From NCBI GenBank assembly GCA_020428585.1, contig JAGQMP010000005.1, positions 6,152-70,151 of the forward strand: 64,000 nt of DNA. The letters run 5' to 3'. A model generated the notes under the pieces. It was not told where the DNA came from. It did no database searches and saw nothing but the letters and a program-made list of their open reading frames with translations. The translations under genes and the position numbers were made by a program. Origin of the DNA: Patescibacteria group bacterium. GTDB lineage: Bacteria; Patescibacteriota; Minisyncoccia; Phycocordibacterales; UBA1006. This document shows positions 1-64,000 of the stretch, one piece after another; within the stretch, counting starts at the first letter, position 1; every line of letters begins with the position of its first letter.

Positions 1-47
1 AATACCGGCAAGCGCCCGATCATCATTCCCGTAATCCTTGGGTTATA

Positions 48-82
48 AGAAAAAAGAAACCATTGTTGTTGGTTTCTTTTTT
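48..82. terminator. Stem-loop aagaaacca-ttgttgt-tggtttctt flanked by A-run and T-run. Likely bidirectional terminator downstream of tsaC (minus) and possibly of a + strand gene ending at 46-48.
   Basis: Inverted repeat with flanking A/T runs, read directly from the sequence. Confidence 0.5.
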
Positions 83-638
83 AATCCCGCAAGACTTCTA
101 CCTTGGTCGATGAAGTGATACGAACAAGGGTCGAAGGCTTCGTATCAGTCACTTCTCCACCGTCAAGATAATAATCAACAGAATCTCCAAAATAAGCAGT
201 TGCCTCAGTAATGGTTCGTGCTGGTGGCTCGCCTTCAGGATTGGCTGATGGCGCAACCAGGGGTCCCGTTTCTTTGATTAATTTTCTTAGGTCAGCATCC
301 TCGGGAATACGAAAGGCGATACCTCCTGTTCCCTTGTGGATGTAGTGAGTATCAGTTGAGCTATCATTAACGGGGAGAATAACGCTTACCTTCCCGGGCC
401 AATATTGGTCGAGGTCTTTTCTCAGAGATGGCGTCACGGCAGCTCCCAGTGAGGTAATCTGTTCGTAGTCAGCGACCAAAACAACGACCGGTTTCAAGGG
501 ATCTCGATTTTTTATACAATAAATCCGCTCGACCACGTGTTGGTCAAGGGCGCTCCCCACGATGCCGTATAGGGTGTCGGTCCGAATAACGGCAACGCCT
601 CCCTCTTTGATGACGCTGACGAAGGATTTCATAAACAT
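81..638 (-). CDS. tsaC: L-threonylcarbamoyladenylate synthase, Sua5/YciO/YrdC family (TsaC)
   Basis: 185-aa ORF. Contains VIRTDTLYGIVGSA and the YrdC-fold glycine-rich segments typical of TsaC/YrdC. Confidence 0.8.
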   Translation of the reverse strand: MFMKSFVSVIKEGGVAVIRTDTLYGIVGSALDQHVVERIYCIKNRDPLKPVVVLVADYEQITSLGAAVTPSLRKDLDQYWPGKVSVILPVNDSSTDTHYIHKGTGGIAFRIPEDADLRKLIKETGPLVAPSANPEGEPPARTITEATAYFGDSVDYYLDGGEVTDTKPSTLVRITSSTKVEVLRD

Positions 639-682
639 ATATAGTATACCTTTTTTACAAAAAGAGGCCTCTTGAGGGCTTG

Positions 683-1795
683 CTACACCCGAAATTCAAT
701 CACATCGCCATCCTTAACAACATATTCCTTTCCTTCGGTACGAAGAAGTCCCTTCGATCGGGCTTCGGCGAATGATCCAGCATTAAGGAGTGCCTCTGAA
801 GCAATAATTTCAGCTCGAATGAATCTCGTTTGAAAATCAGTATGGATGGCAGCGCCGGCTTCGGGTGCGGTTGACCCTACCTTTACCGTCCAGGCACGGG
901 TTTCTTTAGGTCCTGTGGTGAAATAAGTCATCAGCCCAAGCAATCGGTAGGCTCGCGCAATCAATTGGTCAATGCCATCATCCGTGTGGCCAAGTTCCCC
1001 CCTCATGACGGTACGCTCATCACCAACGAAATCAGATAGTTCATGTTCAACCTTGGCATCAATGACAACGTATTCGGCGCCTTCACCCGTAATCTCGTCA
1101 GTAATCGCCCGAAAGGCCTCGGGATCGGTGATGTCGAGATTTCGCCCACCGGTTTTTTTGTTTAACCCGTACATGACTGGTTTCATCGTCAAAAGGTGGA
1201 GGGTCTTGATAACTTTCTCTTCATCTTCATTTAAGGTCGCCGTGCGAGCGAGTTTCTCAGCCTCAAGAACGGCTAAGACCTTGCGGCAGGTAGCATCTTC
1301 AAAAACAGCCGTCTTATCACCACGTTTAACATCACGCATTAGTTTTTCAATTCGATGATTCACTGTTTCAAGATCAGCAAGGATGAGTTCCATATTGATG
1401 ACCTTGATATCACGCAAAGGATCAATCGAACCGTAGACGTGGGTTTGTTCAGTCGTGCTGTCGTCTTTAATATCGAAAATCCGAACAAGGTGCAGAATCG
1501 CATCAACCTCGCGAATATTGGCAAGGAATTTATTCCCAAGGCCTTCACCCTGAGAAGCCCCCTCAACCAAACCCGCAATATCAACAAATTCAACGACCGC
1601 AGGAATGGTTTCTTCGCTCTTTGATAATTCAACCAATTGGCCGAGACGTTGATCAGGCACGGCAACAATACCAACCGACGGGTCGATGGTACAAAAAGGA
1701 TAGTTTTCAGCGGGGACCGATTTCTGAGTCAAGGCGTTAAAGAGCGTCGACTTTCCGACATTAGGAAGGCCAACAATACCAATAGAGAGCGACAT
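683..1795 (-). CDS. ychF: Ribosome-binding ATPase YchF (Obg-like GTPase family)
   Basis: 370 aa. N-terminal P-loop [18 protein letters not shown]; full-length similarity to YchF including the C-terminal TGS-like region ([15 protein letters not shown]). Confidence 0.9.
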
Positions 1796-1801
1796 GGTGA
1801 G

Positions 1802-2062
1802 TTACTTTTGTTTTGACTGCCAAGCCACCATCAGTTTTCTGATCTCGGTTTGGTTTTCTCGCATGACTTGCATCATAGCGAGCTGTTCGCCCTGGCCTTG
1901 TTTTTTCTTGGCTTCGATCTGACTCTGAATCTTTTTAAAGAAATCAGGGTTTTCTGATACCAGCGCAATAATCATGTCTTGTTGGTCTTTAGGAAGTCCC
2001 TTCATTTTTGATCGTACAAGAGCGCTGACGGCCTTGTTTTTGAGTCCTGAGAACAATTTCAT
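1802..2062 (-). CDS. Hypothetical small protein (K/Q-rich), tandem upstream of ychF
   Basis: ORF 1802..2104; the internal Met (MKLFSGLKNK) is the likelier start. No recognisable motif. Confidence 0.4.
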   Translation of the reverse strand: MKLFSGLKNKAVSALVRSKMKGLPKDQQDMIIALVSENPDFFKKIQSQIEAKKKQGQGEQLAMMQVMRENQTEIRKLMVAWQSKQK

Positions 2063-2106
2063 AATAGTAATGGAAATTAGATGAGTACCACCGCATCCTA
2101 GCAAAT

Positions 2107-2703
2107 ATGCCTATTTTTTCAATGTTTTTTGTAGCTAAAGTGTGTAATAATATGCCTACTTATACGTCATATGGTATGAAGAACGAAGACCGACAACAAT
2201 ACACCGAACAGTTCATGGAGTACTATGAAAAGTACTCTGATGATATCTTCCGTTTTTGCATGGTAAAGACCAGAAATAGGGCGACGTCGCTCGACATCAC
2301 TCAAGACACCTTTACACGATTTTGGGAATACATTGTCAAGGGCGAGGACATCGACAATGAGCGTCCCCTCCTCTACCGAATCGCGGGAAACCTAGTGATC
2401 GATAGTTACCGAAAGAAAAAACCAATTCTGGTCGAAGATTTTGCCGAGGGTAGTTATGGAGATGATCTATCAGAAGATCCACGAGGACGCATGGAAAATC
2501 GCCTCGATGGTGAACGTGCGATGGACCTCCTCCATCACCTTCCTGAATCGACGCGAGAAATCATTAACCTGAGGTTCATCCACGACTTCTCGATTACCGA
2601 GATCGGAAGAACCCTCGACATGGACCCTAAGACGGTGTCGGTGTATCTTCACCGCGGACTCAAGAAACTTCGCGAAATTCTAGAATCATATGAACAGCAA
2701 TAA
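2107..2703 (+). CDS. ECF-type sigma-70 family RNA polymerase sigma factor
   Basis: Region-2-like FTRFWEYIVKG...LYRIAGNLVIDSYRKKK and region-4 HTH EIINLRFIHDFSITEIGRTLDMDPKTVSVYLHRGLKKLREIL. The true start may be the internal Met near 2176. Confidence 0.8.
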   Translation: MPIFSMFFVAKVCNNMPTYTSYGMKNEDRQQYTEQFMEYYEKYSDDIFRFCMVKTRNRATSLDITQDTFTRFWEYIVKGEDIDNERPLLYRIAGNLVIDSYRKKKPILVEDFAEGSYGDDLSEDPRGRMENRLDGERAMDLLHHLPESTREIINLRFIHDFSITEIGRTLDMDPKTVSVYLHRGLKKLREILESYEQQ

Positions 2704-3940
2704 GCTCGACAAGTTCATACAAGAGATTGAATCTATCAAGATGACCTCTTTCGAAAAAGATGAGATGCGTAATCAGCTCATTGCTTTTGCTATGGGGTAT
2801 ACCCCAGTAGTAAGCCCGTATCAACACGTCCTGTATGCAGTACGTCGTGGCGTGGTGATTGCTTTTATCGCTATCTTATCAATCGGATCGGTATCGAATT
2901 TTGCATCTGGACAAGCCTTGCCCGGTGATACCCTCTATCCCGTAAAGATCGCCCACGAGGAAATCAAGCTCGCGGCCACCTTTGATACCAAGAAAAAGAT
3001 CAGTTACGAGATTAAACGTACTGAAAAACGTATCAAGGAGGCAACCGAACTCGCTACGATGCATGACCTTGATGATCAAACCCAGGATGACATCGCCGAA
3101 GAAATCAAAAAGCAAACGCTCAAGGTAAAGGAACATATCGAAGAGGTAAAGGTAGATGATCCCGAAGAGGCCCTTGCTTTGAACTCTGAATTGAAATCAA
3201 CCATCAAGGCAAATACCGAAGCGCTTCGTAAGGTTTCAACCAATCCAGAAAAACAAAAAAAGGATGAAGATAATAGTGAAACGCCTACGGTCGTGACTCA
3301 GGCTGATCAGCCAATCCCTGATTATGAAGTGGTGGAAGTATCATTTGCTAAGAATCTTCTTGGGCATATTGACGAAGAAGTAGCTTCAATCGAAACTTTC
3401 GAAGACGAAGTAAGTCGTGAAATCACCAAGGAAGAAGACGAGATCACCGAAGACCAACCGTCTGATATCGAGACTGAACAAAACACCGACGATAAGGAAG
3501 ATGTAATAAAAGAACGCGAGATTATCGCCAAAGAAATCCAGTCACTTGAAGATATCCTCAACCTCAAGGCTGAAATCGCTGAAATCCGATCATCACTGAC
3601 GCCAGGTATCGAGGATGCTGACGATTTTGATCAGGCCGCTGCGTATCAAGATATTGATCGGTACATGAAAGAAAAAAAATACAAGAAAGCACTCGTTACC
3701 TTGCGTGATGTACTCGGTCACTACCAGGAACTCGCTATCAAGGAAGAACTCGAACGCGAGCTTGGTATTAAACTCAATGTCGAGAAACAAACCGACCCAA
3801 CAACTGATGAAGATATACCTCTTGAACCCCAAGAAAGTGGTATGACAATCGATACTACCGATGGTACCGATACTCAGGCTGCTGAAGGATCAACGACCAC
3901 CGCTCGTGCCGAAACAACGGCAATCAGGATAGCTTCTTAA
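2690..3940 (+). CDS. Putative anti-sigma-factor-like membrane protein with a long acidic low-complexity tail
   Basis: Overlaps the sigma-factor stop by 14 nt, suggesting translational coupling. One predicted TM (VVIAFIAILSIGSVSNFA). The remainder is E/D/K/T-rich. Confidence 0.5.
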   Translation: MNSNKLDKFIQEIESIKMTSFEKDEMRNQLIAFAMGYTPVVSPYQHVLYAVRRGVVIAFIAILSIGSVSNFASGQALPGDTLYPVKIAHEEIKLAATFDTKKKISYEIKRTEKRIKEATELATMHDLDDQTQDDIAEEIKKQTLKVKEHIEEVKVDDPEEALALNSELKSTIKANTEALRKVSTNPEKQKKDEDNSETPTVVTQADQPIPDYEVVEVSFAKNLLGHIDEEVASIETFEDEVSREITKEEDEITEDQPSDIETEQNTDDKEDVIKEREIIAKEIQSLEDILNLKAEIAEIRSSLTPGIEDADDFDQAAAYQDIDRYMKEKKYKKALVTLRDVLGHYQELAIKEELERELGIKLNVEKQTDPTTDEDIPLEPQESGMTIDTTDGTDTQAAEGSTTTARAETTAIRIAS

Positions 3941-3964
3941 AAATCACACCAAGGGTGTGATTTT

Positions 3965-5518
3965 TTACTCAATGAGTTCAATCTCTCCTTGAATCTCTAA
4001 TGAAGAATCAAGATCTTCTGGTGTTCGTGATCGTTGGTACGCTCGAATACCAACTAGACCTAACGCGATCGTTATCGCCACTACCGTCTCGATAATCGGC
4101 ATCTTCCCAGATTGATCGTCAGGTGCTGATGTTTGGGCAAGGGTATACTCTTCGCTGGCAAACGCAACAGCTTGACGTGTTGGATTTTTTTCAAGGAACG
4201 TTTCGAGACGTGATTGGGTTGTCTCTAAACCAGAACTGGGCGATGCATCATCAGCGGTATCTTTCAAAGAAAGACCGCTCGTCGTCGGTAGTGGCTGGTA
4301 TCCTGCTCGTAAAGACGAGGCGGTTCGACCATCTTCATTCAATAGAAGAACGTCTTGACCCCTTGAAATAGGACCAAGCCCATGCACCGATCGAGGAATG
4401 GTGATGGATCCCGATCCTGGGATGTAGGTATACCGTTCAAAGAGATAGGACGAGGCTTGATACTTGAGACTCCATCCCGAGAGATCGAGTTTGGTAGAAC
4501 TCCTGTTTGAGATGGTAATACCCGAGAGATCATCAACTCCATTGATGTATAATGGCTGATCAAGGACAGTAAGAGAGCGTTTTACGATAACTTTAGGGTC
4601 TTCACCAACCCCTTCTGCCATCTTGCTGCTATAGAATTCAAATACAACATCGTAAGTTCCAGGATATTCGTAGACATGTGATGTTTCCATTCGCTCTTCG
4701 GATTCAAAATATGAACCATCGCCAAATGAAAGGTAGTAGATCCCTCCCTTTAACCTCTTGATCGTTCGGTATTCGTTCGTATGGTTAATGTAAGCTTCGA
4801 ATGAAACAGGTGATCCAGCGACAGCCTGGGTAAGTACATTCAGGTATCCACGATCAACATCAACGTTAGTAAGGTTGGTCTCGCTCTCAACAGGGTCAGG
4901 GGATGTCGGGGTTGGGTTCGGTCCACTATCCTCGTTTTCAGTCCCCGGGGTAGGACTCGATGCTACCCAGGAACCTGATATCAACTGAAGGCTATTGCCA
5001 TCACCTGCTGCACCTATTGATCCATCATAGGTGACGGTTGAAACAATCGCTTTAGTCTCATTACTCATCGATAAGGTCTCACCAGTATTTGAAAGTGAGA
5101 ACGAAGCTTTCACTAGTTTCAATGATGAGCCAAATTCACCGTACACATTTTGTAAATTTTGTACGATCAACGCACGAGCGCCAGGGGCCAAGGTATCAAA
5201 CCCATCAGGGGTCAAACCATGGTTCGTTTCAGCTTCGAAAAAGTACCACGAACCAATCTCGATGGCAGATGATCCTGTGTTTGTAACTTCAACCCATTCG
5301 AACCCGCTGTCGGTGCCCTCGTGATCGTACATAATCTCGGTAATTTCGAGGTCAGCATGGGATGCGAATGGCACGAAAATTAATACCGCAAGAAAAGCAA
5401 GTTTAGCTAAAAATACCCTTGAGGACGTCTTCGGGAACCTCGCGAACAGAGCCTCCTTTATTTGAAGGTTTATTTTCTGTGTTTGGCTCTTTTTTAGTTG
5501 TGGTGGTGTTCTCGTCAT
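3965..5518 (-). CDS. Secreted/membrane-anchored protein with two lamin-tail-domain (LTD)-like modules
   Basis: Signal-peptide-like FLAKLAFLAVLIFVPFASHA. LTD signature DLEITEIMYDHEGTDSGFEWVEVTNTGSSAIEIGSWYF, and a second DLSGWSLKY module. C-terminal TM IIETVVAITIALGLVGI. The start is uncertain: the first ATG overlaps the upstream gene by 116 nt. Confidence 0.65.
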   Translation of the reverse strand: MTRTPPQLKKSQTQKINLQIKEALFARFPKTSSRVFLAKLAFLAVLIFVPFASHADLEITEIMYDHEGTDSGFEWVEVTNTGSSAIEIGSWYFFEAETNHGLTPDGFDTLAPGARALIVQNLQNVYGEFGSSLKLVKASFSLSNTGETLSMSNETKAIVSTVTYDGSIGAAGDGNSLQLISGSWVASSPTPGTENEDSGPNPTPTSPDPVESETNLTNVDVDRGYLNVLTQAVAGSPVSFEAYINHTNEYRTIKRLKGGIYYLSFGDGSYFESEERMETSHVYEYPGTYDVVFEFYSSKMAEGVGEDPKVIVKRSLTVLDQPLYINGVDDLSGITISNRSSTKLDLSGWSLKYQASSYLFERYTYIPGSGSITIPRSVHGLGPISRGQDVLLLNEDGRTASSLRAGYQPLPTTSGLSLKDTADDASPSSGLETTQSRLETFLEKNPTRQAVAFASEEYTLAQTSAPDDQSGKMPIIETVVAITIALGLVGIRAYQRSRTPEDLDSSLEIQGEIELIE

Positions 5519-7445
5519 GGTGGGCAGGTTTCGTGCCCTCCTTCAGCGGTGTATCCTCTGTCGTTTCCGCCTGGCTTCCTCCTTGTTTCATATCGTCTGT
5601 TACTTTGCGAGGAGGTCTCTTTTTCTCACTCTCATCTATTGTGTCATTAACCCTTACTGCTATTTTGGATGGAGCTTTCTTATCAGCATTGCCCATGGCC
5701 TTCTTTAAGACTGCCTGAAGCGATGACATGGTGCCTTCTTTGGCGCCTCGATCAGATCCCGGTTTTGATTTTGAAACCCGGGCCACTTTTTCAGCGACTG
5801 ATGCAGGGATGGTGGTTTGAGTACCCGTCTCTCGAGTGCCAGTCTTGGCGAGGGGTTCCGAGCTGATATCGTGACGTTTGATATTTTCAACAACTTTAGG
5901 AATTACCTTATTCTTTGGATGATCTTCAGTATCTGAACCAAATTTATCCAAGAGATCGTTCAACCTTGGCGAGACGATTTTTTTCATCTCGTATTCGGCC
6001 TCTTTCTCGTCCAGTTCCTTGGCTGCTTTTTTCAAGGAACTGGATCCTGCATCCCGTTCTTTTCGCGGCGCCGAGAGAATCCTCTTTTCTAAAAAATCTT
6101 GTTTATCTGATCGTTGATCAGCTTCTGGTTTAAAGCTGCGACGTTCTGGTTTCTTGATCGGTTCGTGCCAGGCCATCACAGCGGCTTCAACCTCGGCTCG
6201 TGGCATAGCGTAGATACGGCGTGAATGTTCAATCACTGCCTCACGCAAAGATTCCCCTGGTTTCTCGACCGGCGGCATCGTGCGTGCTGAAAAAGGCCGT
6301 GATCCAATGCCATCAATCATCAACGACAGATAGATTTGGAATTTACCTAGGTTTACTAAATCTTCGGCCGTAAAGGTCGGTGCAAACTGCTTTTCAAAGA
6401 CCTCGGCATCGGTGGCACCAATGCGGAAGGTAACCATCGTACCCACGTTACCAAAAATCGCCGCAGCCACGTTTTCATCCATCTGCTCGACGTACTGGTG
6501 GGCAACCGTGAGGTTCAGTTTATATTTTCGCGCCTCGGACAAAATATCAGCAAACGATTCGTTCGCAAAGTTCTGAAACTCGTCAACAAACATGAAAAAG
6601 TTTGGCAAGTCATCCAATCGACCCGCGCCAACATCTGCACGACTCATCGCAGCGAGGTACAGTTTCGTAATCAACATTCCGCCCAATAGATTGCCATTTG
6701 ACTCACCAATCAATCCTTTTGATAGATTCACCAAGAGAATCTTTTGTTCATCCATGATCTTGCGAAAATCGATCGCAGATTCCTGTTGTCCGACAATATT
6801 ACGGATTAACGGATTCGCCGTGAACTGACCAATCTTGTTTTGGATAGCGGCGCCAGCCTCACGTGCATAGCGAGGGTCCCATTTGTTGTATTCATCAATC
6901 CAAAAGGCCTTCACCGACGGGTCGGTGATATGTTTAATCACATCATCGCGAAAATCTTTTTCGGCGAGCATACGGTTCACCCCGAGGAGCGTCGCGTTTG
7001 GATATTCAAGCAACGCCAACAACGTGTTCGACAGGATATATTCCATCCTGGCTGAAAAGGCATCAACCCAGATTTTCTTGAACGATGCCATCAGCCCTGC
7101 TACCACGAGGTGACGTTTATCAGGGTCAACGGCCTCAAGCACGTTGAATGACATTGGATAATCAGTATCAAAGGGCGCAAAATAGACGACATCTTTCACG
7201 CGATGTTCTGGGATATAATCGATCAACACATCAATTGCCGACCCGTGCGGATCCATAAAGCACATACCCTCGCCATTCAAAATGTCCTGCGCGGCCATGT
7301 TTTCCAGCAAAGTTGACTTCCCCATTCCCGTCTTCCCGATGACGTAGACGTGACGCGACCGGTCCTTGTTTTTGATACCAAAACGCGTCCTCCGATTGCG
7401 AAAATCGGTCTCGGCAAAGTAGGTTACCTGTTCCCCGTTTGACAT
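5403..7445 (-). CDS. Soluble FtsK/HerA-superfamily ATPase of the TraD/VirD4 (type IV coupling protein)-like family, with a ~260-aa disordered K/E/S/T-rich C-terminal tail
   Basis: Walker A VIGKTGMGKSTLL. Walker B FFMFVDEFQNFA. Block KYKLNLTVAHQYVEQ resembles the TraD/TraG C-terminal all-alpha domain. No N-terminal TM. Confidence 0.6.
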   Translation of the reverse strand: MSNGEQVTYFAETDFRNRRTRFGIKNKDRSRHVYVIGKTGMGKSTLLENMAAQDILNGEGMCFMDPHGSAIDVLIDYIPEHRVKDVVYFAPFDTDYPMSFNVLEAVDPDKRHLVVAGLMASFKKIWVDAFSARMEYILSNTLLALLEYPNATLLGVNRMLAEKDFRDDVIKHITDPSVKAFWIDEYNKWDPRYAREAGAAIQNKIGQFTANPLIRNIVGQQESAIDFRKIMDEQKILLVNLSKGLIGESNGNLLGGMLITKLYLAAMSRADVGAGRLDDLPNFFMFVDEFQNFANESFADILSEARKYKLNLTVAHQYVEQMDENVAAAIFGNVGTMVTFRIGATDAEVFEKQFAPTFTAEDLVNLGKFQIYLSLMIDGIGSRPFSARTMPPVEKPGESLREAVIEHSRRIYAMPRAEVEAAVMAWHEPIKKPERRSFKPEADQRSDKQDFLEKRILSAPRKERDAGSSSLKKAAKELDEKEAEYEMKKIVSPRLNDLLDKFGSDTEDHPKNKVIPKVVENIKRHDISSEPLAKTGTRETGTQTTIPASVAEKVARVSKSKPGSDRGAKEGTMSSLQAVLKKAMGNADKKAPSKIAVRVNDTIDESEKKRPPRKVTDDMKQGGSQAETTEDTPLKEGTKPAHHDENTTTTKKEPNTENKPSNKGGSVREVPEDVLKGIFS

Positions 7446-7515
7446 AAAATTATTATATCACAACAAAGATTATGGTAGTGATAAGTAAAAATGTGAGAAT
7501 ACACAACGAATAGAT

Positions 7516-10500
7516 TTATTTTGTCTTGTTTTCCATATAGAAGGAGATATCAGCATCGAACTTATCCATACTTTTTTCAATCAAAGCATCCAAGTCAGAA
7601 GCTACAGTCGTAGCCTCATCACCGAATAATTGGGCTAATTCACTACGTTGTGATTCACTGCCAATCATAATGGCGGAACGCATATGTTCACCAAAACCGT
7701 GAATTTCATCTTCAGATGACATGAATTTTTTTATCTTCTCCGAGTTACCGCTGCTATCTCCCCCATCTCCGACAAAATAGAGCGCGGAAGCATAATCTGG
7801 GTATTCATACGACTCATCCCTAAGTTCTTGAGCAGACTTTCTTAACGCGGGAAGCATATCTGTTCCTCCTTGGGTATTAATCTCTGTCATTAAACGCATT
7901 TTGATAGTTGTAGACTTGCCGTTTTCGAAATCATACTTCTCAGGAGAACCGTATTTTTGGTTAAAGTTCTTTATATTTTTAATCCCATCAGAGAAGGTGT
8001 TTATTGAAAATCGTATATAGCCAAACTGTTCTTCAATTTTACTGAAGAGTTCTGAATAAAAAATCAACAACTTACGTGCATCTTCTAGTTTTTGGCCAGA
8101 CATAGAACCACTCACATCAACCATAATGGATGACAGAAACAAGGGTTTTACGTTTGGCTTAATCATTTTAGGATTCTTAACCGTCCCAAAAATAAGATTT
8201 CTCGTTCTGTTGAGGGAACGTCTGTCAAAGAGTCCTTGCCGGGTTTGAGATGCATCATCAATGAACATCTCGTCCTTATGGGGGAGGCGTTCAACAAAAT
8301 ACTCGAACCAATTATCAACAAGGGGTTCAATATCTCTCCTAATTGATTCGTATCGTTCGTACAAACTTTTTTCGCGTTCAATTTGCTTTTGAAGCTCATC
8401 AAAATCTACAAAACCCTCCTGCTCCAACAATTGTTCCAGTTCTTCGCGACGTTCTTCATCCATAAACCCGTCGTCCGTCATTTTATCAAGCTCATCTTTG
8501 ATATCCTCTAGCATCTCTTCTTTTTTGGCCTCCGTCTTCCGCTCAAGTTCCTCTTTCATATCATCGAAGATATCTGAATTTTCAATTTCCTGTCGTAAAT
8601 CTTTTAAATCATCAAATGAATCGACATCTTTGAGCTTCTCCTCGATTTTATCCTTGAGGTCTTGCATTTCTTGCACCTGTTCTTTGGCTTGATCTAAATC
8701 GTGCTGACCTTGCTCGAGATCTTGATTATCAACTTCTTTTTTGTTCTCTGTGGATGAGTCTGACGCATTACTTTTTTCTGATTCATCATAATTTTGTTGC
8801 TGATTGATGTCTTGAGGGCTCTCCTGACCTCCATCATCAGCCTGTTCGCCAGGATTCATAGGTTCCCCTCCACTTTCGTTATTTCCGTCCTCAGGCTTGG
8901 CCTGCGGCGTAGCATCAAAACGCACCCACCGAGAGCCATCCCAAACCTCTGACCACGCATGTCCTGAGTTTTGAGTTATCTTTGAAGTGTTATCTTTTTG
9001 ACCTTCCACATGATAACCCGTAACCAAACGGGATGGGACTTTGGCTGCACGTAACATGGCAATAAATTTGGTATTAGCAGAATAACATTCAAGATACTCT
9101 GACAAGTCGATGTTTTGTAGATAGTTATTACCTGTAGATTCAACCCTCAGCTTATGTTGCAATGCTTGAGCTGATTGAAGATTTCCACCACCTGGATAGA
9201 AATGATTCGCTAAAATGTACTGCCGTACCTGTTCTGCCTTTTGTAAAATTGAACCGTGGAGATTTTTAATTTTCTTTTCTGTTTTTTCAGAGAGTACCCC
9301 CTTGTATAGAGAACTCGTATCTTCCGGAACAGGTTTTCCTATAAAGAGAAAGTCTTCCTTACCAAAGGAAATTGAAAAGGTGCTTGGTCCCCGTGACTCT
9401 AAATAGAAACAACCATTTTGGTCACGTAATATACGCGGCTCAACCCCCTCGTAAGTTAGGGTGTTAGTGTCAAGAGCATACGAATTAGGAAGAGGGAGTG
9501 ATTTTATCCCCTGATTGAGAGCGCCTGAAATAACATATGAGGATTGTGAAACCTTCCCTGAATAAGTTGAAGTTTGTTTCTTTTTACTCCATGTTTTCCT
9601 CTCGACGTCAAAGTAACTCTTTCTTCCGCTAATGAAATAACCTGTGAGACCTGGCTGAATTTCATAGATAGCACGACTTGGGCCTTTTTCCAACGCATTG
9701 GCACCTTGGGCTTGTGGAGGGGGTGTGTGGTATTCATCTGAATCTTCCGGTGGAATAGCTGGGTCTTGCTCTGTTCCAGGGTAGCCAACCTCATCTTTGT
9801 ATTGGTCAAGCACCTCGTCAAGCTGCTGCATGCTCTCACTAACACCTCCTCTGGACGAACCGCGTTCAATGCGAGGGAGTTCTTTTCGCGTGGATTCAAC
9901 GAGTTCTTTAAATGATCCACTATCGCCAGTATCAACATATTTTCCGTATGTTTCAGATAAACGATTGAAAAGTTCCCGTTCTTCCCCCGAGAGTTGGGAA
10001 ATTACTTGATCACAATCTTGTTCACTCGCGATTCCAAATTGATTTGCCATCCAATCGAATCTCAAACTAGAAATAACCTTATCAGTTTTAGAAAGGTTAC
10101 TGATATTCTCCTTGATGATTTCTGCTTCCCGATTTAACGATGATTCGATCTGTTGTTTCCCTTGACGACTGTAAGCATCGTGGAGTTTCTTTTGTATCCG
10201 TCCCTTAGCAATGCCATCATAAATTGTTTGGATAGTTTCTGGAGTAGCGTCCACATCTTTCATAGAGCGCATGAATTCAGAAAATTCAGAGTAATCATAA
10301 TTTTCGATTAACGCTGTTTTTTCAAAAATCTCACTTTGCACTTGTGGCAATCCTCGTTGTTCTAAGTCTTCCACCTTGTACAACAAAGCATCGGGTCTGA
10401 GTTTCCCAGACACCTCTTCTGCCGAGTATTTTCCATCAATGAGTCCTTGGAGAATTTCAGTACGCTCGTGACTATCAACCGAGTAATGAAATCCCCATTC

Positions 10501-10641
10501 TTTTCCGGGCAAAACTCTTATATTTCCCTGTTTTGCCTGGTTGGCCAGAAAGATCATCTCGCGAGCGTACTTACGAAAATCTTTCGAAGATGTTTGTTCC
10601 TGCTTTTGTGTTAGTTTTTCGAAAAATTTATCCATGATCAC
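7516..10641 (-). CDS. Large cytoplasmic protein: N-terminal unknown region, transglutaminase-like cysteine-protease core, acidic coiled coil, C-terminal von Willebrand factor A domain
   Basis: Transglutaminase-like triad context ECYSANTKFIAMLRAAKVPSRLVTGY...GHAWSEVWDGSRWVRFDATP. vWA with MIDAS-like DVSGSMSG...TQGGTD...GDGGDS. A GTG at 10641 overlaps the upstream TAG stop by 1 nt; an alternative ATG lies at 10635. Confidence 0.7.
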   Translation of the reverse strand: MIMDKFFEKLTQKQEQTSSKDFRKYAREMIFLANQAKQGNIRVLPGKEWGFHYSVDSHERTEILQGLIDGKYSAEEVSGKLRPDALLYKVEDLEQRGLPQVQSEIFEKTALIENYDYSEFSEFMRSMKDVDATPETIQTIYDGIAKGRIQKKLHDAYSRQGKQQIESSLNREAEIIKENISNLSKTDKVISSLRFDWMANQFGIASEQDCDQVISQLSGEERELFNRLSETYGKYVDTGDSGSFKELVESTRKELPRIERGSSRGGVSESMQQLDEVLDQYKDEVGYPGTEQDPAIPPEDSDEYHTPPPQAQGANALEKGPSRAIYEIQPGLTGYFISGRKSYFDVERKTWSKKKQTSTYSGKVSQSSYVISGALNQGIKSLPLPNSYALDTNTLTYEGVEPRILRDQNGCFYLESRGPSTFSISFGKEDFLFIGKPVPEDTSSLYKGVLSEKTEKKIKNLHGSILQKAEQVRQYILANHFYPGGGNLQSAQALQHKLRVESTGNNYLQNIDLSEYLECYSANTKFIAMLRAAKVPSRLVTGYHVEGQKDNTSKITQNSGHAWSEVWDGSRWVRFDATPQAKPEDGNNESGGEPMNPGEQADDGGQESPQDINQQQNYDESEKSNASDSSTENKKEVDNQDLEQGQHDLDQAKEQVQEMQDLKDKIEEKLKDVDSFDDLKDLRQEIENSDIFDDMKEELERKTEAKKEEMLEDIKDELDKMTDDGFMDEERREELEQLLEQEGFVDFDELQKQIEREKSLYERYESIRRDIEPLVDNWFEYFVERLPHKDEMFIDDASQTRQGLFDRRSLNRTRNLIFGTVKNPKMIKPNVKPLFLSSIMVDVSGSMSGQKLEDARKLLIFYSELFSKIEEQFGYIRFSINTFSDGIKNIKNFNQKYGSPEKYDFENGKSTTIKMRLMTEINTQGGTDMLPALRKSAQELRDESYEYPDYASALYFVGDGGDSSGNSEKIKKFMSSEDEIHGFGEHMRSAIMIGSESQRSELAQLFGDEATTVASDLDALIEKSMDKFDADISFYMENKTK

Positions 10642-13600
10642 TATGAAGCCACCCTATTCTTCGAAGACCAACTAGCCATAGTTTGTCTAATTTTAGAACG
10701 ATCAGACTCGCTGTAAATATGGCTCAAGAAGAATCGTTCGAGGAGATCCTTAGCAACGACATCTGGATCAGCAGTGGCCTTATCCTCAACTGAGATTTTA
10801 CCTAGAGCATATGCACAACGCTGAAACTCGCGCGCAGTAATAGGTTGCTTGACAGGAAGAGCATTTCGAGACTCGCGTGAATCTTCAAAATTCTTCATAA
10901 AGTCTACACGTAATAAATTACCAAACTGAACGAGTGCCTTAATAGTCTGGAGATCAAATTCTTGGACGCTATTCAACTCTGGCGCATCGTTATCGATGCC
11001 ATTTATGTACCTATCCCAAACTTTAACAAACTCATTGTGTTCAAGATTAGGATCAAGGGTAAGATCCTCAAGGGATCCAGTATTACGAGCAATTCGCATA
11101 GCTTCCGCAGAGTTAAATTTAGGATTTTTGTTGGTATCCTCAGGATCAGGCTTAATCTCTAGATCAGGGTATCCAACCTCCATTGAAACCATGCGACTCT
11201 TCGTAGCATATTGAGGATCAAAGGTGCCTGGATAGTTAGGGTTCATCGAACTGGCAAGGAGAACAGAGGGATCAGCCTCAATAACCTTGCCAGAACTTGT
11301 TTTGAGAGTTAATGCGCGTTTTTCATCCCACAATGCATGGAGAAAAATTTGAGACTGTTCGGGCATGCCGTTCACCTCATTGAAATAAACAATAGATCCG
11401 GGAGTCTGTATGCCACGCAACACCGCCGAAGGAACCTTAATGGTTTGGGTTGCTCCATCCTTTGATTCCAACATAACGTCTTCGGACAATTCAAATTCGG
11501 TTGTCCATTTGGTACAATCAGTCGAGAAGTAAGGGCGATTCGTTCTGTTGCTAAACATCTTCAACAGTACATCCTTACCGGTTCCCGTATGTCCGTTGAG
11601 GTTGAGGATCCCTTCTCCGAGTTCAAGTTGCATCTTAAATAACTCGGCCATCTTTTGTAGATTATTTTGAGTTTCTGAATCAACCACCCAGTTAGATCGC
11701 CACCTCGGAACAAATCCCTTGCCATTTTCATCAATCACCTCCTGACTTGCGATTTTATCCATGTGCCTAAAGAGGGCTACATTATTTTCGCCAAGGAAGG
11801 TTTTGTATTCTTCATACTTCTCGGTATAGCGCGTCTTCCACTCTTGGTCTGATTTATTTCGCGCTTCGTCAGGCTTCGCCCGTTCAGAGTAAATCCGAGC
11901 TAAATCAGTTCGTAGTTGTTCATACTGTTGTTTCAGTTTTCCTTCCTCACTTGCCCAGTCGCGGTACTTGTTTCTCAGATCTTTAAATTCATTGGCAGAC
12001 ATGTACGTTGGTTGGGTATCAACACCACGAACGGTTTTCAATCCCAAACGCCACTCATCCTCGTCTTCCCTGTCTGCGAACACGCGTGATTTTGTCTTTG
12101 AACCATCAGGATTGGTGACCAACATCATCACATCACCATACATCTCCCCAGGTTTTACCCCGACGCCAGCAGTGTTCTTATTGGCCTCAAAAGTCATCTC
12201 AACACGTCGTTCAGATTGCTCCTTAACTTTTGCTTCATACCGTGGAAACGATTCATTACCAAACATAACCATCTGCTGACCAGTCTCGGCAACCGTTGTA
12301 TGGGTACCTGCTTCAACGTCATAGAGAATTTGTGCAACCCCCACCTTTAACTCCCTACGTAACTCTCGAGCCTTATCGGGATTATCAGTCCCTAGCTTTT
12401 CAATCTCGGCTTCCAAAAGCTTCTTGCTCTCGCTTGAAGAAATATATTGTTCTGCTGAACCCTTATCACCAAATTCTTTTTCGTTGAGACGGTTCTTGAA
12501 GGCTTGTATATCCTCATAGAGGTTGTCTGCTAGTTGATCGACACGAATCGATGCAGATTCGCGAACTTTTGCGTATTCCTTCTTGAACTTATCCCGATAC
12601 GTTTTGGCAAGGAGTTCAAGGCTGTTACGCGCATCGTTGATTTTTTGGTACGCATCGTTCGCCTCAACAGGAACATCACGAAGCATGTCTTGGAAACGCG
12701 TTTTGTATTTAGGCAACTGAAACTCGTCCCAGGTGTTAAAGTCACGCATCGTCTCGATAGCGGACAGCTCATTTTTAATCCCGCCGAGGAGGTTGTCGAT
12801 CTCCTCCATCACCTGCTTCCCTTCCTTCTGGAACAACTGGTTGGCCCGTCGATCCAGTTCATGCAGAACATCATTGTAGAGGGTTCGGGCCTCTTGATCC
12901 ATGACGTTCTCGAGCGATTGTAATGTACGTAATTGTTCCCGCGAATGTGAGATGAGTTTCATCGAAAGGTCTCCTTCAAGGTCTTTCCTTACAAGATCAA
13001 CAATACGAACGACTTCGTCTTTGGCAAATTCGCGCTCCTTGGCAAGGAAGTCGTTTTCAACATCATTGAGGATGAAATTGATTTGTGTTTCCTTCAATCC
13101 TTCTTTTCGCAATCTTGATTTGATGAGTTCTAAATTTGTTCGAAAGATGCTCGCGCTAGAAGCATCGACGACCGAACTAAGGTATTTTCGGGTAATGCCT
13201 TCGTACTGATCCTTGAGTTCCTTGAAATGCTTGTTATCGGTATCATTATACGCCTCCTGCCGTGTCTTAGAATTTTTAAAGATTTCTTCAATATCAACCC
13301 CTTCTGAAATCTTCTTTGCTCGATTGGCAGCAATGCGTTCTTGTAAGGAGTCCATCTCAAGAGCATACTTGACCAGGTAACCTTCTTCATTTACTGCGGT
13401 GATGTTCCCCTTGGAATCAAAGTTTACAGCTGAAACCCCCTTCTTTCGTGAGATTTCCTCCAAGGTATCCTTAGTCAGCAAGACCAACTCATCTCCGGAA
13501 TAGAATAAGAAAAAGGTTCCCGTCGGATCTAATTGGAAATTTCTAATATTTTCATATTTCTTCGGTAACTTAGCCTTTGTCTTCTCGGGAGATTGGATGC

Positions 13601-14459
13601 CGCCAGAAAAGTCTATACGAACGATGCCGTCTGGGTTATCAAACGATACATAGTAAATTATTTCTGGACTAGAGGGATCACTGATAATATTCTCTTTAAC
13701 CTCCGGAATAATATCAGAGTACAAGGGTTTTTCATTTGGTTTTTTTGAATCAACGATATTAATACTAGTACCAGTAACTATCGCGGAATATTTGTCGTTG
13801 TTTAAGTCTGAAAATCCCTCGTTCGGGAGACAAACTGTCTCAGCAATGACATCTTTGACTTCTTCTGGCATCGTCTTGGAGTCCCATTTATGATGTTTCC
13901 AATTCTCGGGGGAAAGGACAATACCGTTTTCGTTGGTAGTAACGTAGGTCTCATAAGACTTTGTATCAGGATCCACAAAGACTAAATATTTACCTCGCTC
14001 TAGTATTTTTAAATCACGTGGAAGAGTGTATTTAGAAGAAACCTGACTCACTGAATTTAAATGATGCTGCTTCTTAGCTAGATAAGTAAGAACCCCCTGC
14101 ATGTACTCCGGGGCCTTTTGAACATCGTACCGAGACCACTCCTGGTCACCCGTTAAAGAAAAAGAATAAAGATTATCAACCTTGGGCACCCCATCATATT
14201 CAGGTAAATTCCTTCTATTCACTTCAAAAGAAGTTGAAGTTTTTATAAGGGTTGTTTCCTCTTTTTCTAGAGAGTGGTTAAAGACTTCGATGTTTGAGCC
14301 ATCTTTTTTTGACACCAACAAATAATCGTGCCAGGGAATGGTCGATTCAACATTATCCATCTTTAATTTCTCCTTTGATCGAAGGATTTCTTTCAGTTCG
14401 ATCACATCCTCTTTCTTCTCGATGGAGTTTTCTAATGATTCTGGTGAATGTCCGTGCAT
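10641..14459 (-). CDS. Giant protein (1272 aa): beta-rich (propeller-like) N-terminus, ~400-aa coiled coil, C-terminal MoxR/AAA_5-like AAA+ ATPase domain
   Basis: Walker A LNGHTGTGKD. Walker B IVYFNEVNG. MoxR-like sensor block VLLASSMNPNYPGT (compare ATxNP). Repeated beta-strand-like blocks in the N-terminus (IIYYVSFDNPDGIVRIDF, FFLFYSGDELVLL, and others). Confidence 0.65.
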   Translation of the reverse strand: MHGHSPESLENSIEKKEDVIELKEILRSKEKLKMDNVESTIPWHDYLLVSKKDGSNIEVFNHSLEKEETTLIKTSTSFEVNRRNLPEYDGVPKVDNLYSFSLTGDQEWSRYDVQKAPEYMQGVLTYLAKKQHHLNSVSQVSSKYTLPRDLKILERGKYLVFVDPDTKSYETYVTTNENGIVLSPENWKHHKWDSKTMPEEVKDVIAETVCLPNEGFSDLNNDKYSAIVTGTSINIVDSKKPNEKPLYSDIIPEVKENIISDPSSPEIIYYVSFDNPDGIVRIDFSGGIQSPEKTKAKLPKKYENIRNFQLDPTGTFFLFYSGDELVLLTKDTLEEISRKKGVSAVNFDSKGNITAVNEEGYLVKYALEMDSLQERIAANRAKKISEGVDIEEIFKNSKTRQEAYNDTDNKHFKELKDQYEGITRKYLSSVVDASSASIFRTNLELIKSRLRKEGLKETQINFILNDVENDFLAKEREFAKDEVVRIVDLVRKDLEGDLSMKLISHSREQLRTLQSLENVMDQEARTLYNDVLHELDRRANQLFQKEGKQVMEEIDNLLGGIKNELSAIETMRDFNTWDEFQLPKYKTRFQDMLRDVPVEANDAYQKINDARNSLELLAKTYRDKFKKEYAKVRESASIRVDQLADNLYEDIQAFKNRLNEKEFGDKGSAEQYISSSESKKLLEAEIEKLGTDNPDKARELRRELKVGVAQILYDVEAGTHTTVAETGQQMVMFGNESFPRYEAKVKEQSERRVEMTFEANKNTAGVGVKPGEMYGDVMMLVTNPDGSKTKSRVFADREDEDEWRLGLKTVRGVDTQPTYMSANEFKDLRNKYRDWASEEGKLKQQYEQLRTDLARIYSERAKPDEARNKSDQEWKTRYTEKYEEYKTFLGENNVALFRHMDKIASQEVIDENGKGFVPRWRSNWVVDSETQNNLQKMAELFKMQLELGEGILNLNGHTGTGKDVLLKMFSNRTNRPYFSTDCTKWTTEFELSEDVMLESKDGATQTIKVPSAVLRGIQTPGSIVYFNEVNGMPEQSQIFLHALWDEKRALTLKTSSGKVIEADPSVLLASSMNPNYPGTFDPQYATKSRMVSMEVGYPDLEIKPDPEDTNKNPKFNSAEAMRIARNTGSLEDLTLDPNLEHNEFVKVWDRYINGIDNDAPELNSVQEFDLQTIKALVQFGNLLRVDFMKNFEDSRESRNALPVKQPITAREFQRCAYALGKISVEDKATADPDVVAKDLLERFFLSHIYSESDRSKIRQTMASWSSKNRVAS

Positions 14460-14510
14460 GAATTTATTATATCATATTAATATATTATGTAAGGATTACT
14501 CACACCTCTC
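14460..14510 (-). promoter_or_regulatory. Candidate promoter of the giant-protein operon (minus strand): TTACAT-N15-TATAAT ending ~6 nt before the ATG
   Basis: Reverse complement reads cttacataatatattaatatgaTATAATaaattcATG. Confidence 0.35.
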
Positions 14511-14537
14511 GTCGTAGGTAAGCTTCCCCTTCCCTAT

Positions 14538-14594
14538 TGACATAAGGACATGCATACCATTTTCTTTTGACTATTCATCACACAAAGGTATACT
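14538..14594 (+). promoter_or_regulatory. Candidate sigma-70-type promoter(s) for the small ORF/sRNA unit: TTGACA at 14538, and TTGACT-N15-TATACT at 14568-14594
   Basis: Hexamers read directly from the sequence. Confidence 0.4.
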
Positions 14595-14614
14595 CTGAAA
14601 AAACCCATATAACC

Positions 14615-14767
14615 ATGTCGTCAAAACAACACCGAAAGAAGCTTCTGCGCTGGCACCAAAAAAGACAAAAAAAACAAAAAGAACCTATCGATCTTTTTGA
14701 ATTAGGAAGAAAGGTTGATCGGCTCCTTGGTATTCCCTACGGTAGACCCTGGGAAGAAGACTTCTAA
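14615..14767 (+). CDS. Hypothetical small basic protein (50 aa, MSSKQHRKKLLRWHQKRQKKQKEP...), or a non-coding transcript
   Basis: Sits between a promoter-like element and a clean intrinsic terminator. No homology recognised. Confidence 0.3.
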   Translation: MSSKQHRKKLLRWHQKRQKKQKEPIDLFELGRKVDRLLGIPYGRPWEEDF

Positions 14768-14785
14768 AGCAACCACAACCATACG

Positions 14786-14820
14786 CCAACAAGTTAAATT
14801 GTTGGTGTTTTTTTATTTTT
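14786..14820 (+). terminator. Rho-independent terminator ccaacaagttaaattgttgg + T-run
   Basis: 7-bp stem / 6-nt loop hairpin followed by TGTTTTTTTATTTTT, immediately after the small ORF stop. Confidence 0.6.
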
Positions 14821-14893
14821 ATCCCCACCATTCCACAGGCTCCCCACAGGGACGATTTTGTCCGAAGGTCCGGCTTCGCTACAATGCGAAAGT

Positions 14894-16267
14894 ATGGCAG
14901 AGAAAAAGACCACCAACATCCGCATTCCTCCGCAAAACATCGACGCCGAACGCGCACTCCTTGGATCGATTATGCTGCGGCCAATTGCCCTGGCCGAGGT
15001 AATCGACGAGATCTCGGAAGACGATTTCTACGTCCAAAAACACCGCGTCATCTTCCGCGTCATGGCTGACCTTGCCCGCGTGGGTGATCCGATCGACATC
15101 GTATCGGTATCAGAAAAATTAAAGGCGCTGAACCTCACCGACCAAGCAGGGGGCGTATCGTACCTGAACGAGGTCGCCGGAACGGTGCCTTCATCAACAA
15201 ACCTTGATTACTATGCGAAAACGGTGGCGAGCAAGTCGAGCCTCAGGAAATTGATCGAGGCTGGTGAGGTCGTAACAGAACTTGGCTTTAACGAGGGCGA
15301 GGACATCGATGCGGTCCTCGACCAGGCTGAAAAACGGGTGTTCGAGGTGACGTCGAATACCAAAGGCAGCCGCACCTTTACCAGCATGAAGGACCTGATT
15401 CCAAAATCTTGGGAGAAAATCGAACGCCTCGCCGAAGGCGACGATACCTTGCGCGGGGTGCCGACGGGGTACGCAGCCCTCGACCGCATTTTATCGGGAT
15501 TCCAAGAATCAGATTTGATTATTTTGGCCGCGCGTCCATCGACGGGTAAGACGTCCCTCGCCCTCGACATCGCCCGAAAGGCGGCGGTTAATCATAACGT
15601 ACCGATCGGATTCTTCTCGCTCGAAATGTCTGCTGATCAATTAGCCGATCGTATGCTGTCCGCCGAGGCACAGGTCGACGCCTGGCGCATCAGAACCGGA
15701 AAGGGCCTCACCGACGACGACTACGCGCGCATCTCGGTCGCGATGGAGACCTTGTCAAAGGCGCCAATCTACATCGATGACAAACCAGGTAACACCATCA
15801 ACCAAATGCGATCAACCGCGCGTCGCCTCAAGGCTGAACACGGCCTTGGCCTCATTATGGTGGACTACCTTCAATTGATGACCACGAATAAGAATTACGA
15901 TTCGATGGTGAATCAGGTGACCGAAATCTCACGGTCATTAAAGGCCTTGGCCCGTGAGATCGAGGTGCCGGTCGTCGCGCTCTCGCAGCTCTCGCGTGCG
16001 GTAGAACAGCGTGGTGGCAAGCCTCGGCTCTCTGACCTTCGTGATTCGGGATCCATCGAACAAGATGCTGACGTCGTTATCTTCCTGCACAAGGAACGGA
16101 ACGAAGACGGCGTCGGTCGCAGCCAGGTGACGGATGTTCTGGTTGAAAAGCATCGAAACGGTGCCGTGGGATTCTGTCAGCTCTTCTTTGACGAGGCGCG
16201 TACGACCTTCCTCGAACTTGATAAACAGCATCAGGATATGGAGGGCGGTCTTGATGATGAATTTTAA
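14894..16267 (+). CDS. dnaB: Replicative DNA helicase DnaB
   Basis: N-terminal IPPQNIDAERALLGSIML. Walker A ARPSTGKTSLALD. RecA-like H2/H4 motifs LIMVDYLQLM and SQLSRAVEQR. Upstream TTGTCC-N16-TACAAT promoter-like element. Start chosen at the internal MAEKK. Confidence 0.9.
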   Translation: MAEKKTTNIRIPPQNIDAERALLGSIMLRPIALAEVIDEISEDDFYVQKHRVIFRVMADLARVGDPIDIVSVSEKLKALNLTDQAGGVSYLNEVAGTVPSSTNLDYYAKTVASKSSLRKLIEAGEVVTELGFNEGEDIDAVLDQAEKRVFEVTSNTKGSRTFTSMKDLIPKSWEKIERLAEGDDTLRGVPTGYAALDRILSGFQESDLIILAARPSTGKTSLALDIARKAAVNHNVPIGFFSLEMSADQLADRMLSAEAQVDAWRIRTGKGLTDDDYARISVAMETLSKAPIYIDDKPGNTINQMRSTARRLKAEHGLGLIMVDYLQLMTTNKNYDSMVNQVTEISRSLKALAREIEVPVVALSQLSRAVEQRGGKPRLSDLRDSGSIEQDADVVIFLHKERNEDGVGRSQVTDVLVEKHRNGAVGFCQLFFDEARTTFLELDKQHQDMEGGLDDEF

Positions 16268-16273
16268 TTTCTT

Positions 16274-16360
16274 TTCAGACGAAAAGAAACAAAAGTCTTT
16301 GAGCTCACAACAGACTTCTAAAAACTACAAAGAATTTCTGATATTTCAAAACTCGCTTCG
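16274..16360 (+). repeat. Copy A of a ~85-nt repeated 3-prime element (hairpin cttttcagacgaaaag followed by ...gagctcacaacag...ttctaaaaac...atttctgatatttcaaaactc). Copy B is at 43193-43290 on the minus strand.
   Basis: Hand alignment of 16278-16357 against the reverse complement of 43193-43290 gives ~85% identity over >90 nt. Confidence 0.6.
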
Positions 16361-16458
16361 CTCAGACAGTTGAAATATTTCCAGAAATTCTTTTTTGTTT
16401 TAAACGAAGTCTTTATGTAGGCTCGTATACCAAGAACCGATTCATATTTGACATATTA

Positions 16459-16487
16459 AAATATCTATATATAATTACAGGAAATTA
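16459..16487 (+). promoter_or_regulatory. Consensus sigma-70 promoter TTGACA-N16-TATAAT upstream of the MaoC-like gene
   Basis: tttgacatattaaaatatctataTATAATtac. Confidence 0.5.
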
Positions 16488-16511
16488 AATTTAAAATTAA
16501 ATCTACCTAAT

Positions 16512-17015
16512 ATGAAAATATACAAAAACATCTTTGATGAAAATCTCCATGAATATCTCAGAAAGCTCAATTTCAAAACTGATACTCAGAAAATAGATCA
16601 GAATATGGTTGAAAAGCATATAACTCTGAGCTTGGACAACAACCCTGTACACATGAACCTAGCACTCGCTAAGAAGTCACATTTCAAAAGACCTGTTGTA
16701 CATGGTCCGTTAATAAGCTCGCTATCGACGGGATGGATTCATCATATATTTACTTGTACGGAATATACTTATCCTGTTCAACTTCAGCAGAATATAAAGA
16801 ATCTTACCTCACTGACTATTGGGGATAGTATCTGCTATATTTTTGAATGCTCAGAAGTTGTTCTAAGAAATGAAGAGGGGCGTGATCCGTATCTAAAGGT
16901 TGTCTATGAAATTAGTTGTTTTGATTCCAATAATAATGAAATTATGAAAATCGAATGGTACATAAGGTACTATAGTAGTGACTACCTATTACAAAACAAC
17001 GAAATTGATTCATAA
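16512..17015 (+). CDS. MaoC-like / hotdog-fold dehydratase family protein, in a low-GC island
   Basis: DNNPVHMNLALAKKSHFKRPVVHGPLISSL resembles the MaoC dehydratase motif (D.NPIH....A....F...I.HG). Very AT-rich codon usage relative to its neighbours. Confidence 0.55.
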   Translation: MKIYKNIFDENLHEYLRKLNFKTDTQKIDQNMVEKHITLSLDNNPVHMNLALAKKSHFKRPVVHGPLISSLSTGWIHHIFTCTEYTYPVQLQQNIKNLTSLTIGDSICYIFECSEVVLRNEEGRDPYLKVVYEISCFDSNNNEIMKIEWYIRYYSSDYLLQNNEIDS

Positions 17016-17065
17016 TCACATCACCACCTTGAGAAATCAAGGTGTTTTTTTGTTATAATAGCCAA

Positions 17066-17680
17066 ATGAACAACCGGATTGATAAACTCTCGGAACTCTT
17101 TGAATCCTTTCCGGGGATTGGACGACGACAGGCACGGCGATTTGTGTACTTTTTATTACATAAGGACCCAAGCTACGTCAGGGACCTGGTTGATGCGATC
17201 ACCAACGTCAAGGCCGAGGTCGCCCAGTGCAGCGAATGTTACCGATTCTACCCGAGGGGCGAGGGTTCGGTCTGCCCTACCTGCCGTGATGCGGCGGGGT
17301 CAACCCAGTTAATGATCGTCGAGAAAGACGCCGATTTCGAAAACTTGCACAAAACCCACGTGTACGATGGGCGGTACTTTATCTTGGGTGGGTTCATCAA
17401 CGCGAACGAGAAAAAACGGTCCTTCGCTCGCGTGGACCAATTGATGGACCGCGTCGCCCGTGATACCAAGGCCGGCACTTTATCCGAGGTGATTTTTGGT
17501 CTATCAATCAGTCCCGAGGCCGAACACACCCGATTACGCCTCAGCACCATGCTGCGCGAACGATTCCCAAATCTGACCTTCTCGACCCTGGGCCGCGGAC
17601 TTTCAACGGGAACTGAATTGGAATATTCTGACACCGAGACCTTGAAATATGCCTTTGAGTCGAGAATTCAACAGACCTGA
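17066..17680 (+). CDS. recR: Recombination protein RecR
   Basis: HhH ESFPGIGRRQARRFVYFLL. C4 zinc finger CSECYRFY...CPTCRD. Toprim-like region VEKDADFENL. Confidence 0.9.
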   Translation: MNNRIDKLSELFESFPGIGRRQARRFVYFLLHKDPSYVRDLVDAITNVKAEVAQCSECYRFYPRGEGSVCPTCRDAAGSTQLMIVEKDADFENLHKTHVYDGRYFILGGFINANEKKRSFARVDQLMDRVARDTKAGTLSEVIFGLSISPEAEHTRLRLSTMLRERFPNLTFSTLGRGLSTGTELEYSDTETLKYAFESRIQQT

Positions 17681-18189
17681 TGAAAAATATTACTTTCCCA
17701 GAAAAATTCAAAAAACCAATCGTTGAAGCTATCAGTCGCTATCCGGAACTACAGCATAAAAGGATTAGTTTCAAACTCGTAAAATCCCGGCTTCCTTACT
17801 ACGCCAGACCTGCCGTAATAAGTTTATTAAATCCCTTCGCTCACCGAAGCTACATCATTGGCATTAGTGAACAATCAACGATACAAAGAGAGCCTACTCT
17901 CCTCAAAAACTTGCCTTACGAAGCCCAAGTCGGCGCCATGGTACATGAACTTGCTCATATCCTCTATTACACAAAAAAGACGTCTCTCGGCATACTTGCT
18001 GACGGTCTTCTTTATTTCTTTCCTCGATACCGTGAATACTTTGAAAAGATGACAGACAGAATTGCCATAGAGAAAGGTTTAGGAAACTACATATTAGCAT
18101 GGTCAGAAGTTGTTTATGAAGTAAAGAAAAATGATGGTAGAAGAGGAAAAATTTACTATTCACCAACAGAGATAAGGAAACTCTTATAA
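17680..18189 (+). CDS. Hypothetical protein with HExxH motif (putative zinc metallopeptidase)
   Basis: VHELAHILYY. Start codon overlaps the recR stop. Confidence 0.4.
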   Translation: MKNITFPEKFKKPIVEAISRYPELQHKRISFKLVKSRLPYYARPAVISLLNPFAHRSYIIGISEQSTIQREPTLLKNLPYEAQVGAMVHELAHILYYTKKTSLGILADGLLYFFPRYREYFEKMTDRIAIEKGLGNYILAWSEVVYEVKKNDGRRGKIYYSPTEIRKLL

Positions 18190-18190
18190 C

Positions 18191-18216
18191 AAAAAACCAC
18201 CTATAGGTGGTTTTTT
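18191..18216. terminator. Bidirectional intrinsic terminator aaaaaaCCACCtataGGTGGtttttt between convergent genes
   Basis: Perfect hairpin flanked by an A-run and a T-run. Confidence 0.7.
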
Positions 18217-18217
18217 G

Positions 18218-18538
18218 TTACGCGAGTTTGGTAACCTTGATCTTCATGAACGGCTGCCTATGCCCCTTCTTTTTGAAGTATCGGGATTTTGCTTTGTAAC
18301 GAATAACGGTGACTTTCTTTGAACGACCCTCTTCGAGCAGTTCGCCAGTCACGGTTGCTCCAGCCAGGTAGGGGGTACCGATCTGTGATGCCTTACCGTC
18401 GTCGGTCATAAGCACCTGATCGAAAACAATTTTGTCTCCCTGGTTGAAGTCTCCTTGAAGTTTTTCGATGCTGATTACATCGCCTTCTGAAACGCGGTAT
18501 TGTTTCCCACCGGTTTCAATAATTGCAAATTTACTCAT
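18218..18538 (-). CDS. rplU: 50S ribosomal protein L21
   Basis: MSKFAIIETGGKQYRVSEGDVI...RYKAKSRYFKKKGHRQP, a classic L21. Confidence 0.9.
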   Translation of the reverse strand: MSKFAIIETGGKQYRVSEGDVISIEKLQGDFNQGDKIVFDQVLMTDDGKASQIGTPYLAGATVTGELLEEGRSKKVTVIRYKAKSRYFKKKGHRQPFMKIKVTKLA

Positions 18539-18652
18539 AATACCCGCCATTATACATAGGATTGCTGGGGTGGCAAGATGGTTTTTAAAACCTGGTATTT
18601 GACATTTATATATAAATATATTAATTTATAAAAAACTTATAACCAAAAAAAT

Positions 18653-19228
18653 ATGAATAGTAACTATGCTTCCTTTCCCGATCATGAACTAACTCTTATG
18701 GTCAGGAATGGTGATACTCGAGCCTTTGATCACTTGTTTTTTAGGCACCTTGGCACTGTTCTGACCAGACTGCGATCAGGTATAAATCGATACGAAATCG
18801 TCGAAGATCTCGTCCAAGAAACCTTCATTGAAGCCTTCGTCCAATTAACCCAAGGCAAGTTCAGAGGCGAATCAAAATTCTCGACCTGGATTACCCAAAT
18901 AGCCTTTCATAAGGGGGCTGATTATCTAAAGATAAAGTCCAGCAAACGACACCTTGTTCTGTGGAAAAATTTCTTAGGAACCTTTGAAAAGTTCGACGAA
19001 GAGCTGAACTACGAACAAGAATTTCAGTACAGGCTATCGTTGATTAAATCATCAATGAAAGCACTGGCACCTATTGATCGAAAGATTATTGATATGACCT
19101 ACCTTGAAGGTAAATCAAAAGAACAGGTGATGAAGACGCTCAATCTTAGCGATGGTAACTATCGCAAGAGGAAAAGTATGGCTATCAGCAAAATTAAAGA
19201 AACCCTAGGCGAAGCAAAAGTCGCCTAA
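18653..19228 (+). CDS. Sigma-70 family (ECF-like) RNA polymerase sigma factor
   Basis: Region 2 DLVQETFIEAFVQL. Region 4 IIDMTYLEGKSKEQVMKTLNLSDGNYRKRKSMAISKIKETL. Confidence 0.7.
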   Translation: MNSNYASFPDHELTLMVRNGDTRAFDHLFFRHLGTVLTRLRSGINRYEIVEDLVQETFIEAFVQLTQGKFRGESKFSTWITQIAFHKGADYLKIKSSKRHLVLWKNFLGTFEKFDEELNYEQEFQYRLSLIKSSMKALAPIDRKIIDMTYLEGKSKEQVMKTLNLSDGNYRKRKSMAISKIKETLGEAKVA

Positions 19229-19230
19229 AC

Positions 19231-19258
19231 AAAACCCCACCTGATAGGTGGGGTTTTT
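19231..19258. terminator. Bidirectional intrinsic terminator aaaaCCCCACCtgataGGTGGGGttttt, a sequence relative of the 18191 terminator
   Basis: Perfect hairpin with flanking A-run and T-run. Confidence 0.7.
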
Positions 19259-19273
19259 GATCTAAGAAGGAAC

Positions 19274-19885
19274 TTATTTTGGTTTTTGAATTGAGGTGAT
19301 TTCCATTGATTTAAGGATTTTTAGGAATTCTTTGTATTGCCTCTTGAGTGATTTGTTTTCATCAAGTGAGAAAGAGATGATGAATCGGTCATAATAATTT
19401 ACCCGCGATTGATCTTCACTAAGAAGTGGCATGTACGAGGTTAAGGTTCCCGGGGCTACCTCTTGGTATACCGTACCGAAAGCTTCGATCTCTTTTTTTA
19501 CATATAAGCTTTGTCCTAGCCATTCACCTACCTTTTGGTATTCGTCAGTCAAAGGAACAACTAGTTCATCTGGCTGAGGCGGCCACAAGCCCGCACCTGA
19601 GTCACCGGCTTGGTAAGGTGTGTCGTCGCCTTCTTTTTCGAAACGATAGTCAAAATCAACAAAAATATCTTCTTTTTCAGAGTCTCTAAATAAAGCAATC
19701 CCACCCAAATAACCTAAAGCAAATTCACCATCTGCAGTATCAGCAAAGTACTGGTCAGGATATTCAATCACTAGCCTGTGTTTTGTTTCTGATATATTTT
19801 GTTCAGCTGTTAATCTCTTACCATTGGTAAATAAAATTATACCGATAAGAATTAAAAGAGTTGGTAGAATTATTTTCTTTAACAT
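19274..19885 (-). CDS. Hypothetical exported protein (N-terminal signal/TM)
   Basis: MLKKIILPTLLILIGIILF hydrophobic N-terminus. No recognisable domain. Confidence 0.5.
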   Translation of the reverse strand: MLKKIILPTLLILIGIILFTNGKRLTAEQNISETKHRLVIEYPDQYFADTADGEFALGYLGGIALFRDSEKEDIFVDFDYRFEKEGDDTPYQAGDSGAGLWPPQPDELVVPLTDEYQKVGEWLGQSLYVKKEIEAFGTVYQEVAPGTLTSYMPLLSEDQSRVNYYDRFIISFSLDENKSLKRQYKEFLKILKSMEITSIQKPK

Positions 19886-19903
19886 AAGAATATTTTATCG
19901 CAT

Positions 19904-22900
19904 TTACTTATAAACCTCCATTGAGGTATTTCCAAATTCAACACAAGAATATCTAGATTCATCATGATCGCTAGACGATCTACATATATATTCTACACTT
20001 GATTTTCCTTGACCCTGGGATACGACGAGATAAGCCGTTTTTGCCCCATCAGCCGAGAAGGTCTGTCTGGATGTCTCTCCATCAATGGTAATATTTTTTG
20101 ACCTGTTTCGATTCCTTTTTGGATCATTTACCAAAAGGATGAATTCAGTATTTACCAAAACATCTTGTTGACCTCCTTCAACATTCACACGTATCTGTTT
20201 TTTATCTGGAATATCAGCATACCCAACCGCAACCATGATATGCCCTGGTTCACCAAACATAACCGGTCGATTTCTATCAATTGATGATTTAATCGTGGTG
20301 AATTTTTTAGCTGATCCTGGATCAAGGTGACGATACGACAAATCAATACTATCTTTCCCAAAATAATCCTCGTAGCCGCTGGTATAACCCAAAGCACAAC
20401 CTTCAAGCGAAGTCGTAGCAAAAGCTCCGTCGACTTCAAACCCTTGATAAGTACATGAATCGTCGAGGTTCTGCCCCTTGTCATTCCAAATAAATTCACG
20501 AAGGCCTTCATCGACTACTTCTCCATTAAAGGTGACGTTCTGGGACAGGTAACTCGGCAAGACGTCGTAATAACTAGCAATCATCACTGCGGAAGCCCCC
20601 GTACACATTGAGGTCCCGCCTTTCAGCGGTGAAGCAACCGATCCTGCAGTACCTAGGGGAACTGGTTCGCCATCTTTGTAGTACATTTGCTGTGGCAGAT
20701 ATGGTACATCGAGAATTTTTGCAGTAAGAATTTCTTCGGGAAGAGGTATGGAAACCTCTTCACCATTTTCATCTTTGACGGTTTTATCATCGCTAGGAAG
20801 TTTGATATTATATTCATCTACTAGTTGTTGAAGCTTGACGCTATCAACCACTTCGATAATGGTATTCCCGTATTCATCTGTGCTTACTTGAATAGCGTTT
20901 TGGCGCACCGATTCATCGATGAAGTCTTGCTGATCACGACGGAAAAGGTTTTTAAACCAATTCCACCCATCTTCGAACCAACCAACCACATCCTGGATAA
21001 AGGTTGTATCACCTTCAGATTCTTCAGTAGGTTCATCAGCTACAGGTTCTTCTTCTCCGACTTCCTCCTTCCCTTCAATCTCACCACAATTACTATCAAC
21101 GAAAGATGAAGTTCCAGGACCGAAGATACCATCGCTGGTGAGGTTGTTATCGGATTGGAATTCAGTTAGGGCTGCCTTGGTACCGTTCCCGAATATCCCA
21201 TCAATCGGTGGGCCGAGGTAGCCGAGGTCCCTCAAGAATATCTGCAATTTCACCACCGCCTCGCGATCGGAACTTCCCTTTCTGATACTTGGCTCTTCTG
21301 ATTGAATGTCGAGACAACTGTTTTCAAGGAGGTAAATGGGTTCTTCTTCGATTTCTTCTGGTGATTCTGGATCAGCTATTGGATCATTTTCAGTGTCGTC
21401 ATCAAGTTCGTCTTCATTATTATCAGTGTGTGACGATCCGCCGCCGGTGACTTCTTCTTCAATGGTGAAACTGCTTGAACCTGATAGATGCCCAGCTATG
21501 GCCGACAAAGTGTAAGTATCTGGTTCAAGATCAAAAACCAAAGAAAACTCGGCTGAACCGTCAATCATCTCTGCCTCGGTCGGACTGATATCTCGATCAT
21601 CAATAGCCAAGGTCAGTGTTCCTGTGTAATCAAAGTCATCAGCAAGGATACTTACCACGAGGTTCGTCGTCCCAAAAGGCAAACTGGTGTCGTGCTCTAG
21701 GCTAAAGTAATCGTCGTCAGATTCAGGATCGGTGACCTGAAAGGTATTCCCTTCACCTATTCGGTAATCATCTGAAACAACGATGTGGTAGGTTCCTGGC
21801 GAAACATCCAGTTCATCGATCGAAAAAGTTCCGTTGCCAGAGCTAAGAGAAAGACTGCCAAGGCTCGTTGAGGAATCATCAACAAGACTCAGATCCACCT
21901 CACCCGCATAATCAGGATTATAAGCGGCAACGCTAAATGATAATGGTTCAAGGCGAACAAGGTCATCAATATCAGAGACTTCGAAATAATTTTGTTCTTT
22001 TAATATATCAGGAATTGAAAGCCCGACATTGATTGATCGCGCCTCTTCACCATCAATATTCCAAAACCGCGTCATGCCAGAGGCGATGGTGTCTGATACA
22101 TCACTACTGGTCCCAGGATCAGCGCTAACCGACGTTCCCGTGACTGAACTTGTCACTACTTCACCAAGTGAAGATTCATCGTCCGCCATACGAAAGGAAT
22201 AGATCGCCAAAGGGTCACCCTCCCAAGCGAGACGCGTCGTGGTAGGTGACCATGTACCTTGGTTATCAACCGATCCATACAAGAACGGAGTTAGGTAGCG
22301 ACTAATTGATCCCTGATTTAATAAATCGCCAGTGAATGTAATATCTTCAGCGCTCGCAAGACTGCGCTCGCTTAATGAAGCGTCTTCTTTAATCCAGGTA
22401 AACAAAACATCGTTGGTATAACTGCGCATTTTGTGATTACCAGTTATAACAAGGTAGCGAGCGGTGATATTTCCAACCTGTAAGGTTTCTGTTGGATCAT
22501 TGACTCCAAACCAAACAATCCCGTTCGTGTCGAGGTCTCCTGAAAGGATATTCAACGATAGAACATTATCAGTGTCCGCAAAGGTAAGGGGAAAATCGTC
22601 CGTGATGAGAGTGTCGATCGAAGCACTATCAGATAAGGTAATCGGGGTCGCCAAGGTTACCGAAGTATCAAAAAATCCTGAAAGGGTGCGAACAACTTCC
22701 CCATTTAAGGTCAGATCCGACAACCATGTACCTTCATTACTAACCCCGCCATGAGCTATCACATCAATATATTGAAGAATCGTTCCTTGATTTATGAGAT
22801 CACCATACGTGTGAATCGTATAATTAGTACCAGAAGATTTCGGCCATAGAGAAGCACTTGGATGAATCATGATAGCATCATCTGCGCTAAGAGTATCATC

Positions 22901-23638
22901 GCGAAGGGTATGCGTGCCGTAGAAATTGATAGCCGTCGCACTAACATTACCGACTTGAGTCGTAGCGTCGCTACTATCATCCCCAAAATTGACGGTCGCG
23001 TTTGTACTAACATCGCCTGAAACTGTGGTGAGGTTGAGTGTCGCCTCAGACCCCTCGAAGGTAATCGCATAATGATTCGTAGTAAGAGAGGGCCAAAAGA
23101 TAATCGGACTCCCCGCAAGAGTGATCGGGGTTTCCAGGAAAACATTGATAGGAATAGTTCCATTAATAATTCGCGTTGATTCACCATTCAAACGCAGTTG
23201 ATTATTATTCCAGATTCCTAGTCCACCAATTGACCCAAGGGCAGTTGGTAAGACGTATTGGCCAACCGTTCCATCATTCAATAATCCACCCGTCACATCG
23301 AGGTCATAGGTAGTAAAACCGCTTCCATTTATTGTTGAGCCATTCGTTATATAAATCCCAGCAACCGTCGTATCAGATCGAAGTCTTACGAGTCCATTGA
23401 TTTCTACAACATCAGAGGATTCGGGAATTCTGCCTTCTTCCCAGGTAGTTACCTGGTCAAAAAATCCACCCTCAGCGACCGCGTGAAGGGTCGGTGATAC
23501 CGAAAAACCAGGGTCTTCTTGGGCAAAAGAGCTTTGCGTCAAAACATATAGACTTAAAATAGCTATAAAGAATAGATAATATAATTGTTGTCTGTATAGA
23601 TGGACAAACATAACCAAAATCATCATATCATTGCCCAT
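19904..23638 (-). CDS. Giant secreted surface protein (1244 aa): signal peptide, tandem ~150-aa N/T/G-rich repeats, acidic linker, peptidoglycan-binding-like domain, C-terminal C39-like cysteine peptidase domain
   Basis: Repeats GDLINQGTILQYIDVIAHGGVSNEGTW and GDLLNQGSISRYLTPFLYGSVDNQGTW. PG_binding_1-like LQIFLRDLGYLGPPIDGIFGNGTKAALTEFQ. C39_2-like SMCTGASAVMIASYYD ... GHIMVAVGY. Confidence 0.65.
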   Translation of the reverse strand: MGNDMMILVMFVHLYRQQLYYLFFIAILSLYVLTQSSFAQEDPGFSVSPTLHAVAEGGFFDQVTTWEEGRIPESSDVVEINGLVRLRSDTTVAGIYITNGSTINGSGFTTYDLDVTGGLLNDGTVGQYVLPTALGSIGGLGIWNNNQLRLNGESTRIINGTIPINVFLETPITLAGSPIIFWPSLTTNHYAITFEGSEATLNLTTVSGDVSTNATVNFGDDSSDATTQVGNVSATAINFYGTHTLRDDTLSADDAIMIHPSASLWPKSSGTNYTIHTYGDLINQGTILQYIDVIAHGGVSNEGTWLSDLTLNGEVVRTLSGFFDTSVTLATPITLSDSASIDTLITDDFPLTFADTDNVLSLNILSGDLDTNGIVWFGVNDPTETLQVGNITARYLVITGNHKMRSYTNDVLFTWIKEDASLSERSLASAEDITFTGDLLNQGSISRYLTPFLYGSVDNQGTWSPTTTRLAWEGDPLAIYSFRMADDESSLGEVVTSSVTGTSVSADPGTSSDVSDTIASGMTRFWNIDGEEARSINVGLSIPDILKEQNYFEVSDIDDLVRLEPLSFSVAAYNPDYAGEVDLSLVDDSSTSLGSLSLSSGNGTFSIDELDVSPGTYHIVVSDDYRIGEGNTFQVTDPESDDDYFSLEHDTSLPFGTTNLVVSILADDFDYTGTLTLAIDDRDISPTEAEMIDGSAEFSLVFDLEPDTYTLSAIAGHLSGSSSFTIEEEVTGGGSSHTDNNEDELDDDTENDPIADPESPEEIEEEPIYLLENSCLDIQSEEPSIRKGSSDREAVVKLQIFLRDLGYLGPPIDGIFGNGTKAALTEFQSDNNLTSDGIFGPGTSSFVDSNCGEIEGKEEVGEEEPVADEPTEESEGDTTFIQDVVGWFEDGWNWFKNLFRRDQQDFIDESVRQNAIQVSTDEYGNTIIEVVDSVKLQQLVDEYNIKLPSDDKTVKDENGEEVSIPLPEEILTAKILDVPYLPQQMYYKDGEPVPLGTAGSVASPLKGGTSMCTGASAVMIASYYDVLPSYLSQNVTFNGEVVDEGLREFIWNDKGQNLDDSCTYQGFEVDGAFATTSLEGCALGYTSGYEDYFGKDSIDLSYRHLDPGSAKKFTTIKSSIDRNRPVMFGEPGHIMVAVGYADIPDKKQIRVNVEGGQQDVLVNTEFILLVNDPKRNRNRSKNITIDGETSRQTFSADGAKTAYLVVSQGQGKSSVEYICRSSSDHDESRYSCVEFGNTSMEVYK

Positions 23639-23664
23639 TAATAATAGACAAGAAAAAAGCCCGA

Positions 23665-24054
23665 TTATACGGACTTTTTTTGTTGCGATTGTGCGAGCAT
23701 ATCAGATCTAACCGATCCAAGATTAGGAGCATCTGGGTCAATCTTTCGTTTAAACTGATGAAGGTCTATGGGGGGTAAGTTAATATTGAGGCGTCCATTT
23801 AAGTCATCCACGATCATATTGATCCAAGATTCAATGGTATTTAGATTTTCATTAAAACCTTGGTCTATGAGGGATTGCTCTTCTTTTGAATATTTTCTTT
23901 TTGATGGAATATCTCTGAGAGTTGTCTCGAAACTCGATAATACCAATTGAAATGAAGAAAATAATATCCTGCCGATTTTATCTCCTGGTGCCTGTAATAA
24001 ACATTCACGGTGATAACGGTCTATGTAGTAAGCTACCTCGTTTCTTTCGCTCAT
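23665..24054 (-). CDS. Hypothetical protein
   Basis: 129-aa ORF in the same orientation as its neighbours. No motif recognised. Confidence 0.4.
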   Translation of the reverse strand: MSERNEVAYYIDRYHRECLLQAPGDKIGRILFSSFQLVLSSFETTLRDIPSKRKYSKEEQSLIDQGFNENLNTIESWINMIVDDLNGRLNINLPPIDLHQFKRKIDPDAPNLGSVRSDMLAQSQQKKSV

Positions 24055-24148
24055 ATTCTTTTGTTTTAAAAGTTAAAAGTTCATCAACCACCATACTTCT
24101 ATCGGGAAGAGTCGTCAAATAAAAAAACACCTTGTCCGAGGTGATTTC

Positions 24149-24715
24149 TTAATTCACAATCACATGAATCGCGTCGATGATGTTCGTCGGGATCGCGTTG
24201 TGTTGGAACAGGGTCGCGCAGAGTCCTTCGGGTTCTTCATCAACATCGACAAAGAGAAAGGCGCTCTTGCCGACAAAGTCGACGCTGGTGACGGTAAGGT
24301 TGTCTTCGTCATAGTCTGGAAAATCAACATCGTCATCTTCCCCGTCAACTTCTTGGTCGACACATCCATCAAGACCAATCTCGGCGATGTTCTTGAGGTA
24401 ATAAAAGCCAAGAGTGAATGGTGCCGTTACCGCATTGATCGCCTGAGCAGCGTAAGAGGTAGTGGCAGTTCCACCTCGCGAAGAAGCACCTGACGACGAA
24501 CCTGCTTGTGCGTTTGAGGTTGCGTTCGAGAACGATTCAACGTACGGGTAATCGAGGGTGACTTCTTCACCGTTGATAATCTCGGTACGTGGGCTTGGTG
24601 CATCCGCGTCATTGCGGCGTTGCCCTTGGTTGATAAGGTAGATCCCAATGATAACAAGAATAATGGCAGCAATAATGGTTCCGATATGTTTCTTCATATG
24701 CTTTGAATATACCAT
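24149..24715 (-). CDS. Hypothetical membrane-anchored protein with acidic C-terminal region
   Basis: TM IGTIIAAIILVIIGIYLI. S/G/T-rich linker. The start may be the internal MKKHIG. Confidence 0.45.
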   Translation of the reverse strand: MVYSKHMKKHIGTIIAAIILVIIGIYLINQGQRRNDADAPSPRTEIINGEEVTLDYPYVESFSNATSNAQAGSSSGASSRGGTATTSYAAQAINAVTAPFTLGFYYLKNIAEIGLDGCVDQEVDGEDDDVDFPDYDEDNLTVTSVDFVGKSAFLFVDVDEEPEGLCATLFQHNAIPTNIIDAIHVIVN

Positions 24716-24752
24716 TTTAAGTTCAAATTACAAGTTCTCTTCTATCATCCCA

Positions 24753-24784
24753 TCATTCTTAAATTCGTACGAATTTAAGAATGA
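24753..24784. repeat. Perfect 32-bp palindrome TCATTCTTAAATTCGTACGAATTTAAGAATGA
   Basis: Checked by hand as exactly self-complementary. Confidence 0.8.
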
Positions 24785-24802
24785 TTTCCTTGTCTCACCA
24801 AA

Positions 24803-24844
24803 ATGATCTGTTCTACTATTCGATCGAATAGTAGAACAGATCAT
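24803..24844. repeat. Perfect 42-bp palindrome ATGATCTGTTCTACTATTCGATCGAATAGTAGAACAGATCAT
   Basis: Checked by hand as exactly self-complementary. Confidence 0.8.
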
Positions 24845-24849
24845 CGCAA

Positions 24850-24876
24850 TAAAAAACCCTTTGTGATGAGGGTTTT
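24850..24876 (-). terminator. Intrinsic terminator downstream of leuS (aaaccct-ttgtgatga-gggtttt)
   Basis: Hairpin with flanking A/T runs immediately after the leuS stop. Confidence 0.55.
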
Positions 24877-27800
24877 AAACTATAACTAAACTGATTGCCT
24901 TGCCAGGGATATAGATAAATTTCTTTACTTCCTTCCCTTCGGTCCATTTCACCACTTCAGGTAGTGCCATCACCCGGTCGCGAAGGGTGTCCTCGTCTTC
25001 ATCATCTGAGACAATAATTTCGGCACGGACCTTACCGTTAATTTGTATGCCGATAGTCGTACTCTCATTCATAATCAATGACGTATCGGCAACGGGCCAA
25101 TCAGCGAGGTGGACCGAGGTATCGTACCCACCCGCTGTCTGCCACCATTCTTCGACGAGGTGAGGTGCAAACGGTGCGATCAATCGAGCCAAAATTTCAT
25201 AACTATTTTTACTTATCCCGCCAGCTTTCTCAGCGTCATTCACAAAGATCATCAAGGTCGAGATCGCCGTGTTTAATTTAAGGCGATCAATATCATCCGT
25301 GACCTTGAGGATAGTTTTATGCAAGGCAGAGGTTACCTGGTCTGATTCGGTATCAACGATATGTTCAGATAAGCGCCAGAATCGTTCAAGGAACCTACGA
25401 ATACCAACGACTCCGTTCGGATCCCAAGGATAACTACCTGGTTCATTAAAGGGACCGATAAAGGCCAGGTACATGCGTACCGTATCTGCGCCGACATGAC
25501 TGACAACTTCGTCAGGATCAATGACGTTGCCTTTTGATTTTGACATCTTGTTCCCATCAGGGCCGAGAATCAATCCGCGATTGAGGCGTCCTTGATAGGG
25601 TTCATCATGGGACACCAAACCTAATCGATAAAGCGCCTTCACCCAGAATCGACTGTATAAGAGGTGCATCGTCGTGTGTTCTGCCCCGCCAAAGTACATC
25701 GACACCGGCATCCAAGCATCTATCGCTTCTTTCGACGCAAAAACATCTTCGTTTTGGTTATCAAGGTAACGATAAAAATACCATGATGAATCAACAAAGG
25801 TATCCATGGTGTCCACCTCGGGTGTCCAACCTTTACCAAAGATTTCTTCGGTTCTCTTCTTCAATTCCTCTGATCGGGCAAGAGGTGCAGTACCGTCAGG
25901 AGTGTGGTCGACATCCTCGGGAAGTAACCACGGCAGATGTTCATCGGGCACCAGGTGTGGGGTGCCTTCAGGATCATAGACAACCGGAATCGGGCATCCC
26001 CAGTAACGCTGCCGTGAAATACCCCAATCGCGAATACGATAGGTGGTGGTTAATGCTCCACTAACTACATCGGTAATATTTCGACGTGCGTCTTCTGAAG
26101 TTTGGGTGTTGAAATCTGGCGAGTTAATGAGTTTACCTTCAAAAGTACACGAGAACCGCTTACCTTTCGGAAGGTATCCGTCAGCACATTCACCCAAGAG
26201 GTCGTACATCGCATTCCATTCAGCATTGATTTGAGATTGCCCTTTTTCTTCGGTTGCACCTGCTGAGAGGATAAACGCGTTTTCGCCTGTGGTAATCAGC
26301 TGCCTTGAATTCCCCACTGGTCCTGCCGACGGTAGTACTACAAAACGAAACGGTAAATCGTATTTCAAGGCAAACTCGCAATCACGTTCGTCATGCGCTG
26401 GCACGGCCATAACCGCACCAGTTCCCACATTCGGAAGAACGTAATCGCCAATCCATATTGGAATTGGCTGTCCGGTTGCTGGGTTTACTGCTTCGACCCC
26501 TTTTAACTCGACGCCATTTTTTTCCTTTGATTGTTGTCGGTCGAGATCTGATTTTTTAGACACCTCGGTGAGGTACGCATCAAGCTCATCACTATTGGCG
26601 ATGCGATTTTTTAATGAAGTTACAAGAGTGTGTTCAGGTGCCAGGACGAGGTAGGTTGCGCCAAACAAGGTATCAGCACGGGTCGTGAATACCTGTACTT
26701 GATCGAGAGTATCTTCACCCGAAACCACTCGCCATGGATAACGCATATCTTCACGTTTCAAAAAATCATTCACCTCGGCACGTGGTACCCATACGAATTC
26801 TGCGATGGCTTGTTCCTCGGCTGAGGATTCTTCCCTCTCCAGATCCTTTAGTTTTACGTGAACGATACGATAGTTCGCTTTGCGGTTTTGTTCTTTGACG
26901 ACATGCCAAAACAACCCGTGCGATGAACGGTCGTAGGCCTGTACGATTTCTGGGTTCTGATATCCGGTTTCCTCGCGTACTTCTTCCAAGGCGGTTTCTT
27001 CTGGAGTCTTGCCTTCATCAATGCCGCCAGTGACAAATCCCTGCCAATCCACCTGTTTCCATTTGGCACACAAAAATTCATCCTTGTCAGGGTGTTCAAT
27101 AATCACAACGACGTTGTCACGTTCGACGATTGGTTGACCTTCACGAAAGGCGTCATCCCCTGGACCTGTGTTTACATCGTAAGTTTCAGTTTCACGAATC
27201 GTAAAAGGAATCAGGCTACCCTCTTTTCGTCCGACCCATTCACGCTGGGCCTGTTTAATCGAATCATCCCACGGAAGTTTTTCAAGATCATCCACCAAAG
27301 CGTCGGCAAAATCGGTGATCTTCATCATCCATTGCGGCATGTCTTTTTGAATCACCTGGTTACCACAACGTTCGCAAGCACCTGCAACCACCTGTTCGTT
27401 GGCGAGAATCGTTTTATCGTGTTCACACCAGTTCACCTTAGTCACATCACGGTAGACGAGGCCGTTCTCGAAAAACCGGGCAAACATCCACTGGGTCCAC
27501 CGGTAGTACGATGGGTCACAGGTCGCCAAGGTTCGAGACCAATCAAAACTCGCCCCCATCGATGTGAGCTGTTTTTTCATATAATCCATGTTTTCGTAGG
27601 TCCACTTGTTAGGATCGAGGTCGCGTTTGATCGCCGCGTTTTCAGCTGGTAAGCCAAAGGCGTCAAATCCCATCGGATACAAAACATTGTAACCCTGCAT
27701 TCGTTTGAATCGAGCGTAGATATCAGGCACGGCAAAGGCGTACCAATGGCCCACATGGAGGTTTCCCGATGGATAGGCAAATTCAGACAGGGCGTAGAAG

Positions 27801-27907
27801 TTTTCCTTGCCTGCTACCTGGTTTTCCGTGCGGTAGGTCTGGTTCTCCCGCCACCAATCCTGCCATTTTTTCTCAATTTTCTGAGCGTCAAATCCCTTGT
27901 TATTCAT
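24875..27907 (-). CDS. leuS: Leucyl-tRNA synthetase carrying a ~165-aa inserted Nudix-like domain between the catalytic core and the CP1 editing domain
   Basis: HIGH-type HVGHWY. KMSKS. Editing-domain entry VFTTRADTLFGATYLVLAPEH. Insert (aa ~236-400) contains the Nudix-box-like GGIDEGKTPEETALEEVREETGY. Confidence 0.9.
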   Translation of the reverse strand: MNNKGFDAQKIEKKWQDWWRENQTYRTENQVAGKENFYALSEFAYPSGNLHVGHWYAFAVPDIYARFKRMQGYNVLYPMGFDAFGLPAENAAIKRDLDPNKWTYENMDYMKKQLTSMGASFDWSRTLATCDPSYYRWTQWMFARFFENGLVYRDVTKVNWCEHDKTILANEQVVAGACERCGNQVIQKDMPQWMMKITDFADALVDDLEKLPWDDSIKQAQREWVGRKEGSLIPFTIRETETYDVNTGPGDDAFREGQPIVERDNVVVIIEHPDKDEFLCAKWKQVDWQGFVTGGIDEGKTPEETALEEVREETGYQNPEIVQAYDRSSHGLFWHVVKEQNRKANYRIVHVKLKDLEREESSAEEQAIAEFVWVPRAEVNDFLKREDMRYPWRVVSGEDTLDQVQVFTTRADTLFGATYLVLAPEHTLVTSLKNRIANSDELDAYLTEVSKKSDLDRQQSKEKNGVELKGVEAVNPATGQPIPIWIGDYVLPNVGTGAVMAVPAHDERDCEFALKYDLPFRFVVLPSAGPVGNSRQLITTGENAFILSAGATEEKGQSQINAEWNAMYDLLGECADGYLPKGKRFSCTFEGKLINSPDFNTQTSEDARRNITDVVSGALTTTYRIRDWGISRQRYWGCPIPVVYDPEGTPHLVPDEHLPWLLPEDVDHTPDGTAPLARSEELKKRTEEIFGKGWTPEVDTMDTFVDSSWYFYRYLDNQNEDVFASKEAIDAWMPVSMYFGGAEHTTMHLLYSRFWVKALYRLGLVSHDEPYQGRLNRGLILGPDGNKMSKSKGNVIDPDEVVSHVGADTVRMYLAFIGPFNEPGSYPWDPNGVVGIRRFLERFWRLSEHIVDTESDQVTSALHKTILKVTDDIDRLKLNTAISTLMIFVNDAEKAGGISKNSYEILARLIAPFAPHLVEEWWQTAGGYDTSVHLADWPVADTSLIMNESTTIGIQINGKVRAEIIVSDDEDEDTLRDRVMALPEVVKWTEGKEVKKFIYIPGKAISLVIV

Positions 27908-27938
27908 AGCTTCTATACTACCTGAAGGGGTGGTTTTT

Positions 27939-28433
27939 TCAAAAAGATAGTTCAGCGATTTGTCTCTCTAAATCTTGAAGTTTCCCTCTATTGTGAATAA
28001 CAATCTTCGGCTCGATAATAGGCTCAAAACTGTCCTTAACCTTTAAGTATTGGTTGAAATCAGTTTTATTAATATCTTCCTTCCTCTCTAATATTCTTTG
28101 TTTAATTTGCTCATCACTAGGTCCCAAAACTTCAATAACAAAATATTTTTTCGACATACTCTTGGCTATGTCTAAAGCTCGATTTATATTTTTGCTAGAA
28201 GAGAATGTTGCATCTAAAATAACATTTTTGTTTTTTAAACTATTTTTTACTTCATTAAAAAATAAATCATAAACATGATCTATCTCCTCCTCTGAATAAG
28301 AAGGATTGGGGTACCACTTATTTCTAATTTCATTAGTTTGAAGAATAATCCCTCCAATTTTGTTATGAATAAGACGAGCAACGGTTGATTTTCCAACTGC
28401 AATATTTCCACAAACAAGAATTAACATATTCAA
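27939..28433 (-). CDS. P-loop NTPase / small-molecule kinase-like protein (AAA_33-like), in a low-GC island
   Basis: Walker A LVCGNIAVGKSTVARL. Length ~164 aa, typical of nucleotide/metabolite kinases. Confidence 0.5.
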   Translation of the reverse strand: MNMLILVCGNIAVGKSTVARLIHNKIGGIILQTNEIRNKWYPNPSYSEEEIDHVYDLFFNEVKNSLKNKNVILDATFSSSKNINRALDIAKSMSKKYFVIEVLGPSDEQIKQRILERKEDINKTDFNQYLKVKDSFEPIIEPKIVIHNRGKLQDLERQIAELSF

Positions 28434-28466
28434 ACTATACCAAAATATAAAAGAAAAATAGAATAA

Positions 28467-28495
28467 AAAACAAGAATCATTTCTTGTTTTTCGCT
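28467..28495 (-). terminator. Hairpin aaaacaagaa-tcat-ttcttgtttt overlapping the pyrG stop codon
   Basis: Perfect 10-bp stem. Confidence 0.5.
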
Positions 28496-30171
28496 GCCTT
28501 AATCAACCCCGTAAACAAAGGATGCGGGTCGAGGGGCCGTGCTTGCAGCTCCGGATGAAATTGAACGCCGACAAAGAACGGGTGGAGTTTCTGATCAAGC
28601 TCGACGATTTCGGTTAATACCCCATCAGGCGAGGTGCCTGATACATGGAAACCCTTCTCCTCGAACATCTTTTGGTATTCATTCCCGATTGTATTTAATT
28701 CATATCGGTGGCGGTGGCGTTCGCTGATTGCTGCCTTCTTGTATACCTTGCGGGCGAGGCTGCCGGGTTTCAAATTTGCGGTGTAAGATCCCAGACGCAT
28801 CGATCCGCCGTAGTCACCTTGTTTCAATTTTTCTTTCTGTTCCGACAGGATATCGATAACGGGATGATCGGTATCAGGATTCACCTCGGTCGTGTGGGCG
28901 CCTTTCAGTTTTAATACATTTCGCGCAAATTCCACCGATGCCATCTGCATACCAAGGCAAATACCAAGGAACGGAATCTTGTTCATCCTGACATATTCGA
29001 TAACCGCAAGTTTACCGTCGATGCCGGACGATCCAAACCCGCCCGGTACAATAACGCCGCCGTAATTATGTAATCGTTTTAAGTTCTTCTTTTTTTCGGT
29101 ACCTTCAAAATCTTGCGCCTGCAGCCAATCAATCTTAACACTGACACCTAGCTCGGCGCCCGAGAATTTCAACGCCTCGATCACCGATACATAAGCATCC
29201 GACAAGACAAAATCACCCGTGCCGAAATATTTACCGACGATGGCGATGCTGACCTCGCCTTGTGATTTCTTGGTTTTGTTCACAAAACGATTCCAGGCCT
29301 GGCGGTTTTTTATTCCTTTTTGGTTGCTGCGCGATTTTAGGGATAATTTACGAAGAAGTTTTTGATCAAGGTTTTCTGATACAAAATGTTCAGGAAGGTC
29401 GTAAATGCTACTAAGGTTGGGCGCTGAAATAATATCCTCATCATGCAGCATCGATGAAGTCGCAATTTTGCCGCGACGGCGATCATCCATAATACCAGGA
29501 CTGCGACCGACAATAATGTCTGGGAAGATTCCAGATTCCTGTAGAGTTCTAACGGCCTGCTGGGTTGGTTTAGTCTTCATTTCCCCTAGGGTGCCAGGTA
29601 CTGGCAGGTACGACACGAGGACAAAGGCAACATCCTGTGGCGACTGGCGTTTCATCATGCGGGCCGCCTCGAGGAAGAGGATATTTTCATACTCGCCCAC
29701 GGTACCGCCAATTTCGACGACGGTGATCTCGGCGTCTTCCTTGTCGGCTGACCGTTGTATCTGGTCGATCACGGCCAAGGGAACGTGTGGCACAACCGAT
29801 ACTGTTTTACCTCCGTAACCAAGCGAACGTTCACGGTTAATGACAGTTTGATAAATCGATCCTGTTGTCATATACGAATCACGGGTTAAGGATCGATTTA
29901 AAAATCGTTCGTAGTTTCCCATATCCTGATCAGTTTCATAGCCGTCTTCCAATACAAAGGTCTCACCGTGTTCGGTTGGGTTCATAGTACCAGCGTCGAC
30001 GTTCACATAAGGGTCGATCTTTACCGCCGATACCTCATAACCAGCGAATTGCAGAATCTTACCAATCGATGATGCGGTGATACCCTTCCCCACGCCACTC
30101 ATCACGCCACCTACGACAAAGATGTATTTTCTCGTCTTCTTTTTTTGTGTTTTCTTTTTCATAGGTCTCAT
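28477..30171 (-). CDS. pyrG: CTP synthase
   Basis: N-terminal synthetase domain YIFVVGGVMSGVGKGITASSIGKIL. C-terminal glutamine amidotransferase GICLGMQ ... HPE. Confidence 0.95.
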   Translation of the reverse strand: MRPMKKKTQKKKTRKYIFVVGGVMSGVGKGITASSIGKILQFAGYEVSAVKIDPYVNVDAGTMNPTEHGETFVLEDGYETDQDMGNYERFLNRSLTRDSYMTTGSIYQTVINRERSLGYGGKTVSVVPHVPLAVIDQIQRSADKEDAEITVVEIGGTVGEYENILFLEAARMMKRQSPQDVAFVLVSYLPVPGTLGEMKTKPTQQAVRTLQESGIFPDIIVGRSPGIMDDRRRGKIATSSMLHDEDIISAPNLSSIYDLPEHFVSENLDQKLLRKLSLKSRSNQKGIKNRQAWNRFVNKTKKSQGEVSIAIVGKYFGTGDFVLSDAYVSVIEALKFSGAELGVSVKIDWLQAQDFEGTEKKKNLKRLHNYGGVIVPGGFGSSGIDGKLAVIEYVRMNKIPFLGICLGMQMASVEFARNVLKLKGAHTTEVNPDTDHPVIDILSEQKEKLKQGDYGGSMRLGSYTANLKPGSLARKVYKKAAISERHRHRYELNTIGNEYQKMFEEKGFHVSGTSPDGVLTEIVELDQKLHPFFVGVQFHPELQARPLDPHPLFTGLIKAAKNKK

Positions 30172-30214
30172 GTTCCTGGATCCCCGCCTGCGCGAGGATG
30201 ACCAAAGTGTTCCA

Positions 30215-30262
30215 AAAGAAAACCGAGGTCGTGAAAAACCTCGGTTTAATCGTTAACTGATC
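30215..30262 (-). promoter_or_regulatory. Leader terminator-like hairpin (aaaccgagg-N11-cctcggttt + U-run) between a TATAAT box (~30283-30288) and the pyrG start. Candidate attenuator.
   Basis: Minus strand reads gTTATAATgattttt...aaaccgaggtttttcacgacctcggttttcttttgg...ATG. Confidence 0.4.
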
Positions 30263-30327
30263 GTATTGTCAGTTGTTCTCTCATAAAAATCATTATAACA
30301 AAAAATAAAAAGCACACCAAATGGGTG

Positions 30328-31092
30328 CTATTTCTGTAAATGATCCTTAATTCCCTTCACCGCTTCGAGAACTTCAATTGGCAGCATCCAGATCGTCGTG
30401 TTTGATTGGTCTGACGAGAGGTCATTCACCGCCTGGAGGGTTCGCAAATGCATTGCCCCTGGGGTCGAATTCAAGGTTCGGGCGGCCTCGGCGAGGTTTG
30501 ATGCCGCCTCGCGATCACCCTGGGCCTTGATGATAACGGCACGTTTTTCACGTTCGGCTTCAGCTTCTTTTGAGATCGTCCTCTTGAGATCATCCGGAAT
30601 AATGACATCTTTGAGTTCAAGAAGTTCAACATCAATACCCCAAGGATCGGTTTTCAGGTCGAGGTCGACCTTGATCATCTCGGCAATCTCGTTTCGTTTC
30701 TGAAGGAGCTCGTCAAGCGTTCGTTCACCCACCGCGTTACGCATCGTCGTTTGGGCTAATTGGGACACTGCGTAGCGGAAATCTTCAACTTCGATGATTG
30801 ATTTCGGAGCGTCTTTGATTTTGTAGTACACGACCGCGTTAATCTGGACGGGAATGTTATCGCGGGTGATGACTTCCTGGTTCGGAACATCAACGGTCTT
30901 GGTCCTGATGTCGACCTTGTACAGTTTTTGAACAATCGGGATAATCGGTCGCCAGCCTGGCATCCTGGTTCCAGTAAACCGTCCGAGAGTAAAGACCACG
31001 CCACGCTGATACTGGTTAATCTGCTTGATAATCGAGAAAAACAGGATGATACCTGCGATGATGATGTACCACATATACGCATATAGTAGCAC
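30328..31092 (-). CDS. SPFH/band-7 (stomatin/prohibitin-like) membrane protein
   Basis: N-terminal TM. RGVVFTLGRF...VDIRTKTVDVPNQEVITRDNIPVQINAVVYYKI, typical of the SPFH domain. Confidence 0.8.
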   Translation of the reverse strand: MLLYAYMWYIIIAGIILFFSIIKQINQYQRGVVFTLGRFTGTRMPGWRPIIPIVQKLYKVDIRTKTVDVPNQEVITRDNIPVQINAVVYYKIKDAPKSIIEVEDFRYAVSQLAQTTMRNAVGERTLDELLQKRNEIAEMIKVDLDLKTDPWGIDVELLELKDVIIPDDLKRTISKEAEAEREKRAVIIKAQGDREAASNLAEAARTLNSTPGAMHLRTLQAVNDLSSDQSNTTIWMLPIEVLEAVKGIKDHLQK

Positions 31093-31128
31093 GTTTTTCT
31101 TTACCCTGCCTGGTGTATACTTGGTAGC

Positions 31129-32586
31129 ATGACGACTGACTTAAGTGGGATCTACGACCTGATGCGGACCAAGCCAAACCGTTGGGAGAAGAACCTCCTT
31201 GAAAAAGCTTACCAGGTAGCCAAAGACGCACACGAACCGCAAAAACGATCATCTGGTGAACCATATTTTAATCATGTGTTTGCAACCGCTCGAAACCTAG
31301 CTGAATTCGGTCTTGACGCTACCACCATTGCGGCGGGATTTTTACACGATGTTATCGAAGACACGCCCGTAACCGAAGAAGAGATCAAGGAACAGTTTGG
31401 AGACGAAATCGTGTTTTTGGTGAATGGAGTCACCAAATTGGGAAAGCTCAAGTACCGCGGCCGCGAACGTCACGTTGAATCCCTGCGTAAATTCTTTATT
31501 GCAACGGCCGAAGATTTTCGCGTGGTGATCATTAAACTAGCGGATCGCCTGCACAACGTACAGACCCTTGAATTCGTAAAACCAGAGAAACGAAAGCGTA
31601 TTGCATTGGAAACGATCGAGATCTACGCTCCCCTTGCCTATCGTTTGGGAATGGGACGTCTGGTTGGAGAATTACAGGATGCGTCCTTCCCCTTTGCCTA
31701 TCCTGACGAGTATGAAATGGTCGCGAGCCTCTTAAGACAAAAGAAAAAACTGAATGAAAAATACCTCGAGAAGGTCTGGCGTAACCTCAAGACCGAAATG
31801 GCGAAACATGGGATCAAAGACATCACGACCCACCAACGGGTAAAGGGTCGCTATAGTTTATGGAAAAAACTACAGCGTAAAAACATGGATATCGAACAAA
31901 TATACGATATTGTGGCTCTGCGCGTGATTGTACCGACGGTGGATGATTGTTATCGCGTCCTCGGAATTATCCATTCGACCTGGCGACCTTTGCCTGGCCG
32001 TATCAAAGACTACATCGCCCTCCCAAAGGTGAACGGATATCAGTCCCTTCACACCACTATCTTTACTGGCGACGGTGGTATTGCCGAGATTCAAATTAGA
32101 ACCCCTGAAATGCATGAATTTGCCGAGTACGGTTTCGCAGCTCACCACGTGTACAAGAGTCGTGGTTCAACGGTCGCCGATAAACATTCCTTATCATGGT
32201 TATCAGAATTAAAAAATCTACAAGAAGACAGCGATCAGAAAAAAGACTTTTTGAAGGAATTAAAGACCGACCTCTTTAGCGATCGTATTTTCGTCTTTAC
32301 CCCACAGGGGGACGTCCTTGACCTGCCCGAGGGCGCATCAGCGATCGACTTTGCCTACACCATCCACAGCGAGATTGGTAATGCGGCCCAAGCAGCCACC
32401 ATCAATGGTAAAAATGCGGCCTTGAAAACAGTTCTCCATAGTGGCGACATCGTAGAAATTCAAACCAATAAAAAAGGTACCCCGTCGAGCAAGTGGCTAG
32501 GCTACGTCAAGACCGGTATCGCCAAGAAACACATTGAACGATATCTGAAAGAACATAGTTTGTGGAATAAATTCTTTAATAAATAA
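31129..32586 (+). CDS. rel: Short bifunctional (p)ppGpp synthetase/hydrolase, RelA/SpoT homolog (HD + synthetase + TGS; no ACT domain)
   Basis: HD motif FLHDVIEDT. Synthetase block RVKGRYSLWKKLQRK...DIVALRVIV. TGS IFVFTPQGDVLDLPEGASAIDFAYTIHSEIG. Confidence 0.85.
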   Translation: MTTDLSGIYDLMRTKPNRWEKNLLEKAYQVAKDAHEPQKRSSGEPYFNHVFATARNLAEFGLDATTIAAGFLHDVIEDTPVTEEEIKEQFGDEIVFLVNGVTKLGKLKYRGRERHVESLRKFFIATAEDFRVVIIKLADRLHNVQTLEFVKPEKRKRIALETIEIYAPLAYRLGMGRLVGELQDASFPFAYPDEYEMVASLLRQKKKLNEKYLEKVWRNLKTEMAKHGIKDITTHQRVKGRYSLWKKLQRKNMDIEQIYDIVALRVIVPTVDDCYRVLGIIHSTWRPLPGRIKDYIALPKVNGYQSLHTTIFTGDGGIAEIQIRTPEMHEFAEYGFAAHHVYKSRGSTVADKHSLSWLSELKNLQEDSDQKKDFLKELKTDLFSDRIFVFTPQGDVLDLPEGASAIDFAYTIHSEIGNAAQAATINGKNAALKTVLHSGDIVEIQTNKKGTPSSKWLGYVKTGIAKKHIERYLKEHSLWNKFFNK

Positions 32587-32603
32587 AACACCCTTGTGGT
32601 GTT

Positions 32604-33239
32604 TTATTTTAAGAAATATTTTGTATAACCCATATCGACAAGTTTTTGCCAGGCATCGAGCACCTCATCAGGAACATCTTGTTCTATCTGAAAACCAAGT
32701 TTTGGATACTCAACAATTCTCTGGAGATCGCCGACCATCAGATTAGTAAACTTTTCTTTAAAAGATCTATCTTGAGAATAATCTTCATAGGAAATAGCCG
32801 GCGAAGTAACGAAAATTCTGGGCTCAGGCCATTGCTTTTTAAAGGTTGCATAGGTTCGACGCTCCATATAAGGCTTTTGAACAAGAATAAAAGAATTGAA
32901 ATCAAAATTGAGATTTTTTAACAACTCTTTGGTAAAGGTAATATTTTCACCTGTATTCGAGGCTTTCTTCTCTAAAATAATTTTGTCCTCTGGGACACCT
33001 TTTCTGACTAAAATATCCCTAAATTTTTCAGCTTCACTTAAATCAAAATCCTTAATTTTACCAACCCCGCCAGAACAAATTACATACGGCGCAAATCCCT
33101 GATGATAAAGTTCTGCAGCTCTTTTTGGTGTACGCAAATCGGTAGATCCTAATGCAAAAATCGCATCCACTTTCTCTAATTTATGATGTAATAACATATA
33201 GTCCCAAATAATTTTTGCGTAGTGATCTACATCCTTCAT
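32604..33239 (-). CDS. DUF218 / YdcF-like (ElyC/SanA family) protein
   Basis: LGSTDLRTPKRAAELYHQGFAPYVICSGGVG. The start is placed at the internal MKDVDH because the ORF track's N-terminal 79 aa are an out-of-frame overlap with parB. Confidence 0.65.
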   Translation of the reverse strand: MKDVDHYAKIIWDYMLLHHKLEKVDAIFALGSTDLRTPKRAAELYHQGFAPYVICSGGVGKIKDFDLSEAEKFRDILVRKGVPEDKIILEKKASNTGENITFTKELLKNLNFDFNSFILVQKPYMERRTYATFKKQWPEPRIFVTSPAISYEDYSQDRSFKEKFTNLMVGDLQRIVEYPKLGFQIEQDVPDEVLDAWQKLVDMGYTKYFLK

Positions 33240-33274
33240 GATCTTAGTATAACAAAAACCAGCCAAAGCTGATT

Positions 33275-34606
33275 TTATCCAAACAATCGCCCAAAGATTC
33301 CCTTCCTTTCTGGCGGCCGACCGTAATGAACATTTTGCGGTGGATACTGACGACGAGGATCTGGTTGGTAGTAAGGTACATCTTGCCGAACTTGGTTTTG
33401 ATAACCAGGTTGCGGGTAGGTTGGTTCGGGGCGTGGCGGCTCTTGCTTCGCCGGTTCGTCCTCTGGAATCACCCATTCGTCAGACGCAGAGTCGTTTTCA
33501 TGACGCATCTCTTCTTTCTCGTATTCTGGCCCTGAATTAGGTTCGTTATCGTCCCGTATGTCAGACAGGTTGGGATCAGGTTGGATTTCAGGAACTCTGA
33601 CATCTTCTTTAACTTCTTCGAAGATTTCGATATCTTCAATCACCTCTTCGGCCCGAGGTTCAGGATCATATGAATCTTCTTCTTGCGGTGCCTTGGCGAC
33701 AAGTGGTGTGGTCGAGGTGATGACCTCGCTCGCGCTTGGTCTTCCTTTCAGGTAGGAATCCATCATACTGTTCTCGCGTTCAACCTTTTGCATCGAGGCT
33801 AAAATGGTCTCGAGGTCTTTGATCGTAAAGTAATCAATGGTGATTTGCCCTCCGTTTTCTTTGGGTTCGATGTGAACCCGAGTGCCAAGGTTCTCGGACA
33901 GTTGTTTCTCGTAATTACGAATCGCGGGATCCACGACGAACTCTTTTTTACGGACGCGGTCTTGGGCGATTTTACGCGCGACCTTTTCAGCATCACGAAC
34001 CGATAACTTTTTGACCATGATCTCTTTGTACAAGGTATTTTGCTCGTCAGGACGATCAGTCAACATGAGAAGCGGCCTCGTGTGGCCTTCGGTAATACGT
34101 CCGTCCATGAGGCCTCTTTTGATATCGTCGGGCAGGGACAGGAGGCGTAGCGTGTTTGATACGTAGACACGGCTCTTTCCCATTCTCTTTCCAATTTCAA
34201 CATGGGTGAGGCCGAACTCTTTGTAGAGTTGTTCAAAGGCGAGTGCACGGTCAATCGGATTGAGGTCTTCACGTTGAAGGTTTTCAATGATAGCGAGTTC
34301 CAGCTTTACCTTGTCGTCAGTTTCGCGCCTGATGATGACGGGTACCTGGGCGAGGCCAGCAATTTTTGACGCGCGCAATCGTCGTTCTCCGGCGATCAAT
34401 TCATAACTGACGTCCATACCGTTACCGTCGGGTCGTAATTCTTCTTTTCGGGTCACGACGAGTGGTTGCAAGACGCCATACTGACGAATTGAATCAGCGA
34501 GGTCTTCTAGGGCCTTTGGTTCAAAGTCACGACGCGGTTGGAAGGGGTTTGGGTTTACCTTTTCGGTCTCGACCCAAAAGATTGAGTTGTTTTGATACTC
34601 TGACAT
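33275..34606 (-). CDS. parB: ParB/Spo0J chromosome partitioning protein with a ~150-aa acidic and P/Q/Y-rich C-terminal extension
   Basis: ParB box VLQPLVVTRK...LIAGERRLRASKIAGLAQVPVIIR; HTH region. C-terminal PEPTYPQPGYQNQVRQDVPYYQPDPRRQYPPQNVHYGRPPE. Confidence 0.85.
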   Translation of the reverse strand: MSEYQNNSIFWVETEKVNPNPFQPRRDFEPKALEDLADSIRQYGVLQPLVVTRKEELRPDGNGMDVSYELIAGERRLRASKIAGLAQVPVIIRRETDDKVKLELAIIENLQREDLNPIDRALAFEQLYKEFGLTHVEIGKRMGKSRVYVSNTLRLLSLPDDIKRGLMDGRITEGHTRPLLMLTDRPDEQNTLYKEIMVKKLSVRDAEKVARKIAQDRVRKKEFVVDPAIRNYEKQLSENLGTRVHIEPKENGGQITIDYFTIKDLETILASMQKVERENSMMDSYLKGRPSASEVITSTTPLVAKAPQEEDSYDPEPRAEEVIEDIEIFEEVKEDVRVPEIQPDPNLSDIRDDNEPNSGPEYEKEEMRHENDSASDEWVIPEDEPAKQEPPRPEPTYPQPGYQNQVRQDVPYYQPDPRRQYPPQNVHYGRPPERKGIFGRLFG

Positions 34607-34736
34607 GGTAAAAAACTACGTGAATTATGAGGTTATTGTACCATAATAGAAGGTGGCATGAAAAAGATTAGATTCCTTGCCGATGCGCAGCCTTTTTAGT
34701 AGTATCAACCTGTTGCCAAAGAAATGATTGGCATGA

Positions 34737-34821
34737 GCCGGAGTGGCGGAATTGGTAGACGCGTGCGACTCAAAATCGCATGTCTTCGGGCGTGTGGGTT
34801 CAAGTCCCACCTCCGGCACAA
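34737..34821 (+). tRNA. tRNA-Leu (anticodon CAA) with long variable arm
   Basis: Acceptor GCCGGAG/CTCCGGC. D-arm TGGCGGAATTGGTAGACGCG. Anticodon loop CTCAAAA. Long variable stem tgtcttcgggcgtgtg. T-arm GGTTCAAGTCCCAC. Confidence 0.85.
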
Positions 34822-34823
34822 AA

Positions 34824-34853
34824 ATCTCTTTAATTAAAAGGAGATTTTTTGAC
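34824..34853 (+). terminator. Hairpin aaatctc-tttaattaaaag-gagattt + T-run after tRNA-Leu
   Basis: Read directly from the sequence. Confidence 0.5.
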
Positions 34854-35035
34854 GGAGAAAAATGTCCCTGCGGACATTTTGTGTGGGACTTGAAAAGCGC
34901 AGGTATATGTTTGTTTGAATCCACCGAAGGTGGATGAAAGGCAAACATACCGAGCTGGGGTCGCGAAAAATTTCCGTCAGGAAATTTATTTGTGACCAAG
35001 TCCCTGTCTTGAATTACTGATATAATGAAGAAGGT

Positions 35036-35506
35036 ATGTACTCCCTTAGATTAGTTAAAAAAGATGATCTCGAAACACTGTCAAAAATCTTCTCAGATTC
35101 TTTTACGAATATATCTCCTGATAAACCATGGGAACAAAAATATGCTCTCGAATATCTAAAATATTGGTTTGAAAAACAACCAGATATGTTCCTCTGTGCT
35201 TGTGATGATAATGATAATCTAGTCGGGGCCATTGCGACCAACATAAAACCTTGGAGGACGGGAATGCGTTGTACCGATGGGGTCGTCTTTGTCGATATTA
35301 ATTTTCAAAAGAGAGGAATCGCCACTCTATTACTTAAAGAGATTATCAGCAAGGCAAAGGATAAATACGGGGTCGAAATATTCGAAGCTATCACTTTTTC
35401 TGAGAAAGAATTTCCTTTGACCTGGTATGAAAAAATAGGCTTATCAGTGGACAAGGGTGCTGTCGTGATTAAGGGAAACTGTAAAGATCTTCTAGAAAAA
35501 CTTTAG
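35036..35506 (+). CDS. GNAT family N-acetyltransferase
   Basis: Acetyl-CoA-binding motif VFVDINFQKRGIATLLLKEII. Confidence 0.7.
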   Translation: MYSLRLVKKDDLETLSKIFSDSFTNISPDKPWEQKYALEYLKYWFEKQPDMFLCACDDNDNLVGAIATNIKPWRTGMRCTDGVVFVDINFQKRGIATLLLKEIISKAKDKYGVEIFEAITFSEKEFPLTWYEKIGLSVDKGAVVIKGNCKDLLEKL

Positions 35507-35605
35507 AAATAATATTTAGTCCCTTCCCTTTTCCCCTCAGAGAGGAGTATACTGATACCTAGTAGCCTCTTTGCTACGATTGTTAGGCATTTAATCTTAC
35601 AAACT

Positions 35606-36079
35606 ATGTACGAAACAGAATTCTCGGGTGGTATCGCTATCCTCTATTTGGTTGTCATCGTCGTTACGATCGCTGGCATGTGGCGCGTGTTCCAAAAAGC
35701 AGGCCGCAAAGGATGGGAGGCGATCATCCCCATCTATAACCTCTTTATTATTCAAAAAATCATCGGCAAGCCGTGGTACTGGGTGATCCTCATGATGATT
35801 CCTTACATTGGCATTATCTGGACCATTTGGTCAACCAACCTCATGTCAAAGTCATTCGGCAAGAGTGAAGGCTTTACGATCGGTATGATCATCCTGCCGT
35901 TTATCTTTTATCCGATCCTTGGTTTTGGTAAGGCACAGTACCAAGGAGCGATGGGATCAAAAGATATGGATATGGATCCTTCGACAAACTCAGGACAAGG
36001 AATGGCGGAAAACTCATCATGGCCGAGCGATGATAACGCTGATATGAATGACCGTAGGGACGAAATCGATAATGGGTAA
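35606..36079 (+). CDS. Small multi-pass membrane protein (DUF5684-like)
   Basis: Three or four hydrophobic segments. WRVFQKAGRKGWEAIIPIYNLF is typical of this family. Confidence 0.5.
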   Translation: MYETEFSGGIAILYLVVIVVTIAGMWRVFQKAGRKGWEAIIPIYNLFIIQKIIGKPWYWVILMMIPYIGIIWTIWSTNLMSKSFGKSEGFTIGMIILPFIFYPILGFGKAQYQGAMGSKDMDMDPSTNSGQGMAENSSWPSDDNADMNDRRDEIDNG

Positions 36080-36081
36080 GA

Positions 36082-36110
36082 AAAAAGCAGCCTGGGTGGC
36101 TGCTTTATTT
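36082..36110 (+). terminator. Intrinsic terminator aagcagcc-tgggt-ggctgctt + T-run
   Basis: Read directly from the sequence. Confidence 0.7.
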
Positions 36111-36692
36111 TGGTACGTAAATTTTTTTAAATTGGTAAATTTCAAGTTCCTTTTTAGAATTAAGATGAATACCATTATTGGATTCTGATTCATCAATACC
36201 ATTACTTCCAATCATCAGAGTATTGTAAACAAAAGGTTCTAAATGTACACCATAGATACCTCTAATCCTTCTACAAAGTAATTCTCTAGTAGGTAAAGGT
36301 AGTTCAAAGATCTGAACAATACTATAACGATAATAGATTGAATCATTGCGTCCACTAGGATAACTCTTTTTTAATAAGAAGAAATCACGAGTGGGTAAAA
36401 ATATAGGATGGAAGTCATTATTAAGCCAAGACCTAAAAACTATATGAGCATAATAATTAATTTCATTCAGTTCCAAAGATCTATTAAGAAAAAAATAGTT
36501 GCCTAATCCAACAAGTGGAATTTTTTGATTCATTTTCTTTTTCATCACAATGACGTCCTCTATATCCTCGTCAACAACATATTGGTAATTTTGAAATAGA
36601 AATTCTTGTACAGGATCAGTGAGATAATCTATCTCATATAAAACCATACCGGGAAATCTATTATCTGCAGCAGCAAGTTTTGTTTTAATCAT
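36105..36692 (-). CDS. Hypothetical protein in a low-GC island
   Basis: 195-aa ORF, AT-rich. No motif recognised. Confidence 0.35.
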   Translation of the reverse strand: MIKTKLAAADNRFPGMVLYEIDYLTDPVQEFLFQNYQYVVDEDIEDVIVMKKKMNQKIPLVGLGNYFFLNRSLELNEINYYAHIVFRSWLNNDFHPIFLPTRDFFLLKKSYPSGRNDSIYYRYSIVQIFELPLPTRELLCRRIRGIYGVHLEPFVYNTLMIGSNGIDESESNNGIHLNSKKELEIYQFKKIYVPK

Positions 36693-36767
36693 TATATGTT
36701 TTTTATATTTTCCAATATTCTACAACATTCGCAAAAAATAAAAAGCCTTGCGGCTTGTTATTTAAAT

Positions 36768-37451
36768 CTATTCAGCATCGTCTGTTGTCTCGACGATAAT
36801 GGTTTCTTCATAGATCATGACGTTCTCGGCAGGTGCTGATTCAGCAACGCCAGTACCAAGAGTTCGATAAAGCCGTGCCCACACAAGGTACGTTACAGGG
36901 ATCGTAATCGCAAGACCAATCACCAAGGCAATCAACCCAAAGAGATTAAAGAATAGCACCACGATAAACAACCAAAAGATTTTCCATCGATTGCCAGCTG
37001 TTAGTTCCCAGCTCTTTTTAAATGATTCAAAAATACCCTCGCCTTCTTCTGCAATCAGATACTGGGCAAACATAAATCCAACCAACGCGACGAGTCCCGG
37101 AATGACGAGGAGTACCATACCAAGACCAACCATCGCGCCGTACAACAAGGCAACCACGAGGAAGTAAACGAAATGTGATATTGATTTCGCTCCGTGGAAG
37201 ATATCTTCAATCTTGCGAGGTTTCCCATCAACAATATTCAACAACAGGCGAATAAACCCAAGGCTGAGGTACATCTGGAGGAGCCACCCGAGAAGCCCGA
37301 TAATTGAGGCTCCGTGAAATCCATGACCCATCTTGCCAAGCATTCCTACCAAAGCAAAGATAATGCCAATAAGGATCAATATCCCCCAGTTCTGTTTGTA
37401 ATCATTCCAGGCAGCCCGAAAGAGGTCGCCAATACTAAAGCTTTTCTTCAT
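36768..37451 (-). CDS. Multi-pass membrane protein (DUF975-like)
   Basis: Repeated hydrophobic segments. N-terminal FRAAWNDYKQNW motif. Confidence 0.5.
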   Translation of the reverse strand: MKKSFSIGDLFRAAWNDYKQNWGILILIGIIFALVGMLGKMGHGFHGASIIGLLGWLLQMYLSLGFIRLLLNIVDGKPRKIEDIFHGAKSISHFVYFLVVALLYGAMVGLGMVLLVIPGLVALVGFMFAQYLIAEEGEGIFESFKKSWELTAGNRWKIFWLFIVVLFFNLFGLIALVIGLAITIPVTYLVWARLYRTLGTGVAESAPAENVMIYEETIIVETTDDAE

Positions 37452-37505
37452 ACCCTGCCATTATATCAAAATTTGAACTAGAGGTCTCACTCCAACATAA
37501 ACGGT

Positions 37506-37533
37506 ATTCTAGTATTCGTACGAATACTAGAAT
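37506..37533. promoter_or_regulatory. Perfect 28-bp palindrome ATTCTAGTATTCGTACGAATACTAGAAT downstream of arsR and upstream of the membrane-protein gene. Candidate operator.
   Basis: Checked by hand. Confidence 0.6.
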
Positions 37534-37536
37534 ACT

Positions 37537-37878
37537 TTATCCTGGTAAAATATTTTGATCGGTAAGCTTTTTGATAAATTGGGCTAATAATCGACCTTCA
37601 TTGCTAAGTCTATGATGTACGGAGTTACCTTCATATTTTTTGTAAACCAATCCTAGAGTATGAAGCTTTTTAACGTGGAAAGAAATGTTCTTAAAATCAC
37701 CCCCCACAAGTTGATTAATTTGGTCTAAATTCATACCAGGTTGTTCTAGTAGAACAAAAAGAATATGGGCACGGAAATGATTAGCCCCTCCTTGCAATAT
37801 AGTCTGAATTTCAGGAAATGATTTTGGTGCTATGATTCGACTCTTTCGTTCTAGATTTTTTTGTTGGGGTGATTTCAT
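37537..37878 (-). CDS. ArsR/SmtB-family winged-helix transcriptional regulator
   Basis: RAHILFVLLEQPGMNLDQINQLVGGDFKNISFHVKKLHTLGLV matches the ArsR HTH pattern. Confidence 0.65.
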   Translation of the reverse strand: MKSPQQKNLERKSRIIAPKSFPEIQTILQGGANHFRAHILFVLLEQPGMNLDQINQLVGGDFKNISFHVKKLHTLGLVYKKYEGNSVHHRLSNEGRLLAQFIKKLTDQNILPG

Positions 37879-37904
37879 GCCTCACTATTATAGCCTTTTA
37901 TTTT

Positions 37905-37942
37905 CTTCTATTCTAGTATTCGTACGAATACTAGAATAGAAG
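37905..37942. promoter_or_regulatory. Perfect 38-bp palindrome CTTCTATTCTAGTATTCGTACGAATACTAGAATAGAAG in the arsR/cysS divergent promoter region. Contains the same 28-bp core as 37506-37533.
   Basis: Checked by hand. Confidence 0.6.
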
Positions 37943-37955
37943 TTGAAATGTAGTT

Positions 37956-37964
37956 TGGTATAAT
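37956..37964 (+). promoter_or_regulatory. Extended -10 element TGGTATAAT for cysS
   Basis: tttgGTATAATttgggtt, ~19 nt before the cysS ATG. Confidence 0.45.
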
Positions 37965-37982
37965 TTGGGTTATAAAAGTATT

Positions 37983-39365
37983 ATGAAGCTCTATAACAGT
38001 CTCACAAAAGAGAAAGATTACGTGGAAACGATCACCCCTGGCAAGGTGTCAATGTACCACTGTGGGCCGACCGTCTACGATCATGTGCATGTGGGAAACC
38101 TGCGTTCCTTTATACTGGGCGACCTTTTGAGGCGTAGTTTTGCTTATCTGGGTTACGAGGTATTGCAGGTGATGAATATCACTGATGTTGGTCATCTGGT
38201 GTCTGATGGGGATGAGGGTGACGACAAGATGACCAAAGCCTTGAAACGTGAAGGTAAAGAGGTAAGCGTTGAAAACATGCTATCAATCGCACGAATCTAC
38301 GAGGCAAGTTTTCTGAAAGATCTCGCTGATTTGAACGTCCTACTACCCCATCATCTACCTCGAGCATCTGAACATATCGATGATGATATTGCGATCATTA
38401 AAAAATTAGAAGAACGTGGGTTTACCTATACCACCAGTGATGGTGTGTACTTTGATACCTCAAAGATGTCTGATTACGGCAAACTTGGAGGTCTCAACCA
38501 GGACGATGGCGAAAGTCGAATCAGTGGCAATGCCGAAAAACATCAGCCTGCCGATTTCGCCCTATGGAAATTTGATCAGAACCTTGGCTGGGATTCACCC
38601 TGGGGTCAAGGATTTCCTGGTTGGCATATCGAATGTTCTGGTATGGGTATGCGTTATTTAGGAGAGCAATTTGATATTCACACGGGTGGCAGCGATTTAA
38701 AGAGTGTTCATCATAACAACGAAATTGCTCAATCCGAATGTGCGACCGGGGTCTGTCCATATGTTAAATACTGGGTTCACGGCGAGATGCTTAATTTTGG
38801 TGGAGCAAAGCTATCAAAATCAACCGGTGGAAACATTACCCTGCAAAGCCTCAAAGAACGTGAGATTGAACCCTTGGCCTATCGGTATCTGGTTTTGCAA
38901 ACGCATTATCGTAGTCCTATGAGCTTTACCTACGAAGGCCTCAAGGCCACTGAAACCGGCCTCAAACGTATTCGCAAAGAGGTTATCAAATTACGCGAAC
39001 TCGCAGGTGGTACCCATGGAACCGTCAGCGGAAATAGCAAAGTTCAATTCACTGAAAAAATCGAAGACGACCTCAATATGCCGCAGGCCCTAGCAGTTTT
39101 TCACGATGTTTTGAAATCTGACCTTGATCCGGCTGATAAACTGGTTACGTTGTATGATTTTGATCGTGTCCTTGGTCTTGGGCTTGAATATTACGAAGAA
39201 GCATCATTTGAAATTTCAGAAGAAATCCAACATCTTCTCAATCAGCGAAAAGAAGCCCGGGATGCAAAAGATTTTGAGGCTTCAGATCGTATTCGAGACC
39301 AACTGTCAGATATGGGATACACGGTGTCTGATAGTGATGGTGAACAGAGGATAACAAAAAAATAA
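37983..39365 (+). CDS. cysS: Cysteinyl-tRNA synthetase
   Basis: MYHCGPTVYDHVHVGNLRSF (HIGH). KLSKS. Zinc-ligand cysteines. The ORF-track start at 37965 is a TTG inside the -10 box; the ATG at 37983 is preferred. Confidence 0.9.
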   Translation: MKLYNSLTKEKDYVETITPGKVSMYHCGPTVYDHVHVGNLRSFILGDLLRRSFAYLGYEVLQVMNITDVGHLVSDGDEGDDKMTKALKREGKEVSVENMLSIARIYEASFLKDLADLNVLLPHHLPRASEHIDDDIAIIKKLEERGFTYTTSDGVYFDTSKMSDYGKLGGLNQDDGESRISGNAEKHQPADFALWKFDQNLGWDSPWGQGFPGWHIECSGMGMRYLGEQFDIHTGGSDLKSVHHNNEIAQSECATGVCPYVKYWVHGEMLNFGGAKLSKSTGGNITLQSLKEREIEPLAYRYLVLQTHYRSPMSFTYEGLKATETGLKRIRKEVIKLRELAGGTHGTVSGNSKVQFTEKIEDDLNMPQALAVFHDVLKSDLDPADKLVTLYDFDRVLGLGLEYYEEASFEISEEIQHLLNQRKEARDAKDFEASDRIRDQLSDMGYTVSDSDGEQRITKK

Positions 39366-39388
39366 AAGAACCTTGTTGGGTTCTTTTA
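39366..39388 (+). terminator. Intrinsic terminator aagaacc-ttgttg-ggttctt + T-run
   Basis: Read directly from the sequence. Confidence 0.65.
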
Positions 39389-39390
39389 GA

Positions 39391-39666
39391 TTACAAATGC
39401 TCGTCAATGTAGGTGTTAATCTCAATCCGCCATTCTCTAATCCATGCTTGAACCTTGGCAAAAAATCCATCGATGCCCGAGGTCACTTCGACTAGGGCTT
39501 CTTGGTCGCCTTTTGGCAGGGTGTCGCCGATCTCGTCTTCGAGGTTATTTTCACGAATGGCACGCTGAGTCGAAGATTCTTGATTGACCGCGGCGGAATT
39601 GGTAATCGCGTCGTAGGCAAAGTACCCCATGCCAATAATGATAATAATGACGAGAAAGACTTTCAT
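39391..39666 (-). CDS. Small hypothetical exported/membrane protein
   Basis: N-terminal hydrophobic MKVFLVIIIIIGMGYFAY. Confidence 0.4.
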   Translation of the reverse strand: MKVFLVIIIIIGMGYFAYDAITNSAAVNQESSTQRAIRENNLEDEIGDTLPKGDQEALVEVTSGIDGFFAKVQAWIREWRIEINTYIDEHL

Positions 39667-39679
39667 TGGATTAAGTATA

Positions 39680-40702
39680 CTATAGTTTCGTATAGCCAGT
39701 ACTGACGATCAGTATCTTTTTATCTCTTGGTAGCTGGTCTTTCATTTGCAGCATCAACCCTAGCCCAGCAAGAGCTGAAGGCTCTGATTGGATTTTCCGA
39801 TCTTGACTTTCGATGATTACTTGAGCTTCACGAATAAATTGTTCCCCTACGGCATAGACATTTGATTCTCTTCCGCAAAGACCCCTGTCTTTGTAGGTCT
39901 TGAGCCATCGCTCGTTATAATGAGAAAAAGGTAAATGTGGTGAATACAATTTATTTGCCAAAGACTCAGGATTATTCGTAGTAGCACCAATAAAACTACA
40001 ATCTCTTAATTTTTTAACATTACCAGAGAACCTTGGATCGTGTTGTAGTGATGTAATCTCTTGTTTACTCACGTTTAAAATATTTTCATAAAGAGCTCCT
40101 GTGCCGAACGGGATAAAACAATAGTCTGGTGAACTATTAACGATCTCGTACGAGAGCCAATCATAAAAACGAGTATCAGGATCAAGGGTTTCATCAGAGG
40201 TAATATCGATACCGTCAGGATTGTTAGTTAACGCTAAAATCTCTTCTGAATCGAGAGGTTTTCTTGAGAGATCAGTGAAGAAGAGTTTACAACCTATATC
40301 TTTTAATTTAGCAACAATCTCTTTAGATACAGAATAATCAAGCAACGCATGTAGAGACGGTAATTCATAAGTCTTAAGCTGTGTCTGAACCGCCAAGGCA
40401 GCAGACCCAGATGAGATAATCGACATAACCGGAAGATCATTAATGATCCCACGTTCCTTTGATAAAAGGTAATCCCTATAGGTGACCACCATTTCCCAGG
40501 CCATCCGATCTTTGTGGGTTCCTGTTGGGTTTGTACTCTCATCCTTAAACCAAACATCATCAAATCCGGGAATTTTAATTTTATAAGTTTCAGAGGCGGG
40601 AAATCGCGGATTATCAGCTGGAAATTCAGGATTAAGGGGATCATTATCAGAAGCGATAATAATTTTATCAAGGGTTTCTTTTTCCGATTTTGTAAGAGAC
40701 AT
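39680..40702 (-). CDS. PLP-dependent enzyme of the tryptophan-synthase-beta superfamily (threonine-synthase-like), in a lower-GC segment
   Basis: PLP-lysine motif KDESTNPTGTHKDRMA (compare K.E..NPTGSFKDR). Confidence 0.5.
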   Translation of the reverse strand: MSLTKSEKETLDKIIIASDNDPLNPEFPADNPRFPASETYKIKIPGFDDVWFKDESTNPTGTHKDRMAWEMVVTYRDYLLSKERGIINDLPVMSIISSGSAALAVQTQLKTYELPSLHALLDYSVSKEIVAKLKDIGCKLFFTDLSRKPLDSEEILALTNNPDGIDITSDETLDPDTRFYDWLSYEIVNSSPDYCFIPFGTGALYENILNVSKQEITSLQHDPRFSGNVKKLRDCSFIGATTNNPESLANKLYSPHLPFSHYNERWLKTYKDRGLCGRESNVYAVGEQFIREAQVIIESQDRKIQSEPSALAGLGLMLQMKDQLPRDKKILIVSTGYTKL

Positions 40703-40734
40703 AGATAGTAGAAGTATACAAAAAAGAGGGGGTT

Positions 40735-41781
40735 TTAATACCCCTCTCCTCGCAAGGCTTCCATCGCTTCTTTGGCTTTTTTGGATAGTTTTTTAGGAAC
40801 CTTGATTTTAATGACGATCATCAGGTTACCTTTGGCGCGGTCAGTGACAATTCCCTTTCCTGCGACGCGCAGGGTGGTACCGTGACTGGTTCCGGCAGGT
40901 ACCTTCACGTCGATCTTTTTATCGTCCAGCATCGTGATCGTTCGGGTAGCGCCAAGGACAGCGTCCGACATTGGGACTTCTTCTTCGAGGATGAGATCAA
41001 GTCCATTTCGACGGAATTTCGCGTGTGACTTTACCAGAATCTGGACAAAGAGGTCCCCGGCCGGGCCGCCCTTGACCGCCTCGCCTCGGGCAGTGATGCG
41101 CAAGGTATCACCCGAGGTGATCCCGGCAGGTATGGTAAATTCGATGGTATTTTTTTCTCTGGTCACCCCTGCCCCTCGACAGGTATCGCACTTCTTTTCA
41201 GGAACCTTACCGGATCCTTCACAGGTCGGACAATCGGTGACGGTGGCAAAGATACCCATCATCTGGGTCTGCACCTTTCCCCGACCATCACATTCGGGAC
41301 AGGTGGTCATTGATGAACCCTTGTCGGCACCCGTACCTGAACAATCGTCGCAGGACTTGGTATGATCAATGGTCACGGATTTTTTCACACCAAAGACGGC
41401 TTCTTCGAAGGTCAGCTCAACACGGACCTGGAGGTCAGATCCCCGACGTCTCCTTGAACGGCGTCCACCGCCAAACAGATCTCCGAGGTCAATGTCACCA
41501 AAATCAAACCCGCCAGCATTCTGAAATCCCGAGAAATCAAATCCACCGAATCCCTGCGCGCCACCCATGTTTGGCCCTGCTGAACCAAATCGGTCGTATT
41601 GAGCGCGTTTATCCTTGTTCGACAATACCTGGTAGGCTTCGTTTGCCTCTTTGAACTTTTTCTCGTCACCGCCGGCTTTATCGGGATGGTGTTGGTGCGC
41701 GATCTTGCGAAAAGCCTTCTTGATCTCGTCATCACTGGCATTTTTCTCAACACCTAAAATTTTGTAGTAATCTTTGTTCAT
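40735..41781 (-). CDS. dnaJ: Chaperone DnaJ
   Basis: J domain DYYKILGV...HPDK. Four CxxCxGxG repeats. C-terminal peptide-binding domains. Confidence 0.95.
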
Positions 41782-41786
41782 AATGC

Positions 41787-42245
41787 TTAGATGGAAAATG
41801 TACCGACGATTGGTTGTTCAAGTTTCAGGTAATCACCCCTACCCATCTGTAGAGAGTCAGTTCTCAATCCAATGTTGAAATTTAGAACGTCTTCGAGGGC
41901 ATCGTCAGCATAGGTTTGTAAACCAATAATCGAGCCAAAGGGTGGTACCGATCCCGGCTCACAACCAAACTCTTCTTCAACGTGCGGGTGAAAGCTCACC
42001 TTCTCGCCAACCAATTCTTGAACCTTCTTGGTATCAACCCTTCTATCGGCAGGAATGACCACCAAAACAGACTGTTTGGTTTTCTTCCCTCTCAGAACGA
42101 TAGCCTTGGCCCCCGAACTCATGGAAACACCTCTCAGATTAGAGGCTTCTTGACTCGTGCGGACCGGTTCGTGCACGTCGTGTTGGTGTTTAATGCCTGC
42201 CTCTCTGACCATATTTAGTATTTCGTCTCGGTGTTGTTTTGACAT
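41787..42245 (-). CDS. YbaK/ProX-family aminoacyl-tRNA trans-editing deacylase-like protein
   Basis: [22 protein letters not shown]...[11 protein letters not shown] resembles the YbaK/ProRS-INS domain. Stop lies 5 nt upstream of the dnaJ start. Confidence 0.5.
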
Positions 42246-42315
42246 GATAATTATGAGTTTATTACTCAATCGTACCAATATTCTGAGATATTAGTACTCA
42301 GGAGAATAAGTAATA

Positions 42316-42594
42316 TTGCTAAATATTAAGATGTATGATATAGTAAGAGAAATTCTAACCCAAAATCAAATGAGAACACAGACGAAAAGATTAATTTTAA
42401 GTTTGGTTACTGTAATAATAATTGAGACAATTCCTTGCTTTCTTCTAGTTAAATATCATCAACCAATAGAAGAAAATGGAAATATTACAGCAGTCTTTGT
42501 AGTAGGTTTTCTACTCTATCAAGGAATTGTTGCGCTCTTAGCATCTAATATTGCAAATAAGGTTTACGGTAAATACCATGAGGGACCCCTCTAA
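42316..42594 (+). CDS. Small hypothetical membrane protein in an AT-rich island
   Basis: Two hydrophobic segments. Terminator-like hairpin follows at 42640-42675. Confidence 0.35.
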   Translation: MLNIKMYDIVREILTQNQMRTQTKRLILSLVTVIIIETIPCFLLVKYHQPIEENGNITAVFVVGFLLYQGIVALLASNIANKVYGKYHEGPL

Positions 42595-42715
42595 ATTCTA
42601 TTTTAAGTACCCTCAGAAAGAACGCACAAACTTACTGACATGCCCTTCTTCCAGAGGGGCTTTTTTTATTTTGTGAATATGATTAAATAAAGTCAAACCT
42701 TTAACCAGCTTACAA

Positions 42716-43024
42716 ATGAAGACATACTATTTCATCAAATTCGGCGTTACCTACTATAGACTGGGAGAAACAGAGACTTCTTATACCCCACAACAGGGCG
42801 ACCTAGTACACCTACCAGTAGACCCGAGCCAAAAAGACATTTCAATAATCACCCTTGTCGTAGGTAAACGTCATAGGAATAAGATCAACAATAACTTGTA
42901 CTGCTCTGTTGAATTACATAACAGTAAGGATAAAGAACAAGGTGACCGACATAGGGAAATCTTGTGCAAATTAGTCACCTCAACATGGGAGCCTATTGGA
43001 CACAATTTTCCACCGAAAAATTAA
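42716..43024 (+). CDS. Hypothetical protein in an AT-rich island
   Basis: 102-aa ORF. No motif recognised. Confidence 0.3.
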   Translation: MKTYYFIKFGVTYYRLGETETSYTPQQGDLVHLPVDPSQKDISIITLVVGKRHRNKINNNLYCSVELHNSKDKEQGDRHREILCKLVTSTWEPIGHNFPPKN

Positions 43025-43192
43025 TTCTTCTTTTTCACTTATAGCCCAACAGCTTTCTGTTAGGGCTTTTCTTATACATCCGACAGATCTGTTGTTTAGC
43101 ATTTATTTCAATATTCCTTCCGGGCTTACATAAAGATTTCGTCTAAAACCACGGAAAAATTTCTCAAGATATTTCAACTGTTTGAACGTAGT

Positions 43193-43290
43193 GAGTTTTG
43201 AAATATCAGAAATTTTTCTGTAGGTTTTTAGAAACCTGTTGTGAGCTCGAAAACTTTTTTGTTTCTTTTTTCGTTTGAAAAAAGAAAGTT
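43193..43290 (-). repeat. Copy B of the repeated 3-prime element, immediately after the dnaK stop and in the same orientation relative to dnaK as copy A is to dnaB
   Basis: See 16274-16360. Includes the A/T hairpin ttcttttttc-gttt-gaaaaaagaa. Confidence 0.6.
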
Positions 43291-43294
43291 TTGT

Positions 43295-45202
43295 TTATTT
43301 ATCATCAGAAGCATCTTCAGCCTCTACATCAACGGTTTCTCCGTCTTTAGGCCCCTCGGCTTCGCTCGGGGCGGCGTCAGAAGCCGCGGCTTCTGACGCC
43401 GCCTTTTGCTGCATGATTTCGCCGATCTTTTGCATAGATTCTGACAATTCAGACGTTTTCTTTTCAATTGCGTCTTTATCGTCGCCGTCTTTGACTTCTT
43501 TCAAAGCCTTGAGTGCTTCTTCGATCTTGGTCTTGGTTTCATCGTCTACCTGGTCGCCATAATCTTTCAATGACTTTTCAGCCGTAAAGATCATGGAATC
43601 GGCCATATTGCGTACGTCGATCAATTCTTTCTTTTTCTTGTCTTCTTCGGCGTGTTCTTCGGCATCCCGTTGCATCTTTTTAATCTCATCGTCAGAGAGT
43701 TTTGAACCTCCTTCGATGCGGATAGAGTTTTCTTTGCCGGTTGATTTATCTTTAGCTGATACTTCGAGGATTCCGTTTGCATCAACGTTAAAAGTCACCT
43801 CTACCTGCGGTACGCCGCGTGGTGCTGGTGGAATACCCTCGAGAATAAATCGGCCCAAAGATTTATTATCGGTTGCCATAGGTCGTTCACCTTGAACGAT
43901 GTGGATTTCTACCGAAGTCTGATTATCAGCGGCAGTCGAGAATACTTGTGATGCCTCAGCAGGAATCGTGGTGTTCTTTTCAACCAGTTTGGTCGCAACA
44001 CCACCCATGGTTTCAATCGAGAGTGACAGTGGAATAACATCGAGAAGAAGTACATCTTTCACGTCTCCTTGCATGACCCCTCCTTGCAGCGCAGCACCCA
44101 ATGCCACGACTTCGTCAGGGTTGATTGATTTGTTTGGTTCTTTACCGAAGATTTCTTTTACCAGTTCGGTGATCTTTGGCATACGCGTTTGACCTCCGAC
44201 GAGGATAATCTCGTCAATGTCCTTGGCATCCATGCCAGCTGACTTTAGTACGTCTTTGGTGATTTCGATTGATTTATCAAGGAATGGTGCGGCCAGTTCT
44301 TCGAGTTTTGCTCGAGACAGCTTCATCAAGAGGTGCTGTGGTCCTTCATCCCCAGAAGCGATAAATGGAATGTTAATTTCAGTTTCGGTCGTGTTCGATA
44401 ATTCATGTTTTGCCTTTTCGGCTGCTTCTTTGAGGCGCTGAAGGGCCAAAACGTCTTTGGTGACATCGATGCCTGATTCTTTTTTGTATTCAGTACCAAT
44501 CCAGTCGATGATTGCACGGTCAATATCTTCACCACCCATGTGGGCGTCTCCGCCGGTTGCTTTTACTTCGACCACATCGTCTCCCACCTCGAGGACTGAC
44601 ACATCAAAGGTTCCACCTCCAAAGTCATACACCACGATTTTCTCGTCTTTCTTTTTATTGAACCCATAGGCAAGAGCCGCGGCGGTTGGTTCGTTGATGA
44701 TACGCTTTACCTCAAGTCCTGCGATCTTACCTGCGTCTTTGGTTGCCTGACGTTGAGCATCATCAAAGTAGGCCGGCACGGTGATGACGGCTTCGGTGAT
44801 TGTTTCACCTGTTTTTTCTTCAACATCGGTTTTGATCTTTTTCAAAATCATCGCCGAGATTTCTTCGGGACTGTAATCCTTGTCATTCATTTCGATGACC
44901 ACCTTGTCTCCGTCCCCTGCCTTGATCGTGAAAGGAGAATTTTTCAGATCCTTCTGAATGGCATCGTCACTGAACTTGTGACCCATGTACCGCTTAACCC
45001 CAAAGATCGTGTTCTTTGGGTTGGTCACCGCCTGACGTTTCGCTAAAAGACCGACGAGGCGGTCGCCGTTCTTGCCAATCGCGGCAATCGAAGGGGTCGT
45101 CCGATTTCCTTCGTTGTTTTCAATAATTTTTGGCTGTCCGCCTTCTACGAAGGCAACGGCTGAGTTGGTAGTTCCTAGGTCAATTCCAATAATTTTGCTC
45201 AT
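43295..45202 (-). CDS. dnaK: Chaperone DnaK (Hsp70)
   Basis: [23 protein letters not shown]. Full-length Hsp70. Confidence 0.97.
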
Positions 45203-45235
45203 GATGATGTGTGGTTATTAAATGAATAATGTTAA

Positions 45236-45805
45236 TTAAGCTGCGCTCGTAAGTTTTACTTTTGCAGGACGAAGAATAATGTCCTTACCGCGATAGCCTT
45301 TCTGAATAATGGATGCGACGGTCAAGTCGCCATCCCCTTCGTGGCCTTCGACAGGTTCATGAATGTTCGGATCAAAGGGTACGCCAGTCTGATCGATCGG
45401 TGAGACGCCATAGGTATCGAGCGTGTTCATAAACTGGGTGTAGATGTACTCAACACCGGTGCGCCAGGCGGGATCGACTTTTTCCCAGGCCTCTTTGTTA
45501 CCAAAGGCCATATCGAATGAATCAAGGACAGGGAAGAAATCGGAAATAAGATTCAATTTCAAGGCTTCGATGCGGTCTTTGCGCTTCTTTTCTTCCTCGG
45601 CCTTGTAGTTGGCAAACGATGCACGTTCTTTCTGCCAGCCTGTCAGGTATTCGTGAGCCTGTTCTTTCGCGGCTGTTAACTCCTCACGAAGTTTTTTTTG
45701 TTTGTCTTTCTGACTGACGCCCTCGAATTCGGTAGCTTCGACCTCGATATCAATATCAGACTCGTAGGCTTCTGATTCTGTGTGTTTTGGTTTTTTGGTA
45801 CTCAT
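45236..45805 (-). CDS. grpE: Nucleotide exchange factor GrpE
   Basis: Coiled-coil N-terminus and C-terminal beta domain. Tandem with dnaK. Confidence 0.85.
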   Translation of the reverse strand: MSTKKPKHTESEAYESDIDIEVEATEFEGVSQKDKQKKLREELTAAKEQAHEYLTGWQKERASFANYKAEEEKKRKDRIEALKLNLISDFFPVLDSFDMAFGNKEAWEKVDPAWRTGVEYIYTQFMNTLDTYGVSPIDQTGVPFDPNIHEPVEGHEGDGDLTVASIIQKGYRGKDIILRPAKVKLTSAA

Positions 45806-45817
45806 AAGGCTTTTGTC

Positions 45818-45839
45818 TAACCCATAAAACCTTGGGTTA
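45818..45839. promoter_or_regulatory. Inverted repeat TAACCCA-N8-TGGGTTA 13 nt upstream of the grpE start, in the divergent promoter region shared with the PaaX-like regulator gene
   Basis: Read directly from the sequence. No CIRCE element is present. Confidence 0.35.
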
Positions 45840-45934
45840 CGGTAAAAATATACACGAATGAATATTTTTTGACAAGTTTTTCATGTATCTGAAATTATTG
45901 TAAATATAATGATTTCTGATATATTTAGGCCAGT

Positions 45935-46516
45935 ATGAGCCATAAACCTCAAAAAAAGAGCCTCCAAGAGCTGATCCTTGGCCGTCTCGCCCGCTCTCGG
46001 GCTTCACGACAAGATGACGTTGTTGAATACCTCGAAGCCGTGATTGAAGAAATAGATGGTAAGAGCCGCAAGGTGAAACCCCGCTACGTCATCAATCGCG
46101 CCATCAAAAAAATGGTCGATGATAATCTGTTATCTGAACACGAGACCGAACAATCGTCGTTCTTATCTCTGACCTCATCAGGTAGGCAAAAATTACGCAG
46201 TATTAAGCTATCATCAACCAGTCACCTGGTATCAACAACCTGGGATGGATACTGGCGTATGGTGATTGTCGATATTCCTGATAATCGAAAGAAAGATCAA
46301 GACGCGATTCGATACCTGTTAAAGAAGGCTCAATTTGTGCAAATCAAACCATCGGTATGGATTAGCCCCTACCCCCTTGAACACCTGATGATCAACATGA
46401 AAGAAGATATGGGATTTGCTGACGAGGTGATGGTCGTCGTCACCAATAAATTGGATTCCCGAACTGAGGCGGCGTTGGTAGAAAAATTTGCAGGGGAAGC
46501 AAAAAAAGAAGGCTAA
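45935..46516 (+). CDS. Putative transcriptional regulator (PaaX-like: N-terminal wHTH-like region plus a C-terminal domain with a Cas2-like sequence pattern), divergent from grpE-dnaK
   Basis: WRMVIVDIPDNRKKDQDAIRYLLKKAQFVQIKPSVWISP is similar to the PaaX C-terminal domain. Confidence 0.35.
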   Translation: MSHKPQKKSLQELILGRLARSRASRQDDVVEYLEAVIEEIDGKSRKVKPRYVINRAIKKMVDDNLLSEHETEQSSFLSLTSSGRQKLRSIKLSSTSHLVSTTWDGYWRMVIVDIPDNRKKDQDAIRYLLKKAQFVQIKPSVWISPYPLEHLMINMKEDMGFADEVMVVVTNKLDSRTEAALVEKFAGEAKKEG

Positions 46517-46533
46517 GCGCCTTCTTTTTTTTA
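46507..46533. terminator. Bidirectional terminator agaaggc-taagc-gccttct + T-run
   Basis: Read directly from the sequence. Confidence 0.65.
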
Positions 46534-46818
46534 ATTAAGCTTTCGATAGAGCGCACCTGTCAGCACCAGGACAAAGAATCCAGCAAGGAGAATTCCTAAT
46601 GGATTATCAGCCAGATATGGCGTGCGGTCGATAATTTTTTCAAATCCATAAAACACCGCCACTCCACCAAAGGTCGAGAGTCCAAGGAAGAGGAAGGGGA
46701 ACTTTTGGACGGCATTCTGCTGAACGGTGACGACTTTTTTCTCGATATCTTGTTCAACATGTTTAGCGTGCTCAAAAAATGTTTCGTGTTGATGTTGATC
46801 TGATGGTTTTACCATATG
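46531..46818 (-). CDS. Small hypothetical membrane protein
   Basis: Two C-terminal TM segments. Start set at the internal MVKPSDQ. Confidence 0.4.
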   Translation of the reverse strand, partial: HMVKPSDQHQHETFFEHAKHVEQDIEKKVVTVQQNAVQKFPFLFLGLSTFGGVAVFYGFEKIIDRTPYLADNPLGILLAGFFVLVLTGALYRKLN

Positions 46819-46858
46819 TCCTATTGTACCAAGAACTATTTCAAAATAAAGAATAAGT

Positions 46859-46978
46859 AAACGATAAAAACAGGATGAAGGGTAAGGCAAAATGCGCACG
46901 AATTTGCGAGCGGTAGCAACCTACCGTGAACAAATTCGTGCGCATTTTAACGCAACAATTCGTCTGTTTTTATCGTTT
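46859..46978. repeat. 120-bp nested inverted repeat: outer arms aaacgataaaaacag / ctgtttttatcgttt, inner arms aaaatgcgcacgaatttg / caaattcgtgcgcatttt, central hairpin cggtag-caac-ctaccg. The right outer arm overlaps the rpsI stop codon.
   Basis: Arms checked by hand as perfect complements, separated by a symmetric 15 x 15-nt internal loop. Confidence 0.7.
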
Positions 46979-47368
46979 ACTCCAGGCTGGACGCTTGCGA
47001 GCCTTCCGTAATCCCGGCTTCTTTCGTTCCTTTCGGCGCGGATCACGTTTCAGGTACCCAGCTGCTTTCAAGGCACCACGCAACCCTTCGTCGTACTTTT
47101 CGAGCGCTCGTGCGATACCGTGTCGGATAGCATCAGCCTGAGCTGAAATACCTCCACCTCGGACGATGACTGATACGTTGAACTGATCCTTGGTCTCGAC
47201 CGTTGAAAACGGTGACCGAACTACTTTTCGTAACTCTTCGACGGTAAAGTATTCATCAAGTGGACGATCATTCACGATGATCGTCATCTTGGTATCAGGC
47301 GTGAGGCGAACCTGCGCGCTTGCGTTCTTTCGTCGGCCAATGGCCGGAATGTAAGTCTTATCTGCCAT
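46970..47368 (-). CDS. rpsI: 30S ribosomal protein S9
   Basis: YIPAIGRRKNASAQVRL...KRPAWSKR. Confidence 0.95.
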   Translation of the reverse strand: MADKTYIPAIGRRKNASAQVRLTPDTKMTIIVNDRPLDEYFTVEELRKVVRSPFSTVETKDQFNVSVIVRGGGISAQADAIRHGIARALEKYDEGLRGALKAAGYLKRDPRRKERKKPGLRKARKRPAWSKR

Positions 47369-47372
47369 AGCC

Positions 47373-47732
47373 TTAGTCGTTAATCGTAAGATTTTTCATC
47401 ATTACGGCTCGTAACTTGTTGTTTGGAAGCATGCCATAGACAGCTTTCTCAAACACGTCTCGGTACCCCTTGCGATCGATGAGGTGTTCACGAGATTCGT
47501 GGGTAAGTCCCCCTGGGTAACCCGAGTAACGCTTATATTCACGTTCGAGTTGTGCATCAGAGAGTGCTACCTGTGAAGCATTATTTACCACCACGTGCAC
47601 CTTGGGTGCCACGTTCGGGGTAAAGCTTGGTTCATTCTTGCCACGCAACACCATAGCAATCTCGGTCGCCAAGCGACCAAGACTCTGTCCTGTTGCATCA
47701 ATAATATATTCCCTTGTTTCTGAGGTAGTCAT
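47373..47732 (-). CDS. rplM: 50S ribosomal protein L13
   Basis: 119 aa. Conserved rplM-rpsI pair. Confidence 0.9.
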   Translation of the reverse strand: MTTSETREYIIDATGQSLGRLATEIAMVLRGKNEPSFTPNVAPKVHVVVNNASQVALSDAQLEREYKRYSGYPGGLTHESREHLIDRKGYRDVFEKAVYGMLPNNKLRAVMMKNLTIND

Positions 47733-47737
47733 GATTC

Positions 47738-48091
47738 TTATACAAATTCAATGACGGCCATAGGACTGGCATCGCCTTTTCGCTGAGGGAGTTTCGTGAT
47801 ACGCAAGTATCCACCATCCCGGTCAGCGTAGCGAGGCGCAATCTCATCGACCAATTGGTTTGCCAAGGTTTCTTGATTACCAAGGCGCGCCCTGAGGAGT
47901 CGTCGTGAAGCCATGTCGCCTGACTTTGCCTTGGTGACCATCTTTTCAATGTACGGGCGCAATTCTTTGGCGCGTGCTTCCGTGGTTTTGATGGAACCAT
48001 GACTAATCAAGGCAACCGCGAGGGACCGAATAAACCCACGCCTGACGTTGGCTTTTCGTCCGAATGTTCGGTTTTTTCTTCCGTGTCTCAT
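47738..48091 (-). CDS. rplQ: 50S ribosomal protein L17
   Basis: MRHGRKNRTFGRKANVRRG... Follows rpoA as in the canonical cluster. Confidence 0.9.
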   Translation of the reverse strand: MRHGRKNRTFGRKANVRRGFIRSLAVALISHGSIKTTEARAKELRPYIEKMVTKAKSGDMASRRLLRARLGNQETLANQLVDEIAPRYADRDGGYLRITKLPQRKGDASPMAVIEFV

Positions 48092-48098
48092 GGGTTCG

Positions 48099-49100
48099 TT
48101 ACTTAACTTCTTTTAAGGTGAGCTTGAAGGTGGCAAGGGTTTCCTCTACCTCCTCAAGGCTCTTGTCCCCGAATCCGTCAATATCGAGGAGGTCGGCAGC
48201 GGTCTTTTGAACCAAACCACCAAGGGTGCGAATGCTCGCTTCGCTGAGGGCCTTTTCGGTCCTGGTAGAAAAGTCGAGGGTATCGATACGTGTCTTGAGT
48301 AACTCAACACGCTCTTCTTCATCGATATCATCAGCTTCAACGACGCGGATAATGCCGTCATCGGTATCGGGTGATGATATCGTATCGGTTGATCGAGTAT
48401 CCTCAATAACCTTGAGGTCGAGGATACTCTTGAATTGCTCGATCATAATCTTCAGAGCTTGTTCGAGGGCATCTTTGGCCGTCATACTGCCATCAGTTTC
48501 AAGGGTGATGCGCAAGAGATTGTAATCGGTTCGGTCTCCTACACGCATGTGTTCAACTTCATAGTTAACTTTGCGAATAGGGCTAAAGATAGCATCAACG
48601 AGGATGGTACCAATAGGCGGCTTTGCAGTTGAGAAATCTTCCTTTGATACGAAACCGATGCCTTTTGCAAGGGTGAGTTCGATATCGAGGGTACCTGTTT
48701 TGGTCGTGATTTCTGCCAGATACTGATCCGGGTTCATGACCTCGATATTACCGGTCGTATCAAAATCGGCTGCGGTAACCGGCCCGTCTCCTTTCTTTGA
48801 AAGAGTCACGGTTGCCTCGCCATCAGTATGGAGAGCGAATCGAACTTTTTTAAGGTTAAGGAGAATCGTCAAGACGTCTTCCTTTACCCCGGCAAGGGTC
48901 GCAAACTCGTGCTCAGCCCCCTTGATCTTGACCGAAATGATCGAGACGCCAGGAAGTGAAGAAAGAATAATTCTTCGAAGTGAGTTACCAAGGGTGTGGC
49001 CATAGCCAGGATAGAGACCCTCGATCTCGTAGATACCTTTTGATCCCTCTTCTTCTACGACGTTTAGTTTTTTAGGTAGGACGATGTGCTGGTGGAACAT
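48099..49100 (-). CDS. rpoA: DNA-directed RNA polymerase alpha subunit
   Basis: N-terminal dimerisation domain LEPLERGYGHTLGNSLRR-type (GYGHTLGNSLRRILLSSLPG). C-terminal alpha-CTD HhH. Confidence 0.95.
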   Translation of the reverse strand: MFHQHIVLPKKLNVVEEEGSKGIYEIEGLYPGYGHTLGNSLRRIILSSLPGVSIISVKIKGAEHEFATLAGVKEDVLTILLNLKKVRFALHTDGEATVTLSKKGDGPVTAADFDTTGNIEVMNPDQYLAEITTKTGTLDIELTLAKGIGFVSKEDFSTAKPPIGTILVDAIFSPIRKVNYEVEHMRVGDRTDYNLLRITLETDGSMTAKDALEQALKIMIEQFKSILDLKVIEDTRSTDTISSPDTDDGIIRVVEADDIDEEERVELLKTRIDTLDFSTRTEKALSEASIRTLGGLVQKTAADLLDIDGFGDKSLEEVEETLATFKLTLKEVK

Positions 49101-49168
49101 AGTGGTGATACGCTGAAAGTTAGGTGGTAAACGGGGACGCCTCTTGTGGCGTCACGTTGAAGGTGCGA

Positions 49169-49780
49169 CTAACGGCTGTAGAACTCGATAATTGATTGAA
49201 AATCAAAGAATGGTTCTGGGTCTTTGGGTTCGCCGGTGACCGTGACGGTCTGTGCCTTGACATCAACCGACAGCCAACCCGGTACGTTTGCTGAAGCGAG
49301 TCGTTCACTGATATCAGCAAAGACGGTCTTGGTCTTGCTGCCCTCGCGGATGCTGATAACGTCGCCTTTCTTGACGAGGTACGATGGTACGTCGAGTCGC
49401 TTGCCATTCACGAGAAAGTGTCCGTGGGTAGCGAGCTGTCGGCCAAAGGCTCGTGTTGAGGCGAATCCTGATCGGTAGATCACATTATCGAACCGAGATT
49501 CGATGGTCTTGAATAATACTTCAGATGGAACCAAGCCTCGTTTGGCCGCATCCATAGCCTTGTCAACGTAGGTGCGGAACTGTTTTTCCGAAACGCCGTA
49601 CGAGAACCTGACGCGCTGTTTTTTAATCAGCGAGAGTCCGTAATCAGTCGGACGCTTTGGACGACCGGTTCGTGCCTTTGAACGTTTCTGTTCAGCGAGC
49701 ATGAACTTTTGTCCTTGCGTCTTTTCATATACGCCCGCGCCGAGACGTCGAGCAATTTTGTACTTCTTAATCTTTGCCAT
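49169..49780 (-). CDS. rpsD: 30S ribosomal protein S4 (no N-terminal zinc ribbon)
   Basis: S4 domain [49 protein letters not shown]. Confidence 0.9.
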   Translation of the reverse strand: [203 protein letters not shown]

Positions 49781-49789
49781 AGTGATTTA

Positions 49790-50224
49790 CTAGACCCGTC
49801 GCGGCTTAGGAGGACGTGGTCCATTGTGAGGAACCGGGGTCTTGTCCTGAATTCGGTTAATCTCGATGCCATGAGCGACAAAGCCTCGTACCGCAGATTC
49901 GCGACCTGAACCAACGCCTTTTACGATAACGTCAACTTCTTTGATACCCATCATGGCCGCCTTTTCACCGAGAACTTCGCCAACCTTGGCAGCAGCAAAC
50001 GGGGTTCCCTTCTTGGCACCCTTGAATCCGAGGGCACCTGAAGACGAGAACATAACGGCATTCCCGTCGAGGTCAGTGACGAGGGCCTTGGTGTTATTGT
50101 AGGTTGATTGTACGTGGAGGATGGCCTTGGCAAGTTTTTTCTTTGGCACGCGAGAGAGCGAGCGAGACTTGAGGCTCTTGTCCATCGTACGACCTTTTTG
50201 TTTTACAATTCGTTTCTTTCCCAT
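49790..50224 (-). CDS. rpsK: 30S ribosomal protein S11
   Basis: AILHVQSTYNNTKALVTDLDGNAV...GSGRESAVR. Confidence 0.95.
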   Translation of the reverse strand: MGKKRIVKQKGRTMDKSLKSRSLSRVPKKKLAKAILHVQSTYNNTKALVTDLDGNAVMFSSSGALGFKGAKKGTPFAAAKVGEVLGEKAAMMGIKEVDVIVKGVGSGRESAVRGFVAHGIEINRIQDKTPVPHNGPRPPKPRRV

Positions 50225-50233
50225 AAGCGTGTA

Positions 50234-50599
50234 CTATTTCTTACCTGAACCCATGGTCATACGCTTGTTACCGCGTCGGGTTCGGCTGTTGGTCTTGGTT
50301 CGCTGACCACGTGATGGCAGCTTTCGGCTGTGACGACCTCCTCGATACGAGTCAATGTCGATCAAACGTTTAACGTTTTGACTGATGGCTCGCTTGAGGT
50401 CACCTTCGAGGGTCATTTTTTCAATGATGTCGCGGAGCTTTTTTTCTTCAGCTTCGGTGACATCTTTTGTCTTCTTGAAGGGATCAACACCGGCTTGGGT
50501 AGCGATCTTCTCGGCACGGGCAAGCCCGATACCATAGAGGACGGTCATTCCGTAGCGGAGTTGTTTGTTGTCTGGAATAGTGATACCAAAAATTCTCAT
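50234..50599 (-). CDS. rpsM: 30S ribosomal protein S13
   Basis: MRIFGITIPDNKQLRYGMTVLYGIG...RGQRTKTNSRTRRG. Confidence 0.95.
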   Translation of the reverse strand: MRIFGITIPDNKQLRYGMTVLYGIGLARAEKIATQAGVDPFKKTKDVTEAEEKKLRDIIEKMTLEGDLKRAISQNVKRLIDIDSYRGGRHSRKLPSRGQRTKTNSRTRRGNKRMTMGSGKK

Positions 50600-50633
50600 A
50601 CTTCGTGTAGATTAGGTGAACGCAAAACGGGCC

Positions 50634-50747
50634 CTACTGGCGAGCCTTGTTTTTAGGGTTCTTTTTATTAATACGGTACAGTCGACCCTTTCGTCGTACG
50701 ATGATGTCGTCTGCGCTGCGCTTCTTAACTGAGGATTTAACTTTCAT
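50634..50747 (-). CDS. rpmJ: 50S ribosomal protein L36 (cysteine-free, zinc-independent type), 37 aa; absent from the ORF track
   Basis: Hand translation of the minus strand gives [37 protein letters not shown]. Canonical position between infA and rpsM. Confidence 0.75.
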
Positions 50748-50830
50748 ATTATATATAAGGTGTCATCACCTTCTGGTGATGTACTTTCTAGGTCCATGAG
50801 CTAAGACCATAGAAAAAATACCGCGATACA

Positions 50831-51046
50831 CTAGAGCCTCTTGATGACGCGCCCTTTGCCTCCATACGGATCGAGGAGTACCTCAACCCGATCACCAACA
50901 AGGATTCTAATCCGGTATAATTTCATCTTTCCAGAGAGGTATGCGAGGTGAGTCCCCTCTTCACCATCAAACTGGATGCGAAACATGGTATTCGGAAGAT
51001 TTTCCACCACTACGCCAACTTTCGTGTTCTGTTCGTTTGAGCTCAT
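50831..51046 (-). CDS. infA: Translation initiation factor IF-1
   Basis: S1-like OB fold GVVVENLPNTMFRIQFDGEEGTHLAYLSGKMKLYRIRILVGDRVEV. Start ambiguous (51046 or 51061). Confidence 0.85.
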   Translation of the reverse strand: MSSNEQNTKVGVVVENLPNTMFRIQFDGEEGTHLAYLSGKMKLYRIRILVGDRVEVLLDPYGGKGRVIKRL

Positions 51047-51079
51047 TGCGATGGCGACCATACTAGCAGAAAGCACATT

Positions 51080-52435
51080 TTAGTCAACACGTCCATCCCC
51101 ACCGATGGTGAGACGTTCTTCTTCGACAATAACCTCAATGCGATCAAGGTCATCGGTAAGGGTCGTTCGCCACAAAGGCGTCACCGATACGGTCGCTCGA
51201 TCAATGGTGGCAAGATGATCAAAGATCGTGCCTACCTCTGAAAGGGCCTGTCCTGAGAGCTCTCGCGCGATCTGTTCTTTATCAGGATTCCATGCAAAAA
51301 GCGGGGTTCCTGATACGGCTACGGTTATCGGCCCGAGGCGATCATAATCTATCCTAGGTCCATGGTAGGCGACCAAAAGGTCACGAGGGTCAACAACGTT
51401 GGCTGGATTCACGAGATCTTCACTTGAGGCCAGGATAACGGCAGACGCATACAGATCACCAGTGGCAATACCTAAAGACACCATAGTTCCCCGTTGAGTG
51501 ACTAATCCTGCACTACCCGATTCATCGAACACCGACATTGGTTCATTAAGAAGAAACGATTCTGATCCAAGAATAAGAGACAGGTTATCGGTTTTTTCTT
51601 TACCAAGACGAAGAGCAAGACGATCTTTTAATTCAGTTTCAAGTTCAATCGTCCTTGCTGCGAGTTCTTCTTCGGTGATGTAAGGTTCCGTACCGATAAA
51701 CCCACCTTCAAAGGGGGCGGTCGACGTTGCATAGATCCCGTTGTACTTGTCATCGAGTCCAAGTTCACGAAATCCTGGAATCGTGAAATCACTCGGCGCA
51801 ATATTGTAATCACTACCTGCTTCGGCAGCGTATAAGGTTACCGTGATGCTTCCCGGGGTTTCGCCGTCTTTGCCGGGAATGATGACTTCTTCATCACCAA
51901 GCGAGAATACCTTCGTGCCTGCTGTCTCAAAACGGGTCCCCGATAAGAGTCGCTGAGGCTCGGTGCTGTAATCATTAAACACAATCGCGCGACCTTCGGC
52001 GCGACGTTCTACCGGGCGAGTGCCAGAGGCAACGACAGGTACCGACACCTCGTCGGTGACAGCGATGACTTCAAGACCGGTTTGACCTTCTTTGGGTGAA
52101 AAAACCAAATTCATGGTTCCATCAATAGTCAGGTATCCGATTCTAGGATCAATCGTAATCGTGGCTCGAGTATGGGTATTCGCAAGTGGAATGAGAATCG
52201 CCGCGTATAGACCAAGTACTGTTGGGTATTTGAGCCATCGCCAGTTTCGTCGAAACCAAGGAATCATACTTTTTATATGAACACTTTCTCTCTTTTGATT
52301 GATAAGAGATATTGATTCACCTTTTGTTTCAAGGGGTTGAATAGTTTCAGTTTGTGAAAAAAACAACTCTGGACGAGCCTTGGTTCGAATATCTCGAGGA
52401 GTTATTCTTTTTTTGGTTCGCTTGATTCCATCCAT
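51080..52435 (-). CDS. Hypothetical single-pass membrane protein (short basic cytoplasmic N-terminus, TM, ~370-aa extracytoplasmic domain)
   Basis: TM YPTVLGLYAAILIPLA. Sits where secY-adk-map normally lie. Confidence 0.5.
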   Translation of the reverse strand: MDGIKRTKKRITPRDIRTKARPELFFSQTETIQPLETKGESISLINQKRESVHIKSMIPWFRRNWRWLKYPTVLGLYAAILIPLANTHTRATITIDPRIGYLTIDGTMNLVFSPKEGQTGLEVIAVTDEVSVPVVASGTRPVERRAEGRAIVFNDYSTEPQRLLSGTRFETAGTKVFSLGDEEVIIPGKDGETPGSITVTLYAAEAGSDYNIAPSDFTIPGFRELGLDDKYNGIYATSTAPFEGGFIGTEPYITEEELAARTIELETELKDRLALRLGKEKTDNLSLILGSESFLLNEPMSVFDESGSAGLVTQRGTMVSLGIATGDLYASAVILASSEDLVNPANVVDPRDLLVAYHGPRIDYDRLGPITVAVSGTPLFAWNPDKEQIARELSGQALSEVGTIFDHLATIDRATVSVTPLWRTTLTDDLDRIEVIVEEERLTIGGDGRVD

Positions 52436-52440
52436 AGAAG

Positions 52441-53586
52441 CTAGCGTGAGATTAACTTCAATCCGATGACCGCAGCCACGATACCAAGCTCATGGTCGCC
52501 TGGTTCAACTGGTAAATCAACCATCTCGATATCAGCACGGCCAGCAAAGTGTTCGCGCAGGTGGTCGTCAGCAAGTAGTCGTTCCTTAAACCACGCGAGG
52601 TCTTCGCGATGTCCTTTCATGACCATCGTATGTGGTAGCAATCCCTCTGACGAGAATCGATTAATTAATTCATAGAAAGAATCGAACCATGATTCAAAAG
52701 CTCTTTCTAAGATCGGACGAATACGTTGTTCGTAATCGTCGTCAAGGCGGCCTTCAGCGGAACGTTTCAACATAGCTGCGGCTTCTTTGAATGAGGTATC
52801 AAGGCCATTCTGAAAAGTTCTCACCACATGACGAGTCCCAACTGGTACGGAACCAATACCTACCAAGTGATCGTCCTTGATCACCGATAGTTCAGTCGTC
52901 TCACCCGAAAGATCAAGCAGAATCACATCGTTCAAATGCGGCGTCAGGTGCCTGATCGCCAGGTACCCAATCGCCGTATTCGATAGCATCGTCGGTTCGC
53001 GATGGAATACCTCATGGATTACCTTGGTAAAGGCGTCCTTGGTCGTCACTGACATCACACTGACGAGCGAGTGGATCTCTAGGTTCGTCAACGCCTTTCC
53101 TACCAAGTCTCGAACGGGATACCCGTTTGCATAATAATCAGTCGTCATAACATCAACCACAACTACCCGGTGGTCTTTGTAGACGCGATTTTTTTTCAGA
53201 TCATAATCCTTGATCTGATCTTCGATACCTGACACATCAGCCTGGGTGACAGTCGTTTCGCGATCGTAGTGTTTTTTGGTAATACGTCGTTCGGCTGACA
53301 GCCATGGAGCACCGACGTTGAGGTACAGATCTTCGATTGGAATAAGCGCGTCTTTTTGGATCTGGGTAGCTACCTGTTTCAAGGTTTTCAAGGTCGCGTC
53401 AAAAAATCGTTCAAAGGGATAGATTTCCCCCTTGGTGATGGCTTTCCTGACCGACGATAATTCTTCGTGGCTGACAACCGCTCCCGCAGCATCGTAGCCA
53501 ATGCGAAACAAACCCCCGCCGACACTGTGCGAATCGACGTCAAAGACCAGATAATGTTTGATTGCCGCGGGTTTTTTCGGAGCCAT
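52441..53586 (-). CDS. ASKHA-superfamily actin-like ATPase (FtsA/PilM-like or Ppx/GppA-like)
   Basis: Phosphate-1-like YLVFDVDSHSVGGGLF. Phosphate-2-like VILLDLSGETTELSVI...GIGSVPVGTRHV. Confidence 0.45.
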   Translation of the reverse strand: MAPKKPAAIKHYLVFDVDSHSVGGGLFRIGYDAAGAVVSHEELSSVRKAITKGEIYPFERFFDATLKTLKQVATQIQKDALIPIEDLYLNVGAPWLSAERRITKKHYDRETTVTQADVSGIEDQIKDYDLKKNRVYKDHRVVVVDVMTTDYYANGYPVRDLVGKALTNLEIHSLVSVMSVTTKDAFTKVIHEVFHREPTMLSNTAIGYLAIRHLTPHLNDVILLDLSGETTELSVIKDDHLVGIGSVPVGTRHVVRTFQNGLDTSFKEAAAMLKRSAEGRLDDDYEQRIRPILERAFESWFDSFYELINRFSSEGLLPHTMVMKGHREDLAWFKERLLADDHLREHFAGRADIEMVDLPVEPGDHELGIVAAVIGLKLISR

Positions 53587-53630
53587 ATCGTAGGTTTATT
53601 GTAGCATAAACAAAAACCCCGTAGATAAAA

Positions 53631-53656
53631 AAACGCTTCCTGTACGGAAAGCGTTT
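53631..53656 (-). terminator. Intrinsic terminator aaacgcttcc-tgtac-ggaaagcgttt
   Basis: Hairpin followed by a U-run on the minus strand. Confidence 0.55.
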
Positions 53657-53699
53657 GTGACTATTAAGGGTCAAAGAACTCAATACATTTTGTAAGGTA

Positions 53700-54392
53700 C
53701 TAAGTACTTAAGGACTCATCCAAGTCGTAGAAGCAAAGAAGGACATGCCTAGAATCCCGAGGGCTCTCGAACCAAGCAAGATGAAAACGCCAGTCACCGT
53801 CCGGGTACCGATATACACTCGGTAACCCGTGGTCGCCATGAGCGTCTTTCCGAAGTGCACCCTTTTCATCAAAGGAAACCGTGAATTTCCCTGTTGGGAA
53901 GATGTCGGGTTGATCTGCTTGTAGTGCAGTTAGACCTTGAGCGCCTACTTTCAAGTAACTATTTGCATCCATAAAAGCAAGGCAATGTTCGCTCTCAACG
54001 CCTTCCCAAATTGGATGCATTTTGATTCCGTAGGTCTTGCCCGGTACCAACTTGTTCGTTGCTTTGGCAAAGTTCTTGCTTGTTAACTTATCGTCGTAGT
54101 ACTGCGTTGATTTCAGCTTGCGAGTTTTTGTTCCAAAGTCATCAATTTGGGTGTCGTGGTTGTAGTTGCCAGATACCGTGTAGGTTCCTTTTCCCTCCAG
54201 CAAATCTTCACCAAATTGGTGAAATTCTACAGGTACCACTTTTGTTCGCCCTGCAAGGAATGCATTAATTCCCTCTGTACCGCCGTGTTTGTTCCAAACA
54301 GCTTCGATACGTCCTAATGTTTCTTTACTATATTTCATTGTCAAATAATTTGTGAGCTTATAGCTCGATTTTTGATTACTTCCGGCAATCAC
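53700..54392 (-). CDS. Hypothetical protein
   Basis: 230-aa ORF. No motif recognised. Start may be the internal MKYSKE. Confidence 0.4.
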   Translation of the reverse strand: MIAGSNQKSSYKLTNYLTMKYSKETLGRIEAVWNKHGGTEGINAFLAGRTKVVPVEFHQFGEDLLEGKGTYTVSGNYNHDTQIDDFGTKTRKLKSTQYYDDKLTSKNFAKATNKLVPGKTYGIKMHPIWEGVESEHCLAFMDANSYLKVGAQGLTALQADQPDIFPTGKFTVSFDEKGALRKDAHGDHGLPSVYRYPDGDWRFHLAWFESPRDSRHVLLCFYDLDESLST

Positions 54393-54596
54393 GATCGAAA
54401 CGATATGTTTCTGATTTCATAAATAAATATATTATATATAAATATTTATGTCAATAATTATACACTAAAAACAAAAAACCAGATGAAGTTCGAGGCAGCG
54501 AGGAAGATAGGTACGAGACGTAGTCTACCTACAGTGAGTATCTATATTCTGAAGCCAACCTGTTTGCCGACAGCCAGGCAAAGAAATTCGCAAAAA

Positions 54597-56405
54597 TTAT
54601 TCTAAAATTGCCTTAATTCTTCGAACACCTGCCGAAGACGATTCCTCTTTCGTAATCTTAAAGGTTCCAAATTTCGCGATCTCTGACAATTCGTTCACGT
54701 GGGGGCCGCCACACAATTCCCGGGAATAGATGTTCCCCGCTTTATCAGAAATGGTCCAGACCTTAACGGTGTCAGGATACTTTTCCCAAAAGGATCCAAC
54801 GACGTCGCTGTTTTTTGCCTCGTCTTTATCCATCATCTGTACGCCCATTTTTGCATTCGTCGCGATCGCGTCGTTCACGTAGGCTTCGACTTTGTCGAGC
54901 GCCTCTCGTTCTACTTTCTCTCCATAGGTGAAATCAAAACGACTGCGTTCTTCGGTGATGTTTGATCCCTTTTGGTGAACATCAGGACCAAGTTCCTTGC
55001 GGAGTCCTGCTAACATTAAATGGGTCGCGGTATGGAGGGCGCGAATTTTTTCAGTGTCTTTTTCAAGACCACCTTTGAATTTTTGTTCAGCACCTTTTCG
55101 TGACAAAGCCTGGTGTTCCTCACGTAGACGTTCGCAATCTTTGATTGCTTCCTCAGAAATCGTAATACCAAACTGCGCGGCGAGTTTCTGTGAAATCGCC
55201 AGTGGTAGACCATGCGTCTGTTCGAGATCCATAAGAAACTGTCCGGTAATCGTCGCCCGTGGATCATCTTTGATTTTTTTAAAGATCGCGACCCCTCGCT
55301 TGATAATTTTGATGATTTTGTCCATTTCGGTCGCGACGATTTTTACTTTGATCGCAATTTGTTTTTCATTCACGTCTTTGAAATAGAGTTCACGATACAT
55401 ATCAATAACTATATGAATCAGTTGGGGTACAATTTTTTCAGAACATCCCATTGATTCAAGCGAATGGTAGGCACGGCGAAGAATACGGCGCAGCACATAT
55501 CCGCGACCGGTGTTTGAAATCACCACCCCGTCATTGATCAAAAAGACTGCCGTTTTAATATGGTCCGCGACAATGCGAGCATCGGTATCATTGTAGGTGC
55601 TGGCGTGTTCTTTGATCATCTCGATGAGAGGACGGTAGAGATCAGTATCAAAGATATTCGTCGTTCCCTGCATCACCGCGGTGACTCGTTCGAGACCTGC
55701 CCCGGTGTCGACGTTCTTTTTAGGGAGTTCACCGACAACCTCGCCACCCTCTTGGCGGTAGGCCATAAACACATCGTTCCAGATCTCGACGAGCTTTTGT
55801 TCTTCGTCGGCTTGTTCGAATCCTTCGGGTGAGAGATCACCCAAAGTACCCGTCAAATCATAAAACATTTCGGTTGAAGGACCCGCGGGCGAATTCGGGC
55901 CTGCGGTCCACCAGTTGTCTTTGGAATCACGGTAATAGATGCGATGTTCAGGGATAAATTGTTTCCAGATAGCAACGGCCTCGTCATCACGCGGGACCGC
56001 ATCGTTACCGGCAAATACGGTCACGTACAGACGATTCGGATCAAGGCCAAGGCCTTCGTCATGACTGGTTAAAAATTCCCATGACCAGGCAATGGCGTCT
56101 TCTTTGAAATAGTCCCCCAGCGACCAATTTCCGAGCATCTCGAAAAAAGTTGCGTGGGTATTATCTCCGACTTCTTCGAGGTCACCGGTTCTCACGCATT
56201 TTTGCGAACTAGCGAGGCGTGAACCTTCGGGGTGAGTTTCCCCCATAAGAAAAGGCACCAGGGGTTGCATTCCCGCGGTATTAAACAAAGTCGCGTTCGT
56301 CGCCTTGGGATCATCAGTCGTGATCAATGATGCTGATGGCAAAATCGCGTGCCCACGCTTTTCAAAAAAAGCTAAAAACCTGCTTCTAATCTCGGATGAA
56401 GTCAT
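54597..56405 (-). CDS. alaS: Alanyl-tRNA synthetase, short form (catalytic + tRNA-recognition + editing domains; no C-Ala domain)
   Basis: N-terminal RFLAFFEKRGH...LFNTAGMQP...FEMLGNWSLGDYFK. Editing-site HTATHLM...CGGPH. Confidence 0.85.
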   Translation of the reverse strand: MTSSEIRSRFLAFFEKRGHAILPSASLITTDDPKATNATLFNTAGMQPLVPFLMGETHPEGSRLASSQKCVRTGDLEEVGDNTHATFFEMLGNWSLGDYFKEDAIAWSWEFLTSHDEGLGLDPNRLYVTVFAGNDAVPRDDEAVAIWKQFIPEHRIYYRDSKDNWWTAGPNSPAGPSTEMFYDLTGTLGDLSPEGFEQADEEQKLVEIWNDVFMAYRQEGGEVVGELPKKNVDTGAGLERVTAVMQGTTNIFDTDLYRPLIEMIKEHASTYNDTDARIVADHIKTAVFLINDGVVISNTGRGYVLRRILRRAYHSLESMGCSEKIVPQLIHIVIDMYRELYFKDVNEKQIAIKVKIVATEMDKIIKIIKRGVAIFKKIKDDPRATITGQFLMDLEQTHGLPLAISQKLAAQFGITISEEAIKDCERLREEHQALSRKGAEQKFKGGLEKDTEKIRALHTATHLMLAGLRKELGPDVHQKGSNITEERSRFDFTYGEKVEREALDKVEAYVNDAIATNAKMGVQMMDKDEAKNSDVVGSFWEKYPDTVKVWTISDKAGNIYSRELCGGPHVNELSEIAKFGTFKITKEESSSAGVRRIKAILE

Positions 56406-56446
56406 ATCACCAAGTATAAGAGAACTTCTTTAAAAATAAAGCCCTC

Positions 56447-57085
56447 TTAGGAGGGAAAGGCAAGCATCGCCCCCATTCCAACCGTAAAGAGCCATGAACC
56501 GTAGAGTGCGTGTTCAACGGAAACCAGTACGGTCGATTTGGTATCGAGGTAGGTAAAGGCAAAAAAGACACCACCCATAAAGGTCAGTACGAGAACCAGT
56601 GGACTTCTAAGGATGATATGACACAAGGAAAAGAGCGCTGCATTAACGAGGATTAGATGGTAATCATTACGAAAGAGATCACGATATCGATCAAAGAAGA
56701 AAGTCCGGTAAACTAATTCTTGAGGGAACACCGAAAGAAAACTGTAGATAAGAACCATCAGAAACCAGAACCAGGGTTGTTCGGTGGGTACCGTCAAAAG
56801 AAGGCTTGGATCGGTGGTGGTCACATACCAGGTACTAAGACCGACGACCCCAGCAAATAAGAGTCCGAGTCGGTACCAAAAAGCATGATTCTGAGGAACC
56901 GCAAATACTGATCGTATGCTGATATGAGGACTGCGCACCAAGAGGACAAGGACATACAAAAATCCGAAGACTGCGAAGCCAACCCTTAACCACATGGGCA
57001 CAGGGAGGATAAGAAAGATCGGCAAGAAAACAAATAATAAACAAAGCTCAATGACTCTGGCCTGATGAGAAGCTGGGGTACGCAT
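56447..57085 (-). CDS. CPBP-family (CAAX protease-like) intramembrane metalloprotease
   Basis: Motifs PQELVYRTFFF, FSLCH, VEHALYG within a multi-TM protein. Confidence 0.65.
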   Translation of the reverse strand: MRTPASHQARVIELCLLFVFLPIFLILPVPMWLRVGFAVFGFLYVLVLLVRSPHISIRSVFAVPQNHAFWYRLGLLFAGVVGLSTWYVTTTDPSLLLTVPTEQPWFWFLMVLIYSFLSVFPQELVYRTFFFDRYRDLFRNDYHLILVNAALFSLCHIILRSPLVLVLTFMGGVFFAFTYLDTKSTVLVSVEHALYGSWLFTVGMGAMLAFPS

Positions 57086-57132
57086 GATGCCTATTATAGT
57101 ACCTCTGATTCCCTTCTCAAATGGAAACGACC

Positions 57133-57600
57133 TTATGAGAGATCGCCAAAGTCATCACCTTCGTCGATACGTTTTCCAAATACTTTCTTCAACCAATTTT
57201 CAAAATTCCACATCAAGGTAAAAGTTATCATGACCAAAACCGTCACGGTGATAGCCGCTGGGTAGAGGCCAAAACCAACCGCCGTACCAATAGCGGCCGA
57301 CAACCATACGCCGGCAGCCGTCGTAAGGTTTGAAATATGATCACCACGAAAGACGATCATACCAGCACCCAAAAATCCAATACCGGTCACAATGGTTGAT
57401 GCCACACGAAGGGGATCAATCTCGTAGCCATAGGTCGCGATCACCTGTTCGGAAATAATAATGAACAACGCCGCGCCAAGAGACACCAGGCCAAGGGTCC
57501 GAATACCCGCCTTTTTACCTGCGTGAACTCGTTCAATACCAAGGAGCGCTCCCAAGACTAGCGCCATCACCAGGCGTACAATAATATCGTATTCTGTCAT
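57133..57600 (-). CDS. mgtC: MgtC/SapB-family membrane protein
   Basis: RLVMALVLGALLGIERVHAGKKAGIRT...GFLGAGMI. Confidence 0.8.
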   Translation of the reverse strand: MTEYDIIVRLVMALVLGALLGIERVHAGKKAGIRTLGLVSLGAALFIIISEQVIATYGYEIDPLRVASTIVTGIGFLGAGMIVFRGDHISNLTTAAGVWLSAAIGTAVGFGLYPAAITVTVLVMITFTLMWNFENWLKKVFGKRIDEGDDFGDLS

Positions 57601-57630
57601 AGGACCAGTATACCACGACCCTAGGTCTTT

Positions 57631-58752
57631 CTAATCAACGATACCACCGCCAAGACAGATAGTTCCATCATAGAACACGATAGACTGACCAGCGGCAATC
57701 GTAGGATCGGCTTCATCCAAACAAAGGGTTCCTGTGCCAGCCGTTCGATCATAGGTATCAAGAACGGCGGACCTTACCTTGCCGCGGTAACGAACCTGGA
57801 TGTGAAGCTCGCAGCCAGAACTGAGGATACCTTGATTATCAACGATTGATATCAATTGAATCTTTTGATCAGCGTTACCCTCAACCAGAGGATTATCAGA
57901 TACCGTAATAGTGTTGTTTTTCAAGTCTTTAGCAACCACATATCGTGGCTGATCATCGGTTCCTTTGTGACTTTCATCAATCATAAATCCATGCCGTTCA
58001 CCGATCGTATAGAAGAGCGCACCCTTATGTGAACCGATGGTGTTTCCATCAGTATCAAGCACGTCACCTGGTGTTTCGTCGATATAATGAGCAAGAAATT
58101 CTTTCATATCAATATCACCAATGAAGCAAATTCCTTGAGAATCTTTTTTCGTTGCGGTCGGCAATTGGTACTTTTTTGCGAGCTTTCTCACATCCGCCTT
58201 TGACATTGAACCAACCGGAAACAGAATATGCTGTAATTGTTCCTGTTCCAAAGTCCACAGGAAATAGGACTGATCTTTTTGCGCATCGTTCCCTCGTAGC
58301 ATCGTCACGGTACCATCACCATTAAGCGTCCGGTCAACATAGTGTCCGGTGGCGACATAATCAGCACCATGATCAAGCGCCCATTTCAAAAATCCACCCT
58401 TGGCCGACGACTCGTCAGACCGGGCGAGGCCGAATTTTACTTCGCGGTTACACATGACATCAGGATTTGGAGTGCGTCCCGCGCGATATTCACGAATCAT
58501 GTAGTCAACGACGCCTTCCTTGTATTCCTTTTCAAGATCCAGTTCAATAAAAGGAACATCGAGGTGTGCGCAAACGCGCATCGCATCCCGACGTTCATCG
58601 CGCCAGGTGCATAGGGTCCAATCAGGCTGCCAGGTACGGATAAAAACCCCAACGACGTCGTAGCCTTGGTCTTTCAAGAGCGCGAGAGATACTGACGAAT
58701 CAACGCCACCCGACACCCCCACGAATACCTTTTTTCCTGTTTGTTTACTCAT
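57631..58752 (-). CDS. mnmA: tRNA-specific 2-thiouridylase MnmA
   Basis: PP-loop VFVGVSGGVDSSVS. Catalytic cysteines. Full-length similarity. Confidence 0.9.
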   Translation of the reverse strand: MSKQTGKKVFVGVSGGVDSSVSLALLKDQGYDVVGVFIRTWQPDWTLCTWRDERRDAMRVCAHLDVPFIELDLEKEYKEGVVDYMIREYRAGRTPNPDVMCNREVKFGLARSDESSAKGGFLKWALDHGADYVATGHYVDRTLNGDGTVTMLRGNDAQKDQSYFLWTLEQEQLQHILFPVGSMSKADVRKLAKKYQLPTATKKDSQGICFIGDIDMKEFLAHYIDETPGDVLDTDGNTIGSHKGALFYTIGERHGFMIDESHKGTDDQPRYVVAKDLKNNTITVSDNPLVEGNADQKIQLISIVDNQGILSSGCELHIQVRYRGKVRSAVLDTYDRTAGTGTLCLDEADPTIAAGQSIVFYDGTICLGGGIVD

Positions 58753-58798
58753 ACAAGTAATAACCCCATCCTAACGAAAGGATGGGGTTCGTAAAGTC

Positions 58799-59494
58799 TT
58801 AGGCGACTTTGACTTTTTTCAGGTAGGCATGCAAGTGCCACCTTAGCCGATCTTCAAGCCTCTCGCCTGGCATATTCAGGAAAGAGGTATCGAGGATAAT
58901 AGGATTTTGCTCCTCAATAACCCTGATAAAAGGATTGTCGATTTGGAACACCTTGTGTCTTTTTTCAGACAAAGATAGGCAAAGGCCCTGGTACTGACTA
59001 TCGGCACGATCATATCTAAAGAAAAGATCGACACCAGTGTCTTCCAGTTCCGGATGGCATTCAACTGAAAACGGCAACCACTCATGTTCTGTGTATAGAA
59101 CATTTTGGGTAACGGCTATCAATTTATCCATCACGAAGTGTTTTTTAGAAAAATAATCCTTCAATTCACTTCGTAAGAGGTTCTTAAACAAGGTAATCTG
59201 ATTAAGATTTGGAACTTCAACACTAAGAGTGTGATGGTCCCAAGAAAACCTCGATGAGGATCCCACAAAGACTTTCACGTCTTTGTGAATTCCGATGCGA
59301 TCAAGTGACAAGCGGATAAGGACTTCTTTTTCGTTGCTTTCCAAGATTTCTGGAGTCACGAATAACGTCCTCATCGCACTAAGGGCATGGCCTTCAAGTG
59401 GATTGACCTTAATCAATTCACCGTTCACAGGTAACCCCATCAGGTGAGATTGTCTCCGTGCCTTTCTCTGACGTTTCTTTTGATGTGGATGCAT
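58799..59494 (-). CDS. Hypothetical protein
   Basis: 231-aa ORF with basic N-terminus. No motif recognised. Confidence 0.4.
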   Translation of the reverse strand: MHPHQKKRQRKARRQSHLMGLPVNGELIKVNPLEGHALSAMRTLFVTPEILESNEKEVLIRLSLDRIGIHKDVKVFVGSSSRFSWDHHTLSVEVPNLNQITLFKNLLRSELKDYFSKKHFVMDKLIAVTQNVLYTEHEWLPFSVECHPELEDTGVDLFFRYDRADSQYQGLCLSLSEKRHKVFQIDNPFIRVIEEQNPIILDTSFLNMPGERLEDRLRWHLHAYLKKVKVA

Positions 59495-59554
59495 GGCGTA
59501 TATAGTTTTTATGTTTTGTATTATAATATCATTATAATATAATAAGTCAATATA

Positions 59555-60010
59555 CTATCCTAACATCTCAATAACGCGTTCCAGCATGACAATTCTATTA
59601 TCAAGGAGCTTTGCCTTCGCCTCATCCAAGGTAAACCATCCGTCAGCCTTTAATTCGGTCCGTTGGCGTTTAACCTTGGTGTTCTTTACGGTACCGACAA
59701 AATAGAGGACCTTTTTGATAATATCGGTCCCCTTTTTCTTTGGGATACGGTACCGTTCGGTAAACATCGTATTTCCGAGAAGTTCAACATCAACGATGCC
59801 AGTTTCTTCTCCAAGCTCGCGCAGCGCCGTTTCGCGGTGCGTCTCGTTGCCGTCTTTATGCCCCTTGGGAAATCCCCAAAACCCTCCGTATCCTTGAACA
59901 AGAAGGAATAAGACCTTCCCGTCACTATTCACGTGTACCGGGATAACCCCGCAGGAAATTCGGTGACGCATGACTGACCGAAGTATACCAGGAGAGGGCC
60001 TCCCTAACAA
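59555..60010 (-). CDS. Nudix hydrolase
   Basis: Canonical Nudix box GHKDGNETHRETALRELGEETGI (G-x5-E-x7-REUxEExGU). Confidence 0.8.
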   Translation of the reverse strand: MLGRPSPGILRSVMRHRISCGVIPVHVNSDGKVLFLLVQGYGGFWGFPKGHKDGNETHRETALRELGEETGIVDVELLGNTMFTERYRIPKKKGTDIIKKVLYFVGTVKNTKVKRQRTELKADGWFTLDEAKAKLLDNRIVMLERVIEMLG

Positions 60011-60041
60011 AAAAACCCTAAGACCCTATCATAATTAGGGG

Positions 60042-60581
60042 TTAAAGGGCCACCAAGGCACGGTACACTTCGGCGGTAGCACGTGCATCAGCAAGTGCAG
60101 TATGGGCTCGATCGTTCGTAATACCAAAACGATCACAGAGCGCGCCAAGGCTGTATTTCCCCGCTGATGGATCCTGGTGTAATTTTGCAAAGGCAAACGA
60201 AATGGTATCAAGTTTCGCGTAATACATTTGATTTTCGACATTCGTCGTTGCAAAGGCCTTGGCGATAAAAGACCAATCAAAGGCTGCATTATGCGCAACA
60301 AAGATACAATCTTTGGTTTTTTCGGCGAACACCTTCATTGCCTGCATCAAATCCATAGCAAAGAGCCATTCAGCCTCGTTATAGCCGTTCACCGATAAAG
60401 CTTCGGGATCAGCTGCTTCGAGATGCTCGGGCTTTACCTTCAAATCAAATTCGTCAATGACCTCACCTGGTATCCCGTCATTCTGTGCAACAATAACACA
60501 ACCAATCTCGATGATTTCTTGGGTTTCGACATTAAATCCGGTGGTCTCGATATCTATAAATGCTAGATTTTTGTTTTTCAT
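60042..60581 (-). CDS. DEDDh 3-prime to 5-prime exonuclease (DNA polymerase III epsilon-like)
   Basis: Exo I FIDIETTG. Exo II VAHNAAFDWSF. Exo III HTALADARATAEV. Confidence 0.8.
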   Translation of the reverse strand: MKNKNLAFIDIETTGFNVETQEIIEIGCVIVAQNDGIPGEVIDEFDLKVKPEHLEAADPEALSVNGYNEAEWLFAMDLMQAMKVFAEKTKDCIFVAHNAAFDWSFIAKAFATTNVENQMYYAKLDTISFAFAKLHQDPSAGKYSLGALCDRFGITNDRAHTALADARATAEVYRALVAL

Positions 60582-60598
60582 ATAATAGGTCGATATAC

Positions 60599-61579
60599 TT
60601 AGAGGTAGCGTTGTTTATTCCTGACGTGATCGTCATGCGTTACTCCGTAATGTACGTTCCCACTACTATCATGGAGGTAGAAAAAGTAAAGCGATGGTGT
60701 TGGTTTTAGAGCCGCCTCGAGCGTGGCAATACCAGGATTCCCGATCGGGGTTGGGGTTAGACCGAGGCGTGTATAGGTATTGTAGGGTCCATCAGCCCGA
60801 AGATCAGTGGTGGTGAGGTCAGCACTCCCCTTTCCAAAGATATAAAGAAATGGTGCATCAACCTGTAACGCGATTCCACGATCAAGTCGTTTCCATAAAA
60901 TCCCAGCAATCGTCCGTTGTTCTTCTGGATTGCGACCTGATTCTTTTTCAAGGAGCGAAGCCATAATAACGATATCATCCCAGGATCGATCACCTACTGA
61001 TCCAACTAGTTCTTTTGTTTTATTCGTAAAGGTCTCTTCAAGAATCTCTATAACCTCTTCCTCATCGGTTCCCGGTAAAAAACGATAAGTGTCGGGAAAG
61101 AGGTATCCTTCCTTTCCTTCAGCCAGTTCGAGAAAAGTTGTTTCGTCCAGATTCAAATCACTTTTGGCGAGGATTGCTGCGATCTGACGATTGGTCGAAC
61201 CCTCGGGGATGGTGACTGATACATAGACATCACCATAGTCGCCCGCATCAAGACGTGACAAAACCCTGCCCGTCGTCGAAGACACGCTAAAGGCGTACAC
61301 CCCGGCCTTGGCTTCGGTGCCAATCAAGCGACCCTGTACCCTCAAAAAACCTGCTGACCGAATAACCCCGGCATCTTTGAGAATTTCTGAAATAGCCCTG
61401 AGCGACGCACCTTCAGGAATCATAACCTGTATTTCAGGATCAAACGAAGGAGTCTTTGCCAAGTAAGAGAACATAAGAGCGCCAAAAAATGCAACTACCA
61501 ATATGACAGCTGAAACGATAGGGACAACCCGTCGCATAAATCGATGCGCCGGTGATAAGGGTAAAGGCAATGGTTCCAT
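60599..61579 (-). CDS. mltG: Endolytic murein transglycosylase MltG (YceG-like)
   Basis: N-terminal TM. YLFPDTYRF motif. LLEKESG. Confidence 0.8.
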   Translation of the reverse strand: MEPLPLPLSPAHRFMRRVVPIVSAVILVVAFFGALMFSYLAKTPSFDPEIQVMIPEGASLRAISEILKDAGVIRSAGFLRVQGRLIGTEAKAGVYAFSVSSTTGRVLSRLDAGDYGDVYVSVTIPEGSTNRQIAAILAKSDLNLDETTFLELAEGKEGYLFPDTYRFLPGTDEEEVIEILEETFTNKTKELVGSVGDRSWDDIVIMASLLEKESGRNPEEQRTIAGILWKRLDRGIALQVDAPFLYIFGKGSADLTTTDLRADGPYNTYTRLGLTPTPIGNPGIATLEAALKPTPSLYFFYLHDSSGNVHYGVTHDDHVRNKQRYL

Positions 61580-61582
61580 AAA

Positions 61583-62800
61583 CTATACCGGGAGGTTGGT
61601 TGGCGCCTCTGATTTGGTTGCTTCGATACGCTCGAGGGTAACAGTCTCGGATACGCGGCCTGGGATGTGGAAGAGGGTCGCGAGTTCTTCAGACGTCAGA
61701 ACCATTGGTTTTTTTCTCTTGAACCATAAGAAATTTAGATACTTGCTGAAGGAATCTTCAAAACCAGCACGTTCGACATAATCGTTGAAAAATCGCTTTT
61801 TCACGGCAAGATCACGCATGCCGGTAATGTCTTCCCACACCCAATCAACACCAACATCAGTATCCTTTCTGATACTGTTCCAATAATTAAAGGCTTTAAA
61901 CACCGGGTTTTTGAAGAATCCAACCACACCAGGATTCTCATTTTCATTTCGGGCGATGTAGATGGCTCGAATAAAGACCTCAAAACCAAGCTTCTTCAAG
62001 CTGCGTTGAATCGCTTTGATTTCTTCTTGGTCTCCATGGGTAAGTTTCAGCGGTGCCACGGGATTTTCTTCATCAATTGATCCGCTGGCAGACGCCATAA
62101 TTTCTTTGATGCGTTCTTTAGCATCCTTTCGCCACGCACTAAAAGGATCAGCGCGAACTACGAATTGCAACCAAATCTGCTCGCCGGCACGAATGGTACC
62201 AAAAAACTCGAGAATCGAAGTAATCGGATCGATTTTTTGTTCTTCCTCGAGTGAACCAACCGATTTATCAAGACCATAATCAACGTAGGTTTTGATCGGC
62301 AGGTAGTCAGCCTCGGCAAGTTTAAAGTCAGCCCCATACAAAGCCCAGCGATCATGGTGCAGGTTGTAATCAGGAACGTATTTGGTGTAATCGTCGACTT
62401 GGTTTACCTCGGCATTGGGATACTGCGAATAGATCGCTGAAGTAACGAGGTCAGCCAACTTGTCAGTCGTCCGGATGAAAAAGTAAATTGATCCTTCAAT
62501 CGATGCGATCTCGAGCGATGACCAGTGAAGGACCGCCCCATTCCAAAATCGGTGACGCCAATCCATCGCGCCGCCTCCCATATGGTGCAAGACATCAATG
62601 ACAATCTCCATGGCTTCGGGTGATTTGAAAACGTCTTTGGGAATGTTGATATTCAACATAACGTACTTCATTTTGTTCGCCAGGTACCAGTTTCGACGAT
62701 ATCCTTGATACATATGAAAGAACGCGATCCCAAGAAGAATTGGCAACCAGACGAAAGTGCTGGCGCTAATGAATGAACCTATAGCCGAGAGAATCTGCAT
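61583..62800 (-). CDS. Hypothetical membrane-anchored protein
   Basis: N-terminal TM. 405 aa. No motif recognised. Confidence 0.45.
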   Translation of the reverse strand: MQILSAIGSFISASTFVWLPILLGIAFFHMYQGYRRNWYLANKMKYVMLNINIPKDVFKSPEAMEIVIDVLHHMGGGAMDWRHRFWNGAVLHWSSLEIASIEGSIYFFIRTTDKLADLVTSAIYSQYPNAEVNQVDDYTKYVPDYNLHHDRWALYGADFKLAEADYLPIKTYVDYGLDKSVGSLEEEQKIDPITSILEFFGTIRAGEQIWLQFVVRADPFSAWRKDAKERIKEIMASASGSIDEENPVAPLKLTHGDQEEIKAIQRSLKKLGFEVFIRAIYIARNENENPGVVGFFKNPVFKAFNYWNSIRKDTDVGVDWVWEDITGMRDLAVKKRFFNDYVERAGFEDSFSKYLNFLWFKRKKPMVLTSEELATLFHIPGRVSETVTLERIEATKSEAPTNLPV

Positions 62801-62833
62801 AGATCAAGTGTACCACCGATAAAACAACAAAAA

Positions 62834-62863
62834 AACCGTTGGGGGTGCCCCGAACGGTTTTTA
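62834..62863 (-). terminator. Intrinsic terminator aaccgtt-gggggtgccccg-aacggtt + U-run
   Basis: Read directly from the sequence. Confidence 0.65.
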
Positions 62864-63940
62864 TTAAGCAGCAGATTTCTTTGCTGACTCGCGTGCTTCC
62901 TTGGTGAGAACGTATCGTCCTTCATCATCTCGGCCAAAGTACTCTTTGTTCGAAAGATTCACAAGGATCGTATTTTCTTTGAGATAGCGTTCTTTGAGAA
63001 CCGCCTCAATGATTTCGTCCTTGGTCAATGGACCCCGTTCAAAGATCAAGTCACGAATGACATCTTTGACGACACCGGTACGGTAACCCCATTCCTGAAG
63101 ACCGTACATACCTCGCCCCACGAGGACAAATCGATCATCTTTGATCAATTCATTGTGGGTCGTTGCTGGGTGAGCCTTCTTGCCAAAGGTGTCGGCAATC
63201 GCTTCGGCCACTTCACGGAAGTGCATCGGTGAACCGTTCTTTTTCATAATCAAGTACGCGTAATCGCGAATACCACGAACCGATACGTTCTGTGATGCGG
63301 TCAATCCCCAGTCACCAAGTGGGTTTCGATCGACAACCTTCGAAAGGTTTAAAAATTGCCGCGCGATATCACCATCAACGTATCCATCCTCAACGCCGTC
63401 GAGGCGGTCGAGAAATTTCAAGATCATTTGCTCTTCAGAGAGAAGTTCATCCTCGGTCACGTGGCCGTGGAGTTTTTCAAGCGCTGAATGCACTTTCTTT
63501 GAGAGGTCACCATTCACCGACCAACGGGCCTTAAAGGTCTTGTCTTCTTTGTGCTTCTTAAAGTTATCACCCACTACCAGATGAAAGTGAATATGATTCT
63601 GAATCAATTCGTCATCGTGAATGGTCTCGAGAAGTTCGTCTTCAGACACAATGCCGCCAAGGTCATGGATCACTTGTTCAATCTCTGCAAAGATTTCTTT
63701 AGCTTCATCGTAACTGTCAGATTTGCGAATGGCCTTCAAGGCTGCATCCTGAATCTGTCGAACGCGTTCTCGGGTAATATCGTATTCTTGTCCGATCGAC
63801 TCGAGAGTTTTCTTCTTTGGTTCTTCGAGGCCGAATCGACTCTCAAGAACATATCGATCACGATCCTTGAGACCGCGAAGGAGCTTTTTTGATGATTGCT
63901 GCGGCTTGAAGCTGAGCTTGATCTTTCGTGTTTTCTTCAT
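62864..63940 (-). CDS. Protein with N-terminal sigma-70 region-4 HTH followed by a C-terminal winged-helix-like (HARE-HTH-like) region
   Basis: DRYVLESRFGLEEPKKKTLESIGQEYDITRERVRQIQDAALKAIRK matches sigma-70 region 4.2. Confidence 0.55.
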   Translation of the reverse strand: MKKTRKIKLSFKPQQSSKKLLRGLKDRDRYVLESRFGLEEPKKKTLESIGQEYDITRERVRQIQDAALKAIRKSDSYDEAKEIFAEIEQVIHDLGGIVSEDELLETIHDDELIQNHIHFHLVVGDNFKKHKEDKTFKARWSVNGDLSKKVHSALEKLHGHVTEDELLSEEQMILKFLDRLDGVEDGYVDGDIARQFLNLSKVVDRNPLGDWGLTASQNVSVRGIRDYAYLIMKKNGSPMHFREVAEAIADTFGKKAHPATTHNELIKDDRFVLVGRGMYGLQEWGYRTGVVKDVIRDLIFERGPLTKDEIIEAVLKERYLKENTILVNLSNKEYFGRDDEGRYVLTKEARESAKKSAA

Positions 63941-64000
63941 AATGAATAATTGCTAACAAATAAATAAGGTATGCACGTAGCCGTATATACGATTGTTACG

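What the first reader, a model, noticed from the sequence alone, without database searches (positions are those of the whole stretch)
7516..14459. Translationally coupled giant gene pair: MoxR-like AAA+ ATPase (1272 aa) and a transglutaminase + vWA fusion (1041 aa)
Seen in sequence. The upstream gene (10641-14459) encodes a protein with the following parts.
- A ~350-aa N-terminal beta-rich region with repeated strand-like blocks, possibly a propeller.
- A ~400-aa heptad-rich coiled coil.
- A C-terminal AAA+ domain: Walker A GHTGTGKD, Walker B VYFNEVNG, and a MoxR/AAA_5-type sensor block LLASSMNPNYPGT.
Its stop codon overlaps (1 nt) or sits 5 nt from the start of the downstream gene (7516-10641), which has three parts.
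- A transglutaminase-like Cys-His-Asp core (ECYSAN...GHAWSEVWDGSRWVRFDATP).
- A ~190-aa acidic coiled coil.
- A C-terminal vWA domain with MIDAS residues (DVSGSMSG, GGTD).
Established knowledge: MoxR-clade AAA+ ATPases are canonically operon-paired with vWA proteins. MoxR-DUF58(vWA-like)-transglutaminase triads occur widely, but as small separate proteins with a membrane-bound transglutaminase.
Inference: this is a fused, soluble, giant version of that functional triad, with extra propeller and coiled-coil modules. It might act as an ATP-driven remodelling/crosslinking or protease machine. The Walker A has Asp where Ser/Thr is usual (GKD), so the ATPase may be atypical.
Basis: partly seen in the sequence, partly recalled or inferred. 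Interest (0 to 1): 0.85.

Follow-up and report, generated by a model that had tools for sequence, protein, structure and literature searches.

The report
Giant MoxR ATPase–transglutaminase/vWA gene pair
Two very large neighbouring genes in an ultra-small (Patescibacteria/CPR) bacterium encode an unusual ATP-driven remodelling motor and a partner carrying a protein-modifying (transglutaminase-type) enzyme and a metal-dependent grip domain; the pair is kept together in every relative examined, has not been described in the papers I could search, and its cellular target is unknown.

Summary

A lies directly upstream of B on the same strand in every locus that includes upstream sequence, about 45 in all, from several CPR classes. 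No third gene is conserved beside them. The A and B trees are congruent, and divergence tracks FtsZ, FtsA and YchF. However, only 44 of 185,579 species genomes matched, so the family is broad but sparse.

All members have Walker A GKD and Walker B NE instead of GK[S/T] and DE.

More distant TGase-MIDAS proteins are also each adjacent to an AAA_5 gene; one comes from a lineage that reads UGA as a sense codon.

My best reading is a cytoplasmic MoxR-vWA remodelling machine with a built-in TgpA-type enzyme. This is a new variant of a known kind; the client is unknown.

The parts
10641..14459 (-). Gene A, 1272 aa (GenBank MCA9351250.1, 'AAA family ATPase'): WD40 propeller, helical stalk, beta-rich domain and MoxR-class AAA+ module
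   Evidence: ORF; translation; Pfam AAA_5; exact-sequence look-up
13356..14402 (-). Gene A aa ~20-368: WD40-like beta-propeller. About six blades are resolved. An insert at aa 73-147 is poorly conserved and modelled with low confidence.
12315..13355 (-). Gene A aa 369-715: long charged helical stalk, partly heptad-like, with no indels among 29 homologues
   Evidence: Gap fraction 0.00 in every 25-residue block from aa 401 to 750 (0.01 for aa 376-400); 3 Pro and 11 Gly in 340 aa, and heptad-like segments at 500-538 and 584-664; weak apolipoprotein-type hits
11970..12314 (-). Gene A aa 716-830: conserved beta-rich module of unknown fold (VAETGQQM...EWRLG)
   Evidence: Conservation 0.54-0.67; no Pfam or PDB match. 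Its fold was not modelled.
10644..11669 (-). Gene A aa 931-1272: AAA+ core and lid. Key residues are Walker A GHTGTGKD (956-963), Walker B VYFNE (1024-1028), sensor-1 N1073 and the Arg finger R1089 just before strand 5.
   Evidence: Pfam AAA_5; profile alignment to CbbQ 5c3c and 6l1q and to NorQ 9qh4; invariant columns; motif counts
7516..10641 (-). Gene B, 1041 aa: helical N-domain, beta-sandwich, transglutaminase core, acidic linker and vWA/MIDAS domain. The matching database protein (P0008, 965 aa, locus tag KC929_00540, 'hypothetical protein') covers only 93% of this ORF, so its gene call probably starts too far downstream.
   Evidence: ORF; translation; conservation already 0.77 at aa 26-50; P0008 is 100% identical over 93% of the query
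9733..10566 (-). Gene B aa 26-303: alpha/beta plus helical N-terminal domain with no recognisable relative. It is followed by the conserved motif PAIPPEDxDEYHTPPP (aa 294-309).
8902..9666 (-). Gene B aa 326-580: beta-sandwich plus transglutaminase-like core with the triad C519, H561, D576 (TgpA-type module)
8332..8901 (-). Gene B aa 581-770: acidic linker. Aa 581-650 is low-complexity; aa 651-770 is helical-looking and free of indels.
   Evidence: 65 Asp/Glu against 26 Lys/Arg in 190 aa; gap profile
7519..8331 (-). Gene B aa 771-1041: vWA domain with a complete MIDAS (D842-x-S844-x-S846, T927, D959)
   Evidence: Pfam VWA_2 and VWA; DxSxS and GDGxD present in 120 of 120 homologues and GGT[ND] in 112 of 120; weak alignment to the ITIH vWA across the MIDAS residues
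10635..10643 (-). Junction between A and B: TAG stop overlapping the GTG start by 1 nt, with an alternative ATG 5 nt after the stop
   Evidence: Sequence. In homologues the start of the longest gene B reading frame lies 2-82 nt (mostly 4-28 nt) after the gene A stop; in two loci the called frames overlap.
14466..14493 (-). Promoter-like site CTTACA-16-TG-TATAAT ending 6 nt before the gene A ATG. It is a consensus match only.
   Evidence: The total number of such sites in the region does not exceed the shuffled expectation.

Best explanation
The two genes most likely encode one cytoplasmic two-subunit machine of the MoxR-vWA chaperone/remodeller type.

Shown:
- Gene A carries a single AAA+ module of the CbbQ/NorQ-like branch. 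It keeps the Walker B catalytic Glu (E1028), sensor-1 Asn (N1073) and the Arg finger before strand 5 (R1089).
- That module sits behind a WD40-like propeller and a helical stalk that has no indels among homologues.
- Gene B carries a TgpA-type beta-sandwich plus Cys-His-Asp transglutaminase module, an acidic linker and a vWA domain with an intact MIDAS.
- The two genes are adjacent in every locus examined that includes upstream sequence, and their trees are congruent.

Inferred by analogy with CbbQ-CbbO, NorQ-NorD, BchI-BchD and midasin (my own knowledge of these systems):
- Gene A forms a hexameric ring, so six propeller-tipped arms project from it.
- Gene B docks on the ring as the adaptor.
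- The MIDAS grips an acidic side chain of a client, or of a conserved acidic motif in the complex itself.
- ATP turnover pulls on the adaptor or client.
- This presents the client to, or releases it from, the thiol active site. The active site then crosslinks (Gln-Lys), deamidates or cleaves it.
- The propeller selects or tethers the client.

The invariant swap (Walker A GKD, Walker B NE) moves the metal-binding carboxylate from Walker B to Walker A. It probably retunes nucleotide handling rather than abolishing it.

The client and the biological role are not identified. The evolutionary rate resembles that of housekeeping proteins. The occasional position next to ftsA/ftsZ, together with TgpA's reported importance for viability, hints weakly at envelope or division biology.
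For: Domains:
- Pfam AAA_5, Transglut_core and VWA_2.
- PDB profile hits to CbbQ (E 7e-14) and NorQ (E 1e-11), with residue-level alignment of GKS to GKD and DE to NE.
- TgpA is the top structural match by two methods.
- WD40 fold for the gene A N-terminus.

Active-site conservation:
- Invariant columns.
- GKD in 24 of 24, and NE in 18 of 18, further homologues or fragments in which my motif search found the site; DxSxS in 120 of 120.

Coupling of the two genes:
- A lies directly upstream of B on the same strand in every locus that includes upstream sequence, about 45 loci.
- A and B are the only gene families that recur across the loci.
- The neighbour-joining trees of A and B are congruent and follow taxonomy.
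- Distant TGase-MIDAS proteins are also each adjacent to an AAA_5 gene, although gene order differs.

Location and constraint:
- Cytoplasmic location is suggested by a maximum 19-residue hydropathy below 1.0.
- Gene B identity between the same genome pairs lies at or between FtsA and FtsZ and just below YchF: 70.5 vs 68.6/77.2, 49.2 vs 43.8/53.9, and 48.7 vs 54.2.
- The stalk and linker lengths have no indels.

General model: the MoxR-vWA chaperone/co-chaperone model, and the role of the Arg finger before strand 5 in ring formation, are described in PMC7159879.
Against: - No assembly, ATPase or transglutaminase activity has been tested.
- The Walker A Ser/Thr to Asp and Walker B Asp to Asn changes could make the module a nucleotide-binding switch or an inactive scaffold.
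- The vWA match for the window protein itself is below Pfam's cut-off. Its fold was not modelled. It has no significant PDB sequence relative.
- The family was found in only 44 of 185,579 species genomes, with patterns that catch 119 of 120 close members. The function is therefore dispensable for most CPR lineages, which weakens any housekeeping or division reading.
- Proximity to ftsA/ftsZ was seen in only two lineages. I estimate this is not clearly above chance.
- No client is identified.
Confidence: 0.55

Rival explanations
1. A conflict, immunity or threat-sensing system of the MoxR-vWA type described by Kaur, Burroughs, Iyer and Aravind (2020). In this reading the propeller senses an invader-derived or stress signal. 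The MoxR-vWA pair then licenses the transglutaminase-like thiol peptidase as an effector or activator.
For: - The domain repertoire matches theirs: MoxR, vWA, beta-propeller, coiled coil and a transglutaminase-like thiol peptidase (PMC7159879).
- The distribution in CPR is sparse.
- The least conserved part of the pair is the first half of the propeller and its insert (conservation 0.20-0.38).
- Distant relatives sit beside TCAD9 kinase-like genes (L054, L055), a TPR-S/MAP3K_TRAF_bd gene and prophage-like genes (L049).
- A host-side MoxR/vWA/propeller/transglutaminase threat-sensing cluster has been reported in Actinobacteria (PMC13622651).
Against: - No conserved third component was found.
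- There are no PADLOC hits beyond noise.
- There are no phage or viral-contig relatives.
- The evolutionary rate equals that of FtsA, FtsZ and YchF, and the trees follow taxonomy.
- The architecture is fixed with almost no indels.
- Neighbours are mostly housekeeping genes: dnaB, hisS, rpoA with ribosomal protein genes, and ftsA/ftsZ.
Confidence: 0.2
2. A midasin-like assembly or disassembly factor for a large cytoplasmic particle, such as the ribosome or another ribonucleoprotein. The AAA ring, acidic linker and MIDAS would extract an assembly factor or subunit. The transglutaminase domain would serve as a docking or processing module.
For: - It has the same modular logic as midasin/Rea1 (AAA_5-type ATPase, D/E-rich region, C-terminal MIDAS), although split over two chains.
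- Some neighbours are translation genes: rpsU and hisS in L053, and rpoA with ribosomal protein genes L17, L13 and S9 in L051.
- The knowledge of midasin is my own, not tested here.
Against: - There is a single AAA module, not six in tandem.
- The closest relatives are CbbQ and NorQ, not midasin or dynein.
- Neighbourhoods are not consistent across loci.
- The sparse distribution argues against a core ribosome-biogenesis role.
Confidence: 0.08
3. A mainly structural or cytoskeletal scaffold. Long helical arms and propellers would build a lattice or tether, for example at the division site or a host-contact site. The transglutaminase would lock this structure covalently, and the ATPase domain would act only as a nucleotide-gated oligomerisation hub.
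For: - The helical stalk has no indels.
- The atypical GKD/NE site could favour binding over turnover.
- The pair sits as ftsA-A-B-ftsZ in two Levybacteria genomes, and as A-B-rpsU-yqeY-ftsA-ftsZ in an unrelated lineage.
- True crosslinking transglutaminases (FXIIIa, TG2, TG3) are the next structural matches after TgpA.
Against: - The catalytic Glu, sensor-1 and Arg finger are retained, which points to real hydrolysis.
- The ftsAZ linkage is seen in only 2 of about 40 lineages.
- There is no evidence of polymer-forming domains.
Confidence: 0.1

Closest known systems
CbbQ-CbbO (Rubisco activase) and NorQ-NorD (nitric oxide reductase maturation): MoxR-class AAA+ plus a vWA adaptor
   Same: The AAA+ module aligns best to CbbQ and NorQ (E 7e-14 to 1e-10). 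It is encoded next to a large partner with a C-terminal vWA/MIDAS domain. The Arg finger before strand 5 and sensor 1 are conserved.
   Different: - Gene A carries a ~930-aa N-terminal extension (propeller, stalk, beta domain), whereas CbbQ and NorQ chains are ~270-380 aa.
- The Walker motifs are GKD/NE instead of GKS/DE.
- The adaptor carries its own transglutaminase module.
- There is no Rubisco or NOR context.
- The vWA shows no detectable sequence similarity to any solved vWA.
MoxR-DUF58-TgpA (transglutaminase) operons, e.g. P. aeruginosa TgpA and the bifidobacterial PFNA cluster
   Different: - There are two fused giant proteins instead of three or more small ones.
- There are no membrane segments, so the enzyme is cytoplasmic rather than periplasmic.
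- No DUF58 signature is found.
- The ATPase is of the CbbQ/NorQ type rather than MoxR-proper.
Midasin/Rea1, BchD and CobT: AAA+ systems with an acidic linker preceding a C-terminal MIDAS domain (own knowledge)
   Same: An acidic linker of ~190 aa lies immediately before a C-terminal MIDAS-containing vWA domain, and works with an AAA_5-type ATPase.
   Different: The ATPase and the MIDAS lie on separate chains. There is one AAA module, not six. No sequence relationship was detected.
MoxR-vWA ternary conflict systems (Kaur et al. 2020, PMC7159879)
   Same: The domain vocabulary is shared: MoxR, vWA, beta-propeller, coiled coil and a transglutaminase-like thiol peptidase.
   Different: - There is no third component.
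- The architecture is fixed and slowly evolving.
- The propeller is on the ATPase, not on the vWA protein.
- The lineage (CPR) differs.

Membership tests
MoxR-class AAA+ (Pfam AAA_5; CbbQ/NorQ/GvpN branch) | Significant match to the AAA_5 profile | tested here: met
   37.9 bits against a cut-off of 22; 29 of 29 homologues match, best E 1.7e-17
MoxR-class AAA+ (Pfam AAA_5; CbbQ/NorQ/GvpN branch) | Closest characterised relatives are MoxR-class proteins | tested here: met
   The only PDB profile hits with E below 0.01 are CbbQ (5c3c, 6l1q) and NorQ (9qh4, 9qhd). There is a weak GvpN hit in NCBIfam.
MoxR-class AAA+ (Pfam AAA_5; CbbQ/NorQ/GvpN branch) | Canonical Walker A GxxGxGK[S/T] and Walker B hhhhDE | tested here: not met
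   The motifs are GHxGTGKD and YFNE, invariant in 29 sequences, in 24 of 24 (GKD) and in 18 of 18 (NE) further homologues or fragments in which my motif search found the site. They align to GKS and DE of CbbQ.
MoxR-class AAA+ (Pfam AAA_5; CbbQ/NorQ/GvpN branch) | Sensor-1 Asn and an Arg finger just before core strand 5 | tested here: met
   N1073 and R1089 are invariant and align with the CbbQ NPGY and KQR motifs. The feature definition comes from PMC7159879.
MoxR-class AAA+ (Pfam AAA_5; CbbQ/NorQ/GvpN branch) | Compact ~270-380 aa protein (AAA+ core plus lid) that forms hexamers | tested here: not met
   The protein is 1272 aa and the AAA+ module starts at about aa 931. Hexamer formation cannot be tested with these tools.
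MoxR-class AAA+ (Pfam AAA_5; CbbQ/NorQ/GvpN branch) | Encoded next to a vWA-domain partner | tested here: met
   The two genes are adjacent on the same strand in all loci that include upstream sequence
TgpA-type transglutaminase-like proteins (Pfam Transglut_core) | Transglut_core match with a Cys-His-Asp triad | tested here: met
   45.3 bits against a cut-off of 23. C519 is at least 90% conserved; H561 and D576 are invariant.
TgpA-type transglutaminase-like proteins (Pfam Transglut_core) | Fold of a beta-sandwich plus catalytic core, as in the TgpA periplasmic domain | tested here: met
TgpA-type transglutaminase-like proteins (Pfam Transglut_core) | Membrane anchoring with a periplasmic catalytic domain | tested here: not met
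   There is no hydrophobic segment; the maximum 19-residue Kyte-Doolittle mean is 0.92
TgpA-type transglutaminase-like proteins (Pfam Transglut_core) | Transglutaminase or peptidase activity | not testable with these tools
   Requires biochemistry
vWA domain with MIDAS | Profile match to vWA families | tested here: inconclusive
   The window protein scores 24.3 bits on VWA_2 against a cut-off of 27. 19 of 20 homologues match VWA_2 and 9 of 20 match VWA at E below 0.01. There is no significant PDB sequence hit. The fold was not modelled.
vWA domain with MIDAS | MIDAS residues DxSxS ... T ... D | tested here: met
   D842, S844, S846, T927 and D959 are invariant. DxSxS and GDGxD are present in 120 of 120 homologues.
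MoxR-DUF58-transglutaminase operon (MRP subfamily) | A DUF58 protein and separate small genes | tested here: not met
   There is no DUF58 hit in any of 20 members. The architecture is fused into two genes.
MoxR-vWA ternary conflict systems (Kaur et al. 2020) | A conserved third component (VMAP, iSTAND, FtsH or a TPR/propeller protein) and variable effector domains | tested here: not met
   Clustering of all flanking ORFs finds only A and B recurring. The architecture is invariant.
Midasin/Rea1 | Six tandem AAA modules and the MIDAS on the same chain | tested here: not met
   There is a single AAA_5 stretch, and the MIDAS is on the neighbouring protein

The most novel reading that the evidence does not exclude
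The pair is an ancient, CPR-restricted molecular machine with no characterised counterpart. It would be a hexameric MoxR-type motor carrying six rigid, propeller-tipped arms of conserved length. Through a midasin-like acidic linker and MIDAS adaptor, it would drive covalent crosslinking or processing of a large cellular assembly by a cytoplasmic TgpA-type transglutaminase. Candidate assemblies are the division apparatus or a host-contact structure. It would use a rewired Mg-ATP site (Walker A Asp, Walker B Asn) not described for AAA+ proteins, as far as I know.
Probability: 0.15. Interest if true: 0.85.

Novelty: new variant of a known kind. Interest (0 to 1): 0.6.

Why it matters
CPR/Patescibacteria genomes are only about 1 Mb. 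Even so, the lineages that carry this pair spend about 7 kb on it, roughly 0.7% of the genome. They keep it at a rate of change like that of FtsA or FtsZ. The pair should therefore do something important in those organisms, whose cell biology is almost unknown.

It also offers three things to the AAA+ and transglutaminase fields:
- A natural fusion showing that a TgpA-type transglutaminase and a vWA/MIDAS adaptor act in one polypeptide with a MoxR-class motor. This could help explain the poorly understood MoxR-DUF58-TgpA operons found in many bacteria.
- A cytoplasmic version of an enzyme otherwise thought to act in the envelope.
- An invariant Walker A Asp / Walker B Asn pair, which amounts to a natural experiment on metal coordination in P-loop ATPases.

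Tried and rejected
- **Defence system:** PADLOC gave only noise for A and B.
- **Phage or mobile origin:** there were no relatives in IMG/VR contigs or in GenBank phages.
- **Conserved third gene:** all-against-all clustering of 588 flanking ORFs found none. The VirD4/TraG-like ATPase and the LTD/PKD protein downstream in this window are not conserved neighbours.
- **dcw/ftsAZ linkage:** this is real in two Levybacteria genomes and in one unrelated lineage, but absent elsewhere. I treat it as a weak hint.
- **Horizontal spread as the explanation for the high identity:** this is disfavoured. A and B divergence tracks FtsZ, FtsA and YchF in the same genome pairs, and the trees follow taxonomy.
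- **Other attempts that led nowhere:**
  - Profile search of the vWA region alone against the PDB gave nothing significant.
  - The AFDB Foldseek library was unavailable.
  - Literature searches found no description of this CPR pair.
  - The word-index search with full-length gene A returned only 7 homologues, and the search with its C-terminus returned mainly fragments. Gene A homologues were therefore taken from the fetched loci.

Full report
**1. The observation**

The window comes from a Patescibacteria (CPR) genome. A database protein 100% identical to gene B over 93% of its length carries locus tag KC929_00540 from a 'Patescibacteria group bacterium'. Gene A is MCA9351250.1, 'AAA family ATPase'.

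The two ORFs are at 10641-14459 (1272 aa, ATG start) and 7516-10641 (1041 aa, GTG start), both on the minus strand.

The junction reads TCA-TAG-TGA-TCA-TGG. The TAG stop shares its G with the GTG start, and an ATG lies 5 nt after the stop.

Conservation among homologues already reaches 0.77 at aa 26-50 of gene B. The long ORF is therefore the real one, and the 965-aa database version probably starts too late.

Neither protein has a hydrophobic stretch. The maximum 19-residue hydropathy is 0.80 for A and 0.92 for B, so both are predicted to be cytoplasmic.

**2. Anatomy of gene A**

- **AAA+ module.** Pfam finds only AAA_5 (aa 954-1090, E 2e-9), and it does so in all 29 homologues tested. A profile of the family searched against all PDB sequences hits CbbQ (5c3c, E 7e-14; 6l1q, E 1e-12) and NorQ (9qh4, E 1e-11; 9qhd, E 1e-10). 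No other AAA+ protein is hit. The module therefore belongs to the MoxR class, nearest the CbbQ/NorQ/GvpN branch.
- **Unusual Walker motifs.** The residue alignment shows CbbQ GKS against GKD here, and CbbQ DE against NE here.
  - G956, G959, G961, K962, D963, N1027, E1028, N1073 and R1089 are invariant in 29 sequences from different CPR classes.
  - GKD and NE are also present in every further homologue or fragment in which my motif search found the site.
  - The catalytic Glu, the sensor-1 Asn and the Arg finger just before strand 5 are kept. PMC7159879 describes this Arg finger as characteristic of MoxR and as associated with ring oligomerisation.
  - I therefore read the GKD/NE pair as a relocation of the metal-binding carboxylate, not as decay. 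This is inference.
- **Stalk.** Residues 369-715 are highly charged and poor in Pro and Gly, and only partly heptad-like by my crude test. They give weak apolipoprotein-type hits. Among 29 homologues this region has no indels. That resembles a mechanical stalk or ruler more than a flexible linker.
- **Beta-rich module.** Residues 716-830 form a conserved beta-rich module with no detectable relative.

**3. Anatomy of gene B**

A model of aa 1-620 was built from 56 sequences (pLDDT 87.7, pTM 0.84). It shows three parts:
- an alpha/beta plus helical N-domain (aa 26-303);
- a beta-sandwich (aa 326-428);
- a transglutaminase core (aa 452-590).

Conserved residues:
- C519, H561 and D576 are conserved.
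- A Pro-rich acidic motif, PAIPPEDxDEYHTPPP, lies between the N-domain and the sandwich. It is nearly invariant and is recognisable even in distant relatives.
- Residues 581-770 contain 65 Asp/Glu against 26 Lys/Arg.

The C-terminal region matches VWA_2 just below Pfam's cut-off in the window protein, and in 19 of 20 homologues. Among 120 homologues, DxSxS and GDGxD are present in all and GGT[ND] in 112. The vWA fold itself was not modelled, and the region has no significant PDB sequence relative. The call therefore rests on the profile match and the MIDAS motif.

**4. Conservation and context**

Gene B has at least 188 homologue clusters at 90% identity. They are about 46-58% identical over the full length and come from genomes labelled Paceibacterota, Taylor-, Kerfeld-, Magasanik-, Levy- and Roizmanbacteria.

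In the species-representative genome collection, 44 loci were recovered. In every one that includes upstream sequence, a gene A homologue lies directly upstream on the same strand. The start of the longest gene B reading frame lies 2-82 nt (mostly 4-28 nt) after the gene A stop, and in two loci the called frames overlap. The seven loci fetched by exact protein look-up show the same arrangement. One Peribacteria locus has two tandem gene A paralogues.

Clustering of all 588 flanking ORFs shows that A and B are the only recurring families. The unit is therefore a self-contained two-gene module.

Neighbour-joining trees of A and B are congruent and group Microgenomates, Parcubacteria and Peregrinibacteria separately.

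Identities between the same genome pairs:

| Genome pair | FtsZ | FtsA | YchF | Gene B | Gene A |
|---|---|---|---|---|---|
| L003 vs L025 | 77.2% | 68.6% | – | 70.5% | 50.9% |
| L003 vs L053 | 53.9% | 43.8% | – | 49.2% | 40.9% |
| Window vs L024 | – | – | 54.2% | 48.7% | 41.8% |

This fits vertical descent under strong purifying selection.

The family is nevertheless sparse. The two search patterns catch 119 of 120 close members, yet matched only 48 stretches in 185,579 species genomes. An exhaustive HMMER search of 1.84 billion representatives found about two dozen near-full-length 50%-identity clusters. Most CPR lineages have therefore lost it or never had it.

Neighbours are mainly housekeeping genes but vary from locus to locus:
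- dnaB lies divergently upstream in this window;
- rpoA and ribosomal protein genes L17, L13 and S9 lie upstream in Roizmanbacteria;
- hisS lies upstream, and rpsU-yqeY-ftsA-ftsZ downstream, in L053;
- the arrangement is mraY-ftsW-murG-x-ftsA-A-B-ftsZ in two Levybacteria genomes.

The ftsA/ftsZ proximity occurs in two unrelated lineages. With a 20-kb window in a ~1-Mb genome and about 40 lineages, I estimate roughly one such case is expected by chance. It is only a weak hint.

**5. Wider relatives**

The exhaustive search also found 800-1300 aa proteins that share only the region from the PPxDEY motif through the sandwich, the transglutaminase core and the start of the acidic linker (E 1e-91 to 1e-20). 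Those inspected also carry a C-terminal DxSGS motif or a Pfam vWA match.

Three of the four whose neighbourhood was informative lie next to an AAA_5 gene (a fifth contig, L050, held only the gene itself):
- In L049 and L054 the order is TGase, then AAA_5 of 702-773 aa, then an unknown 485-575 aa protein. The L049 ATPase has a normal GKT Walker A.
- In L056 the order is AAA_5, then the TGase-vWA protein, then an unknown 653-aa protein.
- In L055 no neighbour had a recorded AAA_5 hit, and its UGA-recoded genes could not be translated and scanned here.

L054 and L055 add a TCAD9 kinase-like gene and an inositol-monophosphatase-like gene upstream.

L055 has 29.5% GC and 89 in-frame TGA codons in the gene. 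One of them sits at the Gly position of DxSGS, so UGA most likely encodes Gly there. To my knowledge that recoding is typical of Gracilibacteria and Absconditabacteria.

The partnership between AAA_5 and TGase-MIDAS is therefore older and wider than the core family. This strengthens the case that the two proteins work together.

**6. Mechanism**

Shown:
- the domain identities;
- intact catalytic and metal-binding residues;
- consistent adjacency and co-evolution;
- a probable cytoplasmic location.

Inferred from the known MoxR-vWA systems (CbbQ-CbbO, NorQ-NorD, BchI-BchD/CobS-CobT, midasin; general model in PMC7159879):
- Gene A forms a hexameric ring with six propeller-tipped stalks.
- Gene B is the adaptor, and its MIDAS holds an acidic residue of a client or of the complex.
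- ATP turnover remodels the adaptor or client.
- This gates the thiol active site, which then crosslinks, deamidates or cleaves the client.
- The propeller supplies client recognition or tethering.

I give this 0.55. The rivals are a conflict or threat-sensing system (0.2), a structural scaffold (0.1) and a midasin-like particle-remodelling factor (0.08).

For the conflict rival:
- the domain vocabulary of the Kaur et al. systems;
- the sparse distribution;
- the lower conservation of the propeller's first half;
- the context of the distant relatives.

Against the conflict rival:
- there is no third component;
- the architecture is fixed;
- the evolutionary rate resembles that of housekeeping proteins;
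- there are no PADLOC, phage or viral-contig links.

**7. Comparison, novelty and score**

The pair works like a MoxR-vWA system, and its enzyme is a TgpA-type transglutaminase. It fails several membership criteria of each named family:
- non-canonical Walker motifs and a 930-aa N-terminal extension (against CbbQ/NorQ);
- no DUF58, no membrane anchor and a two-gene fused layout (against the MoxR-DUF58-TgpA operon);
- a single AAA module and a split chain (against midasin);
- no third gene (against the ternary conflict systems).

I found no paper describing it. Public annotation is generic: 'AAA family ATPase', 'hypothetical protein' or 'transglutaminase domain-containing protein'.

I classify it as a new variant of a known kind and score interest at 0.6. 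It is a large, strongly constrained, undescribed machine in poorly understood organisms, with an unusual ATP site. However, its component logic is familiar, its distribution is sparse and its client is unknown.

Noticed in passing
window 24875-27907 (-): The 1010-aa leucyl-tRNA synthetase carries a NUDIX domain (Pfam E 1e-11, aa 263-386). It is inserted between the first catalytic-core match and the editing domain (aa 399-530). This is an unusual insertion for LeuRS.
   Followed up: no
window 5403-7445 (-) and 3965-5518 (-): Directly downstream of gene B lies a 680-aa VirD4/TraG/HerA-like ATPase. It matches Pfam TraG-D_C and TrwB_AAD_bind and PADLOC mad8 (E 4e-17), and GenBank calls it a 'type IV secretion system DNA-binding domain-containing protein'. 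It is followed by a 517-aa lamin-tail plus PKD domain protein whose ORF overlaps it by ~116 nt. Neither is conserved next to the pair elsewhere.
   Followed up: partly
window 19904-23638 (-): A 1244-aa ORF whose only recognisable domain is a peptidoglycan-binding domain (PG_binding_1, aa 792-843).
   Followed up: no
L036 1568-5527 and 5933-9928 (+): A locus labelled Peribacteria has two tandem gene A paralogues (1319 and 1331 aa) upstream of a single gene B. Both keep the invariant GKD/NE residues.
   Followed up: partly
L055 7086-10988 (+): A distant TGase-MIDAS relative lies on a 29.5%-GC contig and has 89 in-frame TGA codons. The database gene call translated them as Trp. One falls at the Gly of the MIDAS DxSGS motif, so UGA most likely encodes Gly in this organism.
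   Followed up: partly
L054 1764-4536 and L055 3590-7099 (+): In the distant relatives, a TCAD9 kinase-like protein and an inositol-monophosphatase-like protein precede the TGase and AAA_5 genes. This suggests a larger conserved operon in those lineages.
   Followed up: partly
window 14466-14493 (-): An extended -10 promoter-like site (CTTACA-16-TG-TATAAT) ends only 6 nt before the gene A ATG. If it is functional, the mRNA would be leaderless or nearly so. It is a consensus match only, and such sites are not enriched over shuffled sequence.
   Followed up: no
window 7516-10641 (-): The matching database protein for gene B (P0008, 965 aa, locus tag KC929_00540) covers only 93% of the 1041-aa ORF. 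The missing N-terminal residues are conserved among homologues, so the start in that gene call is probably too far downstream.
   Followed up: partly

Follow-up and report, generated by a model that had tools for sequence, protein, structure and literature searches.

A palindromic repeat directly behind dnaB and dnaK in a Patescibacteria genome, with further copies in another genome

The same non-coding sequence stands directly behind the stop codons of dnaB and dnaK in a 64,000-nt stretch of DNA from a Patescibacteria group bacterium (the whole stretch analysed, hereafter the window). Is this sequence a part of the 3′ untranslated regions (3′ UTRs) of the two genes, a gene for a small RNA, or a repeat that came to these sites from elsewhere? 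An earlier note, made from the letters alone, had described a unit of 85-100 nt in the same orientation relative to each gene and had offered three candidates: a conserved terminator or stability module of the 3′ UTR, a small RNA gene family, and a MITE/REP-like repeat.

Extent, anatomy and pairing of the repeat

The gene identities were confirmed by Pfam. The gene for the replicative helicase DnaB (457 aa; domains DnaB and DnaB_C) is at 14894-16267 on the + strand, with its TAA stop at 16265-16267, and the gene for the HSP70 protein DnaK (635 aa; domain HSP70) is at 43295-45202 on the - strand, with its TAA stop at 43295-43297. The sequences just 3′ of them were homologous and lay in the same gene-relative orientation, as had been reported, with 82.6-83.2% identity over 155-161 nt (blastn, E ~1e-38). 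The repeat is thus genuine, with about double the length given earlier. Copy A, the whole element behind dnaB, measures 161 nt (16268-16428, + strand; delimited by blastn and by alignment to copy B and to L105 and L109, two copies from another genome; 181.7 bits with a covariance model). It starts at the first base past the dnaB TAA, with a gap of 0 nt. Copy B behind dnaK measures 167 nt (43121-43287, - strand; alignment, blastn, covariance model 179.1 bits) and starts 7 nt past the dnaK TAA. Each is oriented alike relative to its own upstream gene. The span 16274-16360, from which the unit of 85-100 nt had been taken, is only the 5′ half of an element that is actually ~161-167 nt long in the window.

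Two invariant words within the element, the 22-mer AATTTCTGATATTTCAAAACTC and the 25-mer GAGCTCACAACAGNNTTCTAAAAAC, each occurred exactly twice in the window and 0 times in 100 shuffles. A covariance model made from the copies and run with filters off found no third copy in the 64-kb window. The degenerate, inverted third partial copy previously placed at 16367-16390 was explained otherwise: it is the 3′ arm of copy A's own 124-nt palindrome and pairs with 16330-16350, and copy B has the same arm.

The four copies are 161-170 nt long, with a GC content of 29-32%. That of copy A is 32%, compared with 44.7% for the window and ~37% for the non-coding DNA of the window. All six reading frames are closed by stops in all four copies, and the element is therefore non-coding.

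Each copy consists of three parts: a short A/U hairpin, an A-rich linker, and an imperfect palindrome of 124-127 nt. In copy A, the first part is an A/U-only hairpin, TTTCTTTT-CAGACG-AAAAGAAA (16268-16289, + strand), which was present in both the minimum-free-energy and the centroid fold and is homologous in 4/4 copies. In copy B it is TTTCTTTTTT-CAAACG-AAAAAAGAAA (43262-43287, - strand), so that the hairpin described earlier as lying directly after the stop codon was recovered by folding in both copies. The linker of copy A, CAAAAGTCTTT (16290-16300, + strand), was defined by sequence and alignment; its complement, on the other strand, is a U-rich tract behind the long hairpin. The palindrome, defined by folding and pair table and assigned to neither strand, is 124 nt long in copy A (16301-16424), where it reads GAGCTCACAACAGACTTC...GAAGTCTTTATGTAGGCTC, and 127 nt long in copy B (43122-43248). 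The palindrome arms of each copy can also be written GAGCTCACAACAG...CTTTATGTAGGCTC.

The hairpin and the linker together form a conserved 5′ module of 33-40 nt, which lies outside the inverted ends of the palindrome (GAGCTCACA.../...TGTAGGCTC). Because of this module, the probable termini of the element, with the ends TTTCTTTT...GAGCTCACA / TGTAGGCTCG, are not inverted repeats of each other. A GTAG near the 3′ end of the element is GTAA in copy B. In the alignment, the loop motifs AAAACTC and TCARACAG were invariant across copies.

Inside the palindrome, an extra outer stem surrounds a core that resembles a bidirectional intrinsic terminator. In copy A, the terminator-like core (16316-16405, assigned to neither strand) comprises the A-tract CTAAAAACTACAAAG, an AU-rich stem of ~21 bp, a loop of ~20 nt and the U-tract TTTTTTGTTTT at 16391-16401. 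The order within the palindrome is A-tract CTAAAAACTACAAAG, stem-loop, U-tract CTTTTTTGTTTT, and the layout of A-tract, stem and U-tract is present on both strands of the core. The core of copy A folded at -22.6 kcal/mol in the sense and -24.3 kcal/mol in the antisense direction; across copies, the core stem of ~21 bp has few G-C pairs and -22 to -29 kcal/mol. The U-tract UUUUUUGUUUU follows the core stem in copy A, L105 and L109. In copy B it is degraded to TTTTTCCGTGGTTTT, and the pairing is still present via compensatory changes. The core was not called by a simple terminator scan, as its loop exceeds 8 nt and its G-C pairs are few. Intrinsic terminators do not typically have a stem so rich in A and U or a loop of 20 nt.

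Folding and a search for covariation had been suggested earlier. Against dinucleotide shuffles, with which the z-scores of copies A and B were computed, copy A (16268-16435) folded at -47.8 kcal/mol on the + strand (z = -6.0) and at -52.6 kcal/mol on the - strand (z = -5.3), and copy B at -39.9 to -50.2 kcal/mol (z = -5.5). Since both strands fold about equally well, folding energy does not pick the functional strand.

Across the four copies, 96.2% of the cells in the 53 predicted pairs were standard pairs, and 9/53 predicted stem pairs had changed on both sides. Shuffles gave 4.7 +/- 1.5 such double changes, with 2/500 reaching the observed 9, and slid controls gave 0-2. In the first hairpin, some double changes hinge on how homopolymer runs are aligned, while those of the long stem, at columns 41/170, 53/157, 55/155, 71/138 and 74/135, are independent of it. 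With 8 G-U cells and 5 A-C cells, neither strand is favoured. As copy B has lost its U-tract and yet kept its pairing, the stem appears to be what is maintained, not termination as such. This upkeep could come from selection on an RNA hairpin or a DNA hairpin, or from hairpin-templated correction. Compensatory changes are not predicted by terminal inverted repeats that act as protein-bound sites.

Copies in another genome and the corresponding sites in relatives

The DnaB encoded in the window is 100% identical to P0001, a 'replicative DNA helicase [Patescibacteria group bacterium]'. After its own species, its closest relatives are Paceibacteria-type MAGs, with at most 84% identity. Copy A was 100% identical in six independent assemblies of the same species from different samples, and the sequence of copy B was identical in two independent assemblies, L001 and L147.

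Further copies were sought in genome collections with the 18-mer TTTCTGATATTTCAAAAC, a query so permissive that the matches listed were mostly chance ones in Prochlorococcus and Pelagibacter. Among the matches listed were two further copies, L105 and L109, both in the MAG CALBVO01 (Paceibacteria-like). The L105 copy follows a crtI-like phytoene desaturase gene, 7 nt past its TAA, and the L109 copy follows a 124-aa ORF, 6 nt past its TAA; both are in sense orientation. At least four distinct copies were thus recovered, from two genomes and at four unrelated loci. When metagenomes were scanned with a 20-mer, the dnaK locus of the window alone was recovered; for this organism the collection is incomplete, as JGI contigs with copy A exist. 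The ends of the source contig and ~300 kb from relatives (searched with the covariance model) held no further copies.

All of the distinct copies (4/4) begin 0-7 nt past a TAA and in sense orientation. This agreement in stop-codon proximity and orientation is suggestive only and statistically weak; a statistic on stop proximity is unsafe because an insertion that spares the downstream promoter or terminator has a permissive gap of only tens of nucleotides. Copies A and B point in opposite directions, and the GC skew does not switch between them; their orientation thus tracks the gene rather than the strand of replication.

The CALBVO01 contigs with L105 and L109 have 34-36% GC, against 44.7% for the window. 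A 185-kb contig that encodes a CrtI 90% identical to the one at L105 also encodes a DnaB that is only 75% identical to the window's. This low DnaB identity and the difference in GC content place the hosts of the window copies and the CALBVO01 copies in clearly different lineages. Copy A was 89.5% identical to L109 and 89.0% identical to L105, and L105 and L109 were 90.4% identical to each other, whereas copy B was only 82-83% identical to every other copy. Copy A is therefore closer to the copies of the other genome (~89%) than to copy B of its own.

At the corresponding sites of relatives, the element was absent. Behind dnaB, relatives with 79-84% DnaB identity had a canonical terminator or a nearby recR instead. 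For example, dnaB is directly followed by the canonical terminator TAAAAAACAAGCTTGTGCTTGTTTTTT in L162/L163 and TAAAACCTTATTTATAGATAAGGTTTTTTT in L164, and the dnaB-recR spacing in L164 and L169 is 34-41 nt, with no gene between. In the latter two, dnaK and dnaJ are adjacent, again without the element. Behind crtI, the next carotenoid gene follows within 2 nt in L183 (90%) and L185 (89%), and in L184 (87% CrtI identity) a canonical terminator follows and the element is absent. Where L184 has its terminator, the CALBVO01 locus has the L105 copy, and the ordinary terminator is gone. The L109 copy stands alone between the stop codon and a directly following canonical terminator. The empty dnaB, dnaK and crtI sites argue for insertion, or at least for presence/absence polymorphism, at the three testable loci, and against a conserved UTR. 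The earlier note had held that the lack of further copies and of conservation in relatives would indicate a chance duplication: copies do exist in another genome, and the orthologous positions are indeed empty.

The neighbourhood of copy A preserves a record of the ancestral arrangement. The canonical intrinsic terminator found by the terminator scan upstream of recR (17025-17054, + strand) is the orthologue of the one directly behind dnaB in relatives; in the window, L164 and L169 alike, recR is preceded by the shared sequence ...GGT(G)TTTTTTTGTTA(T/C)AATA.... Between dnaB and this terminator lies a gene for a MaoC-like dehydratase (16512-17015, + strand; Pfam PF01575), which is absent between dnaB and recR in relatives. 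A perfect 12/12 sigma-70 consensus promoter, TTGACA-16-TATAAT, is predicted to face this gene (16448-16475, + strand); it belongs to the context downstream of copy A, outside the repeat, and no other strong site was predicted near this copy. From the orthology of the terminators it follows that copy A, the promoter and the MaoC-like gene all sit between the dnaB stop codon and the ancestral terminator. Behind dnaK, ~1.5 kb including a YbaK-like gene are lacking in relatives, and a small ORF after crtI at L105 is non-homologous to what relatives have there.

The scan predicted no terminator on the gene strand close behind dnaB or dnaK; an example of a canonical bidirectional terminator elsewhere in the window is at 36084-36106. 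No promoter-like site was predicted upstream of copy A or copy B, and no strong internal promoter was predicted in the element.

Other inserts occupy the same gap. L162/L163 carry another lineage-specific insert between dnaB and recR, without the repeat, and L186 has an unrelated element of ~125 nt with terminal inverted repeats in the stop-to-terminator gap after dnaB. The post-dnaB hairpin of L186 was considered as a diverged copy of the repeat and rejected (11 bits with the covariance model, no blast similarity). Evidently, these compact genomes tolerate insertions in the gap that follows the stop codon.

The flanks of the four copies showed no consistent target-site duplication: L109 and perhaps copy A have a TA on either side, and copy B and L105 do not. 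Filled and empty sites are too diverged for their comparison to fix the junctions. The left junctions (TAA, AAAAC, AAGAT, AGGTA) share no conserved tetra- or pentanucleotide. The annotated genes of the window and the fetched loci included neither a transposase (the Y1 type included) nor a RAYT gene, and no partner insertion sequence was seen there; the annotated neighbours included no integrase or recombinase gene.

Comparison with known RNAs and repeat families

For the whole window, Rfam at its gathering threshold reported only a tRNA. With the threshold relaxed to E <= 10 over 16200-16520, the best models were eukaryotic miRNAs and snoRNAs with 13-23 bits, far under their gathering thresholds. 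The Rfam check proposed earlier thus returned nothing relevant at the locus, and no Rfam family, 6S RNA and the CPR motifs included, reached its gathering threshold there. Of the three candidates, the small RNA gene family gained no support: no promoter-like site is predicted upstream, the element starts 0-7 nt past a stop codon, and there is no Rfam match. A 6S RNA or other sRNA gene abutting the stop codon was rejected on the same evidence.

Searches by sequence were likewise negative. Blastn in distant mode against phage, plasmid and E. coli genome collections gave no real match; only two matches of ~45-49 nt with E = 3e-3 were found across those collections, and these were treated as chance. 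Blastn with word size 11 against 5,426 complete E. coli genomes, which carry ERIC, gave no match, and viral contigs scanned with two patterns gave only chance 18-mer matches. In the literature searched, no interspersed palindromic repeat family was described for Patescibacteria.

The canonical terminators of the host have the same layout of A-tract, stem-loop and U-tract as the element and the same place past the stop codon (e.g. TAAAAAACAAGCTTGTGCTTGTTTTTT in L162). They are 25-35 nt long and locus-specific, with a G+C-richer stem, whereas the element has 160+ nt and is 83-90% identical between unrelated loci.

Prokaryotic MITEs are ~50-500 bp long, have no coding capacity, carry terminal inverted repeats and a target-site duplication, and rely for their transposase on a related autonomous insertion sequence that has the same ends. 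The size and the non-coding nature of the element agree with this description, as do its dispersed copies and their insertion polymorphism (four loci, two genomes). It departs from the classic MITE anatomy, which has no 5′ module outside the inverted repeat. The MITE/REP-like candidate of the earlier note fits a dispersed AT-rich palindrome that is absent from orthologous sites and shared by two genomes.

The closest published analogue of the repeat, judged by description, is SPRITE of S. pneumoniae, which is AT-rich, has a long stem and a U-rich tract, and is enriched beside the 3′ ends of coding sequences (CDSs) (PMC3049150). No target duplication or partner insertion sequence was identified for it, and it was proposed as a co-opted terminator (PMC3049150). 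SPRITE and the element are both <200 bp, non-coding, more AT-rich than the host and near CDS 3′ ends, and in both a U-rich tract follows the stem, of 18 bp in SPRITE and ~21 bp in the core of the element. SPRITE occurs in Firmicutes at about 30 copies per genome, whereas the element was seen in Patescibacteria at 2 copies per ~70 kb. Compared with the published description of SPRITE, the element has an extra outer stem, which makes it a palindrome of 124-127 nt, and a separate 5′ A/U hairpin.

Other repeats are found at similar places. In Yersinia, ERIC frequently lies at the 3′ ends of genes and alters the level of the upstream mRNA according to its orientation, and QMITE2 of Coxiella is located in 3′ UTRs (PMC10969869). 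The ERIC/IRU sequences of Enterobacteriaceae and Vibrionaceae (127 bp) and the palindrome of the element (~125 nt) are alike as imperfect palindromes of polymorphic presence in intergenic DNA that is, for the element probably, transcribed. They share no sequence similarity, and their hosts are unrelated. ERIC duplicates a TA target, whereas no consistent duplication was found for the element. With no blastn match in E. coli genomes, the element was rejected as a member of ERIC.

Correia/NEMIS elements of Neisseria are co-transcribed inverted repeats; RNase III processes the hairpins in their RNA, and these hairpins can affect expression (PMC10969869). Like the element, they are inverted-repeat elements of ~100-200 bp. 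Correia elements have outward promoters, IHF sites, TA duplications and 26-bp terminal repeats and lie mostly upstream of genes, whereas the element has no strong internal promoter by prediction and is positioned after stop codons.

REPs, 20-40 bp in length and tagged with GTAG/CGTC, are associated with RAYT transposases (PMC3733652). The REP/BIME sequences of E. coli and the element are extragenic palindromes concentrated just past stop codons; the element has four times their length and no conserved tag, and no RAYT gene was found. With ~165 nt, GTAA in copy B, and no Y1/RAYT among annotated genes, it was not assigned to REP/BIME. REPs stabilise the upstream mRNA. Liang, Rudd and Deutscher reportedly found in 2015 that translation of the preceding gene can be lowered by REPs within ~15 nt of its stop codon.

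Integron attC sites are imperfect palindromes of 57-141 nt with RYYYAAC/GTTRRRY cores, and occur in arrays of cassette ORFs with an integrase. The element was rejected as an attC site: it has no such cores at its ends, is 161-170 nt long, occurs as single copies and has no integrase among its annotated neighbours.

Origin and possible role of the repeat

We favour, with a probability only somewhat above one half (about 0.55), a new, non-autonomous, horizontally moving family of palindromic repeats of the MITE/SPRITE/ERIC-like kind in Paceibacteria-type Patescibacteria, which is lodged between stop codon and terminator and co-transcribed as a 3′-UTR hairpin. This reading draws on the copies at unrelated loci, the empty orthologous sites, and the cross-genome copies that are closer to copy A than copy B is. 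Mobile or exchanged copies would land in the short stretch from stop codon to terminator that tolerates insertion, and the upstream mRNA would then end in the transcribed copy. The RNA would then fold into the small A/U hairpin followed by an interrupted stem of ~60 bp, and the inner stem, with its A-tract, AU-rich stem and U-tract, might act as a bidirectional 3′-end hairpin of the intrinsic-terminator type. Such a hairpin would probably terminate the transcripts of dnaB and dnaK or make them more stable, and would keep antisense transcription from reading in. Because no other terminator was predicted directly behind dnaB or dnaK and none is left in L105, we infer that the core serves as the 3′-end hairpin of these transcripts.

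The overall reading of the earlier note is thus partly supported. Two of its three candidates, the MITE/REP-like repeat and the terminator or stability module, fit the findings; for the latter, the core does look like an intrinsic terminator, and the empty orthologous sites in close relatives argue against a conserved UTR. The two readings are not mutually exclusive.

The repeat might instead be a cis-acting RNA module of the 3′ UTR that is selected by the host, does not move, and owes its likeness between loci to constraint on the RNA (mRNA stability, RNase III/E processing, or coupling to translation termination). The sense orientation of 4/4 copies at 0-7 nt past a stop codon would suit such a module, as would the invariant AAAACTC and TCARACAG loop motifs, the stems kept by compensatory changes, with pairing in copy B despite its decayed U-tract, and the essential housekeeping function of 2/4 host genes. 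We nevertheless regard it as unlikely. The element is absent from the orthologous dnaB, dnaK and crtI 3′ ends of all relatives examined (75-90% protein identity), and a helicase, a chaperone, a carotenoid desaturase and a small membrane ORF have no functional link. Identity of 89-90% across a gap of ~10 points in GC content is also too high for vertical descent when intergenic DNA is barely alignable, and neither the equal folding of both strands nor the G-U and A-C cells pick a strand. Another, improbable reading is a switch coupled to translation termination, in which the terminating ribosome could open the A/U hairpin and so alter the folding of the long hairpin.

Rather less probable is a remnant of a single-stranded DNA transposon recognised by structure, either an IS200/IS605-type palindrome or a REP/RAYT-like one, whose DNA hairpin would be recognised by a Y1 transposase encoded elsewhere. 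Recognition by structure would fit the covariation, which keeps up a hairpin and no fixed sequence at the ends; the two strands fold symmetrically; and that family makes no target-site duplication, of which no consistent one was found. Against it, the annotated genes of the window and the fetched loci include no Y1 transposase or RAYT gene, and the element is far longer than REPs of 20-40 bp and does not conserve the GTAG (as defined in PMC3733652). The left junction also has no conserved tetra- or pentanucleotide, and the copies are oriented by the gene, not by the replication strand.

In 3/4 loci the element lies between the stop codon of a conserved gene and DNA absent from relatives, and two different genomes have this same element in common. 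It might on this account be a recombination site or landing pad for the capture of genes behind conserved genes, attC-like or acting as portable homology, with cassettes captured without a recognisable integrase. We consider this improbable: no insert has a second copy or half-site at its far end, no integrase or recombinase is among the annotated nearby genes, there are no RYYYAAC/GTTRRRY cores, and the element is longer than attC. Moreover, the L109 element stands alone between stop codon and terminator, and the dnaB-recR gap of L162/L163 and L186 holds other inserts without the element, which marks it as merely a permissive spot.

Chance similarity, local duplication or an assembly artefact, which the two copies in 64 kb and the few matches in public collections might have suggested, is refuted by the E value of ~1e-38, by the identity of copy A in six assemblies and copy B in two, and by the two more copies at unrelated loci of another genome.

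The favoured horizontally moving repeat is most likely an object of an ordinary kind, although apparently none has yet been described for this phylum. Should it be no more than selfish DNA, it would be an ordinary addition to the catalogue of ERIC, SPRITE and Correia; its interest would rise if it took part in gene capture at these sites or formed a ribosome-coupled RNA switch. If it terminates or stabilises transcripts, the expression of dnaB and dnaK would be affected in this lineage, and its use as a portable terminator may be possible. Patescibacteria (CPR) have very small and compact genomes, in which the nucleotides between stop codon and terminator would be a tolerated niche for insertion. 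A repeat with ~90% identity across a ten-point difference in GC content would mark DNA exchange among these uncultured and probably naturally competent epibionts.

Gene content and intergenic units around dnaB and dnaK

The distance from dnaB to dnaK is 27 kb in the window but ~5-6 kb in L164 and L169, two related genomes with the gene order dnaB-recR-...-L21-cysS-dnaJ-dnaK. Compared with both, the window carries ~19 kb of extra genes (about 19270-37960) between the L21 gene and cysS. Among these genes are leuS, pyrG, relA/spoT, parB, one for a tRNA and one whose 1244-aa product carries a peptidoglycan-binding domain. The gap between dnaB and recR differs as well: relatives have only a terminator there, whereas the window has a self-contained unit (16448-17054) in which a perfect 12/12 TTGACA-16-TATAAT promoter is followed by a MaoC-like dehydratase gene and then by the ancestral dnaB terminator.

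A different element was found after dnaB in L186 (JGI Ga0136261_1000028), a relative whose DnaB is 75% identical to that of the window. It is ~125 nt long (L186 11375-11500), has 18-nt terminal inverted repeats (AAAAGATCACAAAATAAA...TTTATTTTAAGATCTTTT), and lies with the dnaB stop codon on one side and a strong canonical terminator on the other. It shares no sequence with the palindromic repeat studied here, and no further copies were present in 1.5 Mb of collected sequence. The two elements occupy the same niche after dnaB, from stop codon to terminator.

The apical hairpin of the palindromic repeat had a weak 49-nt, 84% match (E = 3e-3) in the Ilyobacter polytropus plasmid NC_014633.1 (672829-672877), one of four matching places in that plasmid. 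This match is probably a chance likeness of AT-rich palindromes.

Short palindromes upstream of cysS and leuS

Two copies of a perfect 30-nt palindrome, TATTCTAGTATTCGTACGAATACTAGAATA, lie upstream of cysS (37505-37534 and 37909-37938). They are 100% identical, are separated by 374 nt, and flank a small minus-strand ORF on both sides. Diverged relatives of this palindrome are located upstream of leuS (24754-24783 and 24809-24838), and a TTCG(T/A)(A/T)CGAA core is common to both pairs. The 30-nt palindromes resemble operators through which a small DNA-binding protein would control its own expression; alternatively, they may be the two termini of an inverted-repeat element of ~434 nt.

A variable spot in a carotenoid gene cluster

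Comparison of the crtI-downstream regions of two relatives (L105 5725-6090 and L184 3755-4095) revealed a homologous ~40-nt leader 3' of crtI in both, TTGTA(A/G)TATTTTT(G/A)TTTTATGATTTA. The leader is followed by unrelated small ORFs of 95 aa in L105 and 92 aa in L184, for which BLASTP gave no alignment to each other. Two other relatives have no gene at this position. The position is a small variable cassette-like spot within a carotenoid gene cluster in a Patescibacteria lineage.

Carotenoid genes were found on four Paceibacteria-like contigs (L183, L184, L185 and L105). A full cluster, with genes for phytoene desaturase, Caroten_synth (PF04240), a UbiA-family prenyltransferase, phytoene/squalene synthase and polyprenyl synthase, shares one 185-kb contig with a Paceibacteria-type dnaB/dnaK region. 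Its best outside homologues come from Bacteroidota. A full carotenoid cluster is unexpected in organisms with minimal biosynthesis.

Follow-up and report, generated by a model that had tools for sequence, protein, structure and literature searches.

A Nudix-fold domain inserted in the CP1 editing hairpin of a leucyl-tRNA synthetase from a Patescibacteria group bacterium

Aminoacyl-tRNA synthetases (aaRSs) with extra domains are well known, among them ProRS with its INS/YbaK domain and the eukaryotic aaRSs with their appended domains. aaRSs are also a main source of Ap4A, which is degraded by Nudix enzymes, and the physiological role of Ap4A is still debated (PMC10148737). In the literature on LeuRS and aaRSs with Nudix domains, on CPR, and on domain insertion, we found no description of an architecture combining LeuRS and Nudix, and a structural comparison with Foldseek found no Nudix-type module in solved LeuRS structures. 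Here, we describe such a protein, encoded in a 64,000-nucleotide stretch of DNA (hereafter, the window) from an ultra-small, CPR/Paceibacteria-type member of the Patescibacteria group. LeuRS-Nudix proteins are currently annotated just as "class I tRNA ligase family protein."

A complete Nudix fold at the tip of the first CP1 hairpin

The leuS open reading frame (24875 to 27907, minus strand) encodes a bacterial-type LeuRS of 1,010 amino acids, followed by the stop codon. The product scored 872.2 bits against the NCBIfam model TIGR00396 (leuS_bact; cutoff, 548.4), matched the Pfam families tRNA-synt_1, LeuRS editing domain, and Anticodon_1, and compared to E. coli LeuRS with a TM score of 0.83 in Foldseek. 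It shares the HIGH and KMSKS motifs and the CP1 editing, anticodon-binding, and C-terminal domains with bacterial LeuRSs (TIGR00396; E. coli 4AQ7 and T. thermophilus 1H3N). The two class I signatures are found at residues 51 to 54 (HIGH, here HVGH; 27746 to 27757, minus strand) and 787 to 791 (KMSKS; 25535 to 25549, minus strand). The CP1 editing domain proper spans residues 404 to about 590 (26138 to 26698, minus strand), with PF13603 matching residues 399 to 530, and harbors the Thr-rich FTTRADT motif and the aspartates of HDERD. T408, T409, R410, T413, D506, and D509 were invariant in alignment A1. Judged from the sequence, the synthetic (HIGH and KMSKS) and editing (Thr-rich and Asp) motifs of this LeuRS are all intact.

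When aligned to E. coli LeuRS, the protein lacks the leucine-specific domain and carries a two-helix segment of 44 residues (531 to 574; 26186 to 26317, minus strand) that has no E. coli counterpart. This segment falls within the region that we call site B (residues about 524 to 583), the position of the Nudix domain in other lineages. Furthermore, the window protein has a 163-residue Nudix domain where E. coli LeuRS has the hairpin tip NDYDNT. Residues 7 to 240 and 404 to 530 aligned to adjoining segments of E. coli LeuRS in HMMER, which leaves residues 241 to 403 (26699 to 27187, minus strand) as extra sequence. A preliminary description of this DNA had reported a Nudix-like insert at the CP1 entrance, and this was confirmed, PF00293 (NUDIX) matching residues 263 to 386 with an E value of 9.8e-12 and 45.5 bits (gathering cutoff, 21.1). 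The length given there, about 165 residues, was close, but the normal spacer had been overestimated at 20 to 30 residues: the distance between REWVGRKEG (residues 222 to 230 of the window LeuRS) and the editing-entry motif measures 15 residues in E. coli and 14 to 16 in relatives that have no insert. VFTTRADT is found at residues 406 to 413.

The insert is located at the tip of the first β-hairpin of the CP1 editing domain, where E. coli LeuRS has about 3 residues. The first strand of this entrance hairpin (SLIPFTIRETET, residues 228 to 240; 27188 to 27226, minus strand) aligns to VEITFNVNDY of E. coli, was assigned as a strand at residues 228 to 239 by DSSP on the AF2 model, and makes up the ascending side of the stalk on which the Nudix domain sits. 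Both hairpin strands are kept and lengthened into this two-stranded stalk, which was modeled with confidence between the Nudix and editing domains (pLDDT about 80 to 93). The insert itself was predicted, also confidently, to adopt the alpha/beta/alpha sandwich fold of Nudix proteins, and its closest structural match was 2AZW, the PDB title of which gives no function. Residues 241 to 403 thus make up an entire Nudix-fold domain, which is built into the first CP1 hairpin at its tip. Given this fold and the short hairpin of insert-free relatives, the alternatives raised earlier, an alignment artifact or a lineage-typical CP1 extension, were discarded.

An intein or intron was rejected as well, since the leuS product has no Hint or LAGLIDADG match in Pfam. 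The junctions of the insert (...TETYDV and ...LDQVQV) do not qualify it as either, and Rfam found no ribozyme in the window, only a tRNA. A recent foreign insertion in this genome is unsupported, since the GC content of the insert, 47.6%, is close to the 48.0% of the remaining gene. As for the surroundings of leuS, we abandoned the idea of a conserved kinase-aaRS gene pair because the upstream AAA_33 kinase is not kept in relatives, in which only pyrG is.

The Nudix box and the subfamily of the insert

The general roles of Nudix box residues have been described (PMC5424795). The box of the window module (GGIDEGKTPEETALEEVREETGY, residues 294 to 316; 26960 to 27028, minus strand) includes G294, K300, E308, E309, E312, E313, and G315. 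It departs from the consensus GX5EX7REUXEEXGU at position 7, where K300 replaces Glu, and at position 15, where E308 replaces Arg, while all the remaining consensus positions are present. Only the departure at the Arg position had been recognized before, and loss of catalysis had been considered as its consequence. This is not what the comparison of 229 related modules suggests. Positions 7 and 15 were Glu and Arg in 152 of them, both were changed in 67, including KE and KD swaps, and a single one was changed in 10, so that the two positions are coupled (Fisher P = 5e-46, treating modules as independent of phylogeny). In the same set, G1 was found in 228 modules, E16 in 227, E19 in 220, and E20 in 228. 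Because positions 7 and 15 change together, the pair appears to be preserved rather than decaying, and we infer that K300/E308 stands for the canonical Glu7-Arg15 pair with its charges swapped, a change that would not abolish activity.

Outside the box, the alignment revealed the subfamily-specific residues R263, W283, W288, F333, W334, K338, N341, R342, E365, and W373 (26786 to 27121, minus strand). Several of these were counted in the 229 modules: R263 was present in 215, Phe or Tyr at position 333 in 212, K338 and N341 in 220 each, R342 in 189, E365 in 199, and W373 in 216. G294, E309, E312, E313, and E365, all of them present in the window LeuRS, were conserved in 199 to 228 modules, and E365 is a candidate remote metal ligand. 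F333 lies 17 residues after Y316; in Nudix-type asymmetric Ap4A/ApnA hydrolases, a marker aromatic residue that stacks on adenine is located some 17 positions past the box. In the alignment, the metal-binding or catalytic glutamates E309/E312/E313, the acidic residue E365, the basic residues R263/K338/R342, and the aromatic residues F333/W334/W373 were conserved in free and embedded modules alike.

The insert belongs to a distinct Nudix subfamily that also occurs as stand-alone genes of about 170 amino acids. In LeuRS, its members occupy three different surface loops, in some cases as two to three copies, and they are also found within five class II ProRS proteins; the closest relatives of the module-bearing ProRSs carry DPANN-archaeal names. 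A check on the LeuRSs of related genomes had been recommended in the preliminary description, and the module was indeed present in 76 of the 120 closest LeuRSs. LeuRS proteins account for 91 of the best 150 representatives of the subfamily, and stand-alone proteins account for 32. Modules 46 to 55% identical to that of the window were found at sites A, B, and C (the last being the loop between LPxxLPEDV and EVDTMDTF) and as free genes. Between distant hosts, conservation of the module exceeds that of the LeuRS core (e.g., 69% versus 50%). Within the clade of the window, divergence of the module tracks that of its host, which is consistent with long vertical inheritance there. No stand-alone homolog was seen beside leuS at loci L010 and L011.

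The window itself contains a stand-alone Nudix gene (59555 to 60010), for which kinship with the insert had been suggested. The two share 36% identity over 64 amino acids, and the stand-alone protein scored 17.5 bits against the subfamily HMM, compared to about 140 to 220 for members. The similarity is only generic, and we excluded this gene as a donor or paralog.

Presence, absence, and exchange of cassettes

Pairs of LeuRSs about 94 to 97% identical differ in that the cassette is cleanly present in one and absent from the other, and the distribution of the module on the host LeuRS tree is patchy. Two pairs represent clean indels in syntenic backgrounds (93 to 97% nucleotide identity), with a recombination-like spike of divergence, mostly synonymous, just downstream of the indel. 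The pair P0040/P0047 (Ham1 versus empty) was not retained as a recombination-tract case, being too diverged (87 to 92% nucleotide identity) and different in synteny. In the one junction pair that was read, we noticed no terminal repeats. In relatives, the same hairpin is empty or filled with Ham1, HAD (HAD_2), ASCH, alpha/beta-hydrolase (Ser_hydrolase), DUF559, or unknown cassettes; Nudix and tandem Nudix cassettes were seen as well.

We tentatively propose, as a possibility rather than as our expectation, that in ultra-small CPR bacteria the CP1 hairpin of LeuRS serves as a slot for swappable in-frame enzyme cassettes, as do no fewer than two other LeuRS loops and a ProRS linker. Strains would gain, lose, and swap these cassettes by homologous recombination across conserved flanks (one of them GRKEGS.IPF), and Nudix would be the commonest because it would remove dinucleoside polyphosphates made by aaRSs. 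If this is true, an accessory genome is nested inside essential translation genes. An essential and universal phylogenetic marker can, in CPR lineages, carry polymorphic enzyme cassettes of 150 to 300 amino acids, which matters for annotation, for marker-gene alignments, and for how reduced genomes add or exchange functions.

Possible roles of the module and comparison with known systems

Based on the conserved residues and hosts of the subfamily, the function that we consider just about probable is that of an active pyrophosphohydrolase that operates autonomously while attached to aaRSs and plausibly removes by-products of the Ap4A type. Such a module would work in trans, its substrate being a nucleotide-polyphosphate that is small and able to diffuse. 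Since its attachment point varies, a fixed geometry relative to the active sites of LeuRS is unlikely to be needed; fusion to aaRSs would hold it at one copy per synthetase, beside the enzymes that make adenylates. Its likeliest substrates would be dinucleoside polyphosphates (Ap4A/ApnN), because aaRSs make these as side products. Speaking against these substrates, LeuRS is not known to be one of the major producers of Ap4A. In profile searches, matches to characterized Nudix enzymes were all weak (at most 31 bits), so that the substrate assignment is a guess. The best NCBIfam match of the module was RppH, at 32.2 bits, far under the cutoff of 118, and the best PDB sequence matches, 1F3Y (8e-6) and 3I7U (5e-4), mainly covered the box half.

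Because unrelated enzymes occupy the same hairpin and near-identical LeuRSs do without any insert, the hairpin may just be permissive and a link to aminoacylation may be absent. The module would then be an active house-cleaning or salvage enzyme for which the CP1 hairpin offers a constitutively expressed, essential docking site in small genomes. The variety of enzyme domains and unknown cassettes at this site in close relatives, their presence or absence between LeuRSs 94 to 97% identical, and the modules at several different loops all agree with this. Moreover, the Nudix, Ham1, and HAD families act on nucleotides or phosphate esters and would fit nucleotide sanitation in CPR, which depend on salvage. 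We nevertheless find this explanation rather unlikely, since the subfamily is overwhelmingly associated with aaRSs (LeuRS in particular, as counted above) and since its independent capture at three LeuRS sites and in the unrelated class II ProRS is not predicted by one permissive hairpin. An action on RNA 5' ends near the synthetase, similar to that of RppH or decapping enzymes (on 5'-triphosphate, NAD, or Np4N caps), appears improbable: the score falls far below the RppH cutoff, mature tRNA bears a 5' monophosphate, and the module is found attached at three different points as well as on its own.

Still less probable is a catalytically dead Nudix fold that is appended to the editing domain in a structural, tRNA-binding, or regulatory role. 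The replacement of two canonical box residues (K300 and E308) and the confidently modeled stalk agree with such an appendage, but E309, E312, E313, G294, and E365 are near-invariant across modules that are only 25 to 40% identical, the covariation of positions 7 and 15 indicates a preserved pair, and free-standing homologs retain the same residues. We likewise give very little credence to a selfish in-frame element, kept by its location in an essential gene and spread through recombination or homing while the host gains nothing. Its patchy distribution on the host tree, the two clean indel pairs with their downstream synonymous spike, and the endonuclease-like DUF559 cassettes at the same site are what such an element might leave. 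Against this stand the lack of Hint or intein motifs and of a ribozyme, the absence of noticeable terminal repeats at the junction pair read, the in-step divergence of module and host within the clade of the window, the matching GC content, and the strong constraint on catalytic residues. A tethered, active hydrolase is the reading that we prefer, and natural LeuRS alleles that carry or lack the module, 95 to 97% identical, provide a simple test system for its link to the synthetase.

In comparison with inteins and homing elements, the Nudix cassette has in common the in-frame insertion in an essential gene, the patchy occurrence in close relatives, and the recombination-like flanks; unlike them, it is without Hint, splicing motifs, or endonuclease, remains part of the mature protein, and seems to be under enzymatic constraint. 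Compared to Nudix (di)nucleoside polyphosphate hydrolases (the lupin and C. elegans Ap4A hydrolases, Aquifex 3I7U, Ndx1, Rv2985, and RppH), to which it is 15 to 22% identical, the module differs by K/E at positions 7/15, by a conserved N-terminal extension of its own (DVNTGPGDDAF..ER), by a K-x-x-N-R motif, and by its residence in an aaRS, and it reaches no curated family threshold. The IleRS with a GNAT domain (NF040702 in NCBIfam) similarly joins an essential synthetase to an extra globular domain. Relative to aaRSs with extra domains, however, the passenger is here a Nudix domain, lies inside CP1 instead of being appended, is polymorphic among almost identical alleles, and can be replaced by other enzymes. 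The LysRS-Ap4A-NUDT2 axis and bacterial Ap4A turnover by ApaH, RppH, and YqeK follow the same logic, in which an aaRS makes Ap4A and a Nudix enzyme degrades it (PMC10148737). There, Ap4A is made and hydrolyzed by separate proteins, whereas here both activities would reside in one polypeptide, a putative natural "Rosetta stone" fusion linking synthetases to the turnover of their own nucleotides, such as Ap4A.

A complete Nudix domain in the LeuRS hairpin

The leuS ORF (24875 to 27907, minus strand) encodes a 1010-aa LeuRS of the bacterial type (NCBIfam TIGR00396, 872 bits; cut-off, 548). Catalytic, editing, and anticodon-binding domains were recognized by Pfam, Foldseek aligned the protein with E. 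coli LeuRS at a target-normalized TM score of 0.83, and its own motifs are intact (HVGH, aa 51 to 54; KMSKS, aa 787 to 791). Unlike E. coli LeuRS, which has a leucine-specific domain of ~45 aa before KMSKS, the window LeuRS has none, and the tagged E. coli residues 593 to 637 have no counterpart there (25550 to 25558 region, aa 784 to 786). A 44-aa segment (aa 531 to 574; 26186 to 26317), modeled as two helices, is not present in E. coli LeuRS and is conserved in relatives; other lineages hold a Nudix domain in this region (site B).

The E. coli LeuRS segments matching window aa 7 to 240 and 404 to 530 lie only ~3 residues apart (HMMER), and aa 241 to 403 therefore represent a 163-aa insertion (26699 to 27187), located at the tip of a beta-hairpin with first strand SLIPFTIRETE, directly before the Thr-rich editing motif. 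Pfam PF00293 (NUDIX) matched aa 263 to 386 (E = 9.8e-12; 45.5 bits versus 21.1). AlphaFold2 modeled the insert alone with a pLDDT of 91.5; within the full-length model (mean pLDDT, 87.7), the insert reached 80 to 95 and the hairpin strands are predicted to lengthen into a stalk (228-239/241-245 and 400-408). The insert of the window LeuRS is a complete Nudix domain; it sits on a beta-stalk, its metal site is intact, and its fold and superfamily assignment are secure. The preliminary description, made from the sequence alone, had correctly named a Nudix-like insert of ~165 aa at this position, but its estimate of a normal spacer of 20 to 30 residues was too high; ~15 aa is usual, and the hairpin measures 14 to 16 aa in insert-free close relatives (e.g., SLIPFTLSNNEIVQV).

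Counting the 23 box residues from G294, the window box departs from the consensus at position 7 (K300 for Glu) and position 15 (E308 for Arg). Only the latter change had been noticed before, and it had been taken as a possible sign of altered specificity or lost catalysis. Among 229 related modules gathered with a subfamily HMM, however, the box is well kept (G1 in 228, E16 in 227, E19 in 220, E20 in 228, and G22 in 222), while positions 7 and 15 read ER in 152, are both changed in 67 (including QA, MA, KE, KD, and DK), and differ singly in just 10 (Fisher p = 5e-46, phylogeny not accounted for). Since the two positions change together, K300/E308 would be the charge-swapped form of a coupled pair and not evidence of decay; this covariation and the retained glutamates argue against lost catalysis. 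Outside the box, R263, F/Y333, an aromatic residue at 334, K338, N341, R342, E365, and W373 are kept in 189 to 220 of the 229 modules; together they resemble a pocket for a polyphosphate and a base, plus a remote metal ligand. In the Nudix mechanism as generally described, the first Gly, the glutamates of the box, and a remote Glu/Gln take part (PMC5424795).

The window also holds a stand-alone canonical Nudix gene (59555 to 60010, minus; 151 aa, Pfam E = 6e-16), directly downstream of a DEDDh RNase_T-type exonuclease gene (60042 to 60581, minus). Its box had been likened to that of the insert, yet despite being canonical it lies outside the subfamily, scoring 17.5 bits versus ~140 to 220 for members. 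The two genes that precede leuS, in the same orientation, encode CTP synthase (pyrG; 28477 to 30171) and an AAA_33/dNK-like P-loop kinase (27939 to 28433), and the gaps in this run measure 44 and 32 nt; pyrG is kept upstream of leuS at relatives' loci L001-L003, L005, L021, L026, and L027, and the kinase gene is not. Two small ORFs without a Pfam match (23665 to 24054 and 24149 to 24715) separate leuS from a 1244-aa ORF (19904 to 23638, minus), in which a PG_binding_1 peptidoglycan-binding domain (aa 792 to 843) alone was recognized. Rfam and ARAGORN recognized only one RNA gene in the 64 kb, tRNA-Leu(CAA) (34737 to 34819, plus).

Distribution and possible exchange of cassettes

Public assemblies contain a protein identical to the window LeuRS and many relatives, the named ones from Candidatus Pacebacteria, Paceibacterota, Campbellbacteria, Nomurabacteria, Kaiserbacteria, and Patescibacteria MAGs (depositors' names), which places the source of the window among CPR/Paceibacteria-type bacteria; database labels read just LeuRS or "class I tRNA ligase family protein." Whether related LeuRSs carry the insert had been left to be checked: 76 of the 120 closest contain at least one subfamily module. 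When 1.84 billion representatives were searched exhaustively with HMMER, 306 relatives of the module were found (E ≤ 1e-3), and the best 150 comprised 91 LeuRSs, 32 full-size stand-alone proteins (140 to 215 aa), and fragments or other proteins.

Within LeuRS, the module is found at no fewer than three positions: the hairpin used in the window (site A), the editing domain (site B, window aa ~524 to 583 equivalent), and the loop between LPxxLPEDV and EVDTMDTF (site C, window aa ~678 to 697). Two or three copies occur in the relatives P0123, P0124, and P0127. Modules at site B (locus L008) and site C (L009, L013, and L020) and true stand-alone genes (L010-L012 and L014) are 46 to 55% identical to the window module, whereas the site A modules of P0028 and P0057 share just 24 to 33%. 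Therefore, one Nudix lineage landed at different sites, and different Nudix lineages filled site A. The subfamily was also found in five class II ProRSs, between the anticodon-binding and C-terminal domains (P0193 and P0273-P0276, from independent assemblies, the latter 61 to 100% identical to P0193). The closest relatives of these ProRSs that have no insert bear the names Nanoarchaeota or Woesearchaeota. ProRS genes with the module at this position lie at L024 2906 to 4837 and L025 3720 to 5744; in L025, the flanking genes are a stand-alone NUDIX, an AAA_18 kinase, and a MazG-like gene.

Site A of close relatives also accommodates Ser_hydrolase, Ham1, endonuclease-like DUF559, HAD_2, and ASCH domains, as well as cassettes with no Pfam match. 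LeuRS insert cassettes with no significant Pfam match occur in P0085 (120 aa), P0210 (130 aa), and P0247 (188 aa). LeuRSs with other enzyme inserts were P0025/P0030/P0039, P0040/P0045, P0094/P0116, P0097, P0098/P0099, and P0213, the last with a full Ham1 domain (E = 1e-59) at a further site (P0016 reference positions 691 to 693); P0045 and P0186 share a 131-aa module, with no significant Pfam match, at yet another (485 to 493). Tandem cassettes (L003 4017 to 4957; P0004, P0007, P0011, P0012, and P0096) consist of a window-type Nudix followed by a divergent second Nudix with a canonical box (e.g., GGGLEPNETTRQTAVRELREELGL in P0007), in proteins of 1153 to 1160 aa.

On a tree of the LeuRS core, alleles with and without a cassette were interleaved; the trees are neighbor-joining and built from short domains. 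Aside from one clean indel of 305 aa, P0007 (tandem Nudix, 1153 aa) matches P0016 (848 aa) at 96.6% identity; a 309-aa indel separates P0012 from P0033, which are 94.8% identical; and P0040 (Ham1 at site A) and P0047 share 94.2% identity. The syntenic contigs of the first two pairs share 96 to 98% and 93 to 94% nucleotide identity, respectively. The hairpin residues themselves differ (KIQESE...ETK versus TLSNNEIVQ), and divergence rises sharply just downstream of the cassette: in P0007/P0016, the first 115 nt contain 18 mismatches, followed by ~1.3 per 100, and in P0012/P0033 there are 26 and 18 per 100 nt, versus ~5. Synonymous changes make up much of this excess (9 versus 8 and 11 versus 22 synonymous codon differences over the first 40 versus the next 200 codons). 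In these two pairs, the pattern fits homologous recombination in which hairpin, cassette, and a short stretch downstream were replaced from a diverged allele; simple deletion does not fit it. A second indel of ~350 nt lies upstream of leuS (L003 2820 to 3269 versus L021 1893 to 1992) in genomes otherwise 96 to 98% identical over the loci compared.

In the window's clade, module divergence follows host divergence and the GC content of the insert matches the remainder of leuS, consistent with an old, vertically kept insert there. The module is also better conserved than the LeuRS core (69% versus 50% in the most distant pair). That essential aaRS genes contain an exchangeable in-frame cassette slot is partly supported.

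Putative role and relation to known Nudix enzymes

The module is probably an active, autonomous pyrophosphohydrolase. Because it has three attachment points, an unrelated synthetase host, and free forms, it is most likely trans-acting, with a small nucleotide as its substrate rather than a ligand held in the LeuRS active sites. Our best guess for the substrate, and it remains a guess, is dinucleoside polyphosphates, given that aaRSs have captured the module repeatedly and that its nearest neighbors have an ApnA-hydrolase flavor; aaRSs are among the main sources of Ap4A, which Nudix enzymes degrade (PMC10148737).

The main rival reading is that LeuRS is merely a permissive, constitutively expressed carrier of house-cleaning enzymes, a view supported by how varied its cassettes are and by the fact that the insert is dispensable; as the whole story, however, it sits poorly with the strong bias of the subfamily to aaRS hosts. 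Processing of RNA ends is less likely: RppH is the top NCBIfam match of the insert, at 32 bits, far under the cut-off of 118. Less likely, too, are a dead structural domain, in view of the near-invariant box glutamates, and a purely selfish element.

The insert's specific subfamily has no characterized member, and its profile reached at most 31 bits against any PDB chain; by sequence, the closest solved relatives of the insert are Ap4A hydrolases (1F3Y, 8e-6; 3I7U, 5e-4). Its neighbor list comprises the Ndx1 Ap6A hydrolase (14.6), AvrM14 (14.4), the Rv2985 ApnA hydrolase (14.2), and DDP1/DIPP1 (13.4 to 14.0), along with the lupin and C. elegans Ap4A hydrolases and RppH. A full-text search of incomplete coverage found no paper on Nudix-bearing LeuRS or ProRS or on cassette polymorphism in CPR synthetases, and a prior description is possible. 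LeuRS and Nudix enzymes are both of known kinds, and we rate their combination here as a new variant.
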